DNA of 64,000 nt, from positions 83,088 through 147,087 of the forward strand of contig CDMY01000257.1 of the NCBI GenBank assembly GCA_001179505.1, in the 5' to 3' direction. The DNA comes from Vitrella brassicaformis CCMP3155. Lineage: Eukaryota; Protista; Chromerida. The first letter of the stretch is position 1. Every line of letters begins with the position of its first letter. This document shows positions 1 through 64,000 of this stretch, one piece after another. The position numbers were made by a program, and so were the translations under genes. The notes under the pieces were generated by a model. That model was not told the DNA's origin and did not search any database. It was given only the letters and a program-made list of their open reading frames with translations.

Positions 1-3000
1 GAGAAAGGCGGCATTGCGACCCTTTTCCCAGAGCTAGGATACCTCCGCGACCTGGTGAGTGAGTGGGATTCACACACAGATGACCCTGTGGTCATCTGTC
101 ATCTGTCCTCACACGTGTCTGCCGGCCTTCTGCAGGTGTTTTATTTCAAGGCTCTCCTCAACCCCACCAGCGACCAGCTGCCCGCCATCCGGTCGTGGGA
201 CCCCGAATCGGCCGCCATCCAGTGGTCCTACACACACGCCAACAAACAGGGCAAGCTCGCCGCCTTCGCATTCGACAAGTCCCTCGAGTGCGCCAGATTT
301 CAGAAGGACGACTACTACGAGAGGAGGTCGTCAGTGTGGTCCCGGATGTGGGAGTGGGTGGGGCTTGGGAAGGCACCCCGTGTGCCGCCGAGCAAGGCAG
401 ACCCGGCGACGCTGCTGCCCAAGCCGCAGAAGATCGAGAGTGAAGACGATCTGCTGCATGTGAGGGATATGCCGACGTTTGGTGGCGAGGCCGGGCAGAA
501 AGGCGGGCTGATTGGGGAGGCCCTGTCGGAGCAGCTGCTGAGCTTCCTCACGGTACCGTATCTGCGCATTCCCCTCGTCATGACGTTCCTGGCCGACGCG
601 GGCAGAGTGGACGCACTCACCGACGCAAATCTGCAGGTGTGAAGACAACACACTTTCCCACACACATAATATGGATGGTTGCAAGCCTGATGTGTACTGT
701 CTCCCTCTTTGCGTGTATCTGTGCATCATCAGGGTGTGGTCGCAGCGGCCTTATTCGAACCGGGCGGCTGGTGCTCCTCATCTAACCCCTCTCCCCCCAC
801 CCAGGTGCCCACCCTCTCCGCTGCACACATCGCCACGCCGCTCGGCCTGCTGCTCAACGAACTCACACACAGCCCCGCCACGACACTCACAGCCATCGAC
901 AGGCTGCTCCAACTCGCCATGGACAAAGACACCGGCAGATACAAGAGCCCCGCGTGCCGTCTGCTGCTGTTCGTCGTGCGCATCATGGCGAGGGTCTTGG
1001 CGTTTGTCAAGGTGGTGAGAGAGCGGAATCGAGAGGGCAAGAACGACGGCCTGCTGGCCGAGTGGGAGAAGAGGGCGACAGAGCAGCTGACAGGGGTGGT
1101 GGCGAGGCTGCTGGCGGCTCTTGCGTTCCGGGCGGTGCAGGACCAGCAGATGGGATATGCCTGTGCGATCCACGCGCACCTCGTCTTGATCTTTTGCCGA
1201 GAGATGGGTGACGCCCCATCTGTGGCAGCCTTTGTCAGCAGCCTGGTCTTCGTCATGACCCACCACCGGTTGAGCATCGACGTGGCCGAGGGCAGCACCG
1301 TCAAGCGCGCTGCAGTATCATCGGACGAGGACGCCGCCGCGTCTCTCATGGGGCTGCCCGAGTGGGAGCTGATCGAGGTGTTCCAGACATCTCGCCACTC
1401 CCTCATCGCTTTCATGAAGACCAATCCCACTCACCGCAACACAATCCTCGAGCAATGCGTGCAGCTGGTCAGCTTCGCCTCTGGCGGCCCTCTGCTGGCC
1501 GACGCCGGCAGCAGCAGCAGCGACGCCGGGGCACGCTCCTGGGTCCAGCCGCTCATCCCTACACACTGGGAAGGCCGATTCGTCCCGCAGAACGAGCTGC
1601 CTCCTGCTGTCCGCGAAGGCCGTGTGGACGTCGCAATGCAGGGTGGCTCGTACGAGTCTTGGCTCAAGCAGCGGGTTGGCCGGCTGTCCGACTCTGAGAT
1701 GAACCTGCAGTTGGGCGACTTCTCTCTCCGCAGTCAGCAGATGAAGCTGCTGGGGCCGTGGGTGAACTCGTTTGCCGATTTCCGCGCACTGTTCGGCGGT
1801 GTGGGGGCTGACAAGGCGTTCCAGTGCGCCGAGGTGCGGCGTGCCACCAAGCGGCTGACACTGCAGCTGGTGGCCGAACGATACACTCTGGAGGTGGGAC
1901 AGACAGACAGAGGAAGGGAGAGAAATGTGTGGATGTCCCTGCTGTGTGTGGTTCATTCAGAAATGGCGTGCCCCTGACGGCCCGGCCAGCTTGCCCAGTG
2001 GCTTCAAGAAGAGGTACCGTGTTGGTGGCCGTGGCCTGACGGCGGCACACAGATGGGCACTGCCACTGCTGGACCCCTTTATCAAACGATACCTCACAAG
2101 TAGGTCGTCGAGTCAACCAACAAAGAGAGACCAGACCCCCTTTGATCAACCTACCTTATGTGTGCGTGCAGACCTCCCGGTGTATCTCTCATCCGATCAT
2201 GTGTCCGACCCCACCACTCTCCGGCTCGCCTTCCTCGCCACCCACACCACCACACACAAGGACGCCCGGGGCAACACGCACAAGACCACACACACCCGCC
2301 TGCGCGAGATCCACCTCAAGCACACCCACGACGACAGGTCTCCCTTCCTGGAGCTCTATGACGTGCAGGAGTGCGGCCGCCGTCACTACCGCTCGCTGGT
2401 GTACTCGACCAACGCGTCCATGACGCTTCACAACCCCTCACCAGTGGCCATCTTTCACAGCGGTCGGTACCCAGTGCTGCAGGGGGGTCTGCCCGCGCCA
2501 GTGGTGCCGAAGAGTGACGAGAGCCTGGTGATCCAGCGGACTGTGGGGGATGTGGTGCAGGAATACGTCCCACCGAGGTTCCTGGCTGGTACGCACAGGG
2601 GGAGAAAGATCGCCACCGTATGCGCACAAAGGTGCCTTGGTGTCCCATTTCAGGTTTGCTGCCGAGTGCCCTGATCGAGGCATACGAGTTCTGGCAGAAG
2701 GTGGGGCAGGGGGTCAAGGAGCTCATCGGCTACCAGCTCCCGCACAGCAGAGAACGCTCCCGCACTCCGTCGATCCTACTCGTGACCGTCCATCCCTCAC
2801 ACACACACGCCTTCCGCTCCACGGCCACCGTCACGCGCCACACGACCACTCTGCCCCCGGCCGGCCACCTGGGGATGGACCCAGCAGCTTCTCGGGCAAT
2901 CGATGGCCGCCCACTTGTGTGGGATGAGATTGACAGAGAGGGGGAGGCGATGGTGCTGATGAACGCGCAGAGGGTGATAGGTGGCCGGGATGACTGCCCG

Positions 3001-6000
3001 CTGAAGCGGCTGCTGATGGTCGTGATGCGCCTGGAGAACCTGTCGCACGTGCTGGTGTGGCGGGAGAAAGCCGGTGGGGCGTATGTGGTGGAGATGCCGC
3101 GAGTGGACCTGACTTTCACGGGCAGCGGGGATGGCAATGGGGCCTTCTACTGCGAGCAGCATAGTGGATTGTTCGTCAGCCGGATGGACCCGCTCTCGTG
3201 TGACAGGACGCGACGGCTGCTCGCCGGCCTTCCCAACGTCATTCTGCTGGTACACACATGCACAACACACATACGGTTCCTTGGTGTTCCATGCCTATGG
3301 CTCTGTGTGTGCAGGAGAGTTCTCACGAGGAGTTGTATCTGCTTATGGCTGCGACGGGCAAGCCGATCAGGGTGCGGGAGACAGTCGACATTCTGTTCAA
3401 TCGGGAGGACAGTGAGTGGGGGGAGGCGGGTATGCGGCACTTCCTGTACCCCATCCACGTGTCGCGGACGTTCGTCTTCATCCCCACTGCCGAGGCGTCC
3501 CTGTGGATGCTCCTCATGAGGCTCATGAGTGGCCAATACGAAGAGGTACGCACAAGGGGTGGTTGAAGGCTGGAAGAAACCACGCCCCAACCTTCTTCTT
3601 TGTTGCGCGTCTGCAGGTGTTCTCTCTCTCCGAGACGGCGTGTGTGGTTGACGGCACCCTCACCGACGCACAGCAGCTGCTCTGGGACGCCTTCATGCAC
3701 ACCCTCACCGACCGCCCGCCGTTCCCCCACCCAGACATACACGCCCTTCGCCTAAAGCTCCTCCTCAACGCTCGTGCGGCAGGCGCGCCGGCACGCCTTT
3801 TCGCCCCCATCTCGGCAACCACCGACGTGCGCTCGTCCCTTCTGGCGTACGTCCGCAACGCGCGACACATCAGTGCGGAGTGTCGGCTGACGGCGGATGA
3901 GCAGTCGACGCTGTTTGCCTATGTGGGTGCGTCCATGGTGGGCGACATCGAGCTCGTCAACCGCCGGTCGCTTCTAGACGCCGTCAAGCCACGGGTGCAT
4001 CGATCGCTCTCTGGGGCGGGCATGTCACTGGGAGGGGCCGTCAGGGAGGTACGCAGAAGGAGAAACACCCACTCGTTTGCCATCTCTCGCTCACAGTTGG
4101 GTGTCTGTCGTCTCTCTGTGTCAGGTGGACATCAAGTACCCATCTCTCCCGGCCCTCCATCCATTCGACCGACCATCACGCGGCGACGGGCAGCTCTCCC
4201 TGGGCTCATGGCTCGACCAGGCCCTCGCCTCTGTGGGTTCCATCGGCATCATCGATCCCGCCCGACCGTCGGAGGGGCAGCACGAAGGGCCGGGTGCCAT
4301 CGAGTGGCTCGACGCTCTCATGGGCAGCGGGGGCGCGGGGTGTGTCGGGCTGAGGCATTTCTTTGTTTTCTATGACCTCATGACGTCCAGGCTCCCCGTG
4401 CGAATCCTCCCGGATGACTCCTCCCACAAGTTGGGTGGGCTGCTCCTGAGGTTCCTCCCACCCAGGTCAATGACTGACATGACACACCACATGAGGACAA
4501 AAGGGCCTCATTTTCTCGTCCGTGTCGCCGTGAGTGCAGGGATTTCTCCGCCGACAGCGGGCTCACATCGGTGCTCCGCGCCATGGCCGCCGACCCGTCC
4601 TTCGCCAAATCCATGCCCATCCGCAAGACGGAGGAAGACAACAAGGATCCCGGCAGCGGCAGCAAAGCCAAGAAGGACACCCCCATGGCGGCCATAACGT
4701 CGTTCTTCAACGTGGGCGCCAAGAAGGAGCGGCTGCAAGCATTCTTCGCCGACCTCAGGAGAGCCATCGAGACGGCAGAGAGGCCGGCGAGTGACGATGT
4801 GGCCGAGATGAGTGCCTACGTGCCGCCTCGAAAGGTCTTCGTGAGGCCGTTCGACCACCCCAGCAACCGGTAGGTGGGGTGATGGGAGGGGGCAGAACAG
4901 GCGTCACAGATCTGCGTGTGCTTATGTGGGCAGTGAGTTCTGGTACTGCTATCGCGGCGGAGACAATGCATGTGGCGAGCGGGTGATCGAGCCATTCTCT
5001 GTCGACCACTCTGATAACGGTGTGCAGAATACCCAACAAATACACACGCGTGTGCATTTTTCTCCCTCTTTACCTCTATCAGGTGCTTCTTACCACATCG
5101 ATGCGGCCCTCCTGCATGCCCTGTTCACCAAGCCGATGGCACCCATCGACCTGTCGGCGTATGTCAACCACGTGACGCAGAGTCAGCTGGGCCACGACAA
5201 GGTGTCCGCTGTGATGCCCTTCCACCTGTCCAATCATTCTGTGGCCAAGACGCCAGTGGCTGTGGAGATGAGGAGACGACTCAAGGTGGAGATGGATGGG
5301 CCGGAGAGATGACGAGCCGGAAATGGCTCATGCATGTATCATGTTTGTTTGTACGTTTGCTGAACTTCAGGACGATTTGTGTGTGTATGCTGATGGGGTG
5401 AACAAGGGCATGACGCCCGTGCTGATCGGCCTCATGGAGACGGAGATCCCATCCACTCTCCAAAACGGTACAGCACACGACATCACATCACACCACACCA
5501 CCCCATCTCTCTACGCGTCTCTTCGTCTGCTTCGCACCATCAGAGTTAGCCCTGACCAACGTGCTGCAGCGGCTGAAGACCCTCTATCGGCAGCTGACGG
5601 CAATGCGGCAACAAGACCAGAAAAGAGGTGTCGACCTGATGCAGCGCGCCGTGCGGCTCGCCAACAGATGCTGCGAGACATCACGTGAAGAGGCCGGTGG
5701 CCCAGACGTGCGCAAACACGCCCTTGCGCTTGCCAAGAGCGGTGGCCACGAGCCCAGCCTGGCTTTTGACGCCCTGGTGGCCCTGCTTACCAGCCAGCAG
5801 GCCACATCCACCCTGCAGTGCATCAACCCCCTCCTCTCCCCCGAACAGCACACGCGGCTTCTCTCTCTCACTGCTGTGGCCCTGCTGCTCATCAACCGCA
5901 CCTCGCAAAGCGACAGGTGCCTCCGGTCCTGTGCTGGGCTCATGCGGCTGCTCGCCAGCGACGGCACAGATAGGAGTGTGGACGCAGTGCGGCTGAGGGC

Positions 6001-9000
6001 GGGCGAGCTGGTTGGGAACCTGTGTGCGGAGAGGCACTATGGGTCGGTTATGAGCGAGGGGGGCGGCGTGCGATACGACCCCCGGCTGCTGGTGTTTGAG
6101 TTCGCGAGCACCTTCCTGCTGCGTGAGGCGCAGACGATACTCATTGACAAGTTTGTGGGGGCGGCATCAGGTGGTCAGTCGCTGTGTCACCAGATGATCA
6201 TGGGAGCTGGAAAGGTAACAAGAACAGAGCACTCGGACACTATGGGTGGGTGCGTGTGTGACACGTGTATCCATCCATCCTTGATGCAGACGACGGTCGT
6301 GGGCCCGCTACTGTCCCTGTTGCTGGGCAGCGACAGGTCGCTGATTGTGCAGGTGGTGCCTCATGCATTGCTCGAGTTCACCCGCAGCGTCCTGCGGGAG
6401 CGATTCAGTGCCATGATTCGCAAGCCGATCCTCACCTTCCACTTCGACCGGTACGACACGGTGACTCCCGAGCTGCTGATGCGGCTGCAGAATACGCGAG
6501 AGAATGGGGGTGTAATGATATGTGACCCGACCTCACTCAAGGTGGGTGGGTGGGTGGGTGGGGGGAGGTGCTGGCGTGGCTGTACCATGTGTGTCCTTTC
6601 AGAGTTTCATGCTCAAGACGGTGGAGCTGCTGCTGTCGCTCGACCGACACGCAAAGGTAGGTCGGTGGGCATCTGCCTTGATCGCCAGTATGTCATGTGT
6701 TTGTCGGGTGTGTCGGTCTGTCAGGTGAAGCAGCAGCTGGCCATGATGCAGGAGGGCACCGACACCGACGACTCATGGGGCCTCGGCAAACTCGCCGGCA
6801 GCGTCGAGGCGGGCATCAGGAAGCTCGTCGGCATGGGCAGCAATGACGCGCTAAAAGAGGCCAAGAAAGGTCAGCTGCATTCTAGCTGTTGATGCACCAA
6901 CAGCCGTCCTTTTCTCTTCGCGTGTGTTGTGTGTTTTCAGGTCTGTTGGCGGCTGTGTTTGGCGACGCTGAGCTGAGCGGTGTGCGTGACGAGGTGTCGC
7001 TGTGCTTCGACATCCTGATGCTCTTCCGCTCATCCACGCTCATACTCGACGAGGTCGACCTCATCCTACACCCACTAAAGAGCGAGCTAAACTGGCCTAT
7101 CGGTAACACCGACAATGCACAGATGGTCTCCCCCACCTCACGTGTGTTGTGAGTGAGTATGGTTGGTAGGTCTGAAGTACCCGCTGGATTTCACCCGCCC
7201 CGACCCCTCACACAAGAAGGACAAGCGGGCCAGTGACGGTGTGAATGCGCCGCTCGAGCTGGGTGTGAGGTGGCAGATGCCGTGGCACCTGCTCGACGCC
7301 ATAGTCTTCTGCCAGACGGGCAAGATGACCGTCAACTTCCAAGACAGCAGGTGAGTGACGACACCATCAACACGCTGATACATGCCTGCATACCCGTTTC
7401 TGTCTGTGGTGTGTGTTGGTCTCAGCGAGGCGCTCCGTCTGCTGCAGTCCATCCGCGAGGCCATCAGCCATGCGGCCGAGGGCGGCCTGCTGCAGCGCAC
7501 CCCCCACCTGATCCTTCTCTCCACCTCATTCTACCACGCCACTCTCAAGCCCCTCCTTGCCAAGTGGCTGTTCTTCTTCCTGCGTTCCAAGCGGCTGACG
7601 GGCATCAACGACGAGACGGCCCTGAGGTACCTGACGGGGGCGGAGGGCGAGTTGACGCGTGACGAGGGGATGAAGGCGACGCTCGAAAGGGGTCTGAGCG
7701 ACTTCCACATGAAGATGCTCAACCTGGGGAGGGAGTGGCTGCACTCTCTCATGCCACACGTACTCGCCAAAGTCAACCGAGTCAGGTCGGTCAGGGGGCG
7801 AAATGAGGAGAGGGGCCGAGGGTATCTCCTGCTCTGTCTGTGTGTCTTCATCAGTTTCGGCTACCTTCGTCCAGCGGACATTGTCCGTCTGCAGAATGAC
7901 CAGCCGCTGATGCCCCGGTCTCGGCGGCTGCTGGCAGTGCCGTTTGTGGGCAAGGACGTGCCCAGCCGCGCGAGTGAGTTCTCTCACCCCGATGTGGTCA
8001 TTGGCCTCACCATTCTCGCCTACCGCCTCGACGGCCTGCGGATGGACGATTTCCGCCAGGTACGCAACAGAACCACACACCTGACTCCCTCATGTCACTG
8101 TCGTTTCGTGTTTTCTCAGACGATGAGCGGCCTCAAGCAGACGCTCGAGCAGCAGGTGGGCCCTGTCGACAAGCGCCCTGCGTCACTTAAGTTCAACAAG
8201 TGGGTGGACAAGGCAGGAGGCCGCGTGAGGGGCAGCAAGCCGTCGTCAGCGACACAGGGGCTCCCCCCAACAGCCCCCGCCACCGCCCCAATCCCTGCCA
8301 GCGCCACGTTGGATTTCGACCCGATGCGTGTGTGGCCGCTGGCGTTGATCGACCTGGGAGATACGGAGCAAATGGACGCGTTGTATGGGCTGCTGCAGCA
8401 CGAGAGCAGCGTCATCTGGGGGTACCTGCACGAGTACGTCTTCCCCGTGTGTTTGGAGCACACCACACTCCAGCTGAGTGCTTGTGGGCAAGATTTGGGC
8501 GGTTCGAACCTGTTCGGCACACGGCTGGGCTTCTCAGGTATCTATGGCACACCCGCTCTGTGCTTGCTTGATTCAGACACGTGTGTGTGTGTGTGTGTGT
8601 AGGCACGCCATCCAATTTGATCCCTCGCGAGCTGGGACTGTGTCAGTACGAGCAGGGGACGGACGGTAAGTGACAGGAGAAGAGACGGACTCAGTCAGCT
8701 GGGAATCTTGTCGGTCAGGTAAGATCCTCACGCTGCTGACCTCACCCCGGGTGGTAACCCACACGACCCTCGAGCAGGGATGGGGTGTGGCGGCCATTCT
8801 CAAGCGAGTGGCCAACGGGGGATTCCACGCGCTCATCGACACAGGTACACAGCACAACTATACATAGAGGAAGCATGGACATGCTGTGTGCCGTGTGATG
8901 TGCCTGCAGGTGCGCTGATAACGGGTCTGTCCAATTTGGAGGTGGCTCGCCGTCTGCTGGCTGCCGGGCTGAAAGGGCACGATGGTGTGGTGTTCCTGGA

Positions 9001-12000
9001 CAGCCAGGACCGGCAGATGGTGCTTATGAGAGAAGGAGGCAAAGTACTTCCTCTCGCCCAGTGCGGCCTCTCGTGGGACAAGCGTTTCACCTTCTACGAT
9101 CAAGTACGCCGGGATGCATGGTCCATCCATCCATTTGCTCGCTTCTCATGTTTCTTTCTGTGCCATCAGATCCACACGACCGGCATGGACATCAAGCAGG
9201 CCATCTCTGCTCGTGCCGCTCTCACTATCGGCAAAGACATGACGCTGCGGGACTACAGCCAGGGGGCCTTCCGCATGCGCGGCATCGGCAATGGCCAGAC
9301 CCTCCAGGTACTCATCCCGCCAGAGGTCGCTCGCCTCATCGCCGAAGCAGCATCCATCGACCCCCCATCCCTCGCCACCCTCTCGGCTGCTGACGTGCTC
9401 TCCCACACAGCGGGTTGGCTGACGCTGCAGAGCATGCGCAGCGAGAAGATGCAGTTCGACCTCCTGTGCGAGCAGGACCTCTGCAACGTGTGGCGGCGAC
9501 GGGCGTTCGAGCTCCTGCGCGAGGGCCACGACCAGGTGGGGAGCAGCGCGTCCCTCCTCTCTCGTGATAAGGCCCCCCACCCCCTGGCCCTCGCCGTCGA
9601 CACTTTTCGCGACCGAATTGACTTCACCGTCCCCAACACTGTGGAGGCGAGTGAGGGTCTTGGCGAGAAGCTGCGAGACCTGATGCAGGAGAACGACAGG
9701 ATTCTCACCGATGAGGACCGCCAGACGTGTGGCCTTGTGCTGCGGCGGATGGAGGGGGGCGGGGAGGGGGCGGGGAGGATGGGCGGGGTCATGTACACGT
9801 CAGAGCTGGTCCAGCAGCAGGAGGAAGAGCAAGAGAAGGAGCAGGAACAGGAGCAGGTGGGCAGGCGGGCGGGCGAATGGGGCACATATATTGACGCGGT
9901 TCTTTCATCCATCGATTGTGTCGTTTTGTGGTGTGTGTCGGTTGGTCATCGCTGCAGGAGCAGGAGGAAGAGAAGGAGAAGGAAGAAGAGAAGATGACCG
10001 AGCCAGAGGTGGCGCTGCCTCTCAAGTACTCACGAGACGACGAAAACCCCATCCCCTGGCCCATCACCGCGCTGTCACACCCACCGGCCCACAGTGGTGC
10101 GCCACCCTTCTACCCGCTTTCAGAGTTTGCCGTGCTCGTGAAACTTCTCCAGAAGCCGAAGCCGCTGGACTTCCCACACCATCTGTCCCTCTCACAGGTG
10201 GGCACAACACGCGACCACACACCATTGCAGCTGGCCGCATCTCTGTCCATGTGTGGCTGTGCTTTGCATGTGTGTGTATCAGAACCACTATCGTCAGAAG
10301 TGGTCTCTGCAGACCTTCCGCCGGCTGAAGAACGTGCTGGTGGTACTCGAGTGGATCCCAGACACTACCAAGCTGGGCAGCGATGTGGACAGAGATGAGG
10401 GGCAGAACGAGCTGACGGACGAGCAGGAGGATCGACTTCGGAAGGCCTTCGAGCTCTTCGACACTGACAACGATCGCACCATCGATAGGGGGGAGCTGGT
10501 GCCGCTCCTTCGCGCCATGGAGATGGAGGCAAGGAGCGCACAAACACGAGAGAGGAAGCCACCGTGCATTCATTCAGGTACATACATGCCTGGCCGCTTC
10601 ATGTGTGCAGGTGGACGACTCTATGGGGACAGAGATAGTGCAGCTGATCAAGAGCCGCCTGGCCACCGACGGTCAGTCCCCCACCTCCGTCACTTCACTC
10701 TCGTTCGACGAGATCCGCACCGCACTCGCCGACAGACGACTCCTCACAGCACAGGAGGGCCGGCATTTTGTCGTCCTCTCTCTCGCCGAGGCCCAGACGA
10801 TTCGTGTGGCCCTGCACGCCACCAATGGCCGCATGCCAGACGGCAATGTGGCCTTCGCCCTACGGGCATTGCCATGTGGGTTTGTGGCTTTCGACTCGAG
10901 TAGCGGATTCGGCGATTGGAAGCGTGGTGCCAAGGCCCTGGTGAAGTACCAAGAGGAGAGCGCGGCTCAGTGCTGTCGGTTCGTCAACTCGGAGCACTTC
11001 TACACGCCGAAGCAGCTGGCCATCCTGTTGCGGGCGCTCCAGCCCAACGACTGCAAAGCCCGACAGACATTCTTCCTGGAGGTGAGTACAGCATCACAGT
11101 ACCCACCAAACCAAAGCTTTTTGTTCTCATCTTTCCTTCTCTTATCAGGTCCGTCGCTGCCGGCGTCGTGCGCAGCTGCCGTGGGAAGACACACCTCTCG
11201 CACAGCTGTTTGCCACGGCAGACGACTTTGCCGCTTTGAAGCTGAAGGCCGTGGGTGCGCGTGTGCGGCAGCGGCTGTACGAGAGGGGCATGAGCCTCGC
11301 CGACGCATTCATGGCCTTCGACCACAACAGAGACGGTGGGGAAGAGGGAGAAGGGGAAGGGGAGACGGCAAGGTTTGGGTGTGGACTGTATGTACTGTGT
11401 GCTGGCTGTGGTGTGGTGTGGATGTATTGTGTAGGTGTGTTGAGTGGGGCCGAGCTGTATGGTGGGCTCAAGTGGCTGGGCGTGCCGCTCACGCCCGAGG
11501 AGGTGCGGGACGTCATCACCTTCGTCGATCACGACGCCAACGGATTCATTCAACAGGTGACAACAAAAGGCAACAACAAACATCACTTGGCGCATCCATC
11601 CATCCATTCTCCATCCTTGCAATATGTAGGCTGAGCTTCTGGATGCCTTCGGCGTCTCGTCCTCCTATCTCCTCACCGACGAGACCTCCAGCACCACCCT
11701 CCCGTCGCCCACTCTCCGTGTTGAGCACGCACAAGCAGCAGCGCTACGCCCTGCTGCACTTCCCCGCCCTCCCGCCTCCCCCGCCGCGACCCACCAGATC
11801 ATCCCGGTGGCGGTGCCCGGCATCCATGAGGCCCTCGGCGCCTCCCACGACCCAGCACAAGTCATCGACAGCGGCTTGCGGCGCCTGCAGGCCGCACTGG
11901 TCGATCGGCTGGAGTTTTCCATCGAACGCCACGACAGCTTCCACAAGGTGTGGACGAGTGAGGGCTCGACCATGATGATGCCGACCGCCTTGTCGCTGTG

Positions 12001-12763
12001 GGAGCCTGACGAGCTCAAGGGGAGGCGAGTGGAGCTGAGAAAGAACCGACTGCGGCTGTGTGTGGGGCACTATGCGTCGACACAGAAGGCGCTGGTTGTC
12101 GAGGCGCATGATTTGGGCATCACTGTCTTCAACAAGCCGCGTGAGATGACCGCCGCGCTGGAACTCATTTGCCCTCAAGTCATCCGATTCAAACAGGTCC
12201 GTCCACCAATCTTGATCGACATGCAGACGTGACGTACGTGTACGGATGTCACGGTGCCTTCTGTGCGCGAGTGTCATGCAGGTGTGGGCCAATGAGCGAG
12301 GCTCTCATCCCCTTTATGTGTGGCGGGGGGTGCCGCCCTCTGATGACTTTGTAACTCTGGGGCTGATGGTGACCAGCAAGAGAACACCCCCAAAGCGGAG
12401 CCACCAGAGATGCATACCCAGAAAATGGGTACGTCCACAGACACCTATAATCCGATCAAGCAGTCTGTCTGTCTGTCTGTATGCTTCTCTGTGTGCTGTG
12501 TGATGTGTGTGCAGGTGCGTGTGCTGGACAGTGACAAGGTGTCAGCTGCGGCAGAGAGGCTGCTGGACAGCGAGAGTATCGGGGCTGGCGCACGGCCCGG
12601 GTGCCTCTGGAGTGTCCCCCCGTATGGCCTCCTGGCCTTCACAGAGCAGGAGGGGGAGGAGTTCTCCCAGCCTGCTTTCGCGCTGCCGATGGCCTTCAAG
12701 CTGAAAAGTGCCGACAAGGCACATGGCGGCGACGCCATCCCAGATGTGATTGTCAGTGAGTGA
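1..12763 (+). CDS. Giant multi-exon DUF3638/DUF3645-family protein (5' end outside window) with SF2 helicase-like ATPase motifs, EF-hands and a C-terminal Vps62-like segment
   Basis: Canonical introns keep the frame (e.g. 55-135, 637-732, 1894-1960, 2100-2171, 6215-6289). QMIMGAGK|TTVVGPLL is the DUF3638 P-loop. LAVPFVGKDVPSRASEFSHPDVVIGLTILAY matches the DUF3645 signature. Also LILDEVD, GFSGTP, HTTGMDI and QGAFRMR; EF loops DTDNDRTIDRGE, DHNRDGVLSGAE and DHDANGFIQQAE; YVWRGVPPSDDFVTLG...RCIP. Stop TGA at 12761-12763. Confidence 0.85.
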
Positions 12764-13593
12764 CTGACCAACCAAGTGATCTGATTGATGAGTCTGTGTG
12801 TCCACGTGGTGTGAGGTGAGTGGCCTTTTGTGTACCTCGAGGAAGGGTGTGGTGTGTTGTGTCCACATGGAATACCATCAAATTCCCTGAGGGGAAGGGG
12901 AGGGGCCTGGCTGCCAGTGGCTGGTATCTTTGCGCAGTGCATTTATTCATTTTGTGTTGTCGATCAGCAGTGTCGTGGAGCGATTGAGTGGTAGTGTTTC
13001 GGTCCTGTGTGCGTGGAGGCTAGGTGGAGGCAAAGCCGTACAGCTACAGTGCTGTGCCTTTCTGGCCAGCGGCATCTTACATGTACCTCTCCCTTCAAGA
13101 TGGACATGAATCGTATTCCATGACAGAACAAAAAGATCCGAGCGCAAGGGACATGTGTGTCATCTGCTCTCAGATCTCTCGTGCATGACACGGCCTACCT
13201 GTCAAAAAATGGATTTTATGCAATCGTACTTTGCCTCTGCCCACCTTCCATGGCCTCCTGCTGCATGTCCTCAAAAAAGCGCGGCGTGGAGATTTCTCGC
13301 GAGACGGAGATAAACTTGCAAATTTCCGAATGATTATGAGCTTGCATTTTTCATTATTCTACGCATTCAGCTTGCCAGCCTTGTTTCAGCCACAGATCCT
13401 CCAATTCTTTTTCTTTTCGGCTCTCATAGTCTGGTATTGTGCGCATCATCTCCCTCCCAACTCGTCCGGACGTCATCGGGCACTTTTTTTCTCAACCGCC
13501 AACCGCCATGCCCCCCAACACCGGCATCCCCCAACATCGGCGGGCAGAGTGCTGACTGCCTTGGGAAGGGAGATTCACGGCCTCTTATCGCCC

Positions 13594-14030
13594 CTATATG
13601 CGAAGGACATCAGCAGCATCAGCCAGCAATCCCGTGCAGCCATCAACAACCTTGAGGAAGATCCCGCCTTCTTCGACACAAGACCTGCTCACCCATCCTG
13701 ACCTCCCCTTCACACCGACAGCCGAGAAGAAGCACATCCTCTTCGGCGAGGCTGCGCTCTCAGTGCTGGGCCTCGCGGGGAAGCTGGAGACTCACCTTCG
13801 AAGCCGCCCTCGAAACAGTCAGGCACTGACTGAACAGAAGAAGGAAGGTAGACCAGACCAGACACCGATGTGTGTGTGTGTGTGTGTATGTGTTACTTAC
13901 AGGGAAATCAGCGAGAAGTTGCTCATCCCAGGTGTCTTCACGCTCGACAAACAAGGGGGGCACCAGTTCAAGGGAGGCGCAGTCATAATGAGAATGCGTT
14001 CGTTTCTCGCGTTCATCGCTGGCTACATTT
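13594..14030 (-). CDS. Small spliced hypothetical protein, 5' end unresolved
   Basis: Three exons (13901-~14030, 13796-13829, 13594-13697) join in frame at canonical GT-AG sites: ...DCASLELVPPLFVEREDTWDEQLLADFP|SVPDCFEGGFE|GWVSRSCVEEGGIFLKVVDGCTGLLADAADVLRI*. No in-frame Met in these exons. Confidence 0.4.
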
Positions 14031-14689
14031 TACATCTGCTGTTTCCTCTGGCATCCACTCCGTTTCTTTCCGCACTTTGACACATGCATGTGTCTCCACT
14101 TCGAATGCAAGTACAGTGCACACGCGCACACACACACACAACGCACATGCATTGCGTCCGTGCACAGAGAGCGGTCGTGTGTTGGTTGTCTTCTCTATGG
14201 AAGACATCCCTCCAAAGGCCTGCCTACTTACTGTCTGTGGTGTCTACTTACTTTGCTGTGTGTGTCTCTGCCATCGTCAGATAAATTGGGCTGGCACTGT
14301 GTGGTGCGTGTGTGTGTGTGTGTTGGGGGCGTGCGAGGGGGGGTACTGTGTGCAGCTCGTCTTCGTGTGTCGATGCAATCGATGTATGCTGGATTAACAT
14401 GTCCGTCGGTCGGCGGCGTGAGACACACATGAATAGACATAACCGAGTGATTTTTGAAGGTGTGTTTGGGCATCACGCGATCGACAACCCCGCGTCATCA
14501 AGTGATGCATCGAAACGAGCTGTGCTTCGACCATCGCTTGCTCAGCGAGGTCCCCGGCAACACAATGCCCATCACACACAAGACACAGGCACCAATCAGC
14601 CGATCATCCATCCATCCATCCACAACGCGGGCGTCCGCGCGCACAGAGTGGTCCGCTCTTCGCCCCGCCAGCTTCCGTGGCTCAGCCGA

Positions 14690-17600
14690 TCAGCCTTTCT
14701 TCTGTCTCTTCTTCCGCTGCTCGTACTCAGCATTGAAGCTCGCCGACGCCTGGGCCAGCAAGTCGGTGCTCTTGATGCGCTTCTGAGAAGACACACACAC
14801 CGACCGACCGACCCACATGCACACAGCGACGGGCGGGTTTGTCTCGTTTGTGTGGCGTGACGCCCACCTGCGCCCTCCTCTTCTCCCTCTCGGCCTCGCT
14901 GCCTGTCAGCCCGATGGCACGTTTGGACAGTCGGTCCTCCTTGGCTTGCCTAGGGAGGGGAGAAAGGCAACACAGACAGACACAGACACCGACACACAGA
15001 GACGTACACAGACACAGGCGCATGGCTGTGTGCAGTGTGCCCACTTGTTCTTGTCGGTGAGCTTCTGCTGCCTGTCGATTGCCTCGTGCAGCGTCATCCG
15101 ACCCTCACCCTATACGAACCAACACGGCGCACACACGACGCATGGCGATATCGGTGCCAAGTGAGAGAGAGACCCTGTGCACCCATACCAGTTTGCCCTT
15201 GACTGCCTGTTTTCGCCTCCGCTTCTTTGCACCCCGCAGCGCCTTCCGCTCCTCCCGACTCATCTCGTGCGATGCCTGAACACACACACACACACACCGT
15301 AGACCATGAACGAAAGCATCTGACGCTCAATGCGTGTATGCATGACTACGCACCTTTTCTGGTTCGGGTGCCTTGACCTCCTCGGGGGCCTTTCGCTGAG
15401 CATCAGACATTGTCACGGGCCTGCACACACACACACACACACCCTCAATCGCATGAATCTATGGATCAGACAGGCTTTGTTCTTCCTTGTTGTGTGTGCA
15501 CACGTACACTGTGTCTTCGACAGTGATGGCGGCGATGTCCCTGTTGTGGCCGTCGCCGTGCTTGGGGGGCCGGGGAACGAAGTGCTGGTTGGTCAGGGAG
15601 TCCAGCTGGTGCACAAGCTTGGCGAACAGACGGGCCAACTCCTGATACACCCATGCATCGCGACACACTCATGTGTGGTACCATGAGGAATGAGCGGCCC
15701 CTTACCTGTTTTGACTTGTCTTCTTCCGTTTCCGCCTTGTGTCCTGCAAAAAGACACCGACAAGGCGTCCCATCGAACGTGTGCAGCGAGTCATCGTGTA
15801 CATGTGTGGCTTTGCATCCCACCGAGCAGCTCAGCTTCGTACTGGCGCGAGTAGATCTCACCAAGACCCACCTGACAGACACGAGAAGGCAGTCGTGCAG
15901 CGCATATGACTTTCCCCCATTCTCCCTAATTGGCTCACTCTGCTCTTTTGGAAGTCGAGGGTCTCCTCGGCGTTCTCCTCTGGTGCACGAGCTGCTGGTG
16001 GGGCCTCCACCCTGACGGACGCACGCGCAGTGTGGAGAGGGAGATAGATGGATGACGCGCTGCCCTGTGTGCGGAATTCTGTGTTTTGTACTTTCTGACG
16101 ACGTCGTCGAAGGCGAGGTCCTGGATGCGCTGACGGATGATCTTCTCTATGATCCCCGATATGCTGAGGAAACGAATAACAACACAACCCCGTCACCATG
16201 ATTCAAGGACGGCCAGCTTAGCCAGCTTTGTTCGGTGTCTTACTCTGTCTTTTGCAGCGCCTCCTGGGCCACATCGAGGTTCTCCTGCACACACACACAC
16301 ACACAGGCACAGGGCCGGTATGTACGCGCATCGAATGACTTCGTGTGCGGTGCCGTGCGATGTGGTGCTTCCTGACTCCGAGTGTGTCAGGCATGGCGGC
16401 CATCTCGGCGCTCTGGGGCGCCGCATACTGAGGCAGCTCCAGATTGATGTCAAGCAGACTGACACACACACACACACACACAGAGAACCATAACAAATGA
16501 GAGGATTGGGTCTCTGTCTGTCTGTCTGTCCGTCCGTCCTTGGCCGCGTACCTGTCCCTCGGTCTCTGTTTAGCCTGCACCTCGCCCGTCATTGTCCAGT
16601 GCTTCGGCGCCAGCGCGTCATCCTCCAACTCATCTACAGACAGCAACATGTCGGTGGGTGGGGTTTGGAGCTTCTCTGTTTGTCTTTGCCGTCTGTTTGT
16701 TCGTACCCACCCACCTACCAATCATGGCTTGGAGTTTCTTGTACCGCTCGTCCAGCTCCAGCAGGCTGCCCTTCTTGGCGCCTGGCTTGGGCTCGACTGT
16801 CTGTGCTGCCTCAGCGCCCCCCTCTTGCTCCTCCTCGGGTATGGTGTCGTCATCATCCTCCTCGTCGTCGACGCCAGCCTCCGCCTCGTCTCTCGTCGCT
16901 TGGGCAGATGAGTCCTCATCTGCCTCGGCCTCTTGGGCATCATCGTCGCCGTCGTCAGCCGCTAGGTCGTCTTGTGGTTGCTCGTCACTGTCGTCGCCCT
17001 GCCCGCTCTCATCGTCATCTTCCTCCTCACCCTCACCCTCGTCGCTTTGCTGTTGGTCGGTCTCGCTTTGGTCTTGTTCAGCATCGTTGAGGAGTTCTTG
17101 CTGCATCTTGGCGATGAGGTCGACCTCTTCACCCTCCTCCAGCTCCATCTCATCGTCGTCATCATCGTCGTCCTCCATCGACAAGACTGACACGCAAACA
17201 GACACACGGATGGACAGACCATTGACATACCGTGTTTCCTGCTCACTCACCGTTTGTCTTCTGCGCCATCTTGTCTGCCTTGTCGGACTTCTCGAAGTAG
17301 TCACGGTACTTGGTCGACTCATTCTCGGCCTCGCCGCCGTCCTGAGGTCACAGACAGGGAGAAGATCATAGGCTCGCTGCAGCGGTGTCTGTCTGTCTGT
17401 CTGTCTCACACAGACCTGTGTCGGGGCGTACAGGAGGTCTTGCAGCTCTTCGTCCACATCAGCATCACCTGCCTCGTCGTCATCCAGCGCACCTCCCTGA
17501 CGGACGACACACAAAGAAGTCAGAACAGACAGTGGTGTCGGGTGTTGCTGGCCAGGTGCGTCTGTCGTTGCTTTCTCACCTGTTCTTCTCTCTTTTTGCG

Positions 17601-18645
17601 CGCCGCTTCGGCCCTCTCAGCCTGCTGCACAAACTCCTCCATCTGAGAAAAGAACACACAGCCATCGACAAGAAGTGATGCATAACACGCCGCTATGCGC
17701 TTTTTGTGCCCAATGCACTCCTTCACCTCAGCAAGTTTGAAGAGGTGGTCATCCACGACGCTCCCCTTGCCGTGCTTGGCCGACCCCCTCCCACGTCCCG
17801 ATGCCGCCCTGCTGTCACCTGACGACAGCATGCGCTCCAGCCTCTCGTCCTCTTCGTCTTCCTCCTCGGCATCGTCTGGGTTGATGTCATCCTGCTGTTC
17901 GTCGTGTGTCTGCCGCCGCCTTTGTCTCTTGCTGACAAGTTGCCCCTCCCTTGTGTGATTGTCTCCTCGACTGCTGTGTGGCCCCCGAGCCCTTTCGCGG
18001 GCTTCCACACTCAGCAGCGATAGTGGCACCCCATCGCTGGCATCGTCGGCTCCCTTGTCGATCGCACCGTTGGTCGCTGTGGCCCTCTTGTGGTGCAGCA
18101 GCTTGGCCACCCTCTTGGTCAGCTGCTGCAGCGCGCCTTGATGCTGCAGACATACGACACGGAACAAAAAGATGGATCGAGGATCGATGGAAGGCTATGC
18201 AAGTGGTGCTAATCTGCGCGGCCCACCTTTGAGTCGATTTGCTCCCACACCTGTTCCGGCTCAAAGCCATCAATGTGCAGCTCGGTGCCCTTGTGCGCGC
18301 CGCCAGGTTGATCTGACCAAGGCGCATGGACATTCACTGAAGCAAGCAACACAAGCAGCACAAGAATCACAAGCATCACAGCCCTGCGACAGGCATGGCA
18401 AGACGATGGATCTCACTGACCCTGTCGGTTGAAGAATCTGGCACACTTGAGGGCCTCTCCTGTGAGATGGGCGTCGGCGGACACCACCTTCTCGGGGTGC
18501 TTCAGCACCTGACATAACCATATCCCATCCAACGATGGATGAATCAAAGCATGTCCACTCATTGTGTCTGATCTCAGTGGGCCATTCCCACCTTGTCCAC
18601 GAGCTCTCCCAGATCAGGGCACTCACTGGACGCACCAAAACTCAT
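14690..18645 (-). CDS. MPP10: U3 snoRNP protein Mpp10 (SSU processome), multi-exon
   Basis: Spliced translation: MSFGASSECPDLGELVDK|VLKHPEK..., IDGFEPEQVWEQI, SVVDDHLFKLAE|MEEFV, long D/E tract, ELEDDALAPKHWTMTGEVQAKQRPRD|SLL, IIEKIIRQRIQDLAFDDVVRK, LDSLTNQHFVPRP, EMSREERKALRGAKKRRRK. These match Mpp10 family motifs. Ends KKRQKKG*. Confidence 0.9.
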
Positions 18646-18847
18646 CTTCGCGTTTCAGAAGCGAGAAGCTCCAGACAAGTCACACAACGCCACAGATCAC
18701 TGTCTGGCTGACCACAGATCCCATTGCCTTCATCCCACCAGGAGCGTGATTTGCTAGCTCGCATCAGTGGTCCACTTTTCGCCTGAGCTTCCTTCACCGA
18801 CGAGCATACCTGACTCCCTACTACCCGAAGGAGCCAGCTCAAGAGAT
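18646..18847. promoter_or_regulatory. Probable bidirectional promoter between MPP10 and the cyclin
   Basis: Only 202 bp separate the two divergent start codons. Confidence 0.5.
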
Positions 18848-21003
18848 ATGGCCCTTTCTCAGCTCTCAGAGAAGTCTCCGCTGTCGGGTGGCTCCCTCAG
18901 CAAGGGAGACTCCCGAGGCGACATCCCCGACCTGGTTGAGGCTGCGGAGACCACGGAGGCCTTCGTCCCCTGCCTGGCCAAGGTGTTGGACCACCTCATT
19001 CAGATGTCCCAGGAGAACATCGGACAGGTGGGTGGGTGGCCACGGGAGGCAGGCCGAGACAGCATGTGGGAGGGGGGGCGGAGGAAGGGGATGGACGTGG
19101 CCGTGTGTGTGGCGGGTGGTGCAGGTGACTCGGTTCCATGCGGTGCGGCCTCCTGCGATTTCGACGCATGACTATCTGGCGAGGTGGGTGTACACGACGG
19201 CAGGCAGCCGCCTGGTGGCACGCGTCTCGCGTGCTGCGGGTGGTCCACGGCCTTCCTCTGTGTGTGTGGTGTATTTGGTTCAGGATTGCCAAGTACTTCA
19301 ACTGCAGCCCTGAGTGTTTCGTGTTATCGCTCGTGTACATCGACCGGATTGTCAAACTGCACACCGACTTCACCGTCAACAAACTCAACATACACAGGTC
19401 GGGGGGCGCACTCACACACAGAGGACACCCCTTCCCCTCCCCTCTTCCTGTCTGTCTCATGTGTGCGCCATCCATCCCCTGCTGCTGCCTTGGTTGCGTG
19501 TGATGTGATAGGTTGTTGCTGACGAGTGTGTTGATGGCGGTCAAGTATTTCGACGACCACTACTACAGCAACGCCTACTACGCCCGAGTTGGGGGCGTCA
19601 AGACCGAGGAGATGAACCACCTCGAGTCGCACTTCCTCATGCTAGTCAAGTTCCAGCTGTACGTCACGCCACACGAATACGACCAGTACCGCAAAAACGT
19701 CCTCGCAGCCGTACACGGAATGGTAACCACCACCAGCACCACACCAACAACCATACCCACCCCTCTCACTTGTCGGTCTCTCCTTCAGGAGCCGTCTAGC
19801 GTTAGTTCGCCGACGGCCGTGTCGGCGTCTCCGTCGAGCCTGCTGACGACGCCCAGCGATGAGTCGGTGGCCAACCCGCCCATGCACCCCATGGCCGCCA
19901 CCCTGCCCATCGTCAGCACCGCCGCGCCGTTCCCGCCAACCATGCCTTCCTTCTCCGACTCGGACAGCGACAGCACCCCGCTTCACGGCAATGGTGGCAG
20001 TGGCCGTAGCGGCAGTGGTGTCGACAGACGGAGCAGCAAGGACCTGGCGGGCACCTTTGGGATCGCCCTGCTGCAGCACCAGCAGCGCGTTGAGTGCGGG
20101 AGTGTGAGTGTAGGGGGGCTGCCGACCGTGTCCAGCACCCATTGCTACGCGCCATCGCAGTGTGAGAGTTCCAGCCTGTCGCTGCACTCGTCGAGCAGCT
20201 ACAGCATGTCGCTGCACACCCTCGCCATCGAGAGGGGACTCAGCGACGTGGCCACCATCCACTCCACGGGCTCGCCCCAGTCCACCGCATGCCCCCCACA
20301 CATGTGGTCGGCCAACCCGGTGCTCTCAGCTTCGTCGCCCGCCGTCGCCCAGTCGTTCAACAACTGGTCGGCGCCGGCCCCCCCGCCCCCGCCGCACCAT
20401 GGTTGCCCTTCCCTGCCCCTGTACGCAGCATCGGCTAGCAGCGATCGTTGTGTGTCGGTGAGTCCGATAGCGCCCCCACCTCCCCCGCCCCCGCCCCCGT
20501 CAGAGGGCAGCCGCAGCACGCGTGACGGTAGCGGCGACAGCCTGGCCGACTGGTACGACTGCGGTGCCGCCCTCAAGGGGCCGGAGCGAGTGCGGTCGGG
20601 TGGGTGTGCTGGTGCTGGTGCTGGTGTGGGTGGGGGCCTGCTGCCCACGCCGCCCCTCAGTTTTCGCAAGTGTGAGAGGGGCAGCAGTGTCGGCGGAGGA
20701 TTCGCCCACTCCCACTCGTCCCAGGCCATGCAGCAGCAGCAGCAGCAGCAGCAGCCCCCACCGCCGCCCTTCCCGCCACCCGCACACAGCGGCCACCATC
20801 AGCGGAGCTTCAGCAGCTTCCGGGGCGGCGTGCAGGGTTGCGGGTTCGTGCCGCCCCCTCCGCCCCCGTACGACAAGGACCATGCGAGTGGCGGTGGTGT
20901 GGGGCACATGTCGATGATGATGATGCAGATGCACCACAAGGTGCCGATCGCCAAGGCGCATGCTGACTACCACCCCAAGATCCAGGTCGTCAGCAACTAC
21001 TGA
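18848..21003 (+). CDS. PHO80-like (P/U-type) cyclin with long Ser/Pro/Gln-rich C-terminal tail
   Basis: Exons give FHAVRPPAISTHDYLA|RIAKYFNCSPECFVLSLVYIDRI...NKLNIHR|LLLTSVLMAVKYFDDHYYSNAYYARVGGVKTEEMNHLE, the cyclin P/U box. ATG 18848, stop 21001-21003. Confidence 0.92.
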
Positions 21004-24000
21004 CTGAATCGACCGCCGGGATGGAGCGAGGGTCGGCGGGTGTTGGTGTGCGTGGGGATAGTACAGCGAGTGAGTGAGTGTGGCGTGACGGCTCGCTCTG
21101 TTGGTTGATGGAGGAAGCAAGGAAGAGGGCGATGCCCATGGTGGGGTGGATGGATCGTTGGATGGGTGGCTGTATCATACTGATGGAATGAATGAGTGGA
21201 TGAGTCGCGGGTGGGGTGGCGTGCAGACGCAGAAAGAATGGTGGTCAGTCGGGTGTCTCTCTCTGTCTGTCTGTCTGGTTAGTGTGGTTGTGAGAGCGAG
21301 CCAGGGATGCATTGCATTCCATCCGTCGTGCTTGGATGGCATGGCGTGCATGAGTGTCTCGGCCGGCCGGGTGACGCGCCCCTGTCTCTCGCTGATATTG
21401 TGCAGTCAGCGAGAGACAGGGTAAGGCGGCCTTGAGACGCCTGTTGACCGACTGACTGACTAATGCTCGCTGGACAGGCAGGCGCGCAGGCAGGCAGGCA
21501 GGTGAGCTCTTGTCTCCCTCTCCCTCTCTCTCCCCTGTCGTCTCGTCTCCTTGTGTAGAATAAGGCTAGATTTGCCTGCCCCCTGCCTGCTCACCTGCCT
21601 GCCTGTTTGCCTGTTTGCCTGTTTGCGTGCGTGTGTGGCGTTGTGTGTCTTTTCCCTTTTTGACCGGCTGACCACCGTTGTATGCCGATTTCATTCATCA
21701 TGGATTGAATGGATGGATTGACGGATGCACGCCTGATGCATAGATACATAAGTACATACGTACATGTCTGTCTGTCTACACATGTATAAGTTACGTACGT
21801 GTATTGTATACCTATGTATCTCTCTATATTCAGCTTCCTGTCTGTCTGTCTGTCTGTATGCCAACCAACAGGAAACAGGATTATCTCACTTTTCCCCGTC
21901 TGCCTACGTATCTGTCTGGCCCATTCTTGTCTGTCAGTCTTGTCGGCCTGCCACACACGCCATACCATGTCATGTCATGCCATCTTTCAATCAATGCTAT
22001 GGATGCGATGCTACTCGTACGTACCTGCTACTTGCTGATGTCGTGCTGCGTGGATGGATGCGTGCATCTGGATGAATGAGTGAGTGCGGTCGTGCTTTTG
22101 ATGGGCCGGATGGTGCCATGCGATGCCATGGGCATGGGAGTGAGACAGGGCGCACGCACGTACGAGCTGATGAGCAATGGGGGGCTGTCCGTCGTCTGCG
22201 CGTTATAAGTGAATGGTGAATGGCTACCCTACTGATCTGTCTTGCTGGCGAAGAAAGAGGGGAGGGAGGGGGAGAGACAGACTGCGTGGCGGCTGGGTGG
22301 TGTCGTTCTGCGTACCGTGTACCTATCGTGTATCTATAACGTCTCTTGTCGTGTGCACGTACCTGTGTACATGTGTGGCGTGTTGTGTTGTGTTGTGTGT
22401 CTTGTCGATTCATCGTTCGTTTTGTCGTTTTGTGCACCCAGCCACTCCACAAAATGGAGCGGAGCCACTCTGTGCACCTTATCCACACACACACACACGC
22501 GCGTATACACACATCATCACACACACATTCCTGTGTGCATACCTGCATGGGTCTTTGAAGATACCAGAAGGAGAGAGGGGGAGGGGAGAGAGGGGTTGCT
22601 GTGTCGGTGTACCTGTCTGTGTGTGTTCTCTACGTGTCAGTACGTCGCTGCTTTTCCTTGCCTCCGTGCCGCCATCCATCCATCCATTCGGTGGGCAGAT
22701 TCTCACGAGGGGGGCGGGTGTGGGCGTGTGTGAGGGAGAAGCTGCAGCTGCGGATATGAATAAGGCTCGTCTGTCGCGTCTTTCTCTTCTCTCACACCAC
22801 AGCCACGCCCGTCTACCGATCTCACTTTTTTGCCCCAGCCACCAGCCACAGCTCTGCCAATTTTCGTATTTCTCGTACTGCTGATGAGTGACGCTTACGT
22901 CCCTCAGAGGTTAGGGAGGTAGGTACTACCTGTTCCTTCCTGTCCGCCTCTCTGTCTGTCTCTCAGTACAAATGTATCTGTGCCTGCTCATCACATCACA
23001 TGGCATCGGTGCTGTGCCCTTGCCTGCCTCTCGTCCCCTTCTCCTTCCTCTCTGTCTCTTCTTTTCTCTCAATGTACCATCACTCACTCGTCGATTGACG
23101 GCAGGGCGTTTGTACACTACACTACACTACTCACAAGCTCACCCGTCCCCTCCTCTCCCTCCCCTCCCGCCCTTTTGGCTGAATGGTTGGCGGCCTGACT
23201 GGCTATCCGTCCGTCCGTCCGATCAAAGATCGGAAGCACTATTGGCCCTCATCTGATGGGGCCTCCCACACGCACAGCAGACAGACATGCCACGCCATGC
23301 CACGCCATGCCAGTCGCCGGCCATTCATTCTATCATGATCCATGATGATGCTTCCTTTGTTGTTTTCATTTTCGTGCGTGTGGCAGGGAGGGAGGGAGGC
23401 GCGGGGAGAGAGCACGGCCCCTTTTTTCGCGATAGATAGGCGGGTGGCATGGCATGGCATTCCGGATGGAAGGGGCCATTTTGGATTCGCTGGCGGCTGG
23501 TGGCTGCTGAGGACGCCCCTCTCCCCCTCGGTACGGATGGATCGATCGAATGAATCAATTAGCGCTCTCTCTCTCTCGTTGACGGCTGATGTGTGCGCAT
23601 GAGGGTGTATACGGGTGGGTGGTACCAATAGTCGCTGCGGCCTGTCGTATCGTGGTGTCTTGTGTTGTGTCGAGAGAGAGGACAGACGGACAGACAGACA
23701 GACAGATGGCTGGACGGATGGATGGATGGACAGAGACAGACGAGCCCCCGGACCAGCCCCCGGGGGGCTGGAGAAATGAAGGAAAGATTGATCGATCTGT
23801 TGTCGTCCATGTGTCTGATTGATGGATGGATGGCTTTTGCGTTGCGTTGCGTGCCCGTGATGTAGATCGCTTGTATGCCGACAGACAGACAGACCGACAG
23901 GGAGAGGGAGAAGGGGAGTGGGGCGATGTATGTTGATTTGTGTCCGTCCGTCCGTCCGTCCGTCCGTCGACCGATCGATTGATCGTTGTGCTGTAGTGAG

Positions 24001-27000
24001 GAGCATGTGTTCATTCCTTCATTTGCGCGTCATGTCTCGTCATGGCCACGAACGGGGAGACAGGGAGAGGGAGAGGGAGCAAGGAAGGTAGCCGTCCTTC
24101 CAGCGCCAACACGCCCCTCACTCCCTCTCTCTCTTTCTCGCCCTATCTGCCTGCCTCTTCTTAACGGCTGGCCATCAATGACAGTGACTGACTTGACAGA
24201 AGAGTGTTTCTCCCATTTTTGCGCACCCTCCCTCCTGCAGATGGATGGATGGATGATTGCGTGTGCTGCCTGCCCTGCCCCGCCCTGCCCCGCCCCGCCC
24301 CTTTCCGGGGCGATCCCTTTTTCGACAGACAGGACGGACAGACAGGCACGGCGCAGAGACGCGCATGCCAATGACAGAAGGATAGACAGATGCACGAGGG
24401 GGCTGGGGGCTGGCCGGCCGTCATAATTTTCACGACAACGGGAGGCTGGTGTGTTGATGCGTGTATGAGCGGCAAAGAAAGACATTGTTGGTGCACCTGT
24501 CTGTCTGAGACATTTGTCTGTGCCATCATCAATCACTCGTGTGAAGGCACGTACATACGTACACACACCTGGCTGCTGGCTGTGTTGCCGTGTTTGCACC
24601 GGCGGCCGGCAGCTGGCTGACGATGGGTAGTAACCTGCAGAACAGATGGAGAATCATGCGTGGCTACTGGTATGTATATCACTTTCTGATGATGTGCTCA
24701 CTACTCCTGGACTGACGGACTCACTGACTCACTCACTCACTGACTGACTTGAGTGGTGTGCAGAGATGCATTCATGCTGCTGCCTGACTGCCTGCTTGCC
24801 TGCTGCGTGTGTTGTGTTGTGTTGTGTGTGGTTTTGCCATGACTGACTGACTGACTGCGTTCCTTCCCGAGTGAGAGTGAGCGAGTGACTAATGCTGCTA
24901 TTTGTGAGAGCAGAGCACGGAACTCCTGATTGACTGACTGATGATCAAGGCCAGACAGACGGACAGACAGACGGACAGCGAGGAGGGGAGAAGGAGAGAG
25001 GGGGAGGGGAATGGTTTTGTCGTCTGTCGTCTGCGAACGAATGAATGGATGGATGGATGTCGGGGTGTCGGTCGATCGTGGGCGAGTGGGAGGGTGTCTG
25101 TATAGGAAGGTCGTGTGTGTCGATTTGTAAACTACTCATATGCGTACGTATGTGTAAACGGCGGGCGGCAATCCTGGAGGCGTCTCCTTTTTGTATACAA
25201 CCCATCACACACACACCCACACTGACGCACGCACGCACGATAATTAATTTTGCGGGCGGCCTTGCTTGCTTCTTTCTTTCTTTGACTTGACGTGTGTGTC
25301 GTGTCGCCTGTGTGGCGCTGTAGCCTCCCTCCTGCATGTCGTAAGTGTTGGTTTCTCTTTTTCCCTCGTCGTTTTGTTTGTTTTTGTCAGTCCGTCAGTT
25401 GGTCACACACACAAGCTACTGCTTATGCGTCTCGTGACATCGATCGCACATTGGGCCTGCTCAAGTGTACGGCTGGTTCTTTCTTTCTGTCTGCCGTCCA
25501 TTCATTCATTCATTCTCTTTGCCTACCTTGGTCCGTCAGCCACGCACCCATCCAATGCATTCACATCACAGACCTGCTGCGTGTGCGGTGCGCCGTCTCT
25601 TTTGCCCTTGTTCCCTCCTGCGTGTTGGTGAGTGAGTAAAGGCTGTATACATGTGTGGTGTACACTTAACAACGTATATCTCTATCTTTCCCTCCCTCCC
25701 CGTCATGGCGAATGGTCGACCACACGGCTGCTGGCGACTTTTGACATTTTTCTCCTCCTCCCAGACACACACATACCATACACGCGCGGATGATCAGGAA
25801 GTGAGCGAGCGAGTAAGCGAGTGGGCTGTATTATACCTACCATACCGACAGATGGATGGATGGATGGATGGATTGACGTGTGGTGTGTCTGCGAGTGGTG
25901 AATGCACATCTACCTGCCTGCCTGCATGCCTACATGGGTGTGTTGTATCGCTTCGCTGCTCTGCTGCGTTGGTGTTGTTTGTGAAGTGACGACACTCACC
26001 CACTACCCACTCACCCATGCCGGCCGTGCATTTGCAGACCCAAAGGCCACAGCCCCCACCAAACCACACCACACGACGCCACTCACACATCAATTCATCC
26101 CACCTTTCGCCCAGTAGCACCTAGGTCCTGCACGCCTGACAGAGAGAGAGGGGGGGAGGAAGAGAGGGCACATGCAGGCAGCCGTCCTCGCATCTGCGTG
26201 CATGACGGTGCAGCCAACGAATGGTTCTTGACTGGACGACCTGACGACGACGACGGCGATGGCGATTTTTTGGGCCACCCAGTCGACTAACTATTAGTGC
26301 TAGCTCACGATTAGGTAAGTAGGTGGGCGGCTCAGCGAGAGATCCATTACAGAGAGGGGCGAGGGAGGGGGATATTTGTATTCTGTGTATGTATGTATGT
26401 GTCCTTGCTGCTGTCTGCCTGCCCGGGGTGGTGCCATGCCCACCCATCCACACACGCGGAACAGCTCCGGTCTTCCTTTTTTCCCAATGCAGGGCTGCCG
26501 GCGGCCGGCCGAAGACAGACAGACAAACAAGGCATGCGTGTCGATCGATGGATTGATGTTTACACAATTTTGCGGTTCCGAGCGACCGACCCACCCACCT
26601 GCGTGCATATGTGTGTATGTGTCTGTACAGGCTGCGTGTGATGTGTTTCTGTGACGGCTGGAGGGAAGAACTGTCTTGTGGCTGGCTGTAATTCGCTGAC
26701 TCCGCTACTCCTCTCGTCGATCTCACTGACTTGACTGACGATGATTGACCACTGAATGCACTGTCCATACGTCCACACATGCACCTCGACGTCACTCGTC
26801 CCCTGTTTGGAAAAAAATAAGATAGCGCAGTGCAGTGCAGTGCCTATTCTGCCTAGCCTGTCTGTCAGTCGGTCTATCTGTCTGTCTATCTGCCCGTCCT
26901 CCCTTCTAGTCTGAGAGTCTCCGGCTCGCTCACCCCATCCAGCTACTCACTTGCCCACTTACCTACCCACTTATCCACCTGTTGTGCCCACCAACAGTGT

Positions 27001-29798
27001 ACCATAGAAGCCCCCTCCCTCCTCCTAAGGCTACCTGCCTGTCTGTCGGTTGGCTACCTTCCCCCTGAGTGAGTGCGTCCATCTACAAGTGTATCTATCT
27101 ACCTTCGCCCATTCATTCGTCCATTCGTCCGTTGATTTCATCATTGCATCATATCACTACTGGGCGGTCTCGTGTAAAGGGGAGGGAGGGGGGCATTGTA
27201 TGTATCTATGTGTGTGTGTTCGTATGTCTCGATCGTCTGTAATCATGGCTTACGAGTCGCTATCCCTCTGGCTCTCTCGGCCTGCCTGCCTGCCTTTTTG
27301 ACCACGCGGCATCTAACCCTCACTGGTAAATGGCTGACAGTCGGATCGAGGAAGCCACACTGACATTGCGTAACAAACATGGGTGGGTGGGTGGCCATCA
27401 GACAGCGTGTGGGTGTTTTTTCGCTGCACGAACCAACGAACACACGCTGTCGTGTGTCTCGCGTCCCGTGTCCTGACGCCCCTGCCGGGCCCGTCTGCCA
27501 CTTGTGCGGCGGGTGTCTTTCATCTCGTCTCCGCACCAGTGCCAGCCAGGCCCTGGTGGTGCATCAGGAACACGTCAGCAAGACTCGCTGCACGCGCGCT
27601 GCGTTTTTGCTCTCGGCTGGACGGTCCACACACGAATGAACGGATGGCTCATCGATTGCCTTGTCACTCAGCTCTTGTCCCAAACCACGGCACACAACTT
27701 ACTTTCAGAGAGGGAGCCAGTGAGACCGGTAGACAGACAGGTGGTGGGGACTCAGCGAGCATCATTATTTTTCTGTACAGTATGGCCTCTCCTCCCCCCC
27801 CCGGGCGCTTCTTGACGACTTCACCAGCTAGCTACCCGACTCACATGCTACCGGTAGACAGACAGACAGACAGACCAAACCATACCACGTCGGTGATGCT
27901 GTTCCTCGGTCGGGTGGCTTGGTGGGTCGCAAAGGTCTGCTGGGGCGGGCTGGGCTCAAGTGGTGGGACGGCCGACAGAGGCCCTGACTGAATGGCTGGG
28001 TGTGGGTGTGGGGCGCTGGAGGGTTGGGTGTTAAATACAGGGACGTAGAAGGACAGACAGACAGACAGAGACTGCAGCGATCGATGCCGCTGACATTGCA
28101 TTGCATTGCACTGCATTGCATGGCACTCATCGCGGCGCGGCCCTCACTCATTCACTCATTCATTGACTCATTCATTCATTTGTATTTTTCTCCGCAGCCA
28201 TCCGGTCAGCTCATGACGATGGCTGCATTCGTCCATCCGTCCGTGGCGTAGGCGTAGCCCTTTTTCAATATGGCCTGCTTGACTGGCTGGCTGCTTGGCT
28301 GTCTCGCCATTCCCTTCCAACCGGTGGGTCAGCCTGTGTGAATGGAATGTGCATGTGTGTGTATGGTCCGTCCAGAGTCACCCAAGGGCGGGAGACACGA
28401 ACGAGCTGGCTGTGGGCGGGTGGGAAATGGATGTCTGAATGACTCGTGGATGGGGGCAGTGGGGATGGACGGACGTCATCCACACATCCACACCGACACA
28501 CATTCGGGAGAGGGAGGCAGGGAGGGAGGGACAATTCGCCGATGGATGGATGGATGGATGGCTGGATGGGGCAGTTTGTGACAGACAGGCATTGCNNNNN
28601 NNNNNNNNNNNNNNNNNNNNNNNNNNNNNNNNNNNNNNNNNNNNNNNNNNNNNNNNNNNNNNNNNNNNNNNNNNNNNNNNNNNNNNNNNNNNNNNNNNNN
28701 NNNNNNNNNNNNNNNNNNNNNNNNNNNNNNNNNNNNNNNNNNNNNNNNNNNNNNNNNNNNNNNNNNNNNNNNNNNNNNNNNNNNNNNNNNNNNNNNNNNN
28801 NNNNNNNNNNNNNNNNNNNNNNNNNNNNNNNNNNNNNNNNNNNNNNNNNNNNNNNNNNNNNNNNNNNNNNNNNNNNNNNNNNNNNNNNNNNNNNNTGTGT
28901 GGGTGTTTTTGGTAGAGGTATAGGTAGATCCCCCTCTAACCTCGCTTGTTCGATGCTGCTACTCTGTCTGTCTCCCTTACTCGACTTCGTCCTGGTGTAC
29001 CATAGTGCCCCTCACTCGCCTCGCCTACCTTGGTTTCTGCTTGGTGTACAGCCAGCCACTTCGTCTCTTATCTATCTCGTTTCGCCCCGTCCCCCTCTCT
29101 GTCAATATAACGGCATCTTCCTCTGTGTGGTGTGGTAGTCTCGTGACTGCTGCTGCTGCTGCCTTCGTGATGGGACCACTGACTTGTGGCTGGCTGAGAG
29201 GGCGGGTGGCTATTGCTGTTGCTGCTGGCTGGTGGGTGTGGGATCGGCTGATCTGTGGTGTTGTTCGGACTTGTCTGCTAAGCTGCCAGCCTCCCAACTG
29301 TTGCATTTTTGTGCAGACTTGCATACAATACACACATACCCACATACATACATAAATGTGAGCAGAGTGTTTTGAAGTGCTAATCTGACTGACTAGTGGC
29401 TTGACTGGCCGAATGAATGCTTGGTAGGGAGCCTACTGTGGCCGGCCGACTGACTGACTGACTGACTGGGCGGTTTGGCGTCGATCTAATTGGTATCTCT
29501 GCGGTGGGTTGCCTGCTCTCTCCCACACACACTACACTCCATTGTGGGTGGATGGGATGGATGGAGTGGGGGATGACTTATGTATGAATGAATGACTTGG
29601 ATCCGTCCGTGTGTGCATGCGTGAATTCACTTTCTGTCTCGCTCACACCCCGCTCAGACGCAGTTGGTCTCACGCACGCACAAATAATATTGACACACAG
29701 AAGACACACATGTACACACACAGCACCAAATCGGCACAGAGCCGCCTCGTTTCAGGTGTCCCATCTATCCGTCCGTCCATCCATCCATCATGTTTCAT
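21004..29798. repeat. Long non-coding region dense in microsatellites: (GACA)n, (GATG)n, (GACT)n, (CAGG)n, (GT)n, (GCATG)n
   Basis: Short tandem repeats throughout. ORFs here translate the repeats, and I found no consistent spliced gene. Confidence 0.7.
28596..28895. other. Assembly gap (300 N)
   Basis: Run of N. Confidence 1.
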
Positions 29799-32471
29799 TC
29801 ATGGAGGCTTTGTCCTCTTGGGTCTTCGTCGCATCGGCCCCTCCCCACCAGCCCCTCCCACGTCATCCCCCCGTGGCTGCTGCCTGTTGGCACGTGCTGG
29901 TGCTGCTGGCGGTGCCTCACTCGGCTGCCGTGACAGCATGTCTTCTATGTCGTCTTCACTCATGCCCTCAGTCACGTGAACTGCACCACACACACACACA
30001 CACACACCACTCGTCGTACGATGCTGTGAGCTGGTGCGCTGCTTACAGTGGACTGTGTTTCCGAAGTCTTTGGTCATCTGGCCGTCCTCGCCGAAGAGCC
30101 TCTCCAGGTCGCCGGCCATCATCTGCTGGAAACGATCGCTGACGGCCTCTGCTTCATCGTCGCTGTCGTCGTCGTCGCGTGGGGAGGATTCCCCTTCCTC
30201 ATCAATATTGTCATCTTCTTCCTCATAGCTCTTCTCGTCAGCAGCACGCGCCCGAGCAGCTGAGGAGCGACACAGACACACAGAAGTCAAGAAAACAATG
30301 TGTGTGTGTGTGTGTGTATGTGGTGTGTGCCGATCGACTGACTGACCATCTCTTATCCTCGGTGGCCTCCTGGGTAATGATGTGTCAGCTGGTGCTGGTG
30401 ACGGCGACGCTGATGGTGACGATAACGGTGGTATGTCAGGCCTGTCCTCCACATCCACAAACTCATCATCCCCCTCAATCCACCGAGAGAAATCCATCGG
30501 CTGCTCCTCATCATCTCCCATCTCGGCCTCGATCTCGTCAAGGCCTTTTTCCAGCTCGTCAATGTCATCGACGCCCCCGCCGCCTTTCTCGAGAAGCGAC
30601 AGCAGCGCCTCGTACTGCTCCTCATTCAACTCGGACGTGTCGTCGCCCACAATGCCGCTGGACAGCCTCTCCAAATCCAGCTTGATGTCTTCATCCGAGA
30701 ACTCCTCGGGATAGCCTTCACGCTGGGATTTGGCAGCGGCCTCAGCAGGTTCTTCCTCTCGTTCTTCCTCGTCGTCGAGCTGATCGTCGAGGTCTGTGTC
30801 GCCATCGTCGCGCAGCAGGTAGGGGAGGGCGGCTGGGAGGGAGGACGAAAGCGAGATGACCTCGTCGCTGATGCGTCAATGGATGGGCACACACACCCAA
30901 CAGATATACAGGCAGGCAAGTCAGCAGACTGTGCACATGGGGGCAGTCATTGCCTTTCTGTCTGTCGCTGTTCACCTGTCCATGGACAGCAGCCAGGTCA
31001 GGTTGTCGGCGAGGCCCTCCTTTGCGGCTTGTTCCGTGAAGCCGTCATCACTCAATACAGACGAGGGCAGCAGAATGCGAGCAGACGGACCGACGGTGTC
31101 GAGCAGCTGCGCACACACCCAACCCAACCCGCACACGCACACGCAGGCGCAATCATGTATTCATCATGCTGGCCGATCGCTCGTTGCTGCGTACCTGTTT
31201 CACTGACTCGACAGAGGGCGCCTCCGACACTGAAGACACAAAGGCACAGACAGGCAAAGCATCACAGCACATCACATCCATCGGTATATAAATCCTCCTT
31301 CCCGTCCTTACATGCAACACCAACGACTTCCAAGTTCTGGCCTCTCTCCACAGCCTGCTCGACCAGTGCCATCCCATCAGCGTCCAGTCTTGTGAGCTCC
31401 AGCATTACTCTCCCCAGCTGGCCGCCCCCCTCTGTGTCATCCTTTTCAACCTCCTGTTCCCCTGCCAGGTCCTCAAAGCCCCCCGATCCTCTCGTGGCCG
31501 GATGTGGCAACGATGCTGGCCGTTTCTTCCCCAGGAAGCGGGCGCGTGAGGCGCTCACCCGCCGAGGCCTCCAAGGCAGAGAGGCCTGGATGGAGAGAAG
31601 GAGACAGAGGGCTGAGTGCATTGTATGTCAGATCGTCTTGCCCGTGTCGGTGGATACCTCTTTGCCTGCCAGGACGCCATCGATGGCCGCCAGTGTGTCG
31701 ATTGAATCGACCAGGAGGCAGGGGAGGGCCATCCCCGCGTCGCCGCTGCCGTCTTTCATGAAGGGGCTGATGACCCTCTGGACGCGCTTGGTGTTCAGAG
31801 AGCCGGTCACACGAACGACAAACTGACAGTCGTCCTCTACGTAACACACACCCAACCACATGGACACACACGTACAGCACTGATACGCATCGGTGCCTCT
31901 CCATCGATCTCACCCACCGAAGTTGTCTTGCAGCTGCTTGACTTGCCTGCCTCCCTGCTCCATGAACACCCGCCATCCATAGTCGTAGGCAATGTCACCG
32001 TAGAGGGCTGCCGTGCGGGACATGTCCATGACCGCGGGGAGGGTGCCGCTTGTGCCCACCGATGGGAAGCGCGAGAGTATCTGGCCCTTGGTGTGGGCTA
32101 ACACGCGGTCCCACGCCATGACGGCCTCCTCAGACACCCGCTCACCTTCCTCCACCTGATGAATCAGTTCATGACACACATCACATGACAAGAGTGATCA
32201 GGTCATGCATGTGTTGTGCTTGTGCATCTCTCTCTTGTCCGTGTTGCCTTACCCCTAGTTCGCGCACGCGGACGTCTGACTGCTTGCCAGCCATCACTGC
32301 GCGGCCACGAACAGGCCGCCCAGCACCAGGAGGACGAACATGCGGCCGTATAGGAAGCAGGAATGAGGCTACTGACGGCGCGCGGAGGTGCGATAGTGCC
32401 GCTGACGTCCCAGTGAACGGGGAAACCACAGCGATGAAAGCGGGGATGAGTCGATACGCCAGCAGAACCAT
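29799..32471 (-). CDS. Hypothetical protein with probable bipartite (signal + transit) N-terminus and very acidic C-terminal third
   Basis: Exon 1 is MVLLAYRLIPAFIAVVSPFTGTSAALSHLRAPSVASFLLPIRPHVRPPGAGRPVRGRAVMAGKQSDVRVRELG| (donor at 32252). Later exons include VEEGERVSEEAVMAWDRV..., LLDTVGPSARILLPSSVLSDDGF and D/E tracts. Ends RRRPKRTKPP*. An alternative start exists at 32519. Confidence 0.65.
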
Positions 32472-32690
32472 CAGGAATCGATGAGGCCGCTCTCCAAGTC
32501 CACGATGCTGCTTATTCATCCCAGATCTTCCTTTCCCTCGTCTGCGCGATTGAGCTCGCAAACGGCGACGATCCAAGGGAGAAAAATGTGCGTGCAGAAG
32601 GGAGCAATGCAATGAGGCATGACGACGAAGCTCACCTGAACGGAGATCTGGCAATTCGAACGACGAAATCGATGGATCACTAACTGATTC

Positions 32691-35600
32691 ATGGCATCCC
32701 CTGCCTGCCCTGCGTCGGCTGCAATGGCATCCAGCCCCACCGCCGACGCATCTCCCTTGCTGCCCGGCCCTCCCCCCAAGCGCTCTCTGCGGGAGGTCAT
32801 CACGGCGTGGCTCATCACAATGAGGGTCCGATTTCACGACAGTGCGATGGAGGCTGCCTACCTCAACCAGGACCCCAGCAGCGTCTTCTACGGGCTCTAC
32901 ACATTGCACGGGATGATGTGCGTCTTCTCGCTGGCGAGGTCGGTGGTGTTGGCGCAGAGCATGCCTGGATGGGGCACGGTGCCCACACTGGTGGCCCTCT
33001 ATGCGCACATCGGCCTCTGGATCAACGGGCTCACAGTTATCAACGCCCTGTGCGTCATGGGGTTTCTCAAGAGCCCATGGTCTGTCGGCACGCACCTCAA
33101 AGCGGAGACCATCTTACACATGCGAGGACGCAGACGGATGCACACACACTTTCGACTGCCGTGTTCGTGTGTGTGTGGTGTTTAGGTTAATGATCAACCT
33201 GGTCCACAGCGACCACCTGAGGGCAACGATTTGGGATGCTTTATCGGTGATCATTCCCTTGGGCCGTTTGTGGCCGCTGATGTGCAACTGCACCTTCACC
33301 CTCATGCTGCCGCCGCCACTCATCACTCTCCCCTTCCGCGTCTTTGTCGTCGGCGTGACCTTCGCCTGGTGCATCCTCCTGGAGTGCACGTGCCCACAGA
33401 CTCTCATGGACAGCGGTGTCACGCGCACGCAGGTCATCAACGGGTACGTGATCGTCATCTACCCCATCCTATGCATCTTGTATCGCGACTACCAGCTGGA
33501 GACCTACTCACGGGCGCTTTTTGAACAATCATGCAAGACGACCAAAGAGCTGCAGTTCCTGGGAGCGATCTCCAACGACACTGTATTACTCACAGACGGC
33601 AAGAACAGGTGCGTGTCGCGGCTAGACGGGCGCCTGGAGGGCAGTCCCTCCATCTATGACTTCGTGCACCTCGACGACCGTGACAGCGTGGAGGAGCTCT
33701 TGCGTGACCCGCCGCGTGTGTCGTCGTCGATGAGCCAGGAGGATGGGGATGAGGGCTTCAAGTCGGAGACGGTGCGCATGGTGTTGCCCAAGAAAGGCGC
33801 CAGACACTCTTCGAGCAACTGCGGCGGGCCGCATGGCCCAGCAGGTGTGAAAGATAGATGTGTTGCCTGCCATCCACGCAGTGGTGGCCAGTGGAAGGGC
33901 GGTGCCTCGTGCGTCTTTGTGTGTGTGGTGCAGACTATCGTCACATGGAGGTGTATGTCCGTTCGTTGAGAGATGAGGAGATGCTCGGCCGCCAGTGTCT
34001 TGTATGCCTGCGCGACGTGACACAGATCACGCGCGAAAGGCAGAAGCTGGCCATGCTGCTCGAGGCTGTCAGCCAGCGGCTGGGCATCGTGGCCTGGGGG
34101 TCAGCAAGCGACACACACAAAACACCACCAATACGTTCTTCATTCATTGTGTGTGGTTGTTCCCCTGGGTGTCCAGATGCGACTGCGTGTGTACCCCGGG
34201 AGACGACAACGCCCAATGCGGCGAGGCCGTGTTCTTCGGGACAGTCTATGAAACCGTCACTGGCAAAAAGTACGCAGATGGATCTACTGGATACTCTGTA
34301 TGTCCTGCATGGTCTGGTCGGTTCATTGATTCACTGCAGGCCGCCGGACCCCTCCACGACTCCCAAGTCGGCCTCTCCCCCTTCCCCGCTTCACCGCCCC
34401 ACCAGCGCGACGACGGCCGTCCCGCCCGCCGACCTTCCACCGCCGTTTGATGCCATACACGAGAGGCCATCGCACGCCTACCTGGAGCCGCCAGACGACT
34501 GGGGCAACCGATCCATCGACAGCGAGGAGCCGGTGTCACAGCTGTCCGCCGGGTCAACCGCCATCAGAGAGTACATGGCCCTCATAAGGCGGAGGGTCGG
34601 GGTGATGGACCCGCTGATTTCTGTTGACGACGATTTGCAGCCCTGCTATGGCTTGCAAGCGCCCCTGCCACAAATGCAGCCACAGCAGCAGCCACAGCAG
34701 CGACGGGCGTACTCAGCAGTCGATGTTCGTTGCGTGTCCCGCAGCAGCAGCGGCTGCAGCGGCATACGGCCGCTTGAGGGAGACGCTGCGGTGGCCGCTG
34801 AGCGATGTGTGGATGGGTGCGATGCCCCCCCGGCCAGGCGGGACAGCGACGGTAACTTCTGGACCAGCTGGATGCAGCACTTCGCAGAACCGGGACGGTC
34901 CAAGCTGCAGGAAGCATTCGGGGTGAGTCACACACACACACAGACACGCACAAAGCAGGTATACTGACTGTGTGTGTGCGTGTCTGTGTCTGGGCCTGGG
35001 CCTGAGTTCATTCAGCGTCTGTGCCACAATAAAGAGTCTTTCTTAATGGACCTCCAGTACGAGACGCCACAGGGCGGAGAGATTAGGTACGTAGCATGCA
35101 TGATAACGTGGCACAGTCTTGCATATGTGGGCTGTGTGTGTGTGTGTGCATGTTTTTCCAGGTCGTTTAAGGTGGGCGGGCAGGCGGATCCCGCCTGCCC
35201 TGACTTTGTGTGGGGCCTCTTCCAGGACACCACGTCGTAAGTCAGACCATCACCACACACACACAAATGGACATCTAATTGTGTATTGTGTTTCAACCTC
35301 TCTCTCTGTCTGTGCCTTCTGATGTGGTTCAGAGAGCGTATGCGTGAGCTGTCGACGCTCAATTTGACGCAGTGGCTGCAGCGGCTGGTCGAGACGCACT
35401 TCGCCGGATGGGGTGTGGCTGAGATCCAGGACACGGGCACCATCACACAGAGCTCAGCCACACTGGACGCCCTGCTGGGCAGAACCGTTCAGGTCAGTCA
35501 GTCAGTGGTGGGATTGACATCCAGACAAGCGTCCACCCACACATCCATCCATCCCATGTTTCCCGTCTGTGCAGGGTTCGAGTGCTCGTGTGGTGTTGAG

Positions 35601-36146
35601 CAGCGACGCCCTCCAGATCTTGCGGGCGCACGGGTCCTTCAAAGACCATCCGCAGGAGGTGAGCCTGGCAGAGAGAGAGGGAGGGACAGAGGGAACAGTC
35701 AAAGAGATGCATTAGTAGAGGCCACTGACATCTGTTTTGTGTGTGTATGTGTGTGTGTGTGTGTAAGCTCCGTGTGGCTTTCACTGGCCGTCGCATTGTC
35801 CACCGTCTTCGGCTGACGGCCTTCGTGGATCGAGAAGGTAACAAAGCGAACATCCACACGCACTTGGTCAAGTCCCTGTGCGCGCCTGTCTATAGATCCC
35901 GCGCTTGTCGTCTTTGGCCTACGTGTTGAGGAGACCCGTCGGTTCCCTCCTCCGGTCAACACCCGCTGCGACGACATCGTGCTGCCCATCGACAGCCCTG
36001 ATGACCTCCAGCTGCCCGTCTCGTCGCCGAGAATGCCCATCGTGCCGCCGCGGTTCGATGTGCTGGGCAGTGGGGATGGGGCCGGGCTGGTGGATCAGCC
36101 GGTGAGGGTCATCATTCCACCCTCTTACCAACCGGACGACCCGTGA
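32691..36146 (+). CDS. Multi-TM protein followed by PAS/PAC-like domains, no recognisable output domain
   Basis: RFHDSAMEAAYL precedes several hydrophobic helices. SIYDFVHLDDRDSVEELL and CLVCLRDVTQ are PAS/PAC motifs. Two further PAS-like segments (FVWGLFQDTT; DTGTITQSSATLDALLGR...DPALVVFGLRV). Final intron GTAACA...CTATAG, stop 36144-36146. Confidence 0.7.
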
Positions 36147-36636
36147 AGTGCATGTGTGTGTTTTGTGGATGTCTGTGTGTGTGCGTGTGTCATGGTGTGT
36201 GTGGAGCGGCGCGTCGCCAATGAGTGAGTCGGTGGTAGTGAGCCAGCGCACCCTGCGTGTGGGGCGTTGTGTGGCGAGTGAGGTTTGAAGGTTCGAGTTG
36301 GTTTATTGTAGGGCCTATGGGAGTCACGCCTGTGCTAGTCTGCGCAGAGAGGTGCATTGACTGCATGTGGTGGTTTCGTGGTCGAGTTGATGTGGTGTGA
36401 TGCACGTTGAGATTTCCCTCCCTCCCTCCCTCCCTCCCTCCCGTGTGTGTGTGCGTGCATCGATGGATGGACGGATGAAGGGATAGCTCAGTGGATGGAT
36501 TCGACTAAGTGTATGCATCAGCTACTGTGCACAGACAAGTCTACACACAACAAGGCAGCGTCATTGCATCTCTCTATGCACATGCAGCCCCGCCGCCCTG
36601 CCGCATCTCATCTCATCTCACCTCACCTCGTCTAAT

Positions 36637-38338
36637 CTAGATGAACTCCTGTGTGCTGAGGAGTAGGTCTGCCTCACACACCTGCTTCCCGTCTGCCAAA
36701 GTCACTAACGGCCCATCCAGCTCGGGTGCATATGCCGGGGGGACAGCCGCCATCAGCCTTTTGGTATAGGGCATGAACTCCGCCTTTCCCACCTCGGCTT
36801 CGATGCGCTGCACCTCGGCCTCAGTCATCCCCGTCACCTCTGCCAGGGACTCGTCGATGAGGCCGGGCTTGATGTACTCTATCACGTTGCGCCTGTGCGG
36901 TAGGTACAGTCAATCAATGCACACATGCGACAGACAGGCACAGTCGTGCTGTCATTTATTAACCTGTACTGATCGGTGTAGGCAAGCGCCGCCTCGAGGA
37001 AGTCCGCCTTCAGCTGGGAGACGGCAGCATTCAACGCGGCCTTCTGCTTGCGGTGGCCTAACTTGCGAGGCTGGGAGTCCCTCTGCACACACACGCAGAC
37101 ACACACAAACGCACAGGAGGACAGCGCATGCAGACAGACACGCAACCCCTCGCCTCCTCCCTCACCTGTAGAGCGAGCTCGTGGCAGATGCGATCGATGG
37201 TCTCGGGCAGCCCCTTGATGTTGTTGATCTCCCACTCGATCTCTTTGCGCCACTCGTCACGCAGCAGCTTCTACCGCAGCGGCATTAGGGCAGGGTCGCG
37301 GATCACCGGATCACCATGCATGGTCAGCCGGATAACCTCGCTCGGGCGCTTGCCTTTGCCGAACACTCGAGATGCGGCGAAGCTGACGGCGCATATGACC
37401 ACCGAGTAAGGCGTCAAGTCGAACAGGTAGGACACGGAGCGACAGTTGCCGTGATCGGGGACTCGACAGAGGATCTTCCGCCAGAACAGCACGTCGACCA
37501 CGATGTTGGTCCGGTTGTCGCAATTGATGAATGGGTAGACGGCGACAGGAAGGCCCCGTGCGGCCATGTCAAGAAAGGCAGCGATGGTCGTGGAGAGGAC
37601 GGCAGCAACCCTCTGGCCGCACAAAACTGACAGCTCTGGACTCAGCCTCGGCGGGCCATTGGAGTTCAGTCGGGGGTTCGGTGCTGTAAGGGGGAAGAGT
37701 TGGTAACTCGGGTAAACGACGCTCTTGTCATAGAGTAAGGCGCCTGTGTCGCAGGGGGGTTGTCGATCAGGGTGGCCCCTGGTTGAGAGGCTTGACATAG
37801 CCACAAGGCAATAGAGCCGGTCGGTCTCGAACGAGGCAACCTCGGGACTCACAGCGACTTCCGTGCGATGCCCGTAGTCCTCGATTTCCCGCAAGATAGC
37901 CTGCTGCTTCTGCCGTTGCCGCTTGAAGAAGCTGTCCTCAGACATCCAGCCCAACAGATATTTGACAGCATGTGGGTTGCCGCGCACTCTCAGGTCATAG
38001 ACGTAGAGCTTCCGGCCCCTCTCGCACATGGCCCTGGTGTGCCGCCCCCTCTCGACGTACTGCCGCAGACACGCCTCACTGCAATAACGGGGACTGACCT
38101 CACGCACACACCGACTGCACACGTGGAATCGCTGGCCAGGCTCAGGTCGCTTGCCGCACACGATGCACTGCTGAAGCTCCATTTCAGGGTCAGCCGTCGA
38201 GGCGTCCATCCGCACTTTGTAGCCGGCCATTTCGCTGAAGCTGAAGGGACGCCGGCCACCTGGGGCGCTTTGAAGTGCTGCTGGGTGGTCCGGTTGCTTC
38301 ATTGGCGAGGCCCATAGAGGCGAGGCGGGCGCCAGCAT
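36637..38338 (-). CDS. MYND-type zinc-finger protein
   Basis: CIVCGKRPEPGQRFHVCSRCVREVSPRYCSEACLRQYVERGRHTRAMC fits the C-x2-C...C-x2-C...YCS-x2-C...H-x3-C pattern. Three further exons end LLSTQEFI*. Start at 38338 or 38230. Confidence 0.75.
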
Positions 38339-38649
38339 GTGCTGAGGGTGCGGCGGGCCCGGAGGAGGAGGACGAGAGCGATGGGCGCGGCAGACATAAT
38401 GAATGGGTCAGCCCAACACGGCAAAAGAAAGACGCGTTCGCCGTGCCGCTTCTGCCTTTCTTACTGCTTTTGCTGATGTGTTCTCGCCTGTACACTCCTT
38501 CAAGCGATCCACTATGCGAGCTAACCCCAGATCTCCTCCCTCTGGATGAATGGAGGCTCTTTGAGGACAGCCAGACAGTGATCCATGCTATCGTAAACTG
38601 TCCAAGATCCGAAACTCATTCAGCAACGTACAGCTTTTGGTTCATCATC

Positions 38650-41600
38650 ATGAGTCAACGTCCTACGCCTCATTCGCTGAGATCCAGCAACCTCTTCTAC
38701 CCCGCCCGCACCATTGGCCTGGTGACCGACCGCATTCCCTTCCAGTACTCACAGATGGGCAACGACGCCTTCCTGGTGGTGAGCGTCGGGCGAGCATACC
38801 AGGTCATGGATGCCCGCAGGCTGCGGCTGGCCTACATCGGCCACCAGGGCGGCGACAAGATCAGGGCCATGTGTGCGGACAAGGAGACGGTGTTTGTGGC
38901 CGTCAAGCGGGACATCGTGGGCTACAGGCGGCTCAAGGAGGTGAGGAGGAGGGACTGGCTGGCAGATGGATGGATGGATAGATCAGCAGTGTGGATGCAC
39001 TCGCCGTGCTCTCCCTGTCTGTGTATTTCAAGGTCCATCGGTTTTCGGGTCACCGCAAGTCTGCCAGCGGTCTGCATCTGTTTGGCAGGACACTCATGTC
39101 CTGGAATGAGAATGAGCTCAAGTTCTGGGACCTTGACACAAGTACACGAGAGAGCAGAAAGAAGATGCCATCCGTCCTTCTGCTCATTGTACTCGTCTGT
39201 TTGTCCATTGTCTGCAGACGCTGAGGTTCCCTCCCCCGCCCTCCCCGCCGATTTCTCCATCTCGTGTCTGCTCCACCCGCCCACCTACCTCAACAAGGTC
39301 CTCATCGCATCCACCGCAGGCGACCTGCAGATCTGGAACACCCGCACCCTCGAGCTCATCCACCACCTGACATGCATCCCCACAGCAACCACCGGCACCC
39401 GCGACACTGTCACGTGTATGGTCACATCCCCTGCTTTCGACGTGGTGGGCGTCGGCTTTGCGTCTGGGCGGATCGTTGTGTGTGACATCCGGAAGGACGA
39501 GGTGCTGATTGAGTTCCGGCAGCAGCAGGGGGGCGTGACGTGTCTGGCGTTCCGATACGACGGCGTGGGAATGCTGGTCAGCGGGGCGACTGGGGGCGAG
39601 GTGGTGGTGTGGGACCTCGACAAGCAGCAGTTCCACAGCACCGAGGAGAATGCGCATGCGGGGAGGGTCGTGCAAGCGACGTTCTCGTCTGACGGGCCGT
39701 TCCTCTTCACACAAGGTGCGTGTCGGACAGGGGAAGGTGTGAATCTGTGTTGCTAGAGTGTATTTGGCTGCAGGTGAGGACAATTCGATCGTCAAGTGGG
39801 TGTTCGACCGGGCGGACGGCGGCATGCGGGAGGTCAAGGCGAGAAGGGGACACATCGGGGCCGTCCACCACCTGGCATTCTACGGTCAGCGACTATCCTA
39901 ACGCCCCTGGCGCATTCACCAATTTCATCCATTCGTGTGTATTGGTGTGTGTCATCCTGCAGATGACGAGGGCAAGGAGCTTCTGTCGTGCAGTACTTTC
40001 GACAACAAGGGCATACTCGGTAGGTAGCCGACGCACACACACATCACCGCACGAACACACACGAGATGTCTGTTTTGCTTATACCGTTCATTCAGGCAAG
40101 ACGTCGTTCATCCAGCAGCACCAGAACCTCCATTTCAGCCAGAAGGCCCTCAGGAAGCGGCACGACAAGTGGAGCCCGCCCCATCAGCACCTGCCGCCCA
40201 TCGTCGATGTGGCCTTTGCGTACTCACGGCACTTCGACTGGCCCAACGTCGCCACCGTCCACAAGGGTAGACCAGATCGGGGGCAGATCAGATCGTTCGT
40301 GTGCTGACAATGCGGTGTGGCTTCTTGCAGGTGAGCATGAAGTCTATCTGTGGAGCGGACACGACAAGACTCTCGTAAGTGATGGCGGACAGCACACAAA
40401 GCCATCCTCAGCCCACCTATCTCTCCCTCATGATCAGGTGCCGCGGACGCTCTCGCTTCGTCACGAGAAACAGCGGCCGCCCACCCTGCCCGCGGCCACA
40501 GCAGTGGCCATCAGTGGCTGCGGCAACTTCGCTGTCGTGGGCTACGAGGACGGCCAGATGCATCGCTATAACCTGCAGTCCAGCCTGCACCGTAACAGCT
40601 ACTTGCGGAAAGACAGTGACGTAAGCAGAGAGAATTATGTGCCGAATTGTGTGAGAGTATCGGTGGATGGGCATCTGTTGTTGTCTGTGCAGTGGTCGGA
40701 TCGGGCCCACCGGTCTCGCGTGAGCCACGTGGCCATCCTGCACTCGCAGACGCTGCTGTCAGCCTCCAACCATCCAAAGGTACCAACAGGGACAAAGCCA
40801 CCCAGTGGATCGATCTCCTGTGTCACCTCCCCGTCTCTCTCTGGCCTTCCAGGACATTTGCCTGTGTGTGTGGAGCCTCCACAGCCACCAGCTGGAGCAT
40901 GAGATCGCCATCCAGCCCACGACAGCACCGGCCGGCCCCGTCACCATGTTTCGCTGCATGGGGGTGCTCGCCGCTGTCGCACTCACGAGTGAGCGGGGGC
41001 GTTGAACACGTGGCAATGATATGGATCGGTCCATTCGGTGGTGTGTGTGTTGCTGTGTGTAGGTGGCGTGGTGTGTGTGGTGGACCTGCAGTCTGAGAGC
41101 GTTGTGAGAGAATTCGGAGGGCTCACAACCGTCACGGACCTGGCATTCAGGTGAGCGATGACAATGCAGCGTCCTCAGGCAATGGAGCACCGTTTGCCCA
41201 TGACGGTGTCTGTGATTCACTCAGTCCTGACGGTCGTTGGCTGGCGGTTGGTTGCATCGACAGCTGTCTGTACGTGTATGACCTGTTCGCCTCTTCCCTC
41301 ATCGACTGGGTGCGCTTCCAGTCGCCCCCACTCGCCGTGGTCTTCGAACCGAACGGGGTCTTCCTTCTCACATCACACACACACTCCAAAGGTGAGCTCG
41401 GCTCGGCTAGTGGGGCCAAGGAACGTCGCTGCTTCTGATGCGCCTGTCTGTCTGTCTGTCTGTCTCTGTCTGTCTGTCTCTGTTTGCAGGTGGGACCTTC
41501 GTGTGGGCCAACAAGCACGTCTTCGACCCCTACCTGCGCGCCCCCCTCCTCAGTGGCGTCCCCACACAGCCCATCGACATTGAGGAGCCCACCATCACCA

Positions 41601-42706
41601 AGCAGGTCGCTGACGATGAGGGAGAGGATCTGACCGAGGAGAAAGACGGGCAACAGGAGACAGATGGGGTGGAGCCGGCTCATGGCGACGAGGTCGAGAA
41701 TGGGGGTGTCGTGGAGCCTCTGCACGAGGGCGCTCTGACGCTGTCGGGCGTGCCGCAGGGAAAGCTCCAGGCCATCCTCTACCTCGAACAAATCAGAGAG
41801 AGGAACAAAGTGAGAGCAAACAGACACGGACAAGCAAGCATGGCTTAGTACTTCTGCACTCTTCTCCCTTCCTTTGCCCTTCTCAGCCCCGCGAGCCGCC
41901 CAAGCCTCCGCCGAAGGCCCCCTTCTTCCTGCCCACTCGCTACGAAGGCGTCGACCTCAAATTCGCCCCCCTGGCTGCCGACGAGGCACTCGTCGAGGAT
42001 GAGGAGGGAGGGGAAAGCGAGCGTGCTGAGCAACCAACTGCCAAGCGAGTGCGGCGGTCAGCGAGTGGGATGACGGCATTTCAGCGTCTCGTGAAGAAGG
42101 GCAAGTACGATGCGATGCTGAATGCGTTGAAGGGCATGACGCCCTCTGGGGTGCACGTGGCGTTGTCGCAACTGGGGCCGCTGGCAGGGGGGACGATCAA
42201 GGAAGTAAGGGAAGAGGGAGTGAGAGGGCAGTGAGTGCTGAGAAAATGGCACCGTTGTCGTCACGTGCAGATAATAAGTGTCTTGGGGTTCTTTGAGCAC
42301 TACCTCGATCGTCGTGATGAGGCCGACCTGATCCAGACGCTGCTGTACACCTTCCTACAGGTAGGAATGCCACACGCAGCGACGGGACAGATGGGAAAGA
42401 GGTAGGTCAGTCAGCTTGCCCGCTCTTTGTGTCAGTTTCACCACCACTGGCTGTTTGGTGACCCCGACCCCTCGACCGACCCGAGCGAACACGCCGCTCT
42501 CATCGACGCCGCCAGCCGTGTTGTCAGCCGACTTGACGATGACTGGAAGGTGCTGGACCACCAGTTCCAGCACCTGTTCTGCTCTATCAAACTCCTGACA
42601 CACCTGCAGGTGAGGTGATAAAAAAACTGGCTGGTCGGTGCATGTTTGAATGCGGCCTCTGTGTGTCTTGTATCTTGTGTCTGCATCTCTGCAGATGGAG
42701 ACTTAG
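38650..42706 (+). CDS. UTP21: U3 snoRNA-associated WD40 protein Utp21/WDR36 (UTP-B complex)
   Basis: SNLFYPARTIGLV...VPF-like start, HPPTYLNKVL, WD repeats, C-terminal PFFLPT, GVHVALSQL, FFEHYLDRRDEADLIQTLLYTFLQ|FHHHWL. Last mini-exon MET* at 42695-42706. Confidence 0.9.
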
Positions 42707-43056
42707 AGAGTGAGCATGGTGTATGTGTTTTGCGTTGTCAGGGGAACGGATCGTGTGCATAGAGCGTGACGCATAAGGGGTGTGGTGAAATCCGCCATTT
42801 GACGTACGATTGCAAGAAGCGCGACTTGGTCTACATGAGACACATTCATTCGTCAGATATATGAATCGGAATGGTACAATAAGCAATGAGCATGAGTCAG
42901 ACAGTCAAGTGGATAAGAAAACCGAAGCAGCAGCAGCAGCTCGCGCGAGCAGGGAGAGCCGTCGTCGTCTAGCGCAGCGTTTCCCGCGTCTGTGGCGGCA
43001 CAGAACGAGACGAATGGGGAATACGGAGGGAAAGAGGGAGAGGCCGAGGGGGGCTG

Positions 43057-43356
43057 NNNNNNNNNNNNNNNNNNNNNNNNNNNNNNNNNNNNNNNNNNNN
43101 NNNNNNNNNNNNNNNNNNNNNNNNNNNNNNNNNNNNNNNNNNNNNNNNNNNNNNNNNNNNNNNNNNNNNNNNNNNNNNNNNNNNNNNNNNNNNNNNNNNN
43201 NNNNNNNNNNNNNNNNNNNNNNNNNNNNNNNNNNNNNNNNNNNNNNNNNNNNNNNNNNNNNNNNNNNNNNNNNNNNNNNNNNNNNNNNNNNNNNNNNNNN
43301 NNNNNNNNNNNNNNNNNNNNNNNNNNNNNNNNNNNNNNNNNNNNNNNNNNNNNNNN
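43057..43356. other. Assembly gap (300 N)
   Basis: Run of N. Confidence 1.
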
Positions 43357-43505
43357 GACCACCAGTTCCAGCACCTGCTCTGCTCTATCAAACTCCTGAC
43401 ACACCTGCAGGTGACGTGACAGTAGACAAGATGGCGGGCGTGTCTGTGGATGCGGCCTTCTGTGTCTTCTATCGTGTATCTGCATCTCTGCAGATGGAGA
43501 CTTAG
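43357..43505 (+). pseudogene. Duplicated 3' end of UTP21 (fragment, abuts gap)
   Basis: DHQFQHLLCSIKLLTHLQ|MET*. Highly similar to 42557-42706 and near-identical to 44897-45045. Confidence 0.75.
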
Positions 43506-43872
43506 AGAGCGTGTATGTGCTTTGCGTCGTCATGAAGATAGGTCGTGTGCATAGGACGTGACACATAAGGTATGGAAGTGAGCATTTCGAGTCTGCGGTT
43601 GTCAAACTCTCTACCAAAAAGTAAGTAAAAAGTCAGTGAGTGACGACGCCATTAAGACAGCACGACAAGAAAGGGCCATCGACCAATTACCCCAGACAGA
43701 CCAGACAGCACATCCATGGGCACAAGCGAGTCGCCCGTGCCGCAGAGGCAGCCTGGCAGGGCTTCCTTCTCCCGTCACAGCTACATCATCGCATCCCCAC
43801 ACTACACACACACTGACACTCCCTGGCTTCCGCCATCCCACTCGTTGGCCCCACCTCGCTTGAGGTGTGCCA

Positions 43873-44157
43873 TCAGCAGTTGAGGAGGCAGTCATCCTCA
43901 CATATCTCCCTCTCTTCGCTGTCTTCCTCATACAAGAGCTCGCAATCCTCGTAGCAGCAGCACTCTCTATCCGGATCATCGAAACAGTCCTGCACACGAC
44001 AAGGTGATGGACACGCTCAACCCATGGCGCTCAATTGACGAAAATCCTCTTCTGTGAGCGTCCTTACAACTTGCTCCGGCGAAGCTCTTCCAAGCGCAGG
44101 GGGCACGTGTGCTGCCAGGAGAGCCACAAGGGCAACGACGAACCACAGGAACCTCAT
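43873..44157 (-). CDS. Small secreted acidic Cys-rich peptide, copy 1 (68 aa, 8 Cys)
   Basis: Exon 1 44157-44068 MRFLWFVVALVALLAAHVPPALGRASPEQV; intron GTAAGG...GTGCAG (44067-43990); exon 2 43989-43873 DCFDDPDRECCCYEDCELLYEEDSEEREICEDDCLLNC*. Confidence 0.85.
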
Positions 44158-44258
44158 ACTTGTGAAGTGACAGCCAGCCACCAGATGCACACTGTAGAAT
44201 TCAGCTTGTAAACACACTGACGGCCGTTGGGACGTATTCGCACTTTGCAGTTTTCTGT

Positions 44259-44372
44259 ATGCTTCCGTGGTTTCCTGCGACTGTGTTGGTCATCTTGCTG
44301 AGTCAATGGGAGAGGAGGGGTGCTGTGGCTCAGTTCACGACGGCCTGCCTGAGCAACAACAACAGAACAGAC
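44259..44372 (+). pseudogene. Truncated first exon of the large secreted protein, fused out of frame to UTP21-derived DNA
   Basis: MLPWFPATVLVILLSQWERRGAVAQFTTACLSNNNRTD matches 45805 onward, then switches at about 44373-44381 to sequence matching UTP21 at about 42045. Confidence 0.75.
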
Positions 44373-44380
44373 CACTGTCT

Positions 44381-45045
44381 AGCGAGTGCGGCGGTCAGCG
44401 AGTGGGATGACGGCATTTCAGCGTCTCGTGAAGAAGGGCAAGTACGATGCGATGCTGAATGCGTTGAAGGGCATGACGCCCTCAAGGATTCACGTGGCGT
44501 TGTCGCGACTGGGGCCGCTGGCAGGAGGAACGATCAAGGAAGTAAGAAGAGAGAGAGAGAGTGAGAGGGCAGTGAGTGCGAGGAAACGCCACCGTTGTCG
44601 TCACGTGCAGATAATAAGTGTCTTGGGGGTTCTTTGAGCACTACCTCGATCGTCGTGATGAGGCCGACTTGATCCAGACGCTGCTGTACACCTTCCTACA
44701 GGTGAGAATGCCACACGCAGCGACCTGACAGATGGAAAAGAGGTTGGTCAGTCAGCTTGCCCGCTATTTGTGTCAGTTTCACCACCACTGGCTGTTTGGT
44801 GACCCCGACCCCTAGACCGACCCGAGCGAACACGCCGCTCTCGTCGACGTCGCCAGCCGTGTTGTCAGCCGAGTTGACGATGACTGGAAGGTGCTGGACC
44901 ACCAGTTCCAGCACCTGCTCTGCTCTATCAAACTCCTGACACACCTGCAGGTGACGTGACAGTAGACAAGATGGCGGGCGTGTCTGTGGATGCGGCCTTC
45001 TGTGTCTTCTATCGTGTATCTGCATCTCTGCAGATGGAGACTTAG
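44381..45045 (+). pseudogene. Duplicated 3' exons of UTP21 with a frameshift
   Basis: Aligns to 42045-42706. An extra G in TTGGGGGTT (vs TTGGGGTT) turns IISVLGFFEHY into IISVLGVL*. No 5' part present. Confidence 0.85.
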
Positions 45046-45405
45046 AGAGCGTGTATGTGCTTTGCGTCGTCATGAAGATAGGTCGTGTGCATAGGACGTG
45101 ACACATAAGGCATGGAAGTGAGCATTTCGAGTCTGCGGTTGTCAAACTCTCTACCAAAAAGTAAGTAAAAAAGTCAGTGACGACGCCATTAAGACAGCAC
45201 GACAAGAAAGGGCCATCGACCAATTACCCCAGACAGACCAGACAGCACATCCATGGGCACAAGCGAGTCGCCCGTACCGCAGAGGCAGCCTGGCAGGGCT
45301 TCCTTCTCACTTCACAGCTACATCATCGCATCCTAACACTACACACTGACACTCCCTGGCTTCCGCCATCCCACTAGTTGGCCCCACCTCGCTTGAGGTG
45401 TGCCA

Positions 45406-45696
45406 TCAGCAGTTGAGGAGGCAGTCATCCTCACATATCTCCCTCTCTGGGCTGTCTTCATCATACAAGAGCTCGCAATCCTCGTAGCAACAGCACTCTC
45501 TGTCCGGATCATCGAAACAACATATGTCCCCGTTCTCATCGATGCAGTCCTGCACACGACAAATTGATGTACACGCTCAACGACAACCCTCTTCTGTGAG
45601 AGTGCTTACTTGCTCCGGCGAATTATTTCCAAGCGCAGGGGGCACGTGTGCTGCCAGGAGAGCCACAAGGGCAACGACGAACCACAGGAACCTCAT
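45406..45696 (-). CDS. Small secreted acidic Cys-rich peptide, copy 2 (76 aa, 10 Cys)
   Basis: Exon 1 45696-45610 MRFLWFVVALVALLAAHVPPALGNNSPEQ; intron GTAAGC...GTGCAG (45609-45550); exon 2 45549-45406 DCIDENGDICCFDDPDRECCCYEDCELLYDEDSPEREICEDDCLLNC*. Confidence 0.88.
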
Positions 45697-45804
45697 ACTT
45701 GTGAAGTGACAGCCAGCCACCAGATGCACGCTGTAGAATTCAGCTTGTAAACACACTGACGGCGACCGTTGCGAATTTAGCATTGCTGAATTGCAGTTTT
45801 CTGT

Positions 45805-48800
45805 ATGCTTCCGTGGTTTTCTGCGACTGTGTTGGTCATCTTGCTGAGTCAATGGGCGAGGAGGGGTGCTGTGGCTCAGTTCACGACGGCCTGTCTGAGC
45901 AACAACAACAGAACAGACGATGACGGACAGCCGACAGAAACAAACGCAGACTGCCAGCCGGGTAAGCAAGGAAGAACACGCCATCATGCAGGCTCGTTCT
46001 GTTTCTGATCTTCTTCAGCCGTCCTCCCGCGCGGTGAGATCGCCGCGGCGTGCGAGGCCAATGCGCTGCTGCCCATTGTCGACGACCCCGACCTCGGCAA
46101 CTTCGGCCAGTGCTTCTTTGAGAATACCACAAGAAGACTACTCAAGGAGCAACAGACAGATGCCCTGACCACCGATGAGGAGACCGCCGGCGACGTGAGC
46201 GCATCAGGAGAGAATCAGTCCATTATCTGTGGAGAGCCCAGTGTCGTGGAAGATGGCAATATCACGGCGGCGGCCCTCGGCACTGCGGCACTGGGAAGGT
46301 ACGCATTGCTCGTCTAATGTGATGGCACCATCATTCTTTCGCGCGCCTGTCTGTCAGTTGCCCGTCGGACAAGCCCATCTGCGCTCGCACGAGCGACTCC
46401 CGCTTCTGCTACTGCATCGAGGAGGAAGTGGGTCTGTTCGGCGACGTCGCGAACTTCTCGCGCGGCGATGTCAGCCTCGTGCTGGGCGTCGTCAGCGGCC
46501 AGCCATCGTCTCTGTGTTTCCCGGCCGAGCTGGATCCGTGCTTCAATGCAGTCAACCGCTTCGCCGTGCCCTTCGACTGTGCGGGCAGCCTGCCCGTCGT
46601 CGAGAGAAGGGAAGACATTGGGCCCGATGCAAGAGAGCAGAGCTTCATGCCGAACGACCCGCCTCCCGTGCCACAAGAATCGACGTTCGCCCAGCTGGTG
46701 CCCGGCACTTACCTGTTCGAAGACGTGAGCTCTGACGCCTACCTCGACACCATCGGCAACACGGGCACCAATGTGTCGAGCTGCATGAGGATTCAGGGCA
46801 AGAGTGACGATGATAGTGGGCTCGATGATTTTTTCCTCGACCTGTCATGCAACACGACAGAGGGCGTCAGCATCACTCTCCAGTTCACCTGCCCCGAGAC
46901 CGGCCTCTGCTCGAATCGAGCCGGAAACGCCCTCCAGCCTGCAGTCGCCACCATCCAGGGCGTGCTGCAGGTCGAGCAGGCCAGCAATCCGGCGTGCGAA
47001 GGGATTGAGGCGCAGATCGAGGTCACCTTGACGGGCTTTGTGGACGAATCGGAGTCTCTCATCGCTCAGCAATTCGAGTACGACACGAACCAGCGCATTC
47101 TGATCTTCGGCAACGAGACACAGGACGATCTTGTCACTGCACGCGCGATCGGCATTCTCTCGCCCGCGGCCAACACGAGTCTCGGCCTCTTGACGTTCCC
47201 CGATGATGTGCCTGACGAATGTGATGTCCTGCTCAACCAGCGAGTGTTCACAGTGACGTCGGGGCAGACTGAGGCGGGCGGCATCCTTGCACTGGCTGCC
47301 TCCGGATTTGGAAGGAACCTGACGAATGGCGGAGATATCCGAAAGGTATGTTCATTCTTGCTAAGATCGCCACACACGTGTGATGTGTGTGTGTGTGTGT
47401 GTTTCTGTGTTTTCGCATCCTCAGAACCCGTTGGAGATCAGTCAATATGCTGTCGAGAATCGAGATGCCTTCCGGGAGTGCAGTGATCTTTGCGACGAAG
47501 TGGAAGAGGAAAGGAGTTTCGTTTTTCTCGGCCCCGACCGGCGCCGTGCCCTTCTAGGAGAAGTTCTGCCGACTATCTTCTTTCCCATCTACCAGCCGGA
47601 GCAGTCGCCAGACCTGTCGTTCAGCAGTTTCTTCATTGGGGACTCTTTCTTTACAGAAACGACCCTCAAAACCACAGCGTGCTCGGGCGACGAGCGATTC
47701 AATAGGAGTACCAAAAAGGTATCTGCTTTGTGCGCTGAGGCTCTGGACCCTGAGAGGCCCCGATCGTTTGAGCTGTTTGACCCCGAGACAGGCGTGTCGC
47801 TTGATTTTTTTCTGAAGGGCCAACTTGGCAATTTGATCGATGGGAGAGAAGGTACATGTACCAAGCAGCCAGTCGGCCGCCTGACAAGGATGTTTGCATC
47901 TTTTGGTCTCTTGTCGATTGTGTATTGAGCAGTCTTAGCCAATTGCCGAGGGCCGAGGCTGCAAGACCTTCCTGTTGGTGTGCACCCCGGCAGAAACGCG
48001 CCTTTCAGAAGTCAGATTTTGAACTTCGGACGTGGCTTCGACCTTATTGGCGAGACTGTGGGCGTCGCCCTCGCACCAGGCGCTGGAGTCCTCGGAAACG
48101 ATACGTGTGTCAGGGCCAATCTGGAAGGGAGACATACTTGTGCGGATATTGAGGAAGGAGGCGGGCAGAGTCTCAATATTACCATCCAGCTGCTGCAAGG
48201 GGACGATCTTGACACGTCGAGGTGCATTGGGCCAGCGCAAGAACTCCTGGAGAACGCCCGATTGTGTAAGATCGGGTTCGAATGCTGTAAGCAATCAGAA
48301 CAAGTCACAGCTCGCTCCCTGTCGCTTTCAGCCTGTCCATCATGTTGTTGCTTTGTCGTATCTTGTGCTCGTGTCAGTTGAGGCCTGTCCTGAAGTCAAC
48401 TTGACCGCCCCATCTACCGCCCAGCCATCAAGCTATTTTCTGACTGACCCTCCTGCGGAAGATGTCAATGGCACAGATGTCAGCTACTGCCTCGAGATAG
48501 AAAACACTCCAGGTGCAGAGGACTTCCGAGCCCTTTTCAGCTGCGACCCGGACGAGGAGGGGGTTGGTTTGCAAGTGCAGATCAAGTATGACGTTGCTGA
48601 GCTGGATGGACGCGTAGCGCCGATACTCGACGAAACGACAGGGGAGCTGGAGACAGTGGACTTTGCAAATGTGGACTTTAAGGGCGCAGTGAGGCAGGTG
48701 TTTCCCGAAGAGTGCAATGGCACGTTGATGTTTGTTGAAGGTGCGCACACACATATACACGGCAGACAGAGAGACAGATAGACAGACAGGCAGCCAGACA

Positions 48801-50008
48801 GACAGACAGACAGACGGACGGACGGGGAGACGAACGGGCAGGCAGTTAGGTAGGCAGACATGCAGAGAGATGCTCAGCCACTCGGCGACTTGGGATATTC
48901 GGTTGTTGCTGTCGTGTTCTCCTCATGCAGGCACTCTTGTTGGCGGCCTTCTTTTTCAACTGAGCCCTGACGAAGAGCCCCTTGATGGCAGGTACCTCCC
49001 CACCGTTACGCGCTTCGAAAAGGCTCCTGAGATACTCTTCACGAGTAGCGCACCGTTGGGCACCATGGAGTATGTAATTGTTCAAGGCCTGGATCCCAGG
49101 TTCGTCGACGATATCCCGGCCGAGTGCTTCAATCTCACGCAGAAGCTCACTCACATAAAGAGGGCGAGGGTTGAATCTATCGACGACCCGACAGCATTCG
49201 CCTTTAATGTGCCTGGAGTAGAGGTCCATGAACTGACAGATGAGGGCGAGACAGCGGGTGTGTTGGAGGTCGTCACTCGCTCTCCAAGAATCCGTGTATA
49301 CGAGGAGCAGAGGGAAGAAGGGACGGTGCCGAACAGCTTCTTGTCAGAGATTAGGGGGCCTCTGCGTGAAGTCTGTGGAATCAAGGAGATAGGTGCGCAG
49401 AACGTGCATGGATGTCGACACGTATATTCACTGATGTTGCGTTTGCCCTCTGATCCAGACTCTACTGGCATTGCTGTCCAAATCCAATGCCTCCCTCGCG
49501 AGCCCTTCGAGGTGACCGCTGGCGAGCCTGGCCTGAGGCTTACAAGAGAGCAAATCGAGTAACACACGATTTAAAGGGAGAAGAAATCCACAGGGCCTTT
49601 ACTGTGTTGATGTGTGTCTTCAAGTTCTATTGCCCAAGTTGTGACAAACGATGGTAGCACGCCCAGGCTCCAATCGCCGGCCGGCTACAGGCTCAACTGC
49701 TCATGCGACGACCTCGAGCGCATCAAGAATGAGACCAATGGCGGCGACGGGTTCATTGTGCGGACGGTTCCGTTGTTTGTCGACACTGGTGTTGAGGAAG
49801 AAGAGGTGGAGCAGCTCTGCCCTGTGCTTATCAGATGCGGTACGGCGGCAAGAGAGAAAGACAATGGGATGTCTCAATCGATTCGATTCGGTTTTCTCTA
49901 TCAGAGCCGCCAACTGGGACAGACACGGCGGGCTGCGATGCGATTGACCAGGAGATGTCATCGGTGTCGAGTCGCGATGCGCTGTCTCTTGTCAAGACTC
50001 GTCCCTGA
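45805..50008 (+). CDS. Large secreted acidic Cys-containing glycoprotein, copy A (about 10 exons, roughly 1,100 aa), unknown family
   Basis: Signal peptide MLPWFSATVLVILLSQWARRGAVA. Canonical introns keep the frame (first 45962-46018). Many N-x-S/T sequons and an RRLL motif. Ends ...VLIRC|EPPTGTDTAGCDAIDQEMSSVSSRDALSLVKTRP*. Collinear paralogue at 54117. Confidence 0.8.
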
Positions 50009-50043
50009 CTGGCTGTGGCCGGGTGGACAGGTGGACTCACATG

Positions 50044-50343
50044 NNNNNNNNNNNNNNNNNNNNNNNNNNNNNNNNNNNNNNNNNNNNNNNNNNNNNNNNN
50101 NNNNNNNNNNNNNNNNNNNNNNNNNNNNNNNNNNNNNNNNNNNNNNNNNNNNNNNNNNNNNNNNNNNNNNNNNNNNNNNNNNNNNNNNNNNNNNNNNNNN
50201 NNNNNNNNNNNNNNNNNNNNNNNNNNNNNNNNNNNNNNNNNNNNNNNNNNNNNNNNNNNNNNNNNNNNNNNNNNNNNNNNNNNNNNNNNNNNNNNNNNNN
50301 NNNNNNNNNNNNNNNNNNNNNNNNNNNNNNNNNNNNNNNNNNN
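50044..50343. other. Assembly gap (300 N)
   Basis: Run of N. Confidence 1.
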
Positions 50344-51243
50344 TGTAATTGTTCAAGGCCTGGATCCCAGCCTCGTCGAGGACATTCCGGAGGAGTGCTT
50401 CAATCTGACGCAAAAGCTGATTCATAGGAAGAGGGCCAGGACAACTGTGCAAGAGGACGGCGACGTCAGGACAGCATTCGCCTTTAATGTGCCTCAAGTG
50501 GAGGTCCATGAGCTCACAGATGAGGGCGAGCCAACGGGTGTGTTGGAGGTCGTCACTCGCTCTCCAAGAATCCGTGTATACGAGGAGCAGAGGGAAGAAG
50601 GGACGGTGCCGAACAGCTTCTTGTCAGAGATTAGGGGGCCTCTGCGTGAAGTCTGTGAAATCAAGGAGATAGGTGCGCAGAACGTGCATGGATGTCGACA
50701 CGTATATTCACTGATGTTGCGTTTGCCTTCTGATCCAGACTCTACTGGCATTGCTGTCCAAATCCAATGCCTCCCTCGCGAGCCCTTCGAGGTGACCGCT
50801 GGCGAGCCTGGCCTGAGGCTTACAAGAGAGCAAATCGAGTAACACACGATTTAAAGGGAGAAGAAATCCACAGGGCCTTTACTGTGTTGATGTGTGTCTT
50901 CAAGTTCTATTGCCCAAGTTGTGACCAACGATGGCAGCACGCCCAGGCTCCAATCGCCGGCCGGCTACAGGCTCAACTGCTCATGCGACGACCTCGAGCG
51001 CATCAAGAATGAGACCAATGGCGGCGACGGGTTCATTGTGCGGACGGTTCCGTTGTTTGTCGACACTGGTGTTGAGGAAGAAGAGGTGGAGCAGCTCTGC
51101 CCTGTGCTTATCAGATGCGGTACGGCGGCAAGAGAGAAAGACAATGGGATGTCTCAATCGATTCGATTCGGTTTTCTCTATCAGAGCCGCCAACTGGGAC
51201 AGACACGGCGGGCTGCGATGCGATTGATCATCCGTATTACTGA
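50344..51243 (+). CDS. 3' part of a third paralogue (copy C) of the large secreted protein, 5' end in gap
   Basis: VIVQGLDPSLVEDIPEECFNLTQKLIHRKRARTTVQEDGD differs from copies A and B, then becomes near-identical to A. Distinct last exon EPPTGTDTAGCDAIDHPYY*. Confidence 0.65.
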
Positions 51244-51460
51244 AGGCATGTGTCTGTGGATTGCAACCTCGGCCTGCTCTGCACTTCCAGTTTGCCCAGA
51301 CAAATGCTAGGTATGTACTTGTTATGAGACGCGCTGCTGTGCTCTTTGTGCGTAATGTTTTTGTCGACAAGCCATGGACGTACTCATGAATTCTGGTCGA
51401 CATGAGACACATTCATTCGTGAGATGCGTGTGAATCGGTATGGTACAATCAGCAATGAGC

Positions 51461-52013
51461 ACACACTCCAAAGGTCAGCTCTGCCAGTGGGGCCAAGGAA
51501 CGTCGCTGCTTCTCGTGCGCCTGCCTGTCTGTCTGTCTGTCTGTCTGTTTGCAGGTGGGACCTTCGTGTGGGCCAACAAGCACGTGTTCGACCCCTACCT
51601 GCGCGCCCACCTCCTCAGTGGCGTTTCCACACAGCCCATCGACATTGAGGAGCCCACCATCACCAAGCAGGTCGCTGACGATGAGGGAGAGGATCTGACC
51701 GAGGAGAAAGACGGGCAACAGGAGACAGATGGGGTGGAGCCGGCTCATGACGACGAGGCCGAGAATGGGGGTGTCGTGGAGCCTCTGCACGAGGGCGCTC
51801 TGACGCTGTCGGGCGTGCCGCAGGGAAAGCTCCAGGCCATCCTCTACCTCGAACAAAGCAGAGAGAGGAACAAAGTGAGAGCAAACAGACACGGACAAGC
51901 AAGCATGGCTTAGTACTTCTGCACTCTTCTCCCTTCCTTTGCCCTTCTCAGCCCCGCGAGGCCCCCAAGCCTCCCCCGAAGGCCCCCTTCTTCCTGCCCG
52001 CTCGCTACGAAGG
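51461..52013 (+). pseudogene. Internal UTP21 fragment (copy of about 41380-41950)
   Basis: GGTFVWANKHVFDPYLRAHLLSGVSTQPIDIEEPTITKQ...LQAILYLEQSRERNK aligns to UTP21 exons with substitutions. No start present. Confidence 0.8.
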
Positions 52014-52313
52014 NNNNNNNNNNNNNNNNNNNNNNNNNNNNNNNNNNNNNNNNNNNNNNNNNNNNNNNNNNNNNNNNNNNNNNNNNNNNNNNNNNNNNNN
52101 NNNNNNNNNNNNNNNNNNNNNNNNNNNNNNNNNNNNNNNNNNNNNNNNNNNNNNNNNNNNNNNNNNNNNNNNNNNNNNNNNNNNNNNNNNNNNNNNNNNN
52201 NNNNNNNNNNNNNNNNNNNNNNNNNNNNNNNNNNNNNNNNNNNNNNNNNNNNNNNNNNNNNNNNNNNNNNNNNNNNNNNNNNNNNNNNNNNNNNNNNNNN
52301 NNNNNNNNNNNNN
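52014..52313. other. Assembly gap (300 N)
   Basis: Run of N. Confidence 1.
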
Positions 52314-52856
52314 AGCCCTTCGAGGTGACCGCTGGCGAGCCTGGCCTGAGGCTTACAAGAGAGCAAATCGAGTAACACACGATTTAAAGGGAGAAGAAAT
52401 CCACAGGGCCTTTACTGTGTTGATGTGTGTCTTCAAGTTCTATTGCCCAAGTTGTGACAAACGATGGTAGCACGCCCAGGCTCCAATCGCCGGCCGGCTA
52501 CAGGCTCAACTGCTCATGCGACGACCTCGAGCGCATCAAGAATGAGACCAATGGCGGCGACGGGTTCATTGTGCGGACGGTTCCGTTGTTTGTCGACACT
52601 GGTGTTGAGGAAGAAGAGGTGGAGCAGCTCTGCCCTGTGCTTATCAGATGCGGTACGGCGGCAAGAGAGAAAGACAATGGGATGTCTCAATCGATTCGAT
52701 TCGGTTTTCTCTATCAGAGCCGCCAACTGGGACAGACACGGCGGGCTGCGATGCGATTGACCAGGAGATGTCATCGGTGTCGAGTCGCGATGCGCTGTCT
52801 CTTGTCAAGACTCGTCCCTGACTGGCTGTGGCCGGGTGGACAGGTGGACTCACATG
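52314..52856 (+). repeat. Apparently identical copy of 49501-50043 (3' end of copy A)
   Basis: Same bases at offset 2813. One copy ends exactly at a gap and the other begins exactly at a gap. Confidence 0.85.
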
Positions 52857-53735
52857 GATAGAGGAAGCTCGTGAGACACACCGTCAACCCGTCGGCCATA
52901 CCTGAAAGGGGCCTTTCGTCAGGCGAGAGCTTTGTGTTTTTCCTGTGATCGCATTCTCTGCGGCACGTACGTCAGCCACACACGCATGTGTGACCTGCAG
53001 CAGGGTATGCAAAGCGAATCACACAGCACCTTTGTAGCCTGATGTATGCATCAAACGCACGTCGGCTCTCTCTTTGTGTGTGTGTGTGTCTTCTCGCTGC
53101 TCGGCTACATGTATATGTGTGTACGGACGAGCACAGCAATGGCGTATTTGTTGGCAAAGCAAGTGAGCAGTCGACCTCCGTATTGCTATCGATGCATGCT
53201 GTGTTTGTGGGCTGAAACCTCGGCCTGCTCTGCGCCTCATTTGGTGCTGGATATGTGTGAGAATCTTTCCCATGCTGCGCATTTTGTGCATGGCGTCGCT
53301 GGAGGCGAGGCATGAATTGACAGATGATCAACCACCAACTCGTCCGCACGAGAAATGTACACGGTAAGACTCCGATACAAACCAGCAAGCACCACAGGCA
53401 CGTAACACCCAGACACACACCCGATTCAGGAACACCGAAAGAGGATCGCGGCGCCCACAGGCGGCACGGCACGTACCCAGCTAGCAATGCAGAATCCCGA
53501 TTGCGATGAGGGTCCGTGCATTTTCTTCGCATGGTGTGTGGATTCAGTCAGGCCATCCCTCCCTCGCACCTTACGCGTGTATACAAACCGAAAAAGTAAG
53601 TCAACAAGTGACGACGCCATCGACGCAGCACGATGCAAGACGATTAACGACTAATTACCCAGACATTATCACCTCAATGCCTGCCCGCAGCTTGGCTCAC
53701 TGTCTGGGAAAGATCAGCACGTGTGTGAGAAAGGA

Positions 53736-54025
53736 CTAGCAGCCCCGGTCACAATCCGACAAACACACGGTCCTGTCGCGTCCCGACAACTGTCCACAAT
53801 CGTCGTCGCAGCAGCATAGTAGGTTGGCATCACACATACAATCCGGGAGAGGAGGACAGCGCTGCACACATACACACACATGTCCAGGGAGGTTCATCTG
53901 GTGAGCACTGGCTGTTGTGGGCACTCTGTTGCGATTGCGTGTGCTTGCTGCTTGCGCACCTGCCCGAATACAGGGGATGCTGCGAGGAGAGCCACAAGGG
54001 CAACGACGAACCGAAGGAACCTCAT
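53736..54025 (-). CDS. Small secreted Cys-rich peptide, copy 3 (divergent; about 63 aa, 10 Cys)
   Basis: Exon 1 54025-53960 MRFLRFVVALVALLAASPVFGQ; donor GTGCGC; exon 2 53861-53736 RCPPLPDCMCDANLLCCCDDDCGQLSGRDRTVCLSDCDRGC* after the same GTGTGCAG acceptor. An upstream acceptor (CACCAG) is also possible. Confidence 0.82.
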
Positions 54026-54116
54026 GATTACGGCCGCTTGTCGCACCCGTACACTGTGTAAACACTCTTCTCGACCGTTGCGGCTCTTGTACCGCTGTGG
54101 TTTGTGTATTCTCTGT

Positions 54117-57100
54117 ATGCTCGCGTGGCTTCCTGCGGCTGTGTTGGTCATCTTGCTGGGTCAATGGGAGAGGAGGGGTGCTGTGGCTCAGTTCACGACG
54201 GCCTGTCTGACCGGCAACACGAGAGAGACCGACGACGGACGGCCGACCGAAACAAACGCAGACTGCCAGGCGGGTAAGCACAACAGGGGGCACGTGAACA
54301 ACAAGTGGATGCGAATGCCTTTCCTTTCTTCAGTCGTGATTCCTGGCGAAGATGGCGATGAGATCTTCTATTCGAGTTGTGAGGCAAATGCGCTGCTGCC
54401 CATCGTCGACAACCCCGACCTGGGCAACTTCGGCCAGTGCTTCTATGAAGATATCGCCCAGGAAGACCTCAAGGAGCAACAGGAGTATGCGCTGAACAAT
54501 GAGGACTCGGATACTTTCGGCAATGTCACTGCGACCAGCGGCAACCAGTCCATTATCTGTGGCGAGCCGAGCGGCGTCACTGGCACAAACATCACCGATC
54601 TGGGCACTGCGGCACTGGGAAGGTAGGAACTGCTCAATGAGTATGGCACCGTAATTTCGTGCTCCTGTCTGTCAGTTGCCCGTCGGACAAGCCCATCTGT
54701 GCCCGCACGAGCGACTCACGGTTCTGCTACTGCATCGAGGAGGAAGTGGGTTTGTTCGGTGACGTGGCCAGCTTCTCGCGCGGCGATGTCAGCCTCGTGC
54801 TGGGCGTCGCCAGCGGCCAGCCATCGTCTCTGTGTTTCCCGGCCGAGCTGGATCCGTGCTTCAATGCAGTCAACCGCTTCGCCGTGCCCTTCGACTGTGC
54901 GGGCAGCCTGCCCGTCGTCGAGAGAAGGGAAGACATTGGGCCCGATCCACGACAGCAGAGGCTGCTGCCGAATGACCCGCCCACCGACCCACAAGAGGCG
55001 ACGTTCGCCCAGCTGGTGCCCGGCACTTATCTCTTCGAAGACGTGCGCTCGGGTGCCTATCTGCCGACCATTGACAACGTGGGCACTGGCAATGTGCCGA
55101 GCTGCATGAGGATTCAGGGCAAGAAGAACGACAGCAATGGGCTTGATGATTTTTTCCTCGACCTGTCATGCAACACGACAGAGGGCGTCAGTGTCACCCT
55201 CCAGTTCACCTGCCCCGAGACCGGCCTCTGCTCCAATCGAGCCGGCAACGCCCTCCAGCCTGCAGTTGCCACCATCCAGGGCGTGCTGCAGGTCGAGCAG
55301 GCCAGCAATCCGGCATGCGAGGGAATCGAGGCGCAGATCGAGGTCGCCCTGACGGGCTTCGTGGACGAGTCGGAGTCTCTCATTGCCCAACAATTCGAGT
55401 ACAACCAGACTCAGCGGATTCTGATCTTCGGCAACGAGGAGCAGGACGACCTCGTCACTGCACGCTTGATCGGCATTCTCTCGCCCGCGGCCAACACGAG
55501 TCTCGGCCTCCTGACGTTCCCCGATGACGTGCCTGACGAATGTGATGCCCTGCTCAACCAGCGAGTGTTCACAGTGACGTCGGGCCAGACCGAGGCGGGC
55601 GGCATTATCGGGCTGGCTGCCTCAGGTTTTGGGCGAGACGTGGAGAGCGGCAATACCATCCGCAAGGTGCAGGCTTGGGCCAGTGGCTCACTCTCTCCCC
55701 GTCCAGCAATGACGAATGCCCGTGTCTCTCTCTGTGTGTTCTTAGAGGCCGTTGGAGTTGAATGAGGATGCCAAAGCCAATCGAACAGCGTTCTTGGACT
55801 GCAGCAATTTCTGCGTGCGGGCGGAGCAAAGCAGAGATGACGATGAGGCGGTCGGAAACAGAGACACAGAGGACAGCGAACTCGTCTTTCTCGGGAAGGA
55901 CCTGGGCCGTGCGCTGCTTGGAGAAGTCCTGCCGACCATTTTCTTTCCCATCTACGAGCCCGGAAAGTCACCAGACCTGTCGTTCAGCAGCTTCTTTCTT
56001 GGGGACTCTTTCTTTGCGAGCACGACCCTCGATACCACAGTGTGCTCCGGCGACGATCGATTTGATGGGTTGCCACTCCCGGCGTTAGCTCTCTGCACTA
56101 AGGCCCTACCAGAGGCGCCTCGATCCTTTGAGCTCTTCGATACGGAGACAGGCACCCAGCTTGACTTCATCATCAAGGTACACCATTTCACACAACACCC
56201 GTACATCTGTCCGTCTCTGTGCTGCCCCTGTGTGAAGGGCCAGCTGGGAAAGCTGATCGATGGGAGACAAGGTACATGAACCAGGCAGTCAGACAGCACA
56301 CGGCCATCAGTGCCTGTCTTGTTGCTGATGTGTCTCGAAGTGTTGACTAATTGCCGTGGGCAAAGGCTGCAAGACCTCCCTGTCGGTGTGGACCCTGGAG
56401 GAGGGTCACCCTTTCTCTTTAATCAGATCTCCGGCCGGGGTATTGGCGAGACTGTGGGTATCGCCCTCGCACCCGACGCTGGAGACCTCGGAGGCAATAC
56501 GTGCGTCACAACCAGACAAAGAGGGGACAAAAGAAGGCTGCATAGTTGTATGGGGATAATGGAGGACAGGGAGCAGAGCGTGAACGTTTCCATCCTGCTG
56601 CGGCCAGGAAACGGCAGTGAGACGGCGGGGTGTTCTGGTGGAGGGGGAAGAAATCTTACAGATCAAATAATGGAGGAGGCAGACATATGCTTCATCGGAT
56701 ACACCTGTTGTAAGGCTTTCATGAACCCTCGCTCTTAACTATTTTCGTTTTTTGATGTTTGCTTCCCTTCTCTTTATTTCAGTTGAGGCATGTCCTCAGG
56801 TCAACTTGACGACCACACCCCCTACAGCCCAGCCGTCGAGCTATCTTCTGACGGACCGCCTGAGCGAGACGACCAATGGCGCAAATGTCAGCTACTGCCT
56901 GGAGCTGATCGATGAGGACTTCCGAGCCCTTTTCACTTGCGACCCGGACGAGGAAGACCCAGACGAGGAAGGGGTTGGTTTGCAAGTGCGGATCAGATAC
57001 GACGTTGCGGAGCTAGACGGACGCGTTGTCAACATCATAGACAACACGACAGGGGAGCTGGCGACCGTGGACGTTGCGAATGTGGACTTTAAGGGCGCAG

Positions 57101-58395
57101 TGAGGCAGGTCTTGCCCGAAGAGTGCAATGGCACGTTGATGTTTGTTGAAGGTGCGCACACACATATACACGGCAGACAGAGCGACAGAAAGAAAGAAAG
57201 ATAGACAGACAGACAGACAGACGGACGGACGTCGAGAGAGACCGAGAGATGCTCAGCCACTCGGAGACTTGGGATATTCGGTTCATGCAGGCACTCTTGT
57301 TGGCGGCCTTGTTTTTCAACTGAGCCCTGACGAAGAGCCCCTTAATGGCAAGTACCTCCCCACCGTCACACGCTTTCCAGCGGTCCCTGAGATATTGTGG
57401 ACGAGCACCGCGTCACCGGGAGAAATGGAGTATGTAATGGTTCAAGGCCTGTATCCCAGCTCCGAGGACATCCCGAAGGAGTGCTTCGATCTGACGCAGA
57501 AGCTCACGTACAGGAAGAGAGCCTTCGTTCTCGAAGACGGCAACCCCAAGCCACGAACATCGATTCCTCTTGTGGAGGTTGCTGAATCGGAGGCTGAGAG
57601 CGATAAGATGGACGTCGACACTTTTGGGTGGTTCCGTGTGTACGAGGAGCAATCAGAAGGAGGAAGGGAGCAAAGGAACTTTAGATCAAGGATTGAGGGG
57701 ACTCTGTGGGAAGTGTGTGGAATCCAGAAAATAGGTGCATCATACATGGATCTCTCGACACGTGTACCCGCTTGTGCTTGCAGTGCCTTCTGATTCAGAC
57801 TCTACTGCTGTCCAAATCCAATGCCTCCCTCGCGAGCCCTTCAAGGTGACCGCCGACGCACCAGGCATCGAGCTCACCCAAAAGCAACTCAAGTAACACA
57901 ATTGGAGAGAGGATTCCACATGAAGTTTATCGTGTCTGTGTGCTTGTCTTCTTTCTTCAAGTTCTACTGCCGAAGTTGTGACCAACGATGGCACCACGCT
58001 GAAGCTTGAATCGCCGGTCGATTTCCTCACCTGTTCATGTAACGACCGCGAGCGCATTAAGAATGAGACCAATGGCGGCGATGGGTTCATTGTGCGGACC
58101 GTTCCGTTGTTTGTCGACATCGACCCCAAGGTTGAGGGAGAAGAAGTGAAGCAGCTCTGCCCTGTTCTGATCGATTGTAGTACGCTGGAAGAAAGGACAC
58201 AACCATGAGGACACGGGTCGTCTTATCCTTTTCTTCTCTTCTTCAGAGCCGCCGACTGATGGGGATGCAAGCTGCAAGCCGAGTGAGATGGCGCTGAGAC
58301 GTCTTACCGTCTCTCTTCTGAGGCCTCGGCCGTTACACAAGGCGATACAACAGGGCAGCGGCGGGGCAGAGCAAAGAAGTCGAGGACGTGGATAA
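54117..58395 (+). CDS. Large secreted acidic Cys-containing glycoprotein, copy B
   Basis: MLAWLPAAVLVILLGQWERRGAVAQFTTAC.... Exon structure and Cys positions are collinear with copy A (SCPSDKPICARTSDSRFCYCIEEEVGLFGDV...). Ends ...GAEQRSRGRG* at 58393-58395. Confidence 0.8.
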
Positions 58396-59649
58396 GCGAG
58401 CCACCCACGGCAGACTCATCGGCCAAGGGCGGGGGGCACATCCGGCCGTGAGACGGTTTTTGTACGTTATGCACTGAGTTACACACGCCTGTGTGACTTG
58501 CGGCAAGGTACGCGATGTATGAGACACAAACGATGATGAGCGTCATTCGTTCGCTTCTGCGTCTCCGTCTGCCCTCTACAGCCACCGCTCGATGTGCACA
58601 CCAGTGGCGTATTTGTTGGCAAGACAGCATTCGGCTGACTGCGTCTGTGAAATTGAGAGTAGGGAGGCATAGTCGATTGGTAGGTTGATATGTCACTTCC
58701 TTTATCGCATGTATCGATCGCCAGTGTCGTAGCCGTAGGTAGGCAGGAGAGAGGAAGGTGCATAGGCAGTCGCAGGACTATTGACAGCACGCGCTGCTGC
58801 GCGATGGCTTGCCCGCTTTGTGTATCATATGCTTCTAGCAGCAAGCCGTGAATTCATCAACTACACTCGTACATGGATCCACGACCAGTGACCCAGACGT
58901 TTCCTTGTCTCATCAATAGGTGATAGGGCTGGTCGTCCTTTCTTGCATGTCTGCTGTGATGCGCCTCGTCTCGTGTCGGTAGATAGGGGGTCGATGATGC
59001 AATGAGACACATGTGTCCGGATGTACACACTGCTGCTGTACATTACATGTACTGCATCATGTACATAGACATACGTTTGTCGTCACGTTGCATAGCTCAC
59101 TCTATCAAGTTAGCACTGGACAGCCAGTCAGTCAGCCAGACAGCCACAATTAAGATGGCCACGAAGACTGTTTTCTCTCTCGGTTACTTTGTTACGCAAA
59201 CAACCACACGGATATTTGTTGGGATGCATGCGTTGATGGTCAGAGATGGCCGTTGAGTGGACATGGTGTGATGCACGATTGATTCACACGAGTGATTCAT
59301 TCATGAATGTATCCGAGTCTGCGAACACGGTCACCACACTCACAAATAAGCTGTATGAATGCCCCACGCCACTCTTTCTATCCGTCTTTGTCTGTACACG
59401 GGGGCTACTCATGGTCTCACAAATGAATGAATGAATGAATGAATGGATGGATGGATGCACTGACAGGTAGAGAGAGAAGAGCAAGAGGAAGAGTACTATA
59501 TACCATCGATTGGCAACATCAAACGCAGGCAAACACGCAGGTCCAACCACACACACACGTCCCTTCCACCCGTCACATCCCTCCATCAGCCACGCAGCCA
59601 GCCAATCGCATTCCCTTCTTTGTCGGTCTGCCTAGTCTGTAGGTCTTGT

Positions 59650-60881
59650 TCACTTCTCGTCGGCTCCTCCCCGCTGCACCTTGACGGCCTTGGGCGCCCA
59701 CTGGCCGATGGCGGCATTGGCGCGGCTCATGTAGGCCGCGGCCGCCTGACACGGACGAACTGTCTTCAGGCGGCTGAAGCCCTCACTCCTCAACTCATAG
59801 CCATCCCCACGCACATAGGACGACGACACGCCAGCTGCACCCTCACCGCCACCACACACACCGCCATCCTGCTGCTCACCAGCCGTGGCCTTGTGGACGT
59901 CCGTCGGCAGGCCGGCCACGTCGTTGTGCTTGGGGAGGGGAGGGGAAGGGACACGACGACAGCAGGCTGCCCCACGAACACGCCGGCAGAGAGACCCTCC
60001 TTATTGCCCACCACACCATCGATAGCGCCTCGTCCACTGTCACCACACCCACGTGAGCCATCCGATCCCCCTGCTGCCTTGCCGGCCTCCTTGCGTCCTC
60101 CGGTGCTGCCGGCGGTGTGGTCGACCGCCTGCTGGGGCGAGGGGGGGAGGGGGAGGGCAGCAGACGGCGACACACGAGCAGATGACGACTCAGGCACAGC
60201 GGTATCGACGGGCAACTCGCGCCTAACAGCACGAGTACCCACCACAGCACCATTGACAGCCACACCAGTGGATTTGTTGTTCTGTCGTGTTTTGCGAGCG
60301 GCAGAGGGACGGCCGGCAGAGAGGCCGCCGAGCAGCTTGGGGTTGCTCTCGATGAGCCGCGTGTACTCGGCCCTCTCTTTGTCCTTCAGCGACTGCCGGG
60401 TGCGCTCCTTGACGGCCGTCCGCTTTGCAAGCCGCTCTGCTGACGCCGTCTTCATCGCTTGGACGGTCTGCTGGGCCGCATGCAGGGCCTCCTGGGCACC
60501 GGTGGCGCCGAGGACGACCATCGGGACTGACGAGCGGTTGGTGAGATGGGTCTGCTGGGCTTTGGGCGGTCCCCTGCCCATGAGGATGCTGCCCATGCAG
60601 CTGGGGCGGCCTGTGTAGAGCTGCAGATGACCGGTCTTCGACAGCACCGGCATAATGACGACAATAAGGTGACGATAAGAGACGAATATCAGACGTTGGT
60701 CGTTTCTCCTTCACGAGAGCTCTGCTGAATGGCGATTTGCACCTCGGGAGAAGTCCTTTCTCCACTTCACCGCGAGCTTGTAGCGCGCACCTCTCCAAGA
60801 GCTTTGAGCAGGTGTCGATTTGCATGTTTTGAGGCGTGACGAACCCGCGCGGCCGCAACAAACGAAGATCTTCACCGACAT
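59650..60881 (-). CDS. Hypothetical basic protein, exon structure unresolved
   Basis: Coding-like segments AQQTVQAMKTASAERLAKRTAVKERTRQSLKDKERAEYTRLIESNPKLL and YELRSEGFSRLKTVRPC...GGADEK*. Start and splicing uncertain. Confidence 0.4.
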
Positions 60882-61027
60882 CGTCGAATTCAACGCAGGA
60901 TTCTCCAACTGAATGGTGTTCAGCATATGAGTCGTCGAAGCCACGAACGGACAGCCGCGTGTTGCTCTGCCGTGTGTTGATCTGCCGCCCGCTTCAGTCA
61001 GTGGCCTGGATCTCTTCCTTGATCATC

Positions 61028-63422
61028 ATGCAATTCATCAAGGCGACCCCTGGGATGCCCCTCCTCGCCCTTTTCTCTGCCCTGCTCTCGCAATGGAGCC
61101 GCTTGGCCACTGCACACGAGGCGCTCGGCGGTGACAGGCCACCGATTATTTTCGTCCCCGGCTGGCCCCTGTCGAATCTGCAGATGGACGTCGTTCTGGA
61201 GACCACGCCGCCCGCACCATCCACAGTCTCCCGTTCTGGGCGTCTGCGCGGCCTGAAGGACCTGTGGGACCTGCTGGGGATTGACAGTGGCCCAGGCGAC
61301 GATGTTGACGTGCTACCGGCAAGGTGCATCTCGCTACTCACGGCCAATGAGAGGATGACCTTTCAGTTCGTGTTCGATCCCGTCGCCGGCAATCCACTGC
61401 CCTCTGAGCTGCCGTGGGAGTGCGCTGCAGGTCTTTTGCGCCTCGCCGTTGACGAGCCATCGCGGCACCTGAAGGATGAGGCGGGCGGTGAGGTGTATGT
61501 CAATGTTTCGACGTCTATCGTCAACTTCGGCTCGGTGACTTGTGCGCATGTCTACAACGAGGAGCCATACGTCGTGTGGCGGTTGATTGAGGCTGGCTAC
61601 GAGCCGGGCAAGGACCTATTCGTGGCCTGCTATGACTGGCTGAGGGCGCCGGGAGATGCTGTGCTGACGACCAAGGGGGACACGCCTAAGCCATGGGTGC
61701 AGCTGGTGAGCGCGAACACGCATACAGGGAGACGGCTGCATACGCATGCCTTTCCTTTCGTTCAGATGAAGGAGTTGGTCGAGCGGGCGGTGGCGACGAA
61801 TGGCAATCGGAAGGCCGTCATCATTGGACACAGCTCCGGCGGCCCCTACAGCCACGCATTCATCAGCCACCTGCACCACCAGGCCTACCCTGTGCAGGAC
61901 CTCATTGATCGATATGTCACCCTCGCCGCCTCGCCGGAAGGCAGTGGGGCTCTCTTCGTCGCCGCGCTCACCGGTGTCCTGGCTGACGCCTCCGTAGTCG
62001 ACAAGACCCCAATGGGCCCCAACCCTGCCATCGCCATGTCGATGCGCTACTGGCCGTCCATCTGGTACCAGCTGCCGATTGCTCGCGCGTTTGGCGACCA
62101 GGTGCTGGTGAAGACGCCGCAGAGAGAGTACCTGGCCAAGGACATGGAGGATGTGCTCGAGATTGACGACGATGAGGCGAAGGAGCGGCTGGTGGACGTC
62201 TATCGACACGCTGAGGTGGACACGCCCCCGCTGGTGCCGCTGAACTGCTGGTGAGGGGAAGGGAGAGAGAGGGGAGAAGGACACACAGAAGGCGTCACCT
62301 ACGTGTGTGTCTTTGGGTGCAGGTACAGTGAGGGTTTGGAGACCATCGTTGGTGCGGAGCTGTCCGACGAGATATCAAACGACTTCAACTACAACCTCAC
62401 CAAATTCATCACAGTAAGCAGCCAGTTCACCCATACACACCCAAGACACAACACATGGCTGATGGATCGGCCCTCCCTGTGTTTCTTGTGATTAGGTTGA
62501 CGGCGATTCCAGTCAGGAGTGGATGACCAACGAGGGCTGCCAGAGGTGGACCGACGCCCAGTCCAAGGCCGGGAAGCTGTGCGACATCCGCGCCTTCGCC
62601 AAGATCCCCCACATGCAGATGGCATCCAATGCCACCGTCATGAACGAGCTCATGCAGATCATCCACGGCATCGACCAGCACAACAGACTCGCCAGGCTCA
62701 AGCTGGAGGCCGACCAGAAGGAGGCAGCCAGCCTCTCGACCGACTCCAAGAGGCAACAGTTATCGCTCGGGCTGGAGAGGGCCGCTGCTGCCGGTGGGGC
62801 GGCCACGAACGAGAGCAGCGTGACCACTGAGACGCAGGACGCGTCATTACCGTCAGAGAACGACACTGTGGTCACATCAGCAGGCAACAACAAGACGGCC
62901 AAGAACGCCACAGCGAGCAGCAGTAGCAGCGCCACTGTCGACGAGCTGTCGGAGGAGGACAAGGAAGAGCAGCTGGAGCGGCAGGAGCGGCCGTGGATGC
63001 AGTTCGTCGCCGTGGCCATCCTCGCCTGTGTGGGCATAGGCCTCATTCTCCTCCTCTTCTTCATCTGCCAGTCCTGCACACTCAGCCGCGAGGCTCGCAT
63101 ACGCGCCCAGATGGGCGACGTCGACTACAGCGACCTTATCGATGACGCCCTGGACGGCAGCAAAGGCAACCCTGGCGGCTTCACGAGACTAAGGGAAGCG
63201 CCGGCCCCCGGGACGACACGGGAGAATGGGTACAAGGCGGGCGGGGAGGTGCCCCGGCTGAGTGCGGCGAGCGGTACGACCCATGAGGACGTCAGCGAGT
63301 TGACGCCGCTGACGAGCCAAAGGGAGGTGGATGGGGAGGCCAGGGGCAGGAGGCAGCAGCAGCAGCAGACCGCAGCGCAGGAACAGGCTGATGATGACGA
63401 CGACGTGAACCTGACGGTGTGA
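61028..63422 (+). CDS. LCAT/lysosomal PLA2-family acyltransferase with signal peptide and C-terminal TM helix
   Basis: PPIIFVPGW, DLFVACYDWLRAP, VIIGHSSGG (nucleophile Ser), VDGDSS (Asp), IPHMQM (His); TM FVAVAILACVGIGLILLLFFIC. Introns near 61706-61766, 62251-62322 and 62414-62496. Confidence 0.88.
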
Positions 63423-64000
63423 TGGCATCATCACTGGTGTGGGAGGCCGGGGTGCTTGTGGTGTGGTGTTCATCTTGGTTGTTGATTGATTGATTGATTG
63501 ATGTGTGTGTGTGTGTATGTGTGTCTGTGAGTGGATGAGTGAGAGAGAGTGTGTCGGTTTATCTATCATATGCCTATGGATGGTGGGCCGTTTTGGTCGC
63601 TCACTGCTCGAGGGAGAAAGGAGGGCGGCATTGGTAGTGTGTAATTTGGTAATTGGTAATGATTGAGTGAGTGAGCGGGCCGGGTCCACCGGATGGCCGT
63701 AATACATGACAAGCGCGTACTTCAGCTGTGCGGGTGGCCGCGCAGCCGAAGCCTGTACTTGCCATAGGCCACACCATGGGCAGGCAGGTGGCACACGGCA
63801 GGACAGAAGCAAGGCCGAGATGATCTGACGTCACTTTGCGAGTGTTAGGTGTGCTTTATCAATGCCATCTGCTGTAGCTCGCAAATCACGATGTGAGGAG
63901 AATTTCTCCTCACGTTGTCTGTGGTGGGCTCCGCAAGCGCCACCATCACGCCCACCTCATCGCGAGCTCCCTACCGACGTGCGGGTCGCCTCACCTCTCT

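What the first reader, a model, noticed from the sequence alone, without database searches (positions are those of the whole stretch)
43873..58395. Two-gene module: Cys-peptide head-to-head with a large secreted glycoprotein, duplicated as a unit
Each peptide gene faces a copy of the large secreted gene, with 101 bp (44157/44259), 108 bp (45696/45805) and 91 bp (54025/54117) between start codons. Both products carry signal peptides. The arrangement survives in the strongly diverged third module. This suggests co-transcription of two co-secreted partners, such as ligand/carrier, inhibitor/enzyme, or peptide plus scaffold for a cyst/sporangial wall. The parallel divergence of peptide 3 and copy B would fit partner co-evolution. 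This is my best candidate for an undescribed system in the window. The function is inference.
Basis: partly seen in the sequence, partly recalled or inferred. Interest (0 to 1): 0.85.

Follow-up and report, generated by a model that had tools for sequence, protein, structure and literature searches.

The report
Co-duplicated secreted peptide and protein gene pair
The coral-reef alga Vitrella brassicaformis carries at least nine copies of a back-to-back gene pair, found in no other organism, that encodes a tiny six-cysteine secreted peptide and a very large secreted protein; the pairing is real and conserved, but whether the two products work together is untested.

Summary
The window is Vitrella brassicaformis CCMP3155, contig CDMY01000257.1. 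Three two-exon genes for secreted six-cysteine peptides lie head-to-head with a large-gene start, exactly 101, 108 and 91 bp between start codons.

Only two modules are complete:
- pep2 with copy A (45805-50008, intact, about 1149 aa)
- pep3 with copy B (54117-58395, 1186 aa, splicing confirmed by RNA contigs)

Module 1 pairs pep1 with only a 114-nt stub of the large gene. Both assembly gaps lie after copy A's stop codon, not inside any coding sequence. The DNA between them is unresolved repeat.

The same cassette occurs six more times on three contigs. Every intact member of the closely related subfamily that could be checked has its peptide partner (7 of 7). Two distant paralogues have none. 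Both genes are under purifying selection (dN/dS 0.2-0.6). Neither family has any relative outside Vitrella, any Pfam domain, or a confident fold.

Best reading: a lineage-specific cassette copied as a unit around a short shared promoter. Cognate binding or co-evolution is not shown; parallel divergence is what co-duplication alone predicts. Other first-reader notes of this scan (s1-201668, s1-231203) describe such cassettes on other DNA of this genome. Interest is moderate.

The parts
43873..44157 (-). pep1 gene (CEL97867.1, 68 aa as annotated). Exon 1 runs 44157 to about 44068/44071 (signal peptide); the intron is about 78-81 nt; exon 2 runs 43989-43873 including the stop. The mature peptide is about 44 aa with 8 Cys, 18 acidic and 3 basic residues.
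44158..44258 (.). 101-bp spacer between the pep1 and stub start codons; inferred divergent promoter
44259..44372 (+). 5' stub of a large gene: the signal peptide plus the conserved motif QFTTACLSNNNRTD. Homology to the large-gene family ends at 44372.
44374..45110 (+). Duplicated copy (90% identical) of 42037-42778, which holds 3' exon(s) of the upstream Utp21/WDR36 gene. It marks the junction of a tandem duplication of about 2.3 kb.
45406..45696 (-). pep2 gene (CEL97868.1, 76 aa). Exon 1 runs 45696-45610; the intron is 60 nt; exon 2 runs 45549-45406 including the stop. The mature peptide is about 53 aa with 10 Cys.
45697..45804 (.). 108-bp spacer between the pep2 and copy A start codons; inferred divergent promoter
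45805..50008 (+). Large gene copy A. An intact ORF of 10 exons, about 1149 aa (1154 aa if the other intron-8 acceptor is used), with 40 Cys and 19 N-glycosylation sequons. No assembly gap lies inside it. Its splice sites were mapped from copy B. It lacks B's intron 4.
50044..50343 (.). Assembly gap 1, 36 nt after copy A's stop codon
50344..51230 (+). 3' fragment of another A-like large gene, 95% identical to 49073-49950. A transcript of this type (peptide motif CEIKEI) appears as a loose end in both RNA runs.
51460..52013 (+). Copy (94% identical) of the Utp21 exon at 41378-41948
52014..52313 (.). Assembly gap 2
52314..52856 (+). Exact (100%) repeat of 49501-50043, the 3' end of copy A. This is the signature of a contig break caused by a repeat.
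53736..54025 (-). pep3 gene; absent from the public protein set. Exon 1 runs 54025-53960; the intron 53959-53862 (98 nt) is seen as a joint in RNA contigs; exon 2 runs 53861-53736 including the stop. The product is 63 aa; the mature peptide is about 42 aa with 10 Cys.
54026..54116 (.). 91-bp spacer between the pep3 and copy B start codons. pep3 RNA reaches at least 54041, leaving at most about 75 bp for promoter elements.
54117..58395 (+). Large gene copy B: 11 exons, 1186 aa, 40 Cys, 17 sequons, pI 4.3, and no hydrophobic segment after the signal peptide. Exons: 54117-54273, 54334-54622, 54676-55666, 55746-56177, 56238-56271, 56341-56709, 56783-57151, 57291-57734, 57784-57892, 57962-58179, 58247-58395.

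Best explanation
This is a real two-gene cassette specific to Vitrella.

The two genes:
- One gene has two exons: a signal peptide, an intron after a conserved Gln codon, then a short, fast-evolving region ending in six invariant cysteines (CC-C-C-C-C). It makes a secreted, probably disulfide-knotted peptide of about 40-55 residues.
- The other gene lies 63-272 bp away on the opposite strand. It has 10-11 exons and makes a secreted orphan protein of about 1150-1190 residues. That protein is acidic, has 40 cysteines and 17-19 N-glycosylation sequons, and has no membrane anchor.

History: the pair formed once, in the ancestor of one 'crown' subfamily of the large gene. It was then copied as a unit at least nine times, both in tandem and to other contigs.

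Inferred mechanism: the short spacer acts as a shared divergent promoter. Any duplication that carries the large gene with a working promoter therefore also carries the peptide gene. Each copy of both genes is then kept by purifying selection. Both products enter the secretory pathway and probably act outside the cell. The peptide most likely acts as a signalling- or defence-type peptide in its own right, not as an obligate subunit of its neighbour.

Shown: the arrangement, its conservation, the splicing of module 3, the selection, and the restriction to Vitrella. Inferred: promoter sharing, secretion, and an extracellular role.
For: - Coordinates and spacing.
- Organism: only seven cluster representatives in 1.84 billion proteins, all with E < 1e-30 and all from Vitrella.
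- Further cassettes, with bp between start codons: L002a 63, L002b 64, L001a 133, L001b 205, L005b 272, L007 99.
- Six invariant Cys across six peptides.
- The intron sits after Gln in six of the eight modules examined.
- In the tree, ten crown copies are separated by a long branch (support 96/98) from two paralogues that have no peptide partner.
- dN/dS is 0.22-0.57 for A versus B and about 0.25 for the peptides.
- RNA contigs of two studies show spliced pep3 and spliced copy B. DNA contigs of two other studies span pep3, the spacer and B's start.
- Head-to-head pairs under 1 kb are over-represented across the Vitrella genome (PMC4501334).
- Peptide genes remain intact beside a stub and beside a truncated large gene.
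- One peptide gene (P0011) holds three tandem six-Cys units, each preceded by DDxPxRRL. This is the layout of a multi-copy peptide precursor.
Against: - No transcription start sites were mapped, so promoter sharing is only inferred. The spacers are not alignable beyond close copies, apart from a short GTAAA-like motif.
- Seven of seven intact crown large genes kept an intact peptide, at synonymous divergence up to about 0.8. All nine peptide copies, each different from the others, survive. That is more retention than redundant, independently acting peptides would be expected to show, and it leaves room for a pair-specific function.
- Contig depth suggests pep3 RNA exceeds copy B RNA by about 4-fold in one run and about 25-fold in the other. 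The tool warns that depth from contigs is a poor measure of expression.
- Expression of pep1, pep2 and copy A itself was not tested.
Confidence: 0.5

Rival explanations
1. Cognate partner pair. Each peptide binds the large protein encoded next to it, as ligand and carrier, inhibitor and enzyme, or recognition pair. The cassette is kept together because matched alleles must be inherited and expressed together, and the peptide co-evolves with the variable C-terminal two-thirds of the large protein.
For: - The pair is retained at all seven intact crown large genes, and no peptide family member was found away from a large-gene copy or remnant.
- The mature peptide is the fastest-evolving part (dN 0.55 for pep2 versus pep3) while its six Cys stay fixed.
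- The large protein has a conserved N-terminal exon (89% identity between A and B) and a much more variable remainder (58-79% per exon between A and B; 30-50% between clades).
- Four of the five acidic-type peptides fall in one well-supported large-gene clade, but the fifth (L007) is unresolved and the CFANC type does not form a single clade.
Against: - Co-duplication alone predicts the same tree and parallel divergence.
- dN/dS is below 1 everywhere, so no sign of an arms race in pairwise tests.
- pep1 is intact next to a stub, and P0011 expanded to three units next to a truncated 380-aa large gene.
- RNA depth of the two partners differs, and the ratio is not constant (weak evidence).
- No interaction test was possible.
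- The peptide searches were limited by query length and shared words, so lone peptide genes elsewhere in the genome cannot be excluded.
Confidence: 0.28
2. Structural pair of the cell or sporangium wall. The large glycoprotein is a wall or surface matrix protein, and the very acidic cysteine-rich peptide cross-links it or caps it through disulfides or Ca2+.
For: - Both products carry secretory leaders.
- The large protein has 40 Cys, 17-19 sequons, no anchor and pI about 4.2.
- The window's peptides carry 18-20 acidic residues in 44-53 residues.
- The modelled parts are mostly beta strand.
Against: - There is no match to any known wall or adhesion domain. Pfam gave nothing at E up to 5, a PDB profile search gave nothing, Foldseek's best E was 0.18, and VIA-align's best Z was 4.0.
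- Acidity is not conserved. The CFANC-type peptides of the other copies are near neutral.
- No proteomic or stage-specific data were available.
Confidence: 0.12
3. Assembly artefact. The repeated modules are collapsed or mis-joined haplotypes rather than real paralogues.
For: Three 300-N gaps lie in or beside the array. A 543-bp stretch is repeated at 100% identity across two gaps. A contig fragment of uncertain placement lies between the gaps.
Against: - Modules 1 and 2 differ by 8-10%, and copies A and B by 18-30% at the DNA level. That is far beyond allelic differences.
- Contigs from independent DNA runs span pep3, the spacer and B's start.
- The same cassette recurs on other contigs.
- Copies A and B are both intact ORFs.
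Confidence: 0.03

Closest known systems
Brassicaceae S-locus pair SCR/SP11 and SRK (from general knowledge, not tested here)
   Same: A small secreted cysteine-rich peptide gene is tightly linked to a much larger partner gene. The two are inherited as a unit, and the peptide diversifies rapidly around a fixed cysteine framework.
   Different: SRK is a membrane receptor kinase with known domains. The large protein here has no membrane segment, no kinase and no recognisable domain. The S-locus varies as haplotypes at one locus, whereas these are paralogous copies within one genome. There is no sequence similarity, and binding is untested here.
Divergent (head-to-head) gene pairs with a shared bidirectional promoter, for example histone H2A-H2B pairs or paired plant NLR genes; the general excess of head-to-head neighbours in chromerid genomes (Woo et al. 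2015, PMC4501334)
   Same: Opposite orientation, a spacer of 63-272 bp between start codons, and duplication of the pair as one unit.
   Different: Both products are secreted orphan proteins. Co-regulation is not demonstrated, and the spacers share almost no conserved sequence.
Multi-copy secreted peptide precursors cut at basic or RRL-type sites (apicomplexan TEXEL/PEXEL processing; fungal Kex2-processed repeat proteins)
   Same: In the sister cassettes, peptide P0011 has three tandem six-Cys units, each preceded by DDxPxRRL, and P0008 has one such unit.
   Different: The three window peptides have no RRL motif and a single unit. Cleavage has not been tested in Vitrella.
[quoted passage not shown]
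   Same: Signal-peptide exon plus a short exon for the mature peptide, a fixed cysteine pattern with hypervariable loops, and expansion by tandem and segmental duplication.
   Different: The CC-C-C-C-C spacing and sequence match no Pfam family. The window's peptides are strongly anionic, unlike typical cationic antimicrobial peptides.

Membership tests
Divergent gene pair sharing a bidirectional promoter | Opposite strands, with 5' ends facing and less than 1 kb apart | tested here: met
   63-272 bp between start codons in nine modules. pep3 RNA reaches to within about 75 bp of copy B's ATG.
Divergent gene pair sharing a bidirectional promoter | Correlated transcription from the shared region | tested here: inconclusive
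   pep3 and copy B are both present and spliced in the same two RNA runs, but only contigs were available. The depth ratio differs between runs (about 25:1 and about 4:1), and transcription start sites are not mapped.
Thyroglobulin type-1 domain proteins (UniRef's automatic name for P0001 and P0006) | Match to the thyroglobulin type-1 domain profile | tested here: not met
   hmmscan against Pfam-A at E up to 5 gave no family for P0001, P0003, P0004, P0005 or P0006.
Tectonic domain and 4Fe-4S ferredoxin-type domain (UniRef's automatic names for pep2/P0010 and P0011) | Match to the domain profile | tested here: not met
   No Pfam family for P0010, P0009 or P0008 at E up to 10. For P0011 the only match is a meaningless one at E 2.9. 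The names probably reflect cysteine spacing only.
Known extracellular wall or adhesion folds (zona pellucida (ZP) module, Ig-like or Rib domains, oocyst-wall cysteine-rich domains) | Significant sequence or structural match | tested here: inconclusive
   The models have low confidence (mean pLDDT 39.5 and 55.4). The best Foldseek match was uromodulin at E 0.18; the best VIA-align Z was 4.0; the Atlas TM-score was at most 0.30. The PDB profile search gave nothing. A missing match with a poor model does not exclude a known fold.
TEXEL/PEXEL-type processed secreted proteins | An RRL or RxLxE/Q/D motif downstream of the signal peptide | tested here: not met
   Absent from pep1, pep2 and pep3. Present only in the sister-cassette peptides P0008 and P0011.

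The most novel reading that the evidence does not exclude
Each cassette encodes a matched, co-evolving pair: a hypervariable six-cysteine peptide and the large secreted protein that recognises, carries or neutralises it. The nine diverged cassettes would then form a repertoire for self/non-self recognition, mating or toxin-antidote function in a free-living relative of apicomplexan parasites. It would be built from two protein families with no relatives elsewhere, and would be comparable in logic to the plant S-locus.
Probability: 0.2. Interest if true: 0.85.

Novelty: new variant of a known kind. Interest (0 to 1): 0.5.

Why it matters
Chromerids are the closest free-living relatives of apicomplexan parasites, and their secreted proteins are used to infer how parasite surface and secretory repertoires arose.

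Here two orphan families, with no relative among 1.84 billion cluster representatives, are locked into one cassette that has been copied nine times and kept intact each time. If the products interact, this would be a new ligand-partner system in alveolates and a tractable case of co-duplication with co-diversification. If they do not, it is a clear example of how a compact divergent promoter makes unrelated genes travel together. That matters for interpreting gene neighbourhoods in these genomes.

The work also adds three unannotated peptide genes, corrects gene models, and flags an unresolved stretch of the reference assembly.

Tried and rejected
- Pfam on exon translations and on full-length relatives found nothing.
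- Rfam and tRNA scans of the window found nothing.
- The ESM Atlas feature search on P0003, whole and in two parts, gave no usable hit.
- A PDB profile search with the family alignment gave zero hits at E up to 10.
- AlphaFold2 gave mean pLDDT 39.5 for full-length P0003 with a 17-row alignment, and 55.4 for its last 427 residues. Only the last roughly 110 residues reach pLDDT 70-90.
- Fold searches gave only noise-level rows. Uromodulin and other ZP-module (zona pellucida) proteins, small beta barrels and Ig-like or Rib domains were considered and rejected as evidence.
- Internal repeats in copy B: none by self-BLAST.
- Conserved promoter motifs: the spacers align only among close copies.
- A plastid-targeting reading of the leader was considered and dropped. 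The mature protein is cysteine- and sequon-rich, and the -3/-1 rule places Phe at +2, not +1, after the signal-peptide cleavage site.
- Peptide partners for the distant paralogues P0005 and P0006: none found by frame inspection, pattern search or tblastn.
- Literature: no paper mentions these accessions. No Vitrella wall or secretome proteome was found.


Full report
**Identity of the sequence.** The window is eukaryotic, about 58% G+C, and rich in introns. The largest exon of the large gene finds only proteins of Vitrella brassicaformis CCMP3155. pep1 and pep2 are letter-for-letter CEL97867.1 and CEL97868.1, on contig CDMY01000257.1 of 147,087 bp. Rfam and tRNA scans found nothing.

**Check of the observation.**
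- The peptide genes have two exons.
  - Exon 1 encodes a leader, MRFL[WR]FVVALVALLAA, and ends after a Gln codon.
  - Exon 2 encodes a short region ending in the stop codon right after the last cysteine.
- For pep3, the 98-nt intron (53959-53862) appears as a GT..AG joint in contigs of two runs that behave as RNA.
- Nine of copy B's ten introns are seen in the same runs: eight as joints and one (54623-54675) from loose ends. The first intron (54274-54333) is inferred from the sequence.
- Two other runs behave as DNA. They carry 53600-54189 (pep3, the spacer and B's first 73 nt) on single contigs.

**The gaps, tested first.**
- Mapping B's splice sites onto copy A gives an intact ORF from 45805 to 50008, about 1149 aa. 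Gap 1 starts at 50044, after A's stop codon. No coding sequence of the modules is interrupted by a gap.
- The DNA between A and pep3 is not trustworthy:
  - 50344-51230 is a 95%-identical copy of A's 3' part.
  - 51460-52013 copies an exon of the upstream Utp21/WDR36 gene (41378-41948).
  - 52314-52856 repeats 49501-50043 at 100% identity.
- That pattern is what a repeat-induced contig break produces. The simplest path is A, then 52857 onwards, then pep3, with the middle piece belonging to a further, unplaced A-like copy.
- An RNA loose end carrying that copy's variant (motif CEIKEI) suggests it is expressed.
- Continuity across the gaps was not tested with reads, because the single read-laying run was used on module 3.

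**Module 1 is a stub.** Similarity to the large gene ends at 44372, after 114 nt. From 44374 the sequence copies 42037-42778, which gives weak but positionally consistent matches to the Utp21 C-terminal domain. A tandem duplication of about 2.3 kb therefore copied the Utp21 3' exon(s), the peptide gene and the first exon of the large gene. The window holds two complete cassettes and one peptide gene with a stub.

**The cassette elsewhere.** A profile of the conserved exon was searched against 1.84 billion cluster representatives. It found seven proteins, all with E < 1e-30 and all from Vitrella. Their genomic contexts, with bp between start codons:

| Locus | Contig | Spacing (bp) | Note |
|---|---|---|---|
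| L002a | CDMY01000257 (same contig as the window) | 63 | |
| L002b | CDMY01000257 | 64 | peptide not annotated |
| L001a | CDMY01000770 | 133 | |
| L001b | CDMY01000770 | 205 | large gene truncated to 380 aa |
| L007 | CDMY01000770 | 99 | peptide not annotated |
| L005b | CDMY01000297 | 272 | |

- L005a is cut by the contig end, and L006 is a degraded fragment.
- Two distant paralogues, P0006 and P0005 (32-35% identical to B), show no peptide gene upstream. P0006 sits 154 bp head-to-head with an unrelated AAA gene.
- In a tree of the conserved exon, the ten crown copies sit behind a long branch (support 96/98) that separates them from these two paralogues.
- All seven intact crown genes have an intact peptide partner.

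**The peptide family.**
- An alignment of six peptides has six invariant cysteines: CC, x2-3, C, x4-13, C, x3-4, C, x3-4, C. A pattern search finds this only at the expected sites, plus one low-complexity hit.
- The peptides of contig 257 and L007 are acidic. pep1 has 18 acidic and 3 basic residues in 44; pI is about 4.
- Those of L001 and L005 are of a 'CFANC' type preceded by DDxPxRRL. P0011 carries three such units in tandem, the layout of a multi-copy precursor.
- The window's peptides have no RRL motif.

**The large protein.**
- Copies A and B are 68% identical overall and each has 40 Cys. They have 19 and 17 sequons respectively, pI about 4.2, and no hydrophobic segment beyond the leader. 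B has no internal repeats.
- Exon 3 is conserved (89% between A and B; 76-86% between B and the other crown copies). The remainder is much more variable (58-79% per exon between A and B; 30-50% between clades).
- No Pfam family, no PDB relative and no Atlas neighbour were found.
- The AlphaFold2 models are poor (mean pLDDT 39.5 and 55.4), and fold searches return only noise.
- The fold and the biochemical activity are unknown. UniRef's automatic names (thyroglobulin type-1, tectonic, 4Fe-4S ferredoxin-type) are not reproduced by hmmscan.

**Selection.** Nei-Gojobori estimates:
- A versus B: dN/dS 0.22-0.57 across exons, with dS 0.31-0.82.
- pep1 versus pep2: dN/dS 0.25.
- pep2 versus pep3: dN 0.55, with dS saturated.

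Both genes are therefore maintained by selection, and the mature peptide changes fastest. At between-clade dS of 0.65-0.8, a neutral 65-codon two-exon gene would not be expected to stay intact in all nine copies.

**Interpretation.**
- The cassette is real, old enough to have diverged strongly, and copied as a unit.
- Linkage by itself does not show partnership.
  - Genes copied together must show the same tree and parallel divergence.
  - Head-to-head neighbours under 1 kb are over-represented across this genome (PMC4501334).
  - Other notes of this scan report small secreted peptide genes head-to-head with unrelated genes. I did not check these.
  - Peptide genes survive beside a stub and beside a truncated large gene.
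- In favour of something more than passive linkage:
  - Retention is complete (7 of 7).
  - No lone peptide genes turned up in the limited searches.
  - Each peptide is different from the others.
- My estimates are about 0.5 for a promoter-sharing cassette of two independently useful secreted products, 0.28 for cognate partners, 0.12 for a wall-structure pair, and 0.03 for an assembly artefact.

**Novelty.** The proteins are in GenBank as unnamed products. pep3 and two sister peptides are not annotated. No paper mentions these accessions. The arrangement is a new variant of a known kind of genome organisation, built from two orphan families.

Noticed in passing
window 38275-42700 (+): The upstream neighbour is a WDR36/Utp21 ribosome-biogenesis homologue (first beta-propeller, E 1.5e-65). 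Its 3' exons are partly duplicated inside the array: 41378-41948 matches 51460-52013, and 42037-42778 matches 44374-45110. These copies are probably dead exon fragments.
   Followed up: partly
window 47807-47851 compared with 56178-56237: Intron presence differs between paralogues. Copy B has a 60-nt intron 4 that copy A lacks, so A's exons 4 and 5 are fused.
   Followed up: partly
window 49393-49458 (and the RNA loose end at 57806): In A-type copies the AG acceptor used by copy B's intron 8 is absent. RNA contigs show splicing to an acceptor 15 nt further downstream, which removes five residues relative to B.
   Followed up: partly
window 53736-54025; L002 about 7557-7936; L007 about 5683-5901: Three peptide genes of the family are missing from the public protein set. 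pep3 among them is supported by RNA.
   Followed up: yes
L001 9089-9795 (P0011, CEM33032.1): This peptide precursor has three tandem six-cysteine units, each preceded by DDxPxRRL. RRL is the motif cut by the Golgi aspartyl protease (ASP5) in Toxoplasma (from general knowledge, not tested here). This suggests, but does not show, that several mature peptides are released from one precursor.
   Followed up: partly
L003 4874-8001: The distant paralogue P0006 lies 154 bp head-to-head with an unrelated AAA ATPase gene. This is an example of how common compact divergent pairs are in this genome.
   Followed up: no
window 48732-48860, 57143-57290 and elsewhere: Introns and flanks carry (GACA)n/(GTCT)n tetranucleotide runs that translate as TDRQTDRQ or CLSVCLSV. 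They create long spurious ORFs.
   Followed up: no
window 58396 to about 59500: An RNA contig that covers copy B's last exons runs about 1.1 kb beyond the stop codon. This is either a long 3' UTR or an overlapping neighbouring transcript. The pep3 RNA contig likewise runs at least 600 nt past its stop codon.
   Followed up: no
P0014 (JGI metagenome contig of 3013 bp): A 553-aa protein at least 90% identical to P0004 occurs on an environmental contig. Vitrella or a very close relative is therefore present in a public metagenome.
   Followed up: no

Follow-up and report, generated by a model that had tools for sequence, protein, structure and literature searches.

A family of small cysteine-rich peptide genes, predicted to encode secreted products and paired head-to-head with orphan genes, in Vitrella brassicaformis

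Chromerids are the nearest free-living photosynthetic relatives of the apicomplexan parasites and live with corals. Toxins, defence peptides and pheromones are known to combine a conserved leader with a variable cysteine-rich region; in this group the pattern is not yet described. In the Euplotes pheromones the pre-pro regions are conserved and the mature regions vary, and at the Brassica S-locus (SCR/SP11-SRK) a hypervariable Cys-rich peptide gene is linked to a gene for a larger secreted or surface protein. Metallothioneins are cytosolic proteins with no signal peptide, which hold metal as thiolates in C-x-C and C-x-x-C clusters. Conotoxins combine a conserved leader and conserved cysteines with hypervariable inter-Cys loops (PMC3823881), while the α-hairpinins, or CS-α/α toxins, carry the motif XnCX3CXnCX3CXn (PMC7191063). 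A full-text literature search gave no paper on such peptides from Vitrella and none citing the genes described here.

The window, a stretch of 64,000 nucleotides from V. brassicaformis CCMP3155, contains three two-exon peptide genes, all on the minus strand, at 43873-44157 (copy 1), 45406-45696 (copy 2) and 53736-54025 (copy 3), as a first-pass annotation of this DNA had proposed. Copy 1 starts with an ATG at 44157; its exon 1 (44068-44157, 30 codons) encodes the putative signal peptide MRFLWFVVALVALLAAHVPPALG followed by RASPEQV, and is separated by a 78-nt phase-0 intron (43990-44067, GTAAGG..GTGTGCAG) from exon 2 (43873-43989), which encodes 38 amino acids with 8 Cys and 17/38 D+E and ends with TGA. 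In copy 2 the same putative signal peptide is followed by NNSPEQ (exon 1, 45610-45696, 29 codons), and a 60-nt phase-0 intron between 45610 and 45549 leads to exon 2 (45406-45549, 47 amino acids, 10 Cys, D+E 19/47, TGA stop), where an insertion of 9 codons (27 nt), absent from copy 1, brings in two further Cys. Exon 1 of copy 3 (53960-54025, 22 codons, MRFLRFVVALVALLAASPVFGQ) belongs to window repeat family D17; the 98-nt phase-0 GT..AG intron has the same acceptor, GTGTGCAG, as the other copies, an alternative acceptor 36 nt upstream being possible, and exon 2 (53736-53861) encodes 41 amino acids with 10 Cys and D+E 8/41 before a TAG stop. In each of the three copies, a transcript that keeps the intron would run into a stop codon within it. 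Our recount agrees with the intron phase, the Cys and D+E counts and the framework CCC-x3-C-x13/13/10-C-x3-C-x3-C-stop (copies 1/2/3) of the first-pass annotation; its intron sites also hold, except that junction numbers such as 44067/43990 mark the bases at the two ends of the intron, not exon ends. By eye, the N-termini of the precursors look like signal peptides, with an n-region (MR), a 14-residue hydrophobic core and small residues at -3/-1. The window has three occurrences of a 41-nt pattern covering the signal-peptide region, whereas shuffled sequence gives an expectation of 0.

Copies 1 and 2 correspond to the public gene models CEL97867.1 and CEL97868.1, whose products are exactly as predicted, so that two of the three genes thought to be hidden are not. 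The copy 3 peptide is absent as a protein of 23-72 amino acids from a set of 5.8 billion proteins. Assembled contigs of the RNA-like public run X1 contain the copy 1 splice junction 44068|43989: the loose end at 43989 reads AACTTGCTCC, identical to the 10 nt at 44068-44077, so that 44068 and 43989 are adjacent in the contig. An X1 contig also lies on 44067-44188, over exon 1 of copy 1; exon 2 has contigs from X1 and from a further RNA-like run, X8. The stretch compared with these runs was 43600-49500, which takes in copies 1 and 2. The junction check suggested earlier thus succeeded for copy 1 but not for copy 2, for which run X1 has no copy-specific contig. The RNA evidence for the peptide genes consists of assembled contigs from one run and concerns copy 1 alone, and copy 2, copy 3 and the members outside the window are based on sequence logic or public annotation. 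It is supported that copies 1 and 2 are real two-exon genes.

What had been described as a family of three comprises at least 11 genes on four scaffolds, at least eight of them predicted members beyond the window, with a shared 6-Cys core (CC-x2/3-C-x4..13-C-x3/4-C-x2..4-C). Three subfamilies (A, B and C) are linked by position, orientation, leader (MRFLW or MRLL) and Cys pattern, without significant sequence scores. Predicted member L040 is in the head-to-head position on the side of its partner gene (see below) and has a 62-nt phase-0 intron, ICCSECDDEFDDPDDIEDCLFDCLQC; others next to partner paralogs are L034, L035, L037, L069, L039 and L041. Locus L063 is a predicted four-exon precursor with three modules of 18 amino acids and RRL linkers between them; each splice restores one such module, and the model closes perfectly across three introns. 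Degenerate-looking relatives include a remnant (L064) and L041, which has 4 Cys and an unclear gene model. The number of Cys is even in 12/12 modules and their share is about 20-33%; the CCC triplet and the additional Cys pairs are found in the window copies only. Acidity, emphasized in the first-pass annotation, is a subfamily trait and not a family trait: D+E reach about 40% in copies 1, 2 and L040, acidity is weak in L034 and L035, and the subfamily C modules, rich in Ser, Gly, Asn and Pro, have no charged residues.

Nearly all family members adjoin, head-to-head, a paralog of one orphan secreted-protein family, and such an arrangement occurs at no fewer than nine places. In the window modules the ATG of the peptide gene and that of the partner are 91-108 bp apart. 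The copy 2 partner (plus strand, 45805-49500, the latter a provisional 3′ limit) starts with an ATG at 45805, 108 bp from the peptide ATG; it is a multi-exon gene with its own predicted signal peptide (MLPWFSATVLVILLSQW..), with N-x-T/S sites and with GT..AG joints on the plus strand in RNA-like runs. It belongs to a Vitrella orphan family with 26 matching places at about 20 loci, and the protein has no Pfam match and no recognisable receptor or kinase domain. The copy 3 partner (54117-56160, plus strand, repeat families D2, D5, D6, D13 and D19), whose ATG lies 91 bp from that of the peptide, has exons 80-100% identical to those of the copy 2 partner and introns of about 45-57% identity. The copy 1 partner (44259-45400, plus strand, D2) is truncated or chimeric: from its ATG at 44259, 101 bp from the copy 1 ATG, it has the shared signal-peptide first exon and then unrelated exons, with GT..AG joints 44698>44774 and 44944>45028 in X1 and X8, and its transcript converges on copy 2.

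The proposal that a conserved leader is followed by variable inter-Cys residues could be quantified in recent duplicates. L037 and L069 are identical at 321/326 positions of leader plus intron (5 differences), whereas their Cys domains differ at 22 of 69 nt (Fisher 4e-14). The differences fall in an inter-Cys patch of about 45 nt, in which roughly half of the positions differ, flanked on both sides by near-identical sequence. Synonymous sites in the patch have changed too (dS 0.6). Without positive selection, the pattern could arise if another paralog donated sequence by patchy gene conversion. For L034 and L035 the Cys domain shows 14.5 non-synonymous versus 0.5 synonymous changes and the leader 24.5 versus 13.5 (Fisher 0.01-0.04). 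Hypervariability in recent duplicates is thus localised. In the window, the first 48 nt of copy 3 are identical to copies 1 and 2 at 45/48 positions (94%), whereas exon 2 is 51-56% identical and the values for intron and exon 2 together span 51-57%, with all 8 Cys of copy 1 kept; since the intron has diverged as much as exon 2, this pair shows old divergence with Cys retention, not accelerated evolution. In all three comparisons the leader is far more conserved than the mature region and the Cys are fixed.

The statement of the first-pass annotation that no known family can be recognised was borne out: no homologs were recovered from 1.84 billion proteins, from Pfam or from PDB sequences, and none was found outside Vitrella. 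A profile of the three peptides gave 0 hits against all PDB sequences at E<=10, and no Pfam-A family was matched by hmmscan at E<=10, whether the query was the CEL97867.1 or CEL97868.1 product or any of the three exon-2 peptides. The UniRef name of copy 2 (A0A0G4EM05), Tectonic domain (PF07773), was not reproduced, there being no TCTN_DUF1619 match in hmmscan. The AF2 model of copy 2 is a helix-loop-helix (helices 22-28 and 34-46) of low confidence (pLDDT 61.5), and disagrees with the equally low-confidence model of copy 3 (pLDDT 62), which has strands and one helix.

Of the described systems, conotoxin and venom superfamilies are similar in their conserved signal (and pro) region, mature peptides of about 18-50 amino acids, fixed Cys framework with hypervariable inter-Cys loops, intron between leader and mature exons, expansion by local duplication and, in the L037/L069 pair, a variable patch in which synonymous changes occur as well. 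They differ in that there is no sequence similarity, the CC-x2/3-C-xn-C-x3/4-C-x2-4-C core is unmatched to a named framework, and Vitrella, a unicellular photosynthetic alveolate without a venom apparatus, pairs each gene with a partner and has no activity assigned to the peptides. The α-hairpinins share the twin C-x3-C with a 10-13 residue spacer, embedded in copies 1-3, helices on both halves of copy 2 (in the low-confidence AF2 model) and, in some precursors, several modules behind one signal peptide, as predicted for L063. However, hairpinins are usually basic plant seed peptides with exactly four Cys and two disulfides, while the Vitrella peptides have 6-10 Cys (8-10 in copies 1-3, 6 in the wider family), so the motif with no other Cys does not apply; in addition, the halves of subfamily C peptides are 4 residues apart, a distance too small to form a helical hairpin, no hairpin is seen in the model of copy 3, and the best hairpinin structure matches (Z 2.2-2.6) are ties on a low-confidence model. 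The Euplotes pheromones Er-1, Er-11 and Er-13, named earlier as an analogy, are likewise small (38-40 amino acids), acidic, Cys-rich, secreted and from an alveolate, but they are three-helix bundles with three conserved disulfides and another Cys framework, and gave no PDB sequence or profile match at E<=10. Their structural resemblance comes down to a Foldseek match at E=9.5 (TM 0.51/0.61 over 29 columns, on the pLDDT-61 model) and non-significant VIA ties (6e6n, Z 2.7; 1erc, Z 2.4; 1ery, Z 2.1), which rank near the top for small proteins and are shared with unrelated helical fragments. As in SCR/SP11-SRK, the peptide gene is tightly linked to a larger secreted-protein gene and duplicated with it; unlike that system, the modules are scattered paralogs, not alleles, and the partner has no receptor or kinase domain that can be recognised.

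Alongside the observed gene structure, copy 1 splice, family size, partner pairing and localised hypervariability, we consider it probable (about 0.6) that the window copies belong to a Vitrella-specific family of small secreted disulfide-bonded peptides whose loops bind a target outside the cell. We infer secretion, disulfides, processing and function along the following lines. The N-terminal signal peptide would take the precursor into the ER and be cut after ..ALG or ..FGQ; in two subfamilies outside the window an RR/RRL pro-region or inter-module linker would be removed, probably by a Kex2/furin-type protease; and the 6, 8 or 10 Cys, being even in number, would form 3-5 disulfides on the shared core, after which the compact peptide would be exported. 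As the loops change fast while leader and Cys scaffold are fixed, the loops are the likely working surface towards that target. The peptides would most likely serve in defence or allelopathy directed at microbes, or as signals between cells. Each peptide gene would be transcribed divergently from its orphan-family paralog, and new copies may arise by duplication of the two-gene module or of the peptide gene alone.

The constant neighbour raises the question whether the target is the partner itself, in a ligand-receptor, chaperone-cargo or recognition pair, with the module diversifying as a unit as in SCR/SRK. Linkage to the same orphan family at nine or more places, the short ATG spacing in the three window modules and the supported clade formed by the subfamily C partners (95/93 and 99/99) point in this direction. 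Nevertheless, identity between modules is 73-89% for the partner exons, whereas the peptides can barely be aligned, the partners of subfamilies A and B form no separate groups on the tree, partners L038, L042 and L044 have no peptide, the copy 1 and L069 peptides were duplicated without a full partner, and divergent promoters are frequent in the V. brassicaformis genome (PMC4501334), which makes this reading rather unlikely. An extension of it, in which partner-binding ligands multiplied for self/non-self, mating-type or kin recognition and the ~45-nt patch came from directed diversification (cassette-like micro-conversion or targeted mutation) and not from ordinary point-mutation drift, is speculative and improbable.

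Binding of metal or Ca2+ outside the cell by thiolates and carboxylates, in the manner of a metallothionein or zincophore, would fit the high Cys share, the D+E content of copies 1, 2 and L040 and the metallothionein-like Ser/Gly/Asn/Pro richness of subfamily C, but we regard it as unlikely. The even Cys number in all modules and the copy 2 insertion of exactly two Cys fit disulfide pairing, and peptides passing through the ER are normally oxidised; the Ca2+ and acidic reading of the first-pass annotation is weakened as a family function by the uncharged subfamily C (and the weak acidity of L034/L035). Neither His-rich nor C-x-C metallothionein motifs occur, the genes have no metal-transporter neighbour here, and metallothionein itself was rejected on the putative signal peptide, the lack of a Pfam metallothionein match and the consistently even Cys. 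Quite improbable is a role as structural or cross-linking parts of the cell or sporangium wall, secreted with the partner glycoprotein: the adjacent secreted partner has N-x-T/S sites, and word depth in X1 is about 900-1170 for copy 1 contigs against 3-36 over the partner, a contig depth that cannot rank genes, yet the peptides are very small and their loops are hypervariable between recent duplicates, whereas structural proteins are usually conserved or repetitive. Finally, the genes may encode no functional peptides, being decaying pseudogenes or ORFs that arose by chance in untranslated or antisense transcripts. The degenerate look of L064 and L041 speaks for this, as does copy 3, which is without RNA or annotation support; against this very improbable explanation, the Cys scaffold, frame and splice sites persist where the identity of intron and flank has dropped to about 50-57%, copy 1 has spliced RNA, and the L063 model closes over its introns.

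Read as secreted disulfide-bonded peptides, this lineage-specific expressed family, distinguished by a conserved leader, a fixed 6-Cys scaffold, sharply varying loops, one predicted polyprotein precursor and a constant partner gene, would suggest that the cell surface of a coral-associated alga takes part in an arms race or carries a recognition system. It offers predicted disulfide-rich scaffolds of very small size (18-50 amino acids), and the paired arrangement is open to direct tests of binding and co-regulation. New here are the extension of the family beyond three genes, the head-to-head partners, the shared core, the predicted three-module precursor and the hypervariable patch in a recent duplicate.

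Between copies 2 and 3 the assembly has two gaps of 300 N each (50044-50343 and 52014-52313). They are outside all three genes, at distances of 4.3 kb and 1.4 kb to the nearest one, and break no reading frame; they fall in a tandem array with units of about 1.3-1.5 kb (repeat families D1, D3 and D18), and the spacing of copies 2 and 3 and the number of array units are uncertain. Downstream of each peptide gene on the minus strand is a conserved block (43630-43692, 45167-45229 and 53598-53660; repeat family D14) containing TCGTGCTG, which is kept at all three copies although the flank around it has diverged.

On the minus strand, both direct reading and recomputation place two-exon peptide genes exactly where the first-pass annotation had described them, and copies 1-3 are real genes. 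Copy 1 consists of exon 1 (44157-44068) and exon 2 (43989-43873) with an intron of 78 nt (GTAAGG..GTGTGCAG), copy 2 of exons 45696-45610 and 45549-45406 with an intron of 60 nt, and copy 3 of exons 54025-53960 and 53861-53736 with an intron of 98 nt. The introns are in phase 0 in 3 of 3 copies, as proposed, and retention of any of them leads to a translation stop within the intron. Exon 2 encodes 38 amino acids with 8 Cys and 17 Asp + Glu in copy 1, 47 amino acids with 10 Cys and 19 Asp + Glu in copy 2, and 41 amino acids with 10 Cys and 8 Asp + Glu in copy 3; the framework CCC-x3-C-x13/13/10-C-x3-C-x3-C-stop is confirmed for copies 1, 2 and 3, respectively. The window, scaffold C257:83088-147087, contains a 41-nt leader pattern at three places, and none of 100 shuffles contains it. 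For copy 3 an alternative acceptor would give the junction 53960|53897 instead of 53960|53861. The family had been considered hidden from annotation, which is incorrect for copies 1 and 2: these are public gene models (CEL97867.1, 68 amino acids, and CEL97868.1, 76 amino acids) with products identical to the prediction. Copy 3 had no match as a protein of 23-72 amino acids in a protein-set search.

That the peptides belong to no recognised family was borne out by all searches. The copy 1 and copy 2 proteins matched no Pfam family at E ≤ 10, a profile of the three peptides found no match among PDB sequences, an ESM Atlas search with the peptides gave no match, and an exhaustive HMMER profile search of the three peptides against 1.84 billion representatives returned only the family's own members. 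No contigs encoding the copy 2 protein were recorded in a set that may omit the Vitrella genome itself, and in the literature we found no paper naming these accessions and none on such peptides in Vitrella. Judged by these sequence comparisons, the peptide family is an orphan and appears to be new, as do the pairing with a partner gene and the polyprotein member described below. The UniRef name 'Tectonic domain-containing' for copy 2 was not reproduced, Pfam being empty at E ≤ 10; a genome search with PF07773 gave no match, but its positive controls gave none either. Genome-wide, a shortened degenerate Cys-codon pattern yielded 850 matches, mostly CTG/TGC repeats. A plastid-targeting leader was rejected because the sequence following the signal is short and is acidic or Cys-rich, unlike a transit peptide.

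Each of copies 1-3 lies head-to-head with a plus-strand partner gene, the ATG of which is 91-108 bp from the peptide ATG and which has a predicted signal peptide of its own. The partner main exon has 26 matching places at about 20 loci within the Vitrella genome; no homologs were found beyond this genome, and the partner ORFs contain no Pfam domain. Members of the peptide family were sought at the head-to-head position beside partner paralogs and then by searching with the new sequences, and the original count of three proved too low. In the extra small genes, all of which are predicted models, a leader beginning MRFLW.. or MRLL.. would precede a Cys-rich C-terminal exon. The models outside the window are at C770 65923-66140 and ~82.6-83.4 kb, at C257 14643-14995, 65982-66361, 71725-72122 and 74304-74704, and at C297 125514-125899. 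Subfamily A comprises copies 1-3 and locus L040 (phase-0 intron of 62 nt, ICCSECDDEFDDPDDIEDCLFDCLQC*). Subfamily B (L034, L035, L037 and L069) has a long pro-region with RR sites, a phase-1 intron and the pattern CC-x2-C-x8-C-x3/4-C-x2-4-C, and subfamily C (L039, L041, L063 and the remnant L064) is built of 18-residue modules. In L063 (C770:81346-84438, minus strand, ATG at locus position 2041) a four-exon model predicts a precursor of 103 amino acids, in which a signal peptide is followed by three 6-Cys modules of 18 residues, CCS[GS]C[TS][TS][PS][SG]C[FW]A[NS]CNPGC, with predicted linkers of the type ..DD.P.RRL... The introns of this model (258, 70 and 67 nt) each cut a module after CCSx, and the internal exons are thus the repeat units. 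That subfamilies A, B and C are homologous is inferred from where the genes lie and how they are oriented, as well as from the leader and the Cys pattern. A tree of partner exons clusters the subfamily C partners (95/93 and 99/99) and leaves those of A and B without resolution; beside three partner paralogs (L038, L042 and L044) the peptide gene is absent.

The expectation of a conserved leader and fixed Cys residues with variable residues in between is borne out by two pairs of subfamily B genes. The L037 peptide gene has a tandem copy of 0.6 kb, L069; across leader and intron the two are identical at 321 of 326 positions, whereas the Cys domain has 22 differences in 69 nt (Fisher 4e-14), mostly in a patch of about 45 nt from the third to the fifth Cys with near-identical sequence on either side. 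Between L068:1180-1800 and L069:1186-1776 (C257, ~71.7-74.7 kb), a sharply bounded hypervariable patch of about 45 nt is set in a 0.6-kb duplicate that is ~99% identical elsewhere; here a T>C change also converts the first stop to Arg, which makes the peptide one residue longer. Since synonymous sites in the L037/L069 patch have changed as well, selection and micro-conversion from a further paralog are equally possible. In the L034/L035 pair the Cys domain has 14.5 non-synonymous versus 0.5 synonymous differences, as compared to 24.5 versus 13.5 in the leader (Fisher 0.01-0.04 for the domain contrast). Conotoxins likewise have a conserved leader, hypervariable loops and fixed Cys (PMC3823881), and the Vitrella peptides follow the same pattern.

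We favor, with a probability of about 0.62, the general reading that this is the architecture of secreted binding peptides that are rich in disulfides and undergo diversification, each of them paired with a partner gene. The peptides would be secreted, form disulfides and be processed at the RR sites, and their function is likewise putative. Predicted are 4, 5 and 5 disulfides for copies 1-3 and 3 for each 18-residue module, with putative cleavage at ALG|, FGQ| and RRL. That the peptide binds the product of its own partner gene seems unlikely; a complex prediction with the 310-residue partner exon and the copy 2 peptide scored 0.00, which counts neither for nor against binding. The Cys count is even in 12 of 12 modules, as claimed for the three copies, but the acidity claimed for the family holds only in subfamily A and L037/L069, and subfamily C is without charged residues. 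Metal binding by the peptides is rather improbable, and a role in the wall is even less probable.

Structural comparison gave no significant match for the peptide models (Foldseek E 9.5, VIA Z < 3). AlphaFold2 placed helices across both C-x3-C halves of copy 2, with a pLDDT of only 61.5, and strands and one helix in copy 3 alone (pLDDT 62). Euplotes pheromones, to which the peptides had been likened, do occur among the ties, but they are tied with unrelated helical fragments at VIA Z < 3. Plant α-hairpinins are found among the same non-significant ties, beside unrelated helical fragments. These are defined by a twin C-x3-C motif (PMC7191063), which is present inside copies 1-3, but the additional Cys residues of copies 1-3 place them outside that definition.

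Copies 1 and 2 form a tandem duplication of 1.54 kb with flanks that are 94-100% identical. Relative to copy 1, copy 2 has a 9-codon insertion bringing two Cys and further changes in the loop and directly after the signal. Copy 3 stems from an older duplication that included the divergently transcribed plus-strand gene: between the copy 2 and copy 3 modules, partner exons are 80-100% and introns ~45-57% identical. Compared with copies 1 and 2, the copy 3 peptide gene is only 51-57% identical in intron, exon 2 and 3′ flank, and conservation is limited to the leader's first 48 nt (45/48), the codons for Cys and a block on the 3′ side (43630-43692 and equivalents). With intron, exon 2 and flank equally diverged, copy 3 has retained its scaffold, splice sites and reading frame over a long time; the Cys framework stands as described, but this copy by itself gives no sign of accelerated evolution. 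The 3′ block (43630-43692, 45167-45229 and 53598-53660, minus strand; GGGTAATT.GTCG ... TCGTGCTG ... ATGGCGTCGTCACT) is common to copies 1-3 despite diverged surroundings, is also present downstream of the L040 gene, and could be an element of the 3′ UTR or of termination.

Expression was checked in assembled contigs of four public runs over 43600-49500. X1 and X8 contigs show GT..AG joints and thus behave as RNA, whereas those of X3 and X4 span introns and look like DNA. An X1 contig terminating at 43989 continues as AACTTGCTCC, which is exactly 44068-44077 and identifies the copy 1 junction 44068|43989; the same junction occurs in a second X1 contig, placed on the copy 2 homolog, and a 141-nt X1 contig covers exon 1 of copy 1 and 31 nt of 5′ UTR. 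An X8 contig (43682-43972) contains exon 2 and 3′ UTR with copy 2-like substitutions, so a variant is expressed in X8. No contig specific to exon 1 of copy 2 was seen in these runs; the splicing confirmed by contigs is that of copy 1. Word depth was ~900-1170 over copy 1 versus 3-36 over the partner gene, although contig depth cannot rank genes.

The assembly gaps at 43057-43356, 50044-50343 and 52014-52313 all lie outside copies 1-3. The latter two fall where units of a tandem array meet (49073-52900; units of ~1.28-1.53 kb, with stretches 99-100% identical), and no reading frame relies on them. Segments 49501-49800, 50781-51080 and 52314-52613 are mutually 99-100% identical, and the distance and number of units between copies 2 and 3 are not reliable in the assembly. 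Spliced plus-strand RNA (48738>48929, 49390>49457) enters the array, which may represent 3′ exons of the partner in repeated form. Copy 1 is followed, 0.5 kb downstream, by the 300-N gap 43057-43356; since 43357-43419, directly after this gap, repeats 42556-42618, the scaffold join is doubtful. X1 contains a 12-nt insertion (GAGGTCGCTAAG) following 44372, and an X4 contig joins 45920 back to 44373 with GGTCGCTAAG in between. This suggests an extra tandem unit or an allele collapsed in the assembly, and units of the copy 1/2 type may number more than two.

Beside copy 1 the partner is reduced to its first exon, fused to unrelated exons, and is spliced and expressed. The plus-strand transcript (44281-45448; GT..AG introns 44698>44774 and 44944>45028; paralogous stretch ~42028-43800) begins with the duplicated partner signal-peptide exon (ATG 44259), continues into the unrelated exons, which hold another ORF (..MTAFQRLVKKGKYDAMLNALKG..), and converges on peptide copy 2, whose 3′ end it overlaps. 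Between two partner paralogs, 120 nt (46494-46613 and 54812-54931) are 100% identical although the introns are saturated (~45-57%), which points to gene conversion or else to very strong constraint on this exon.
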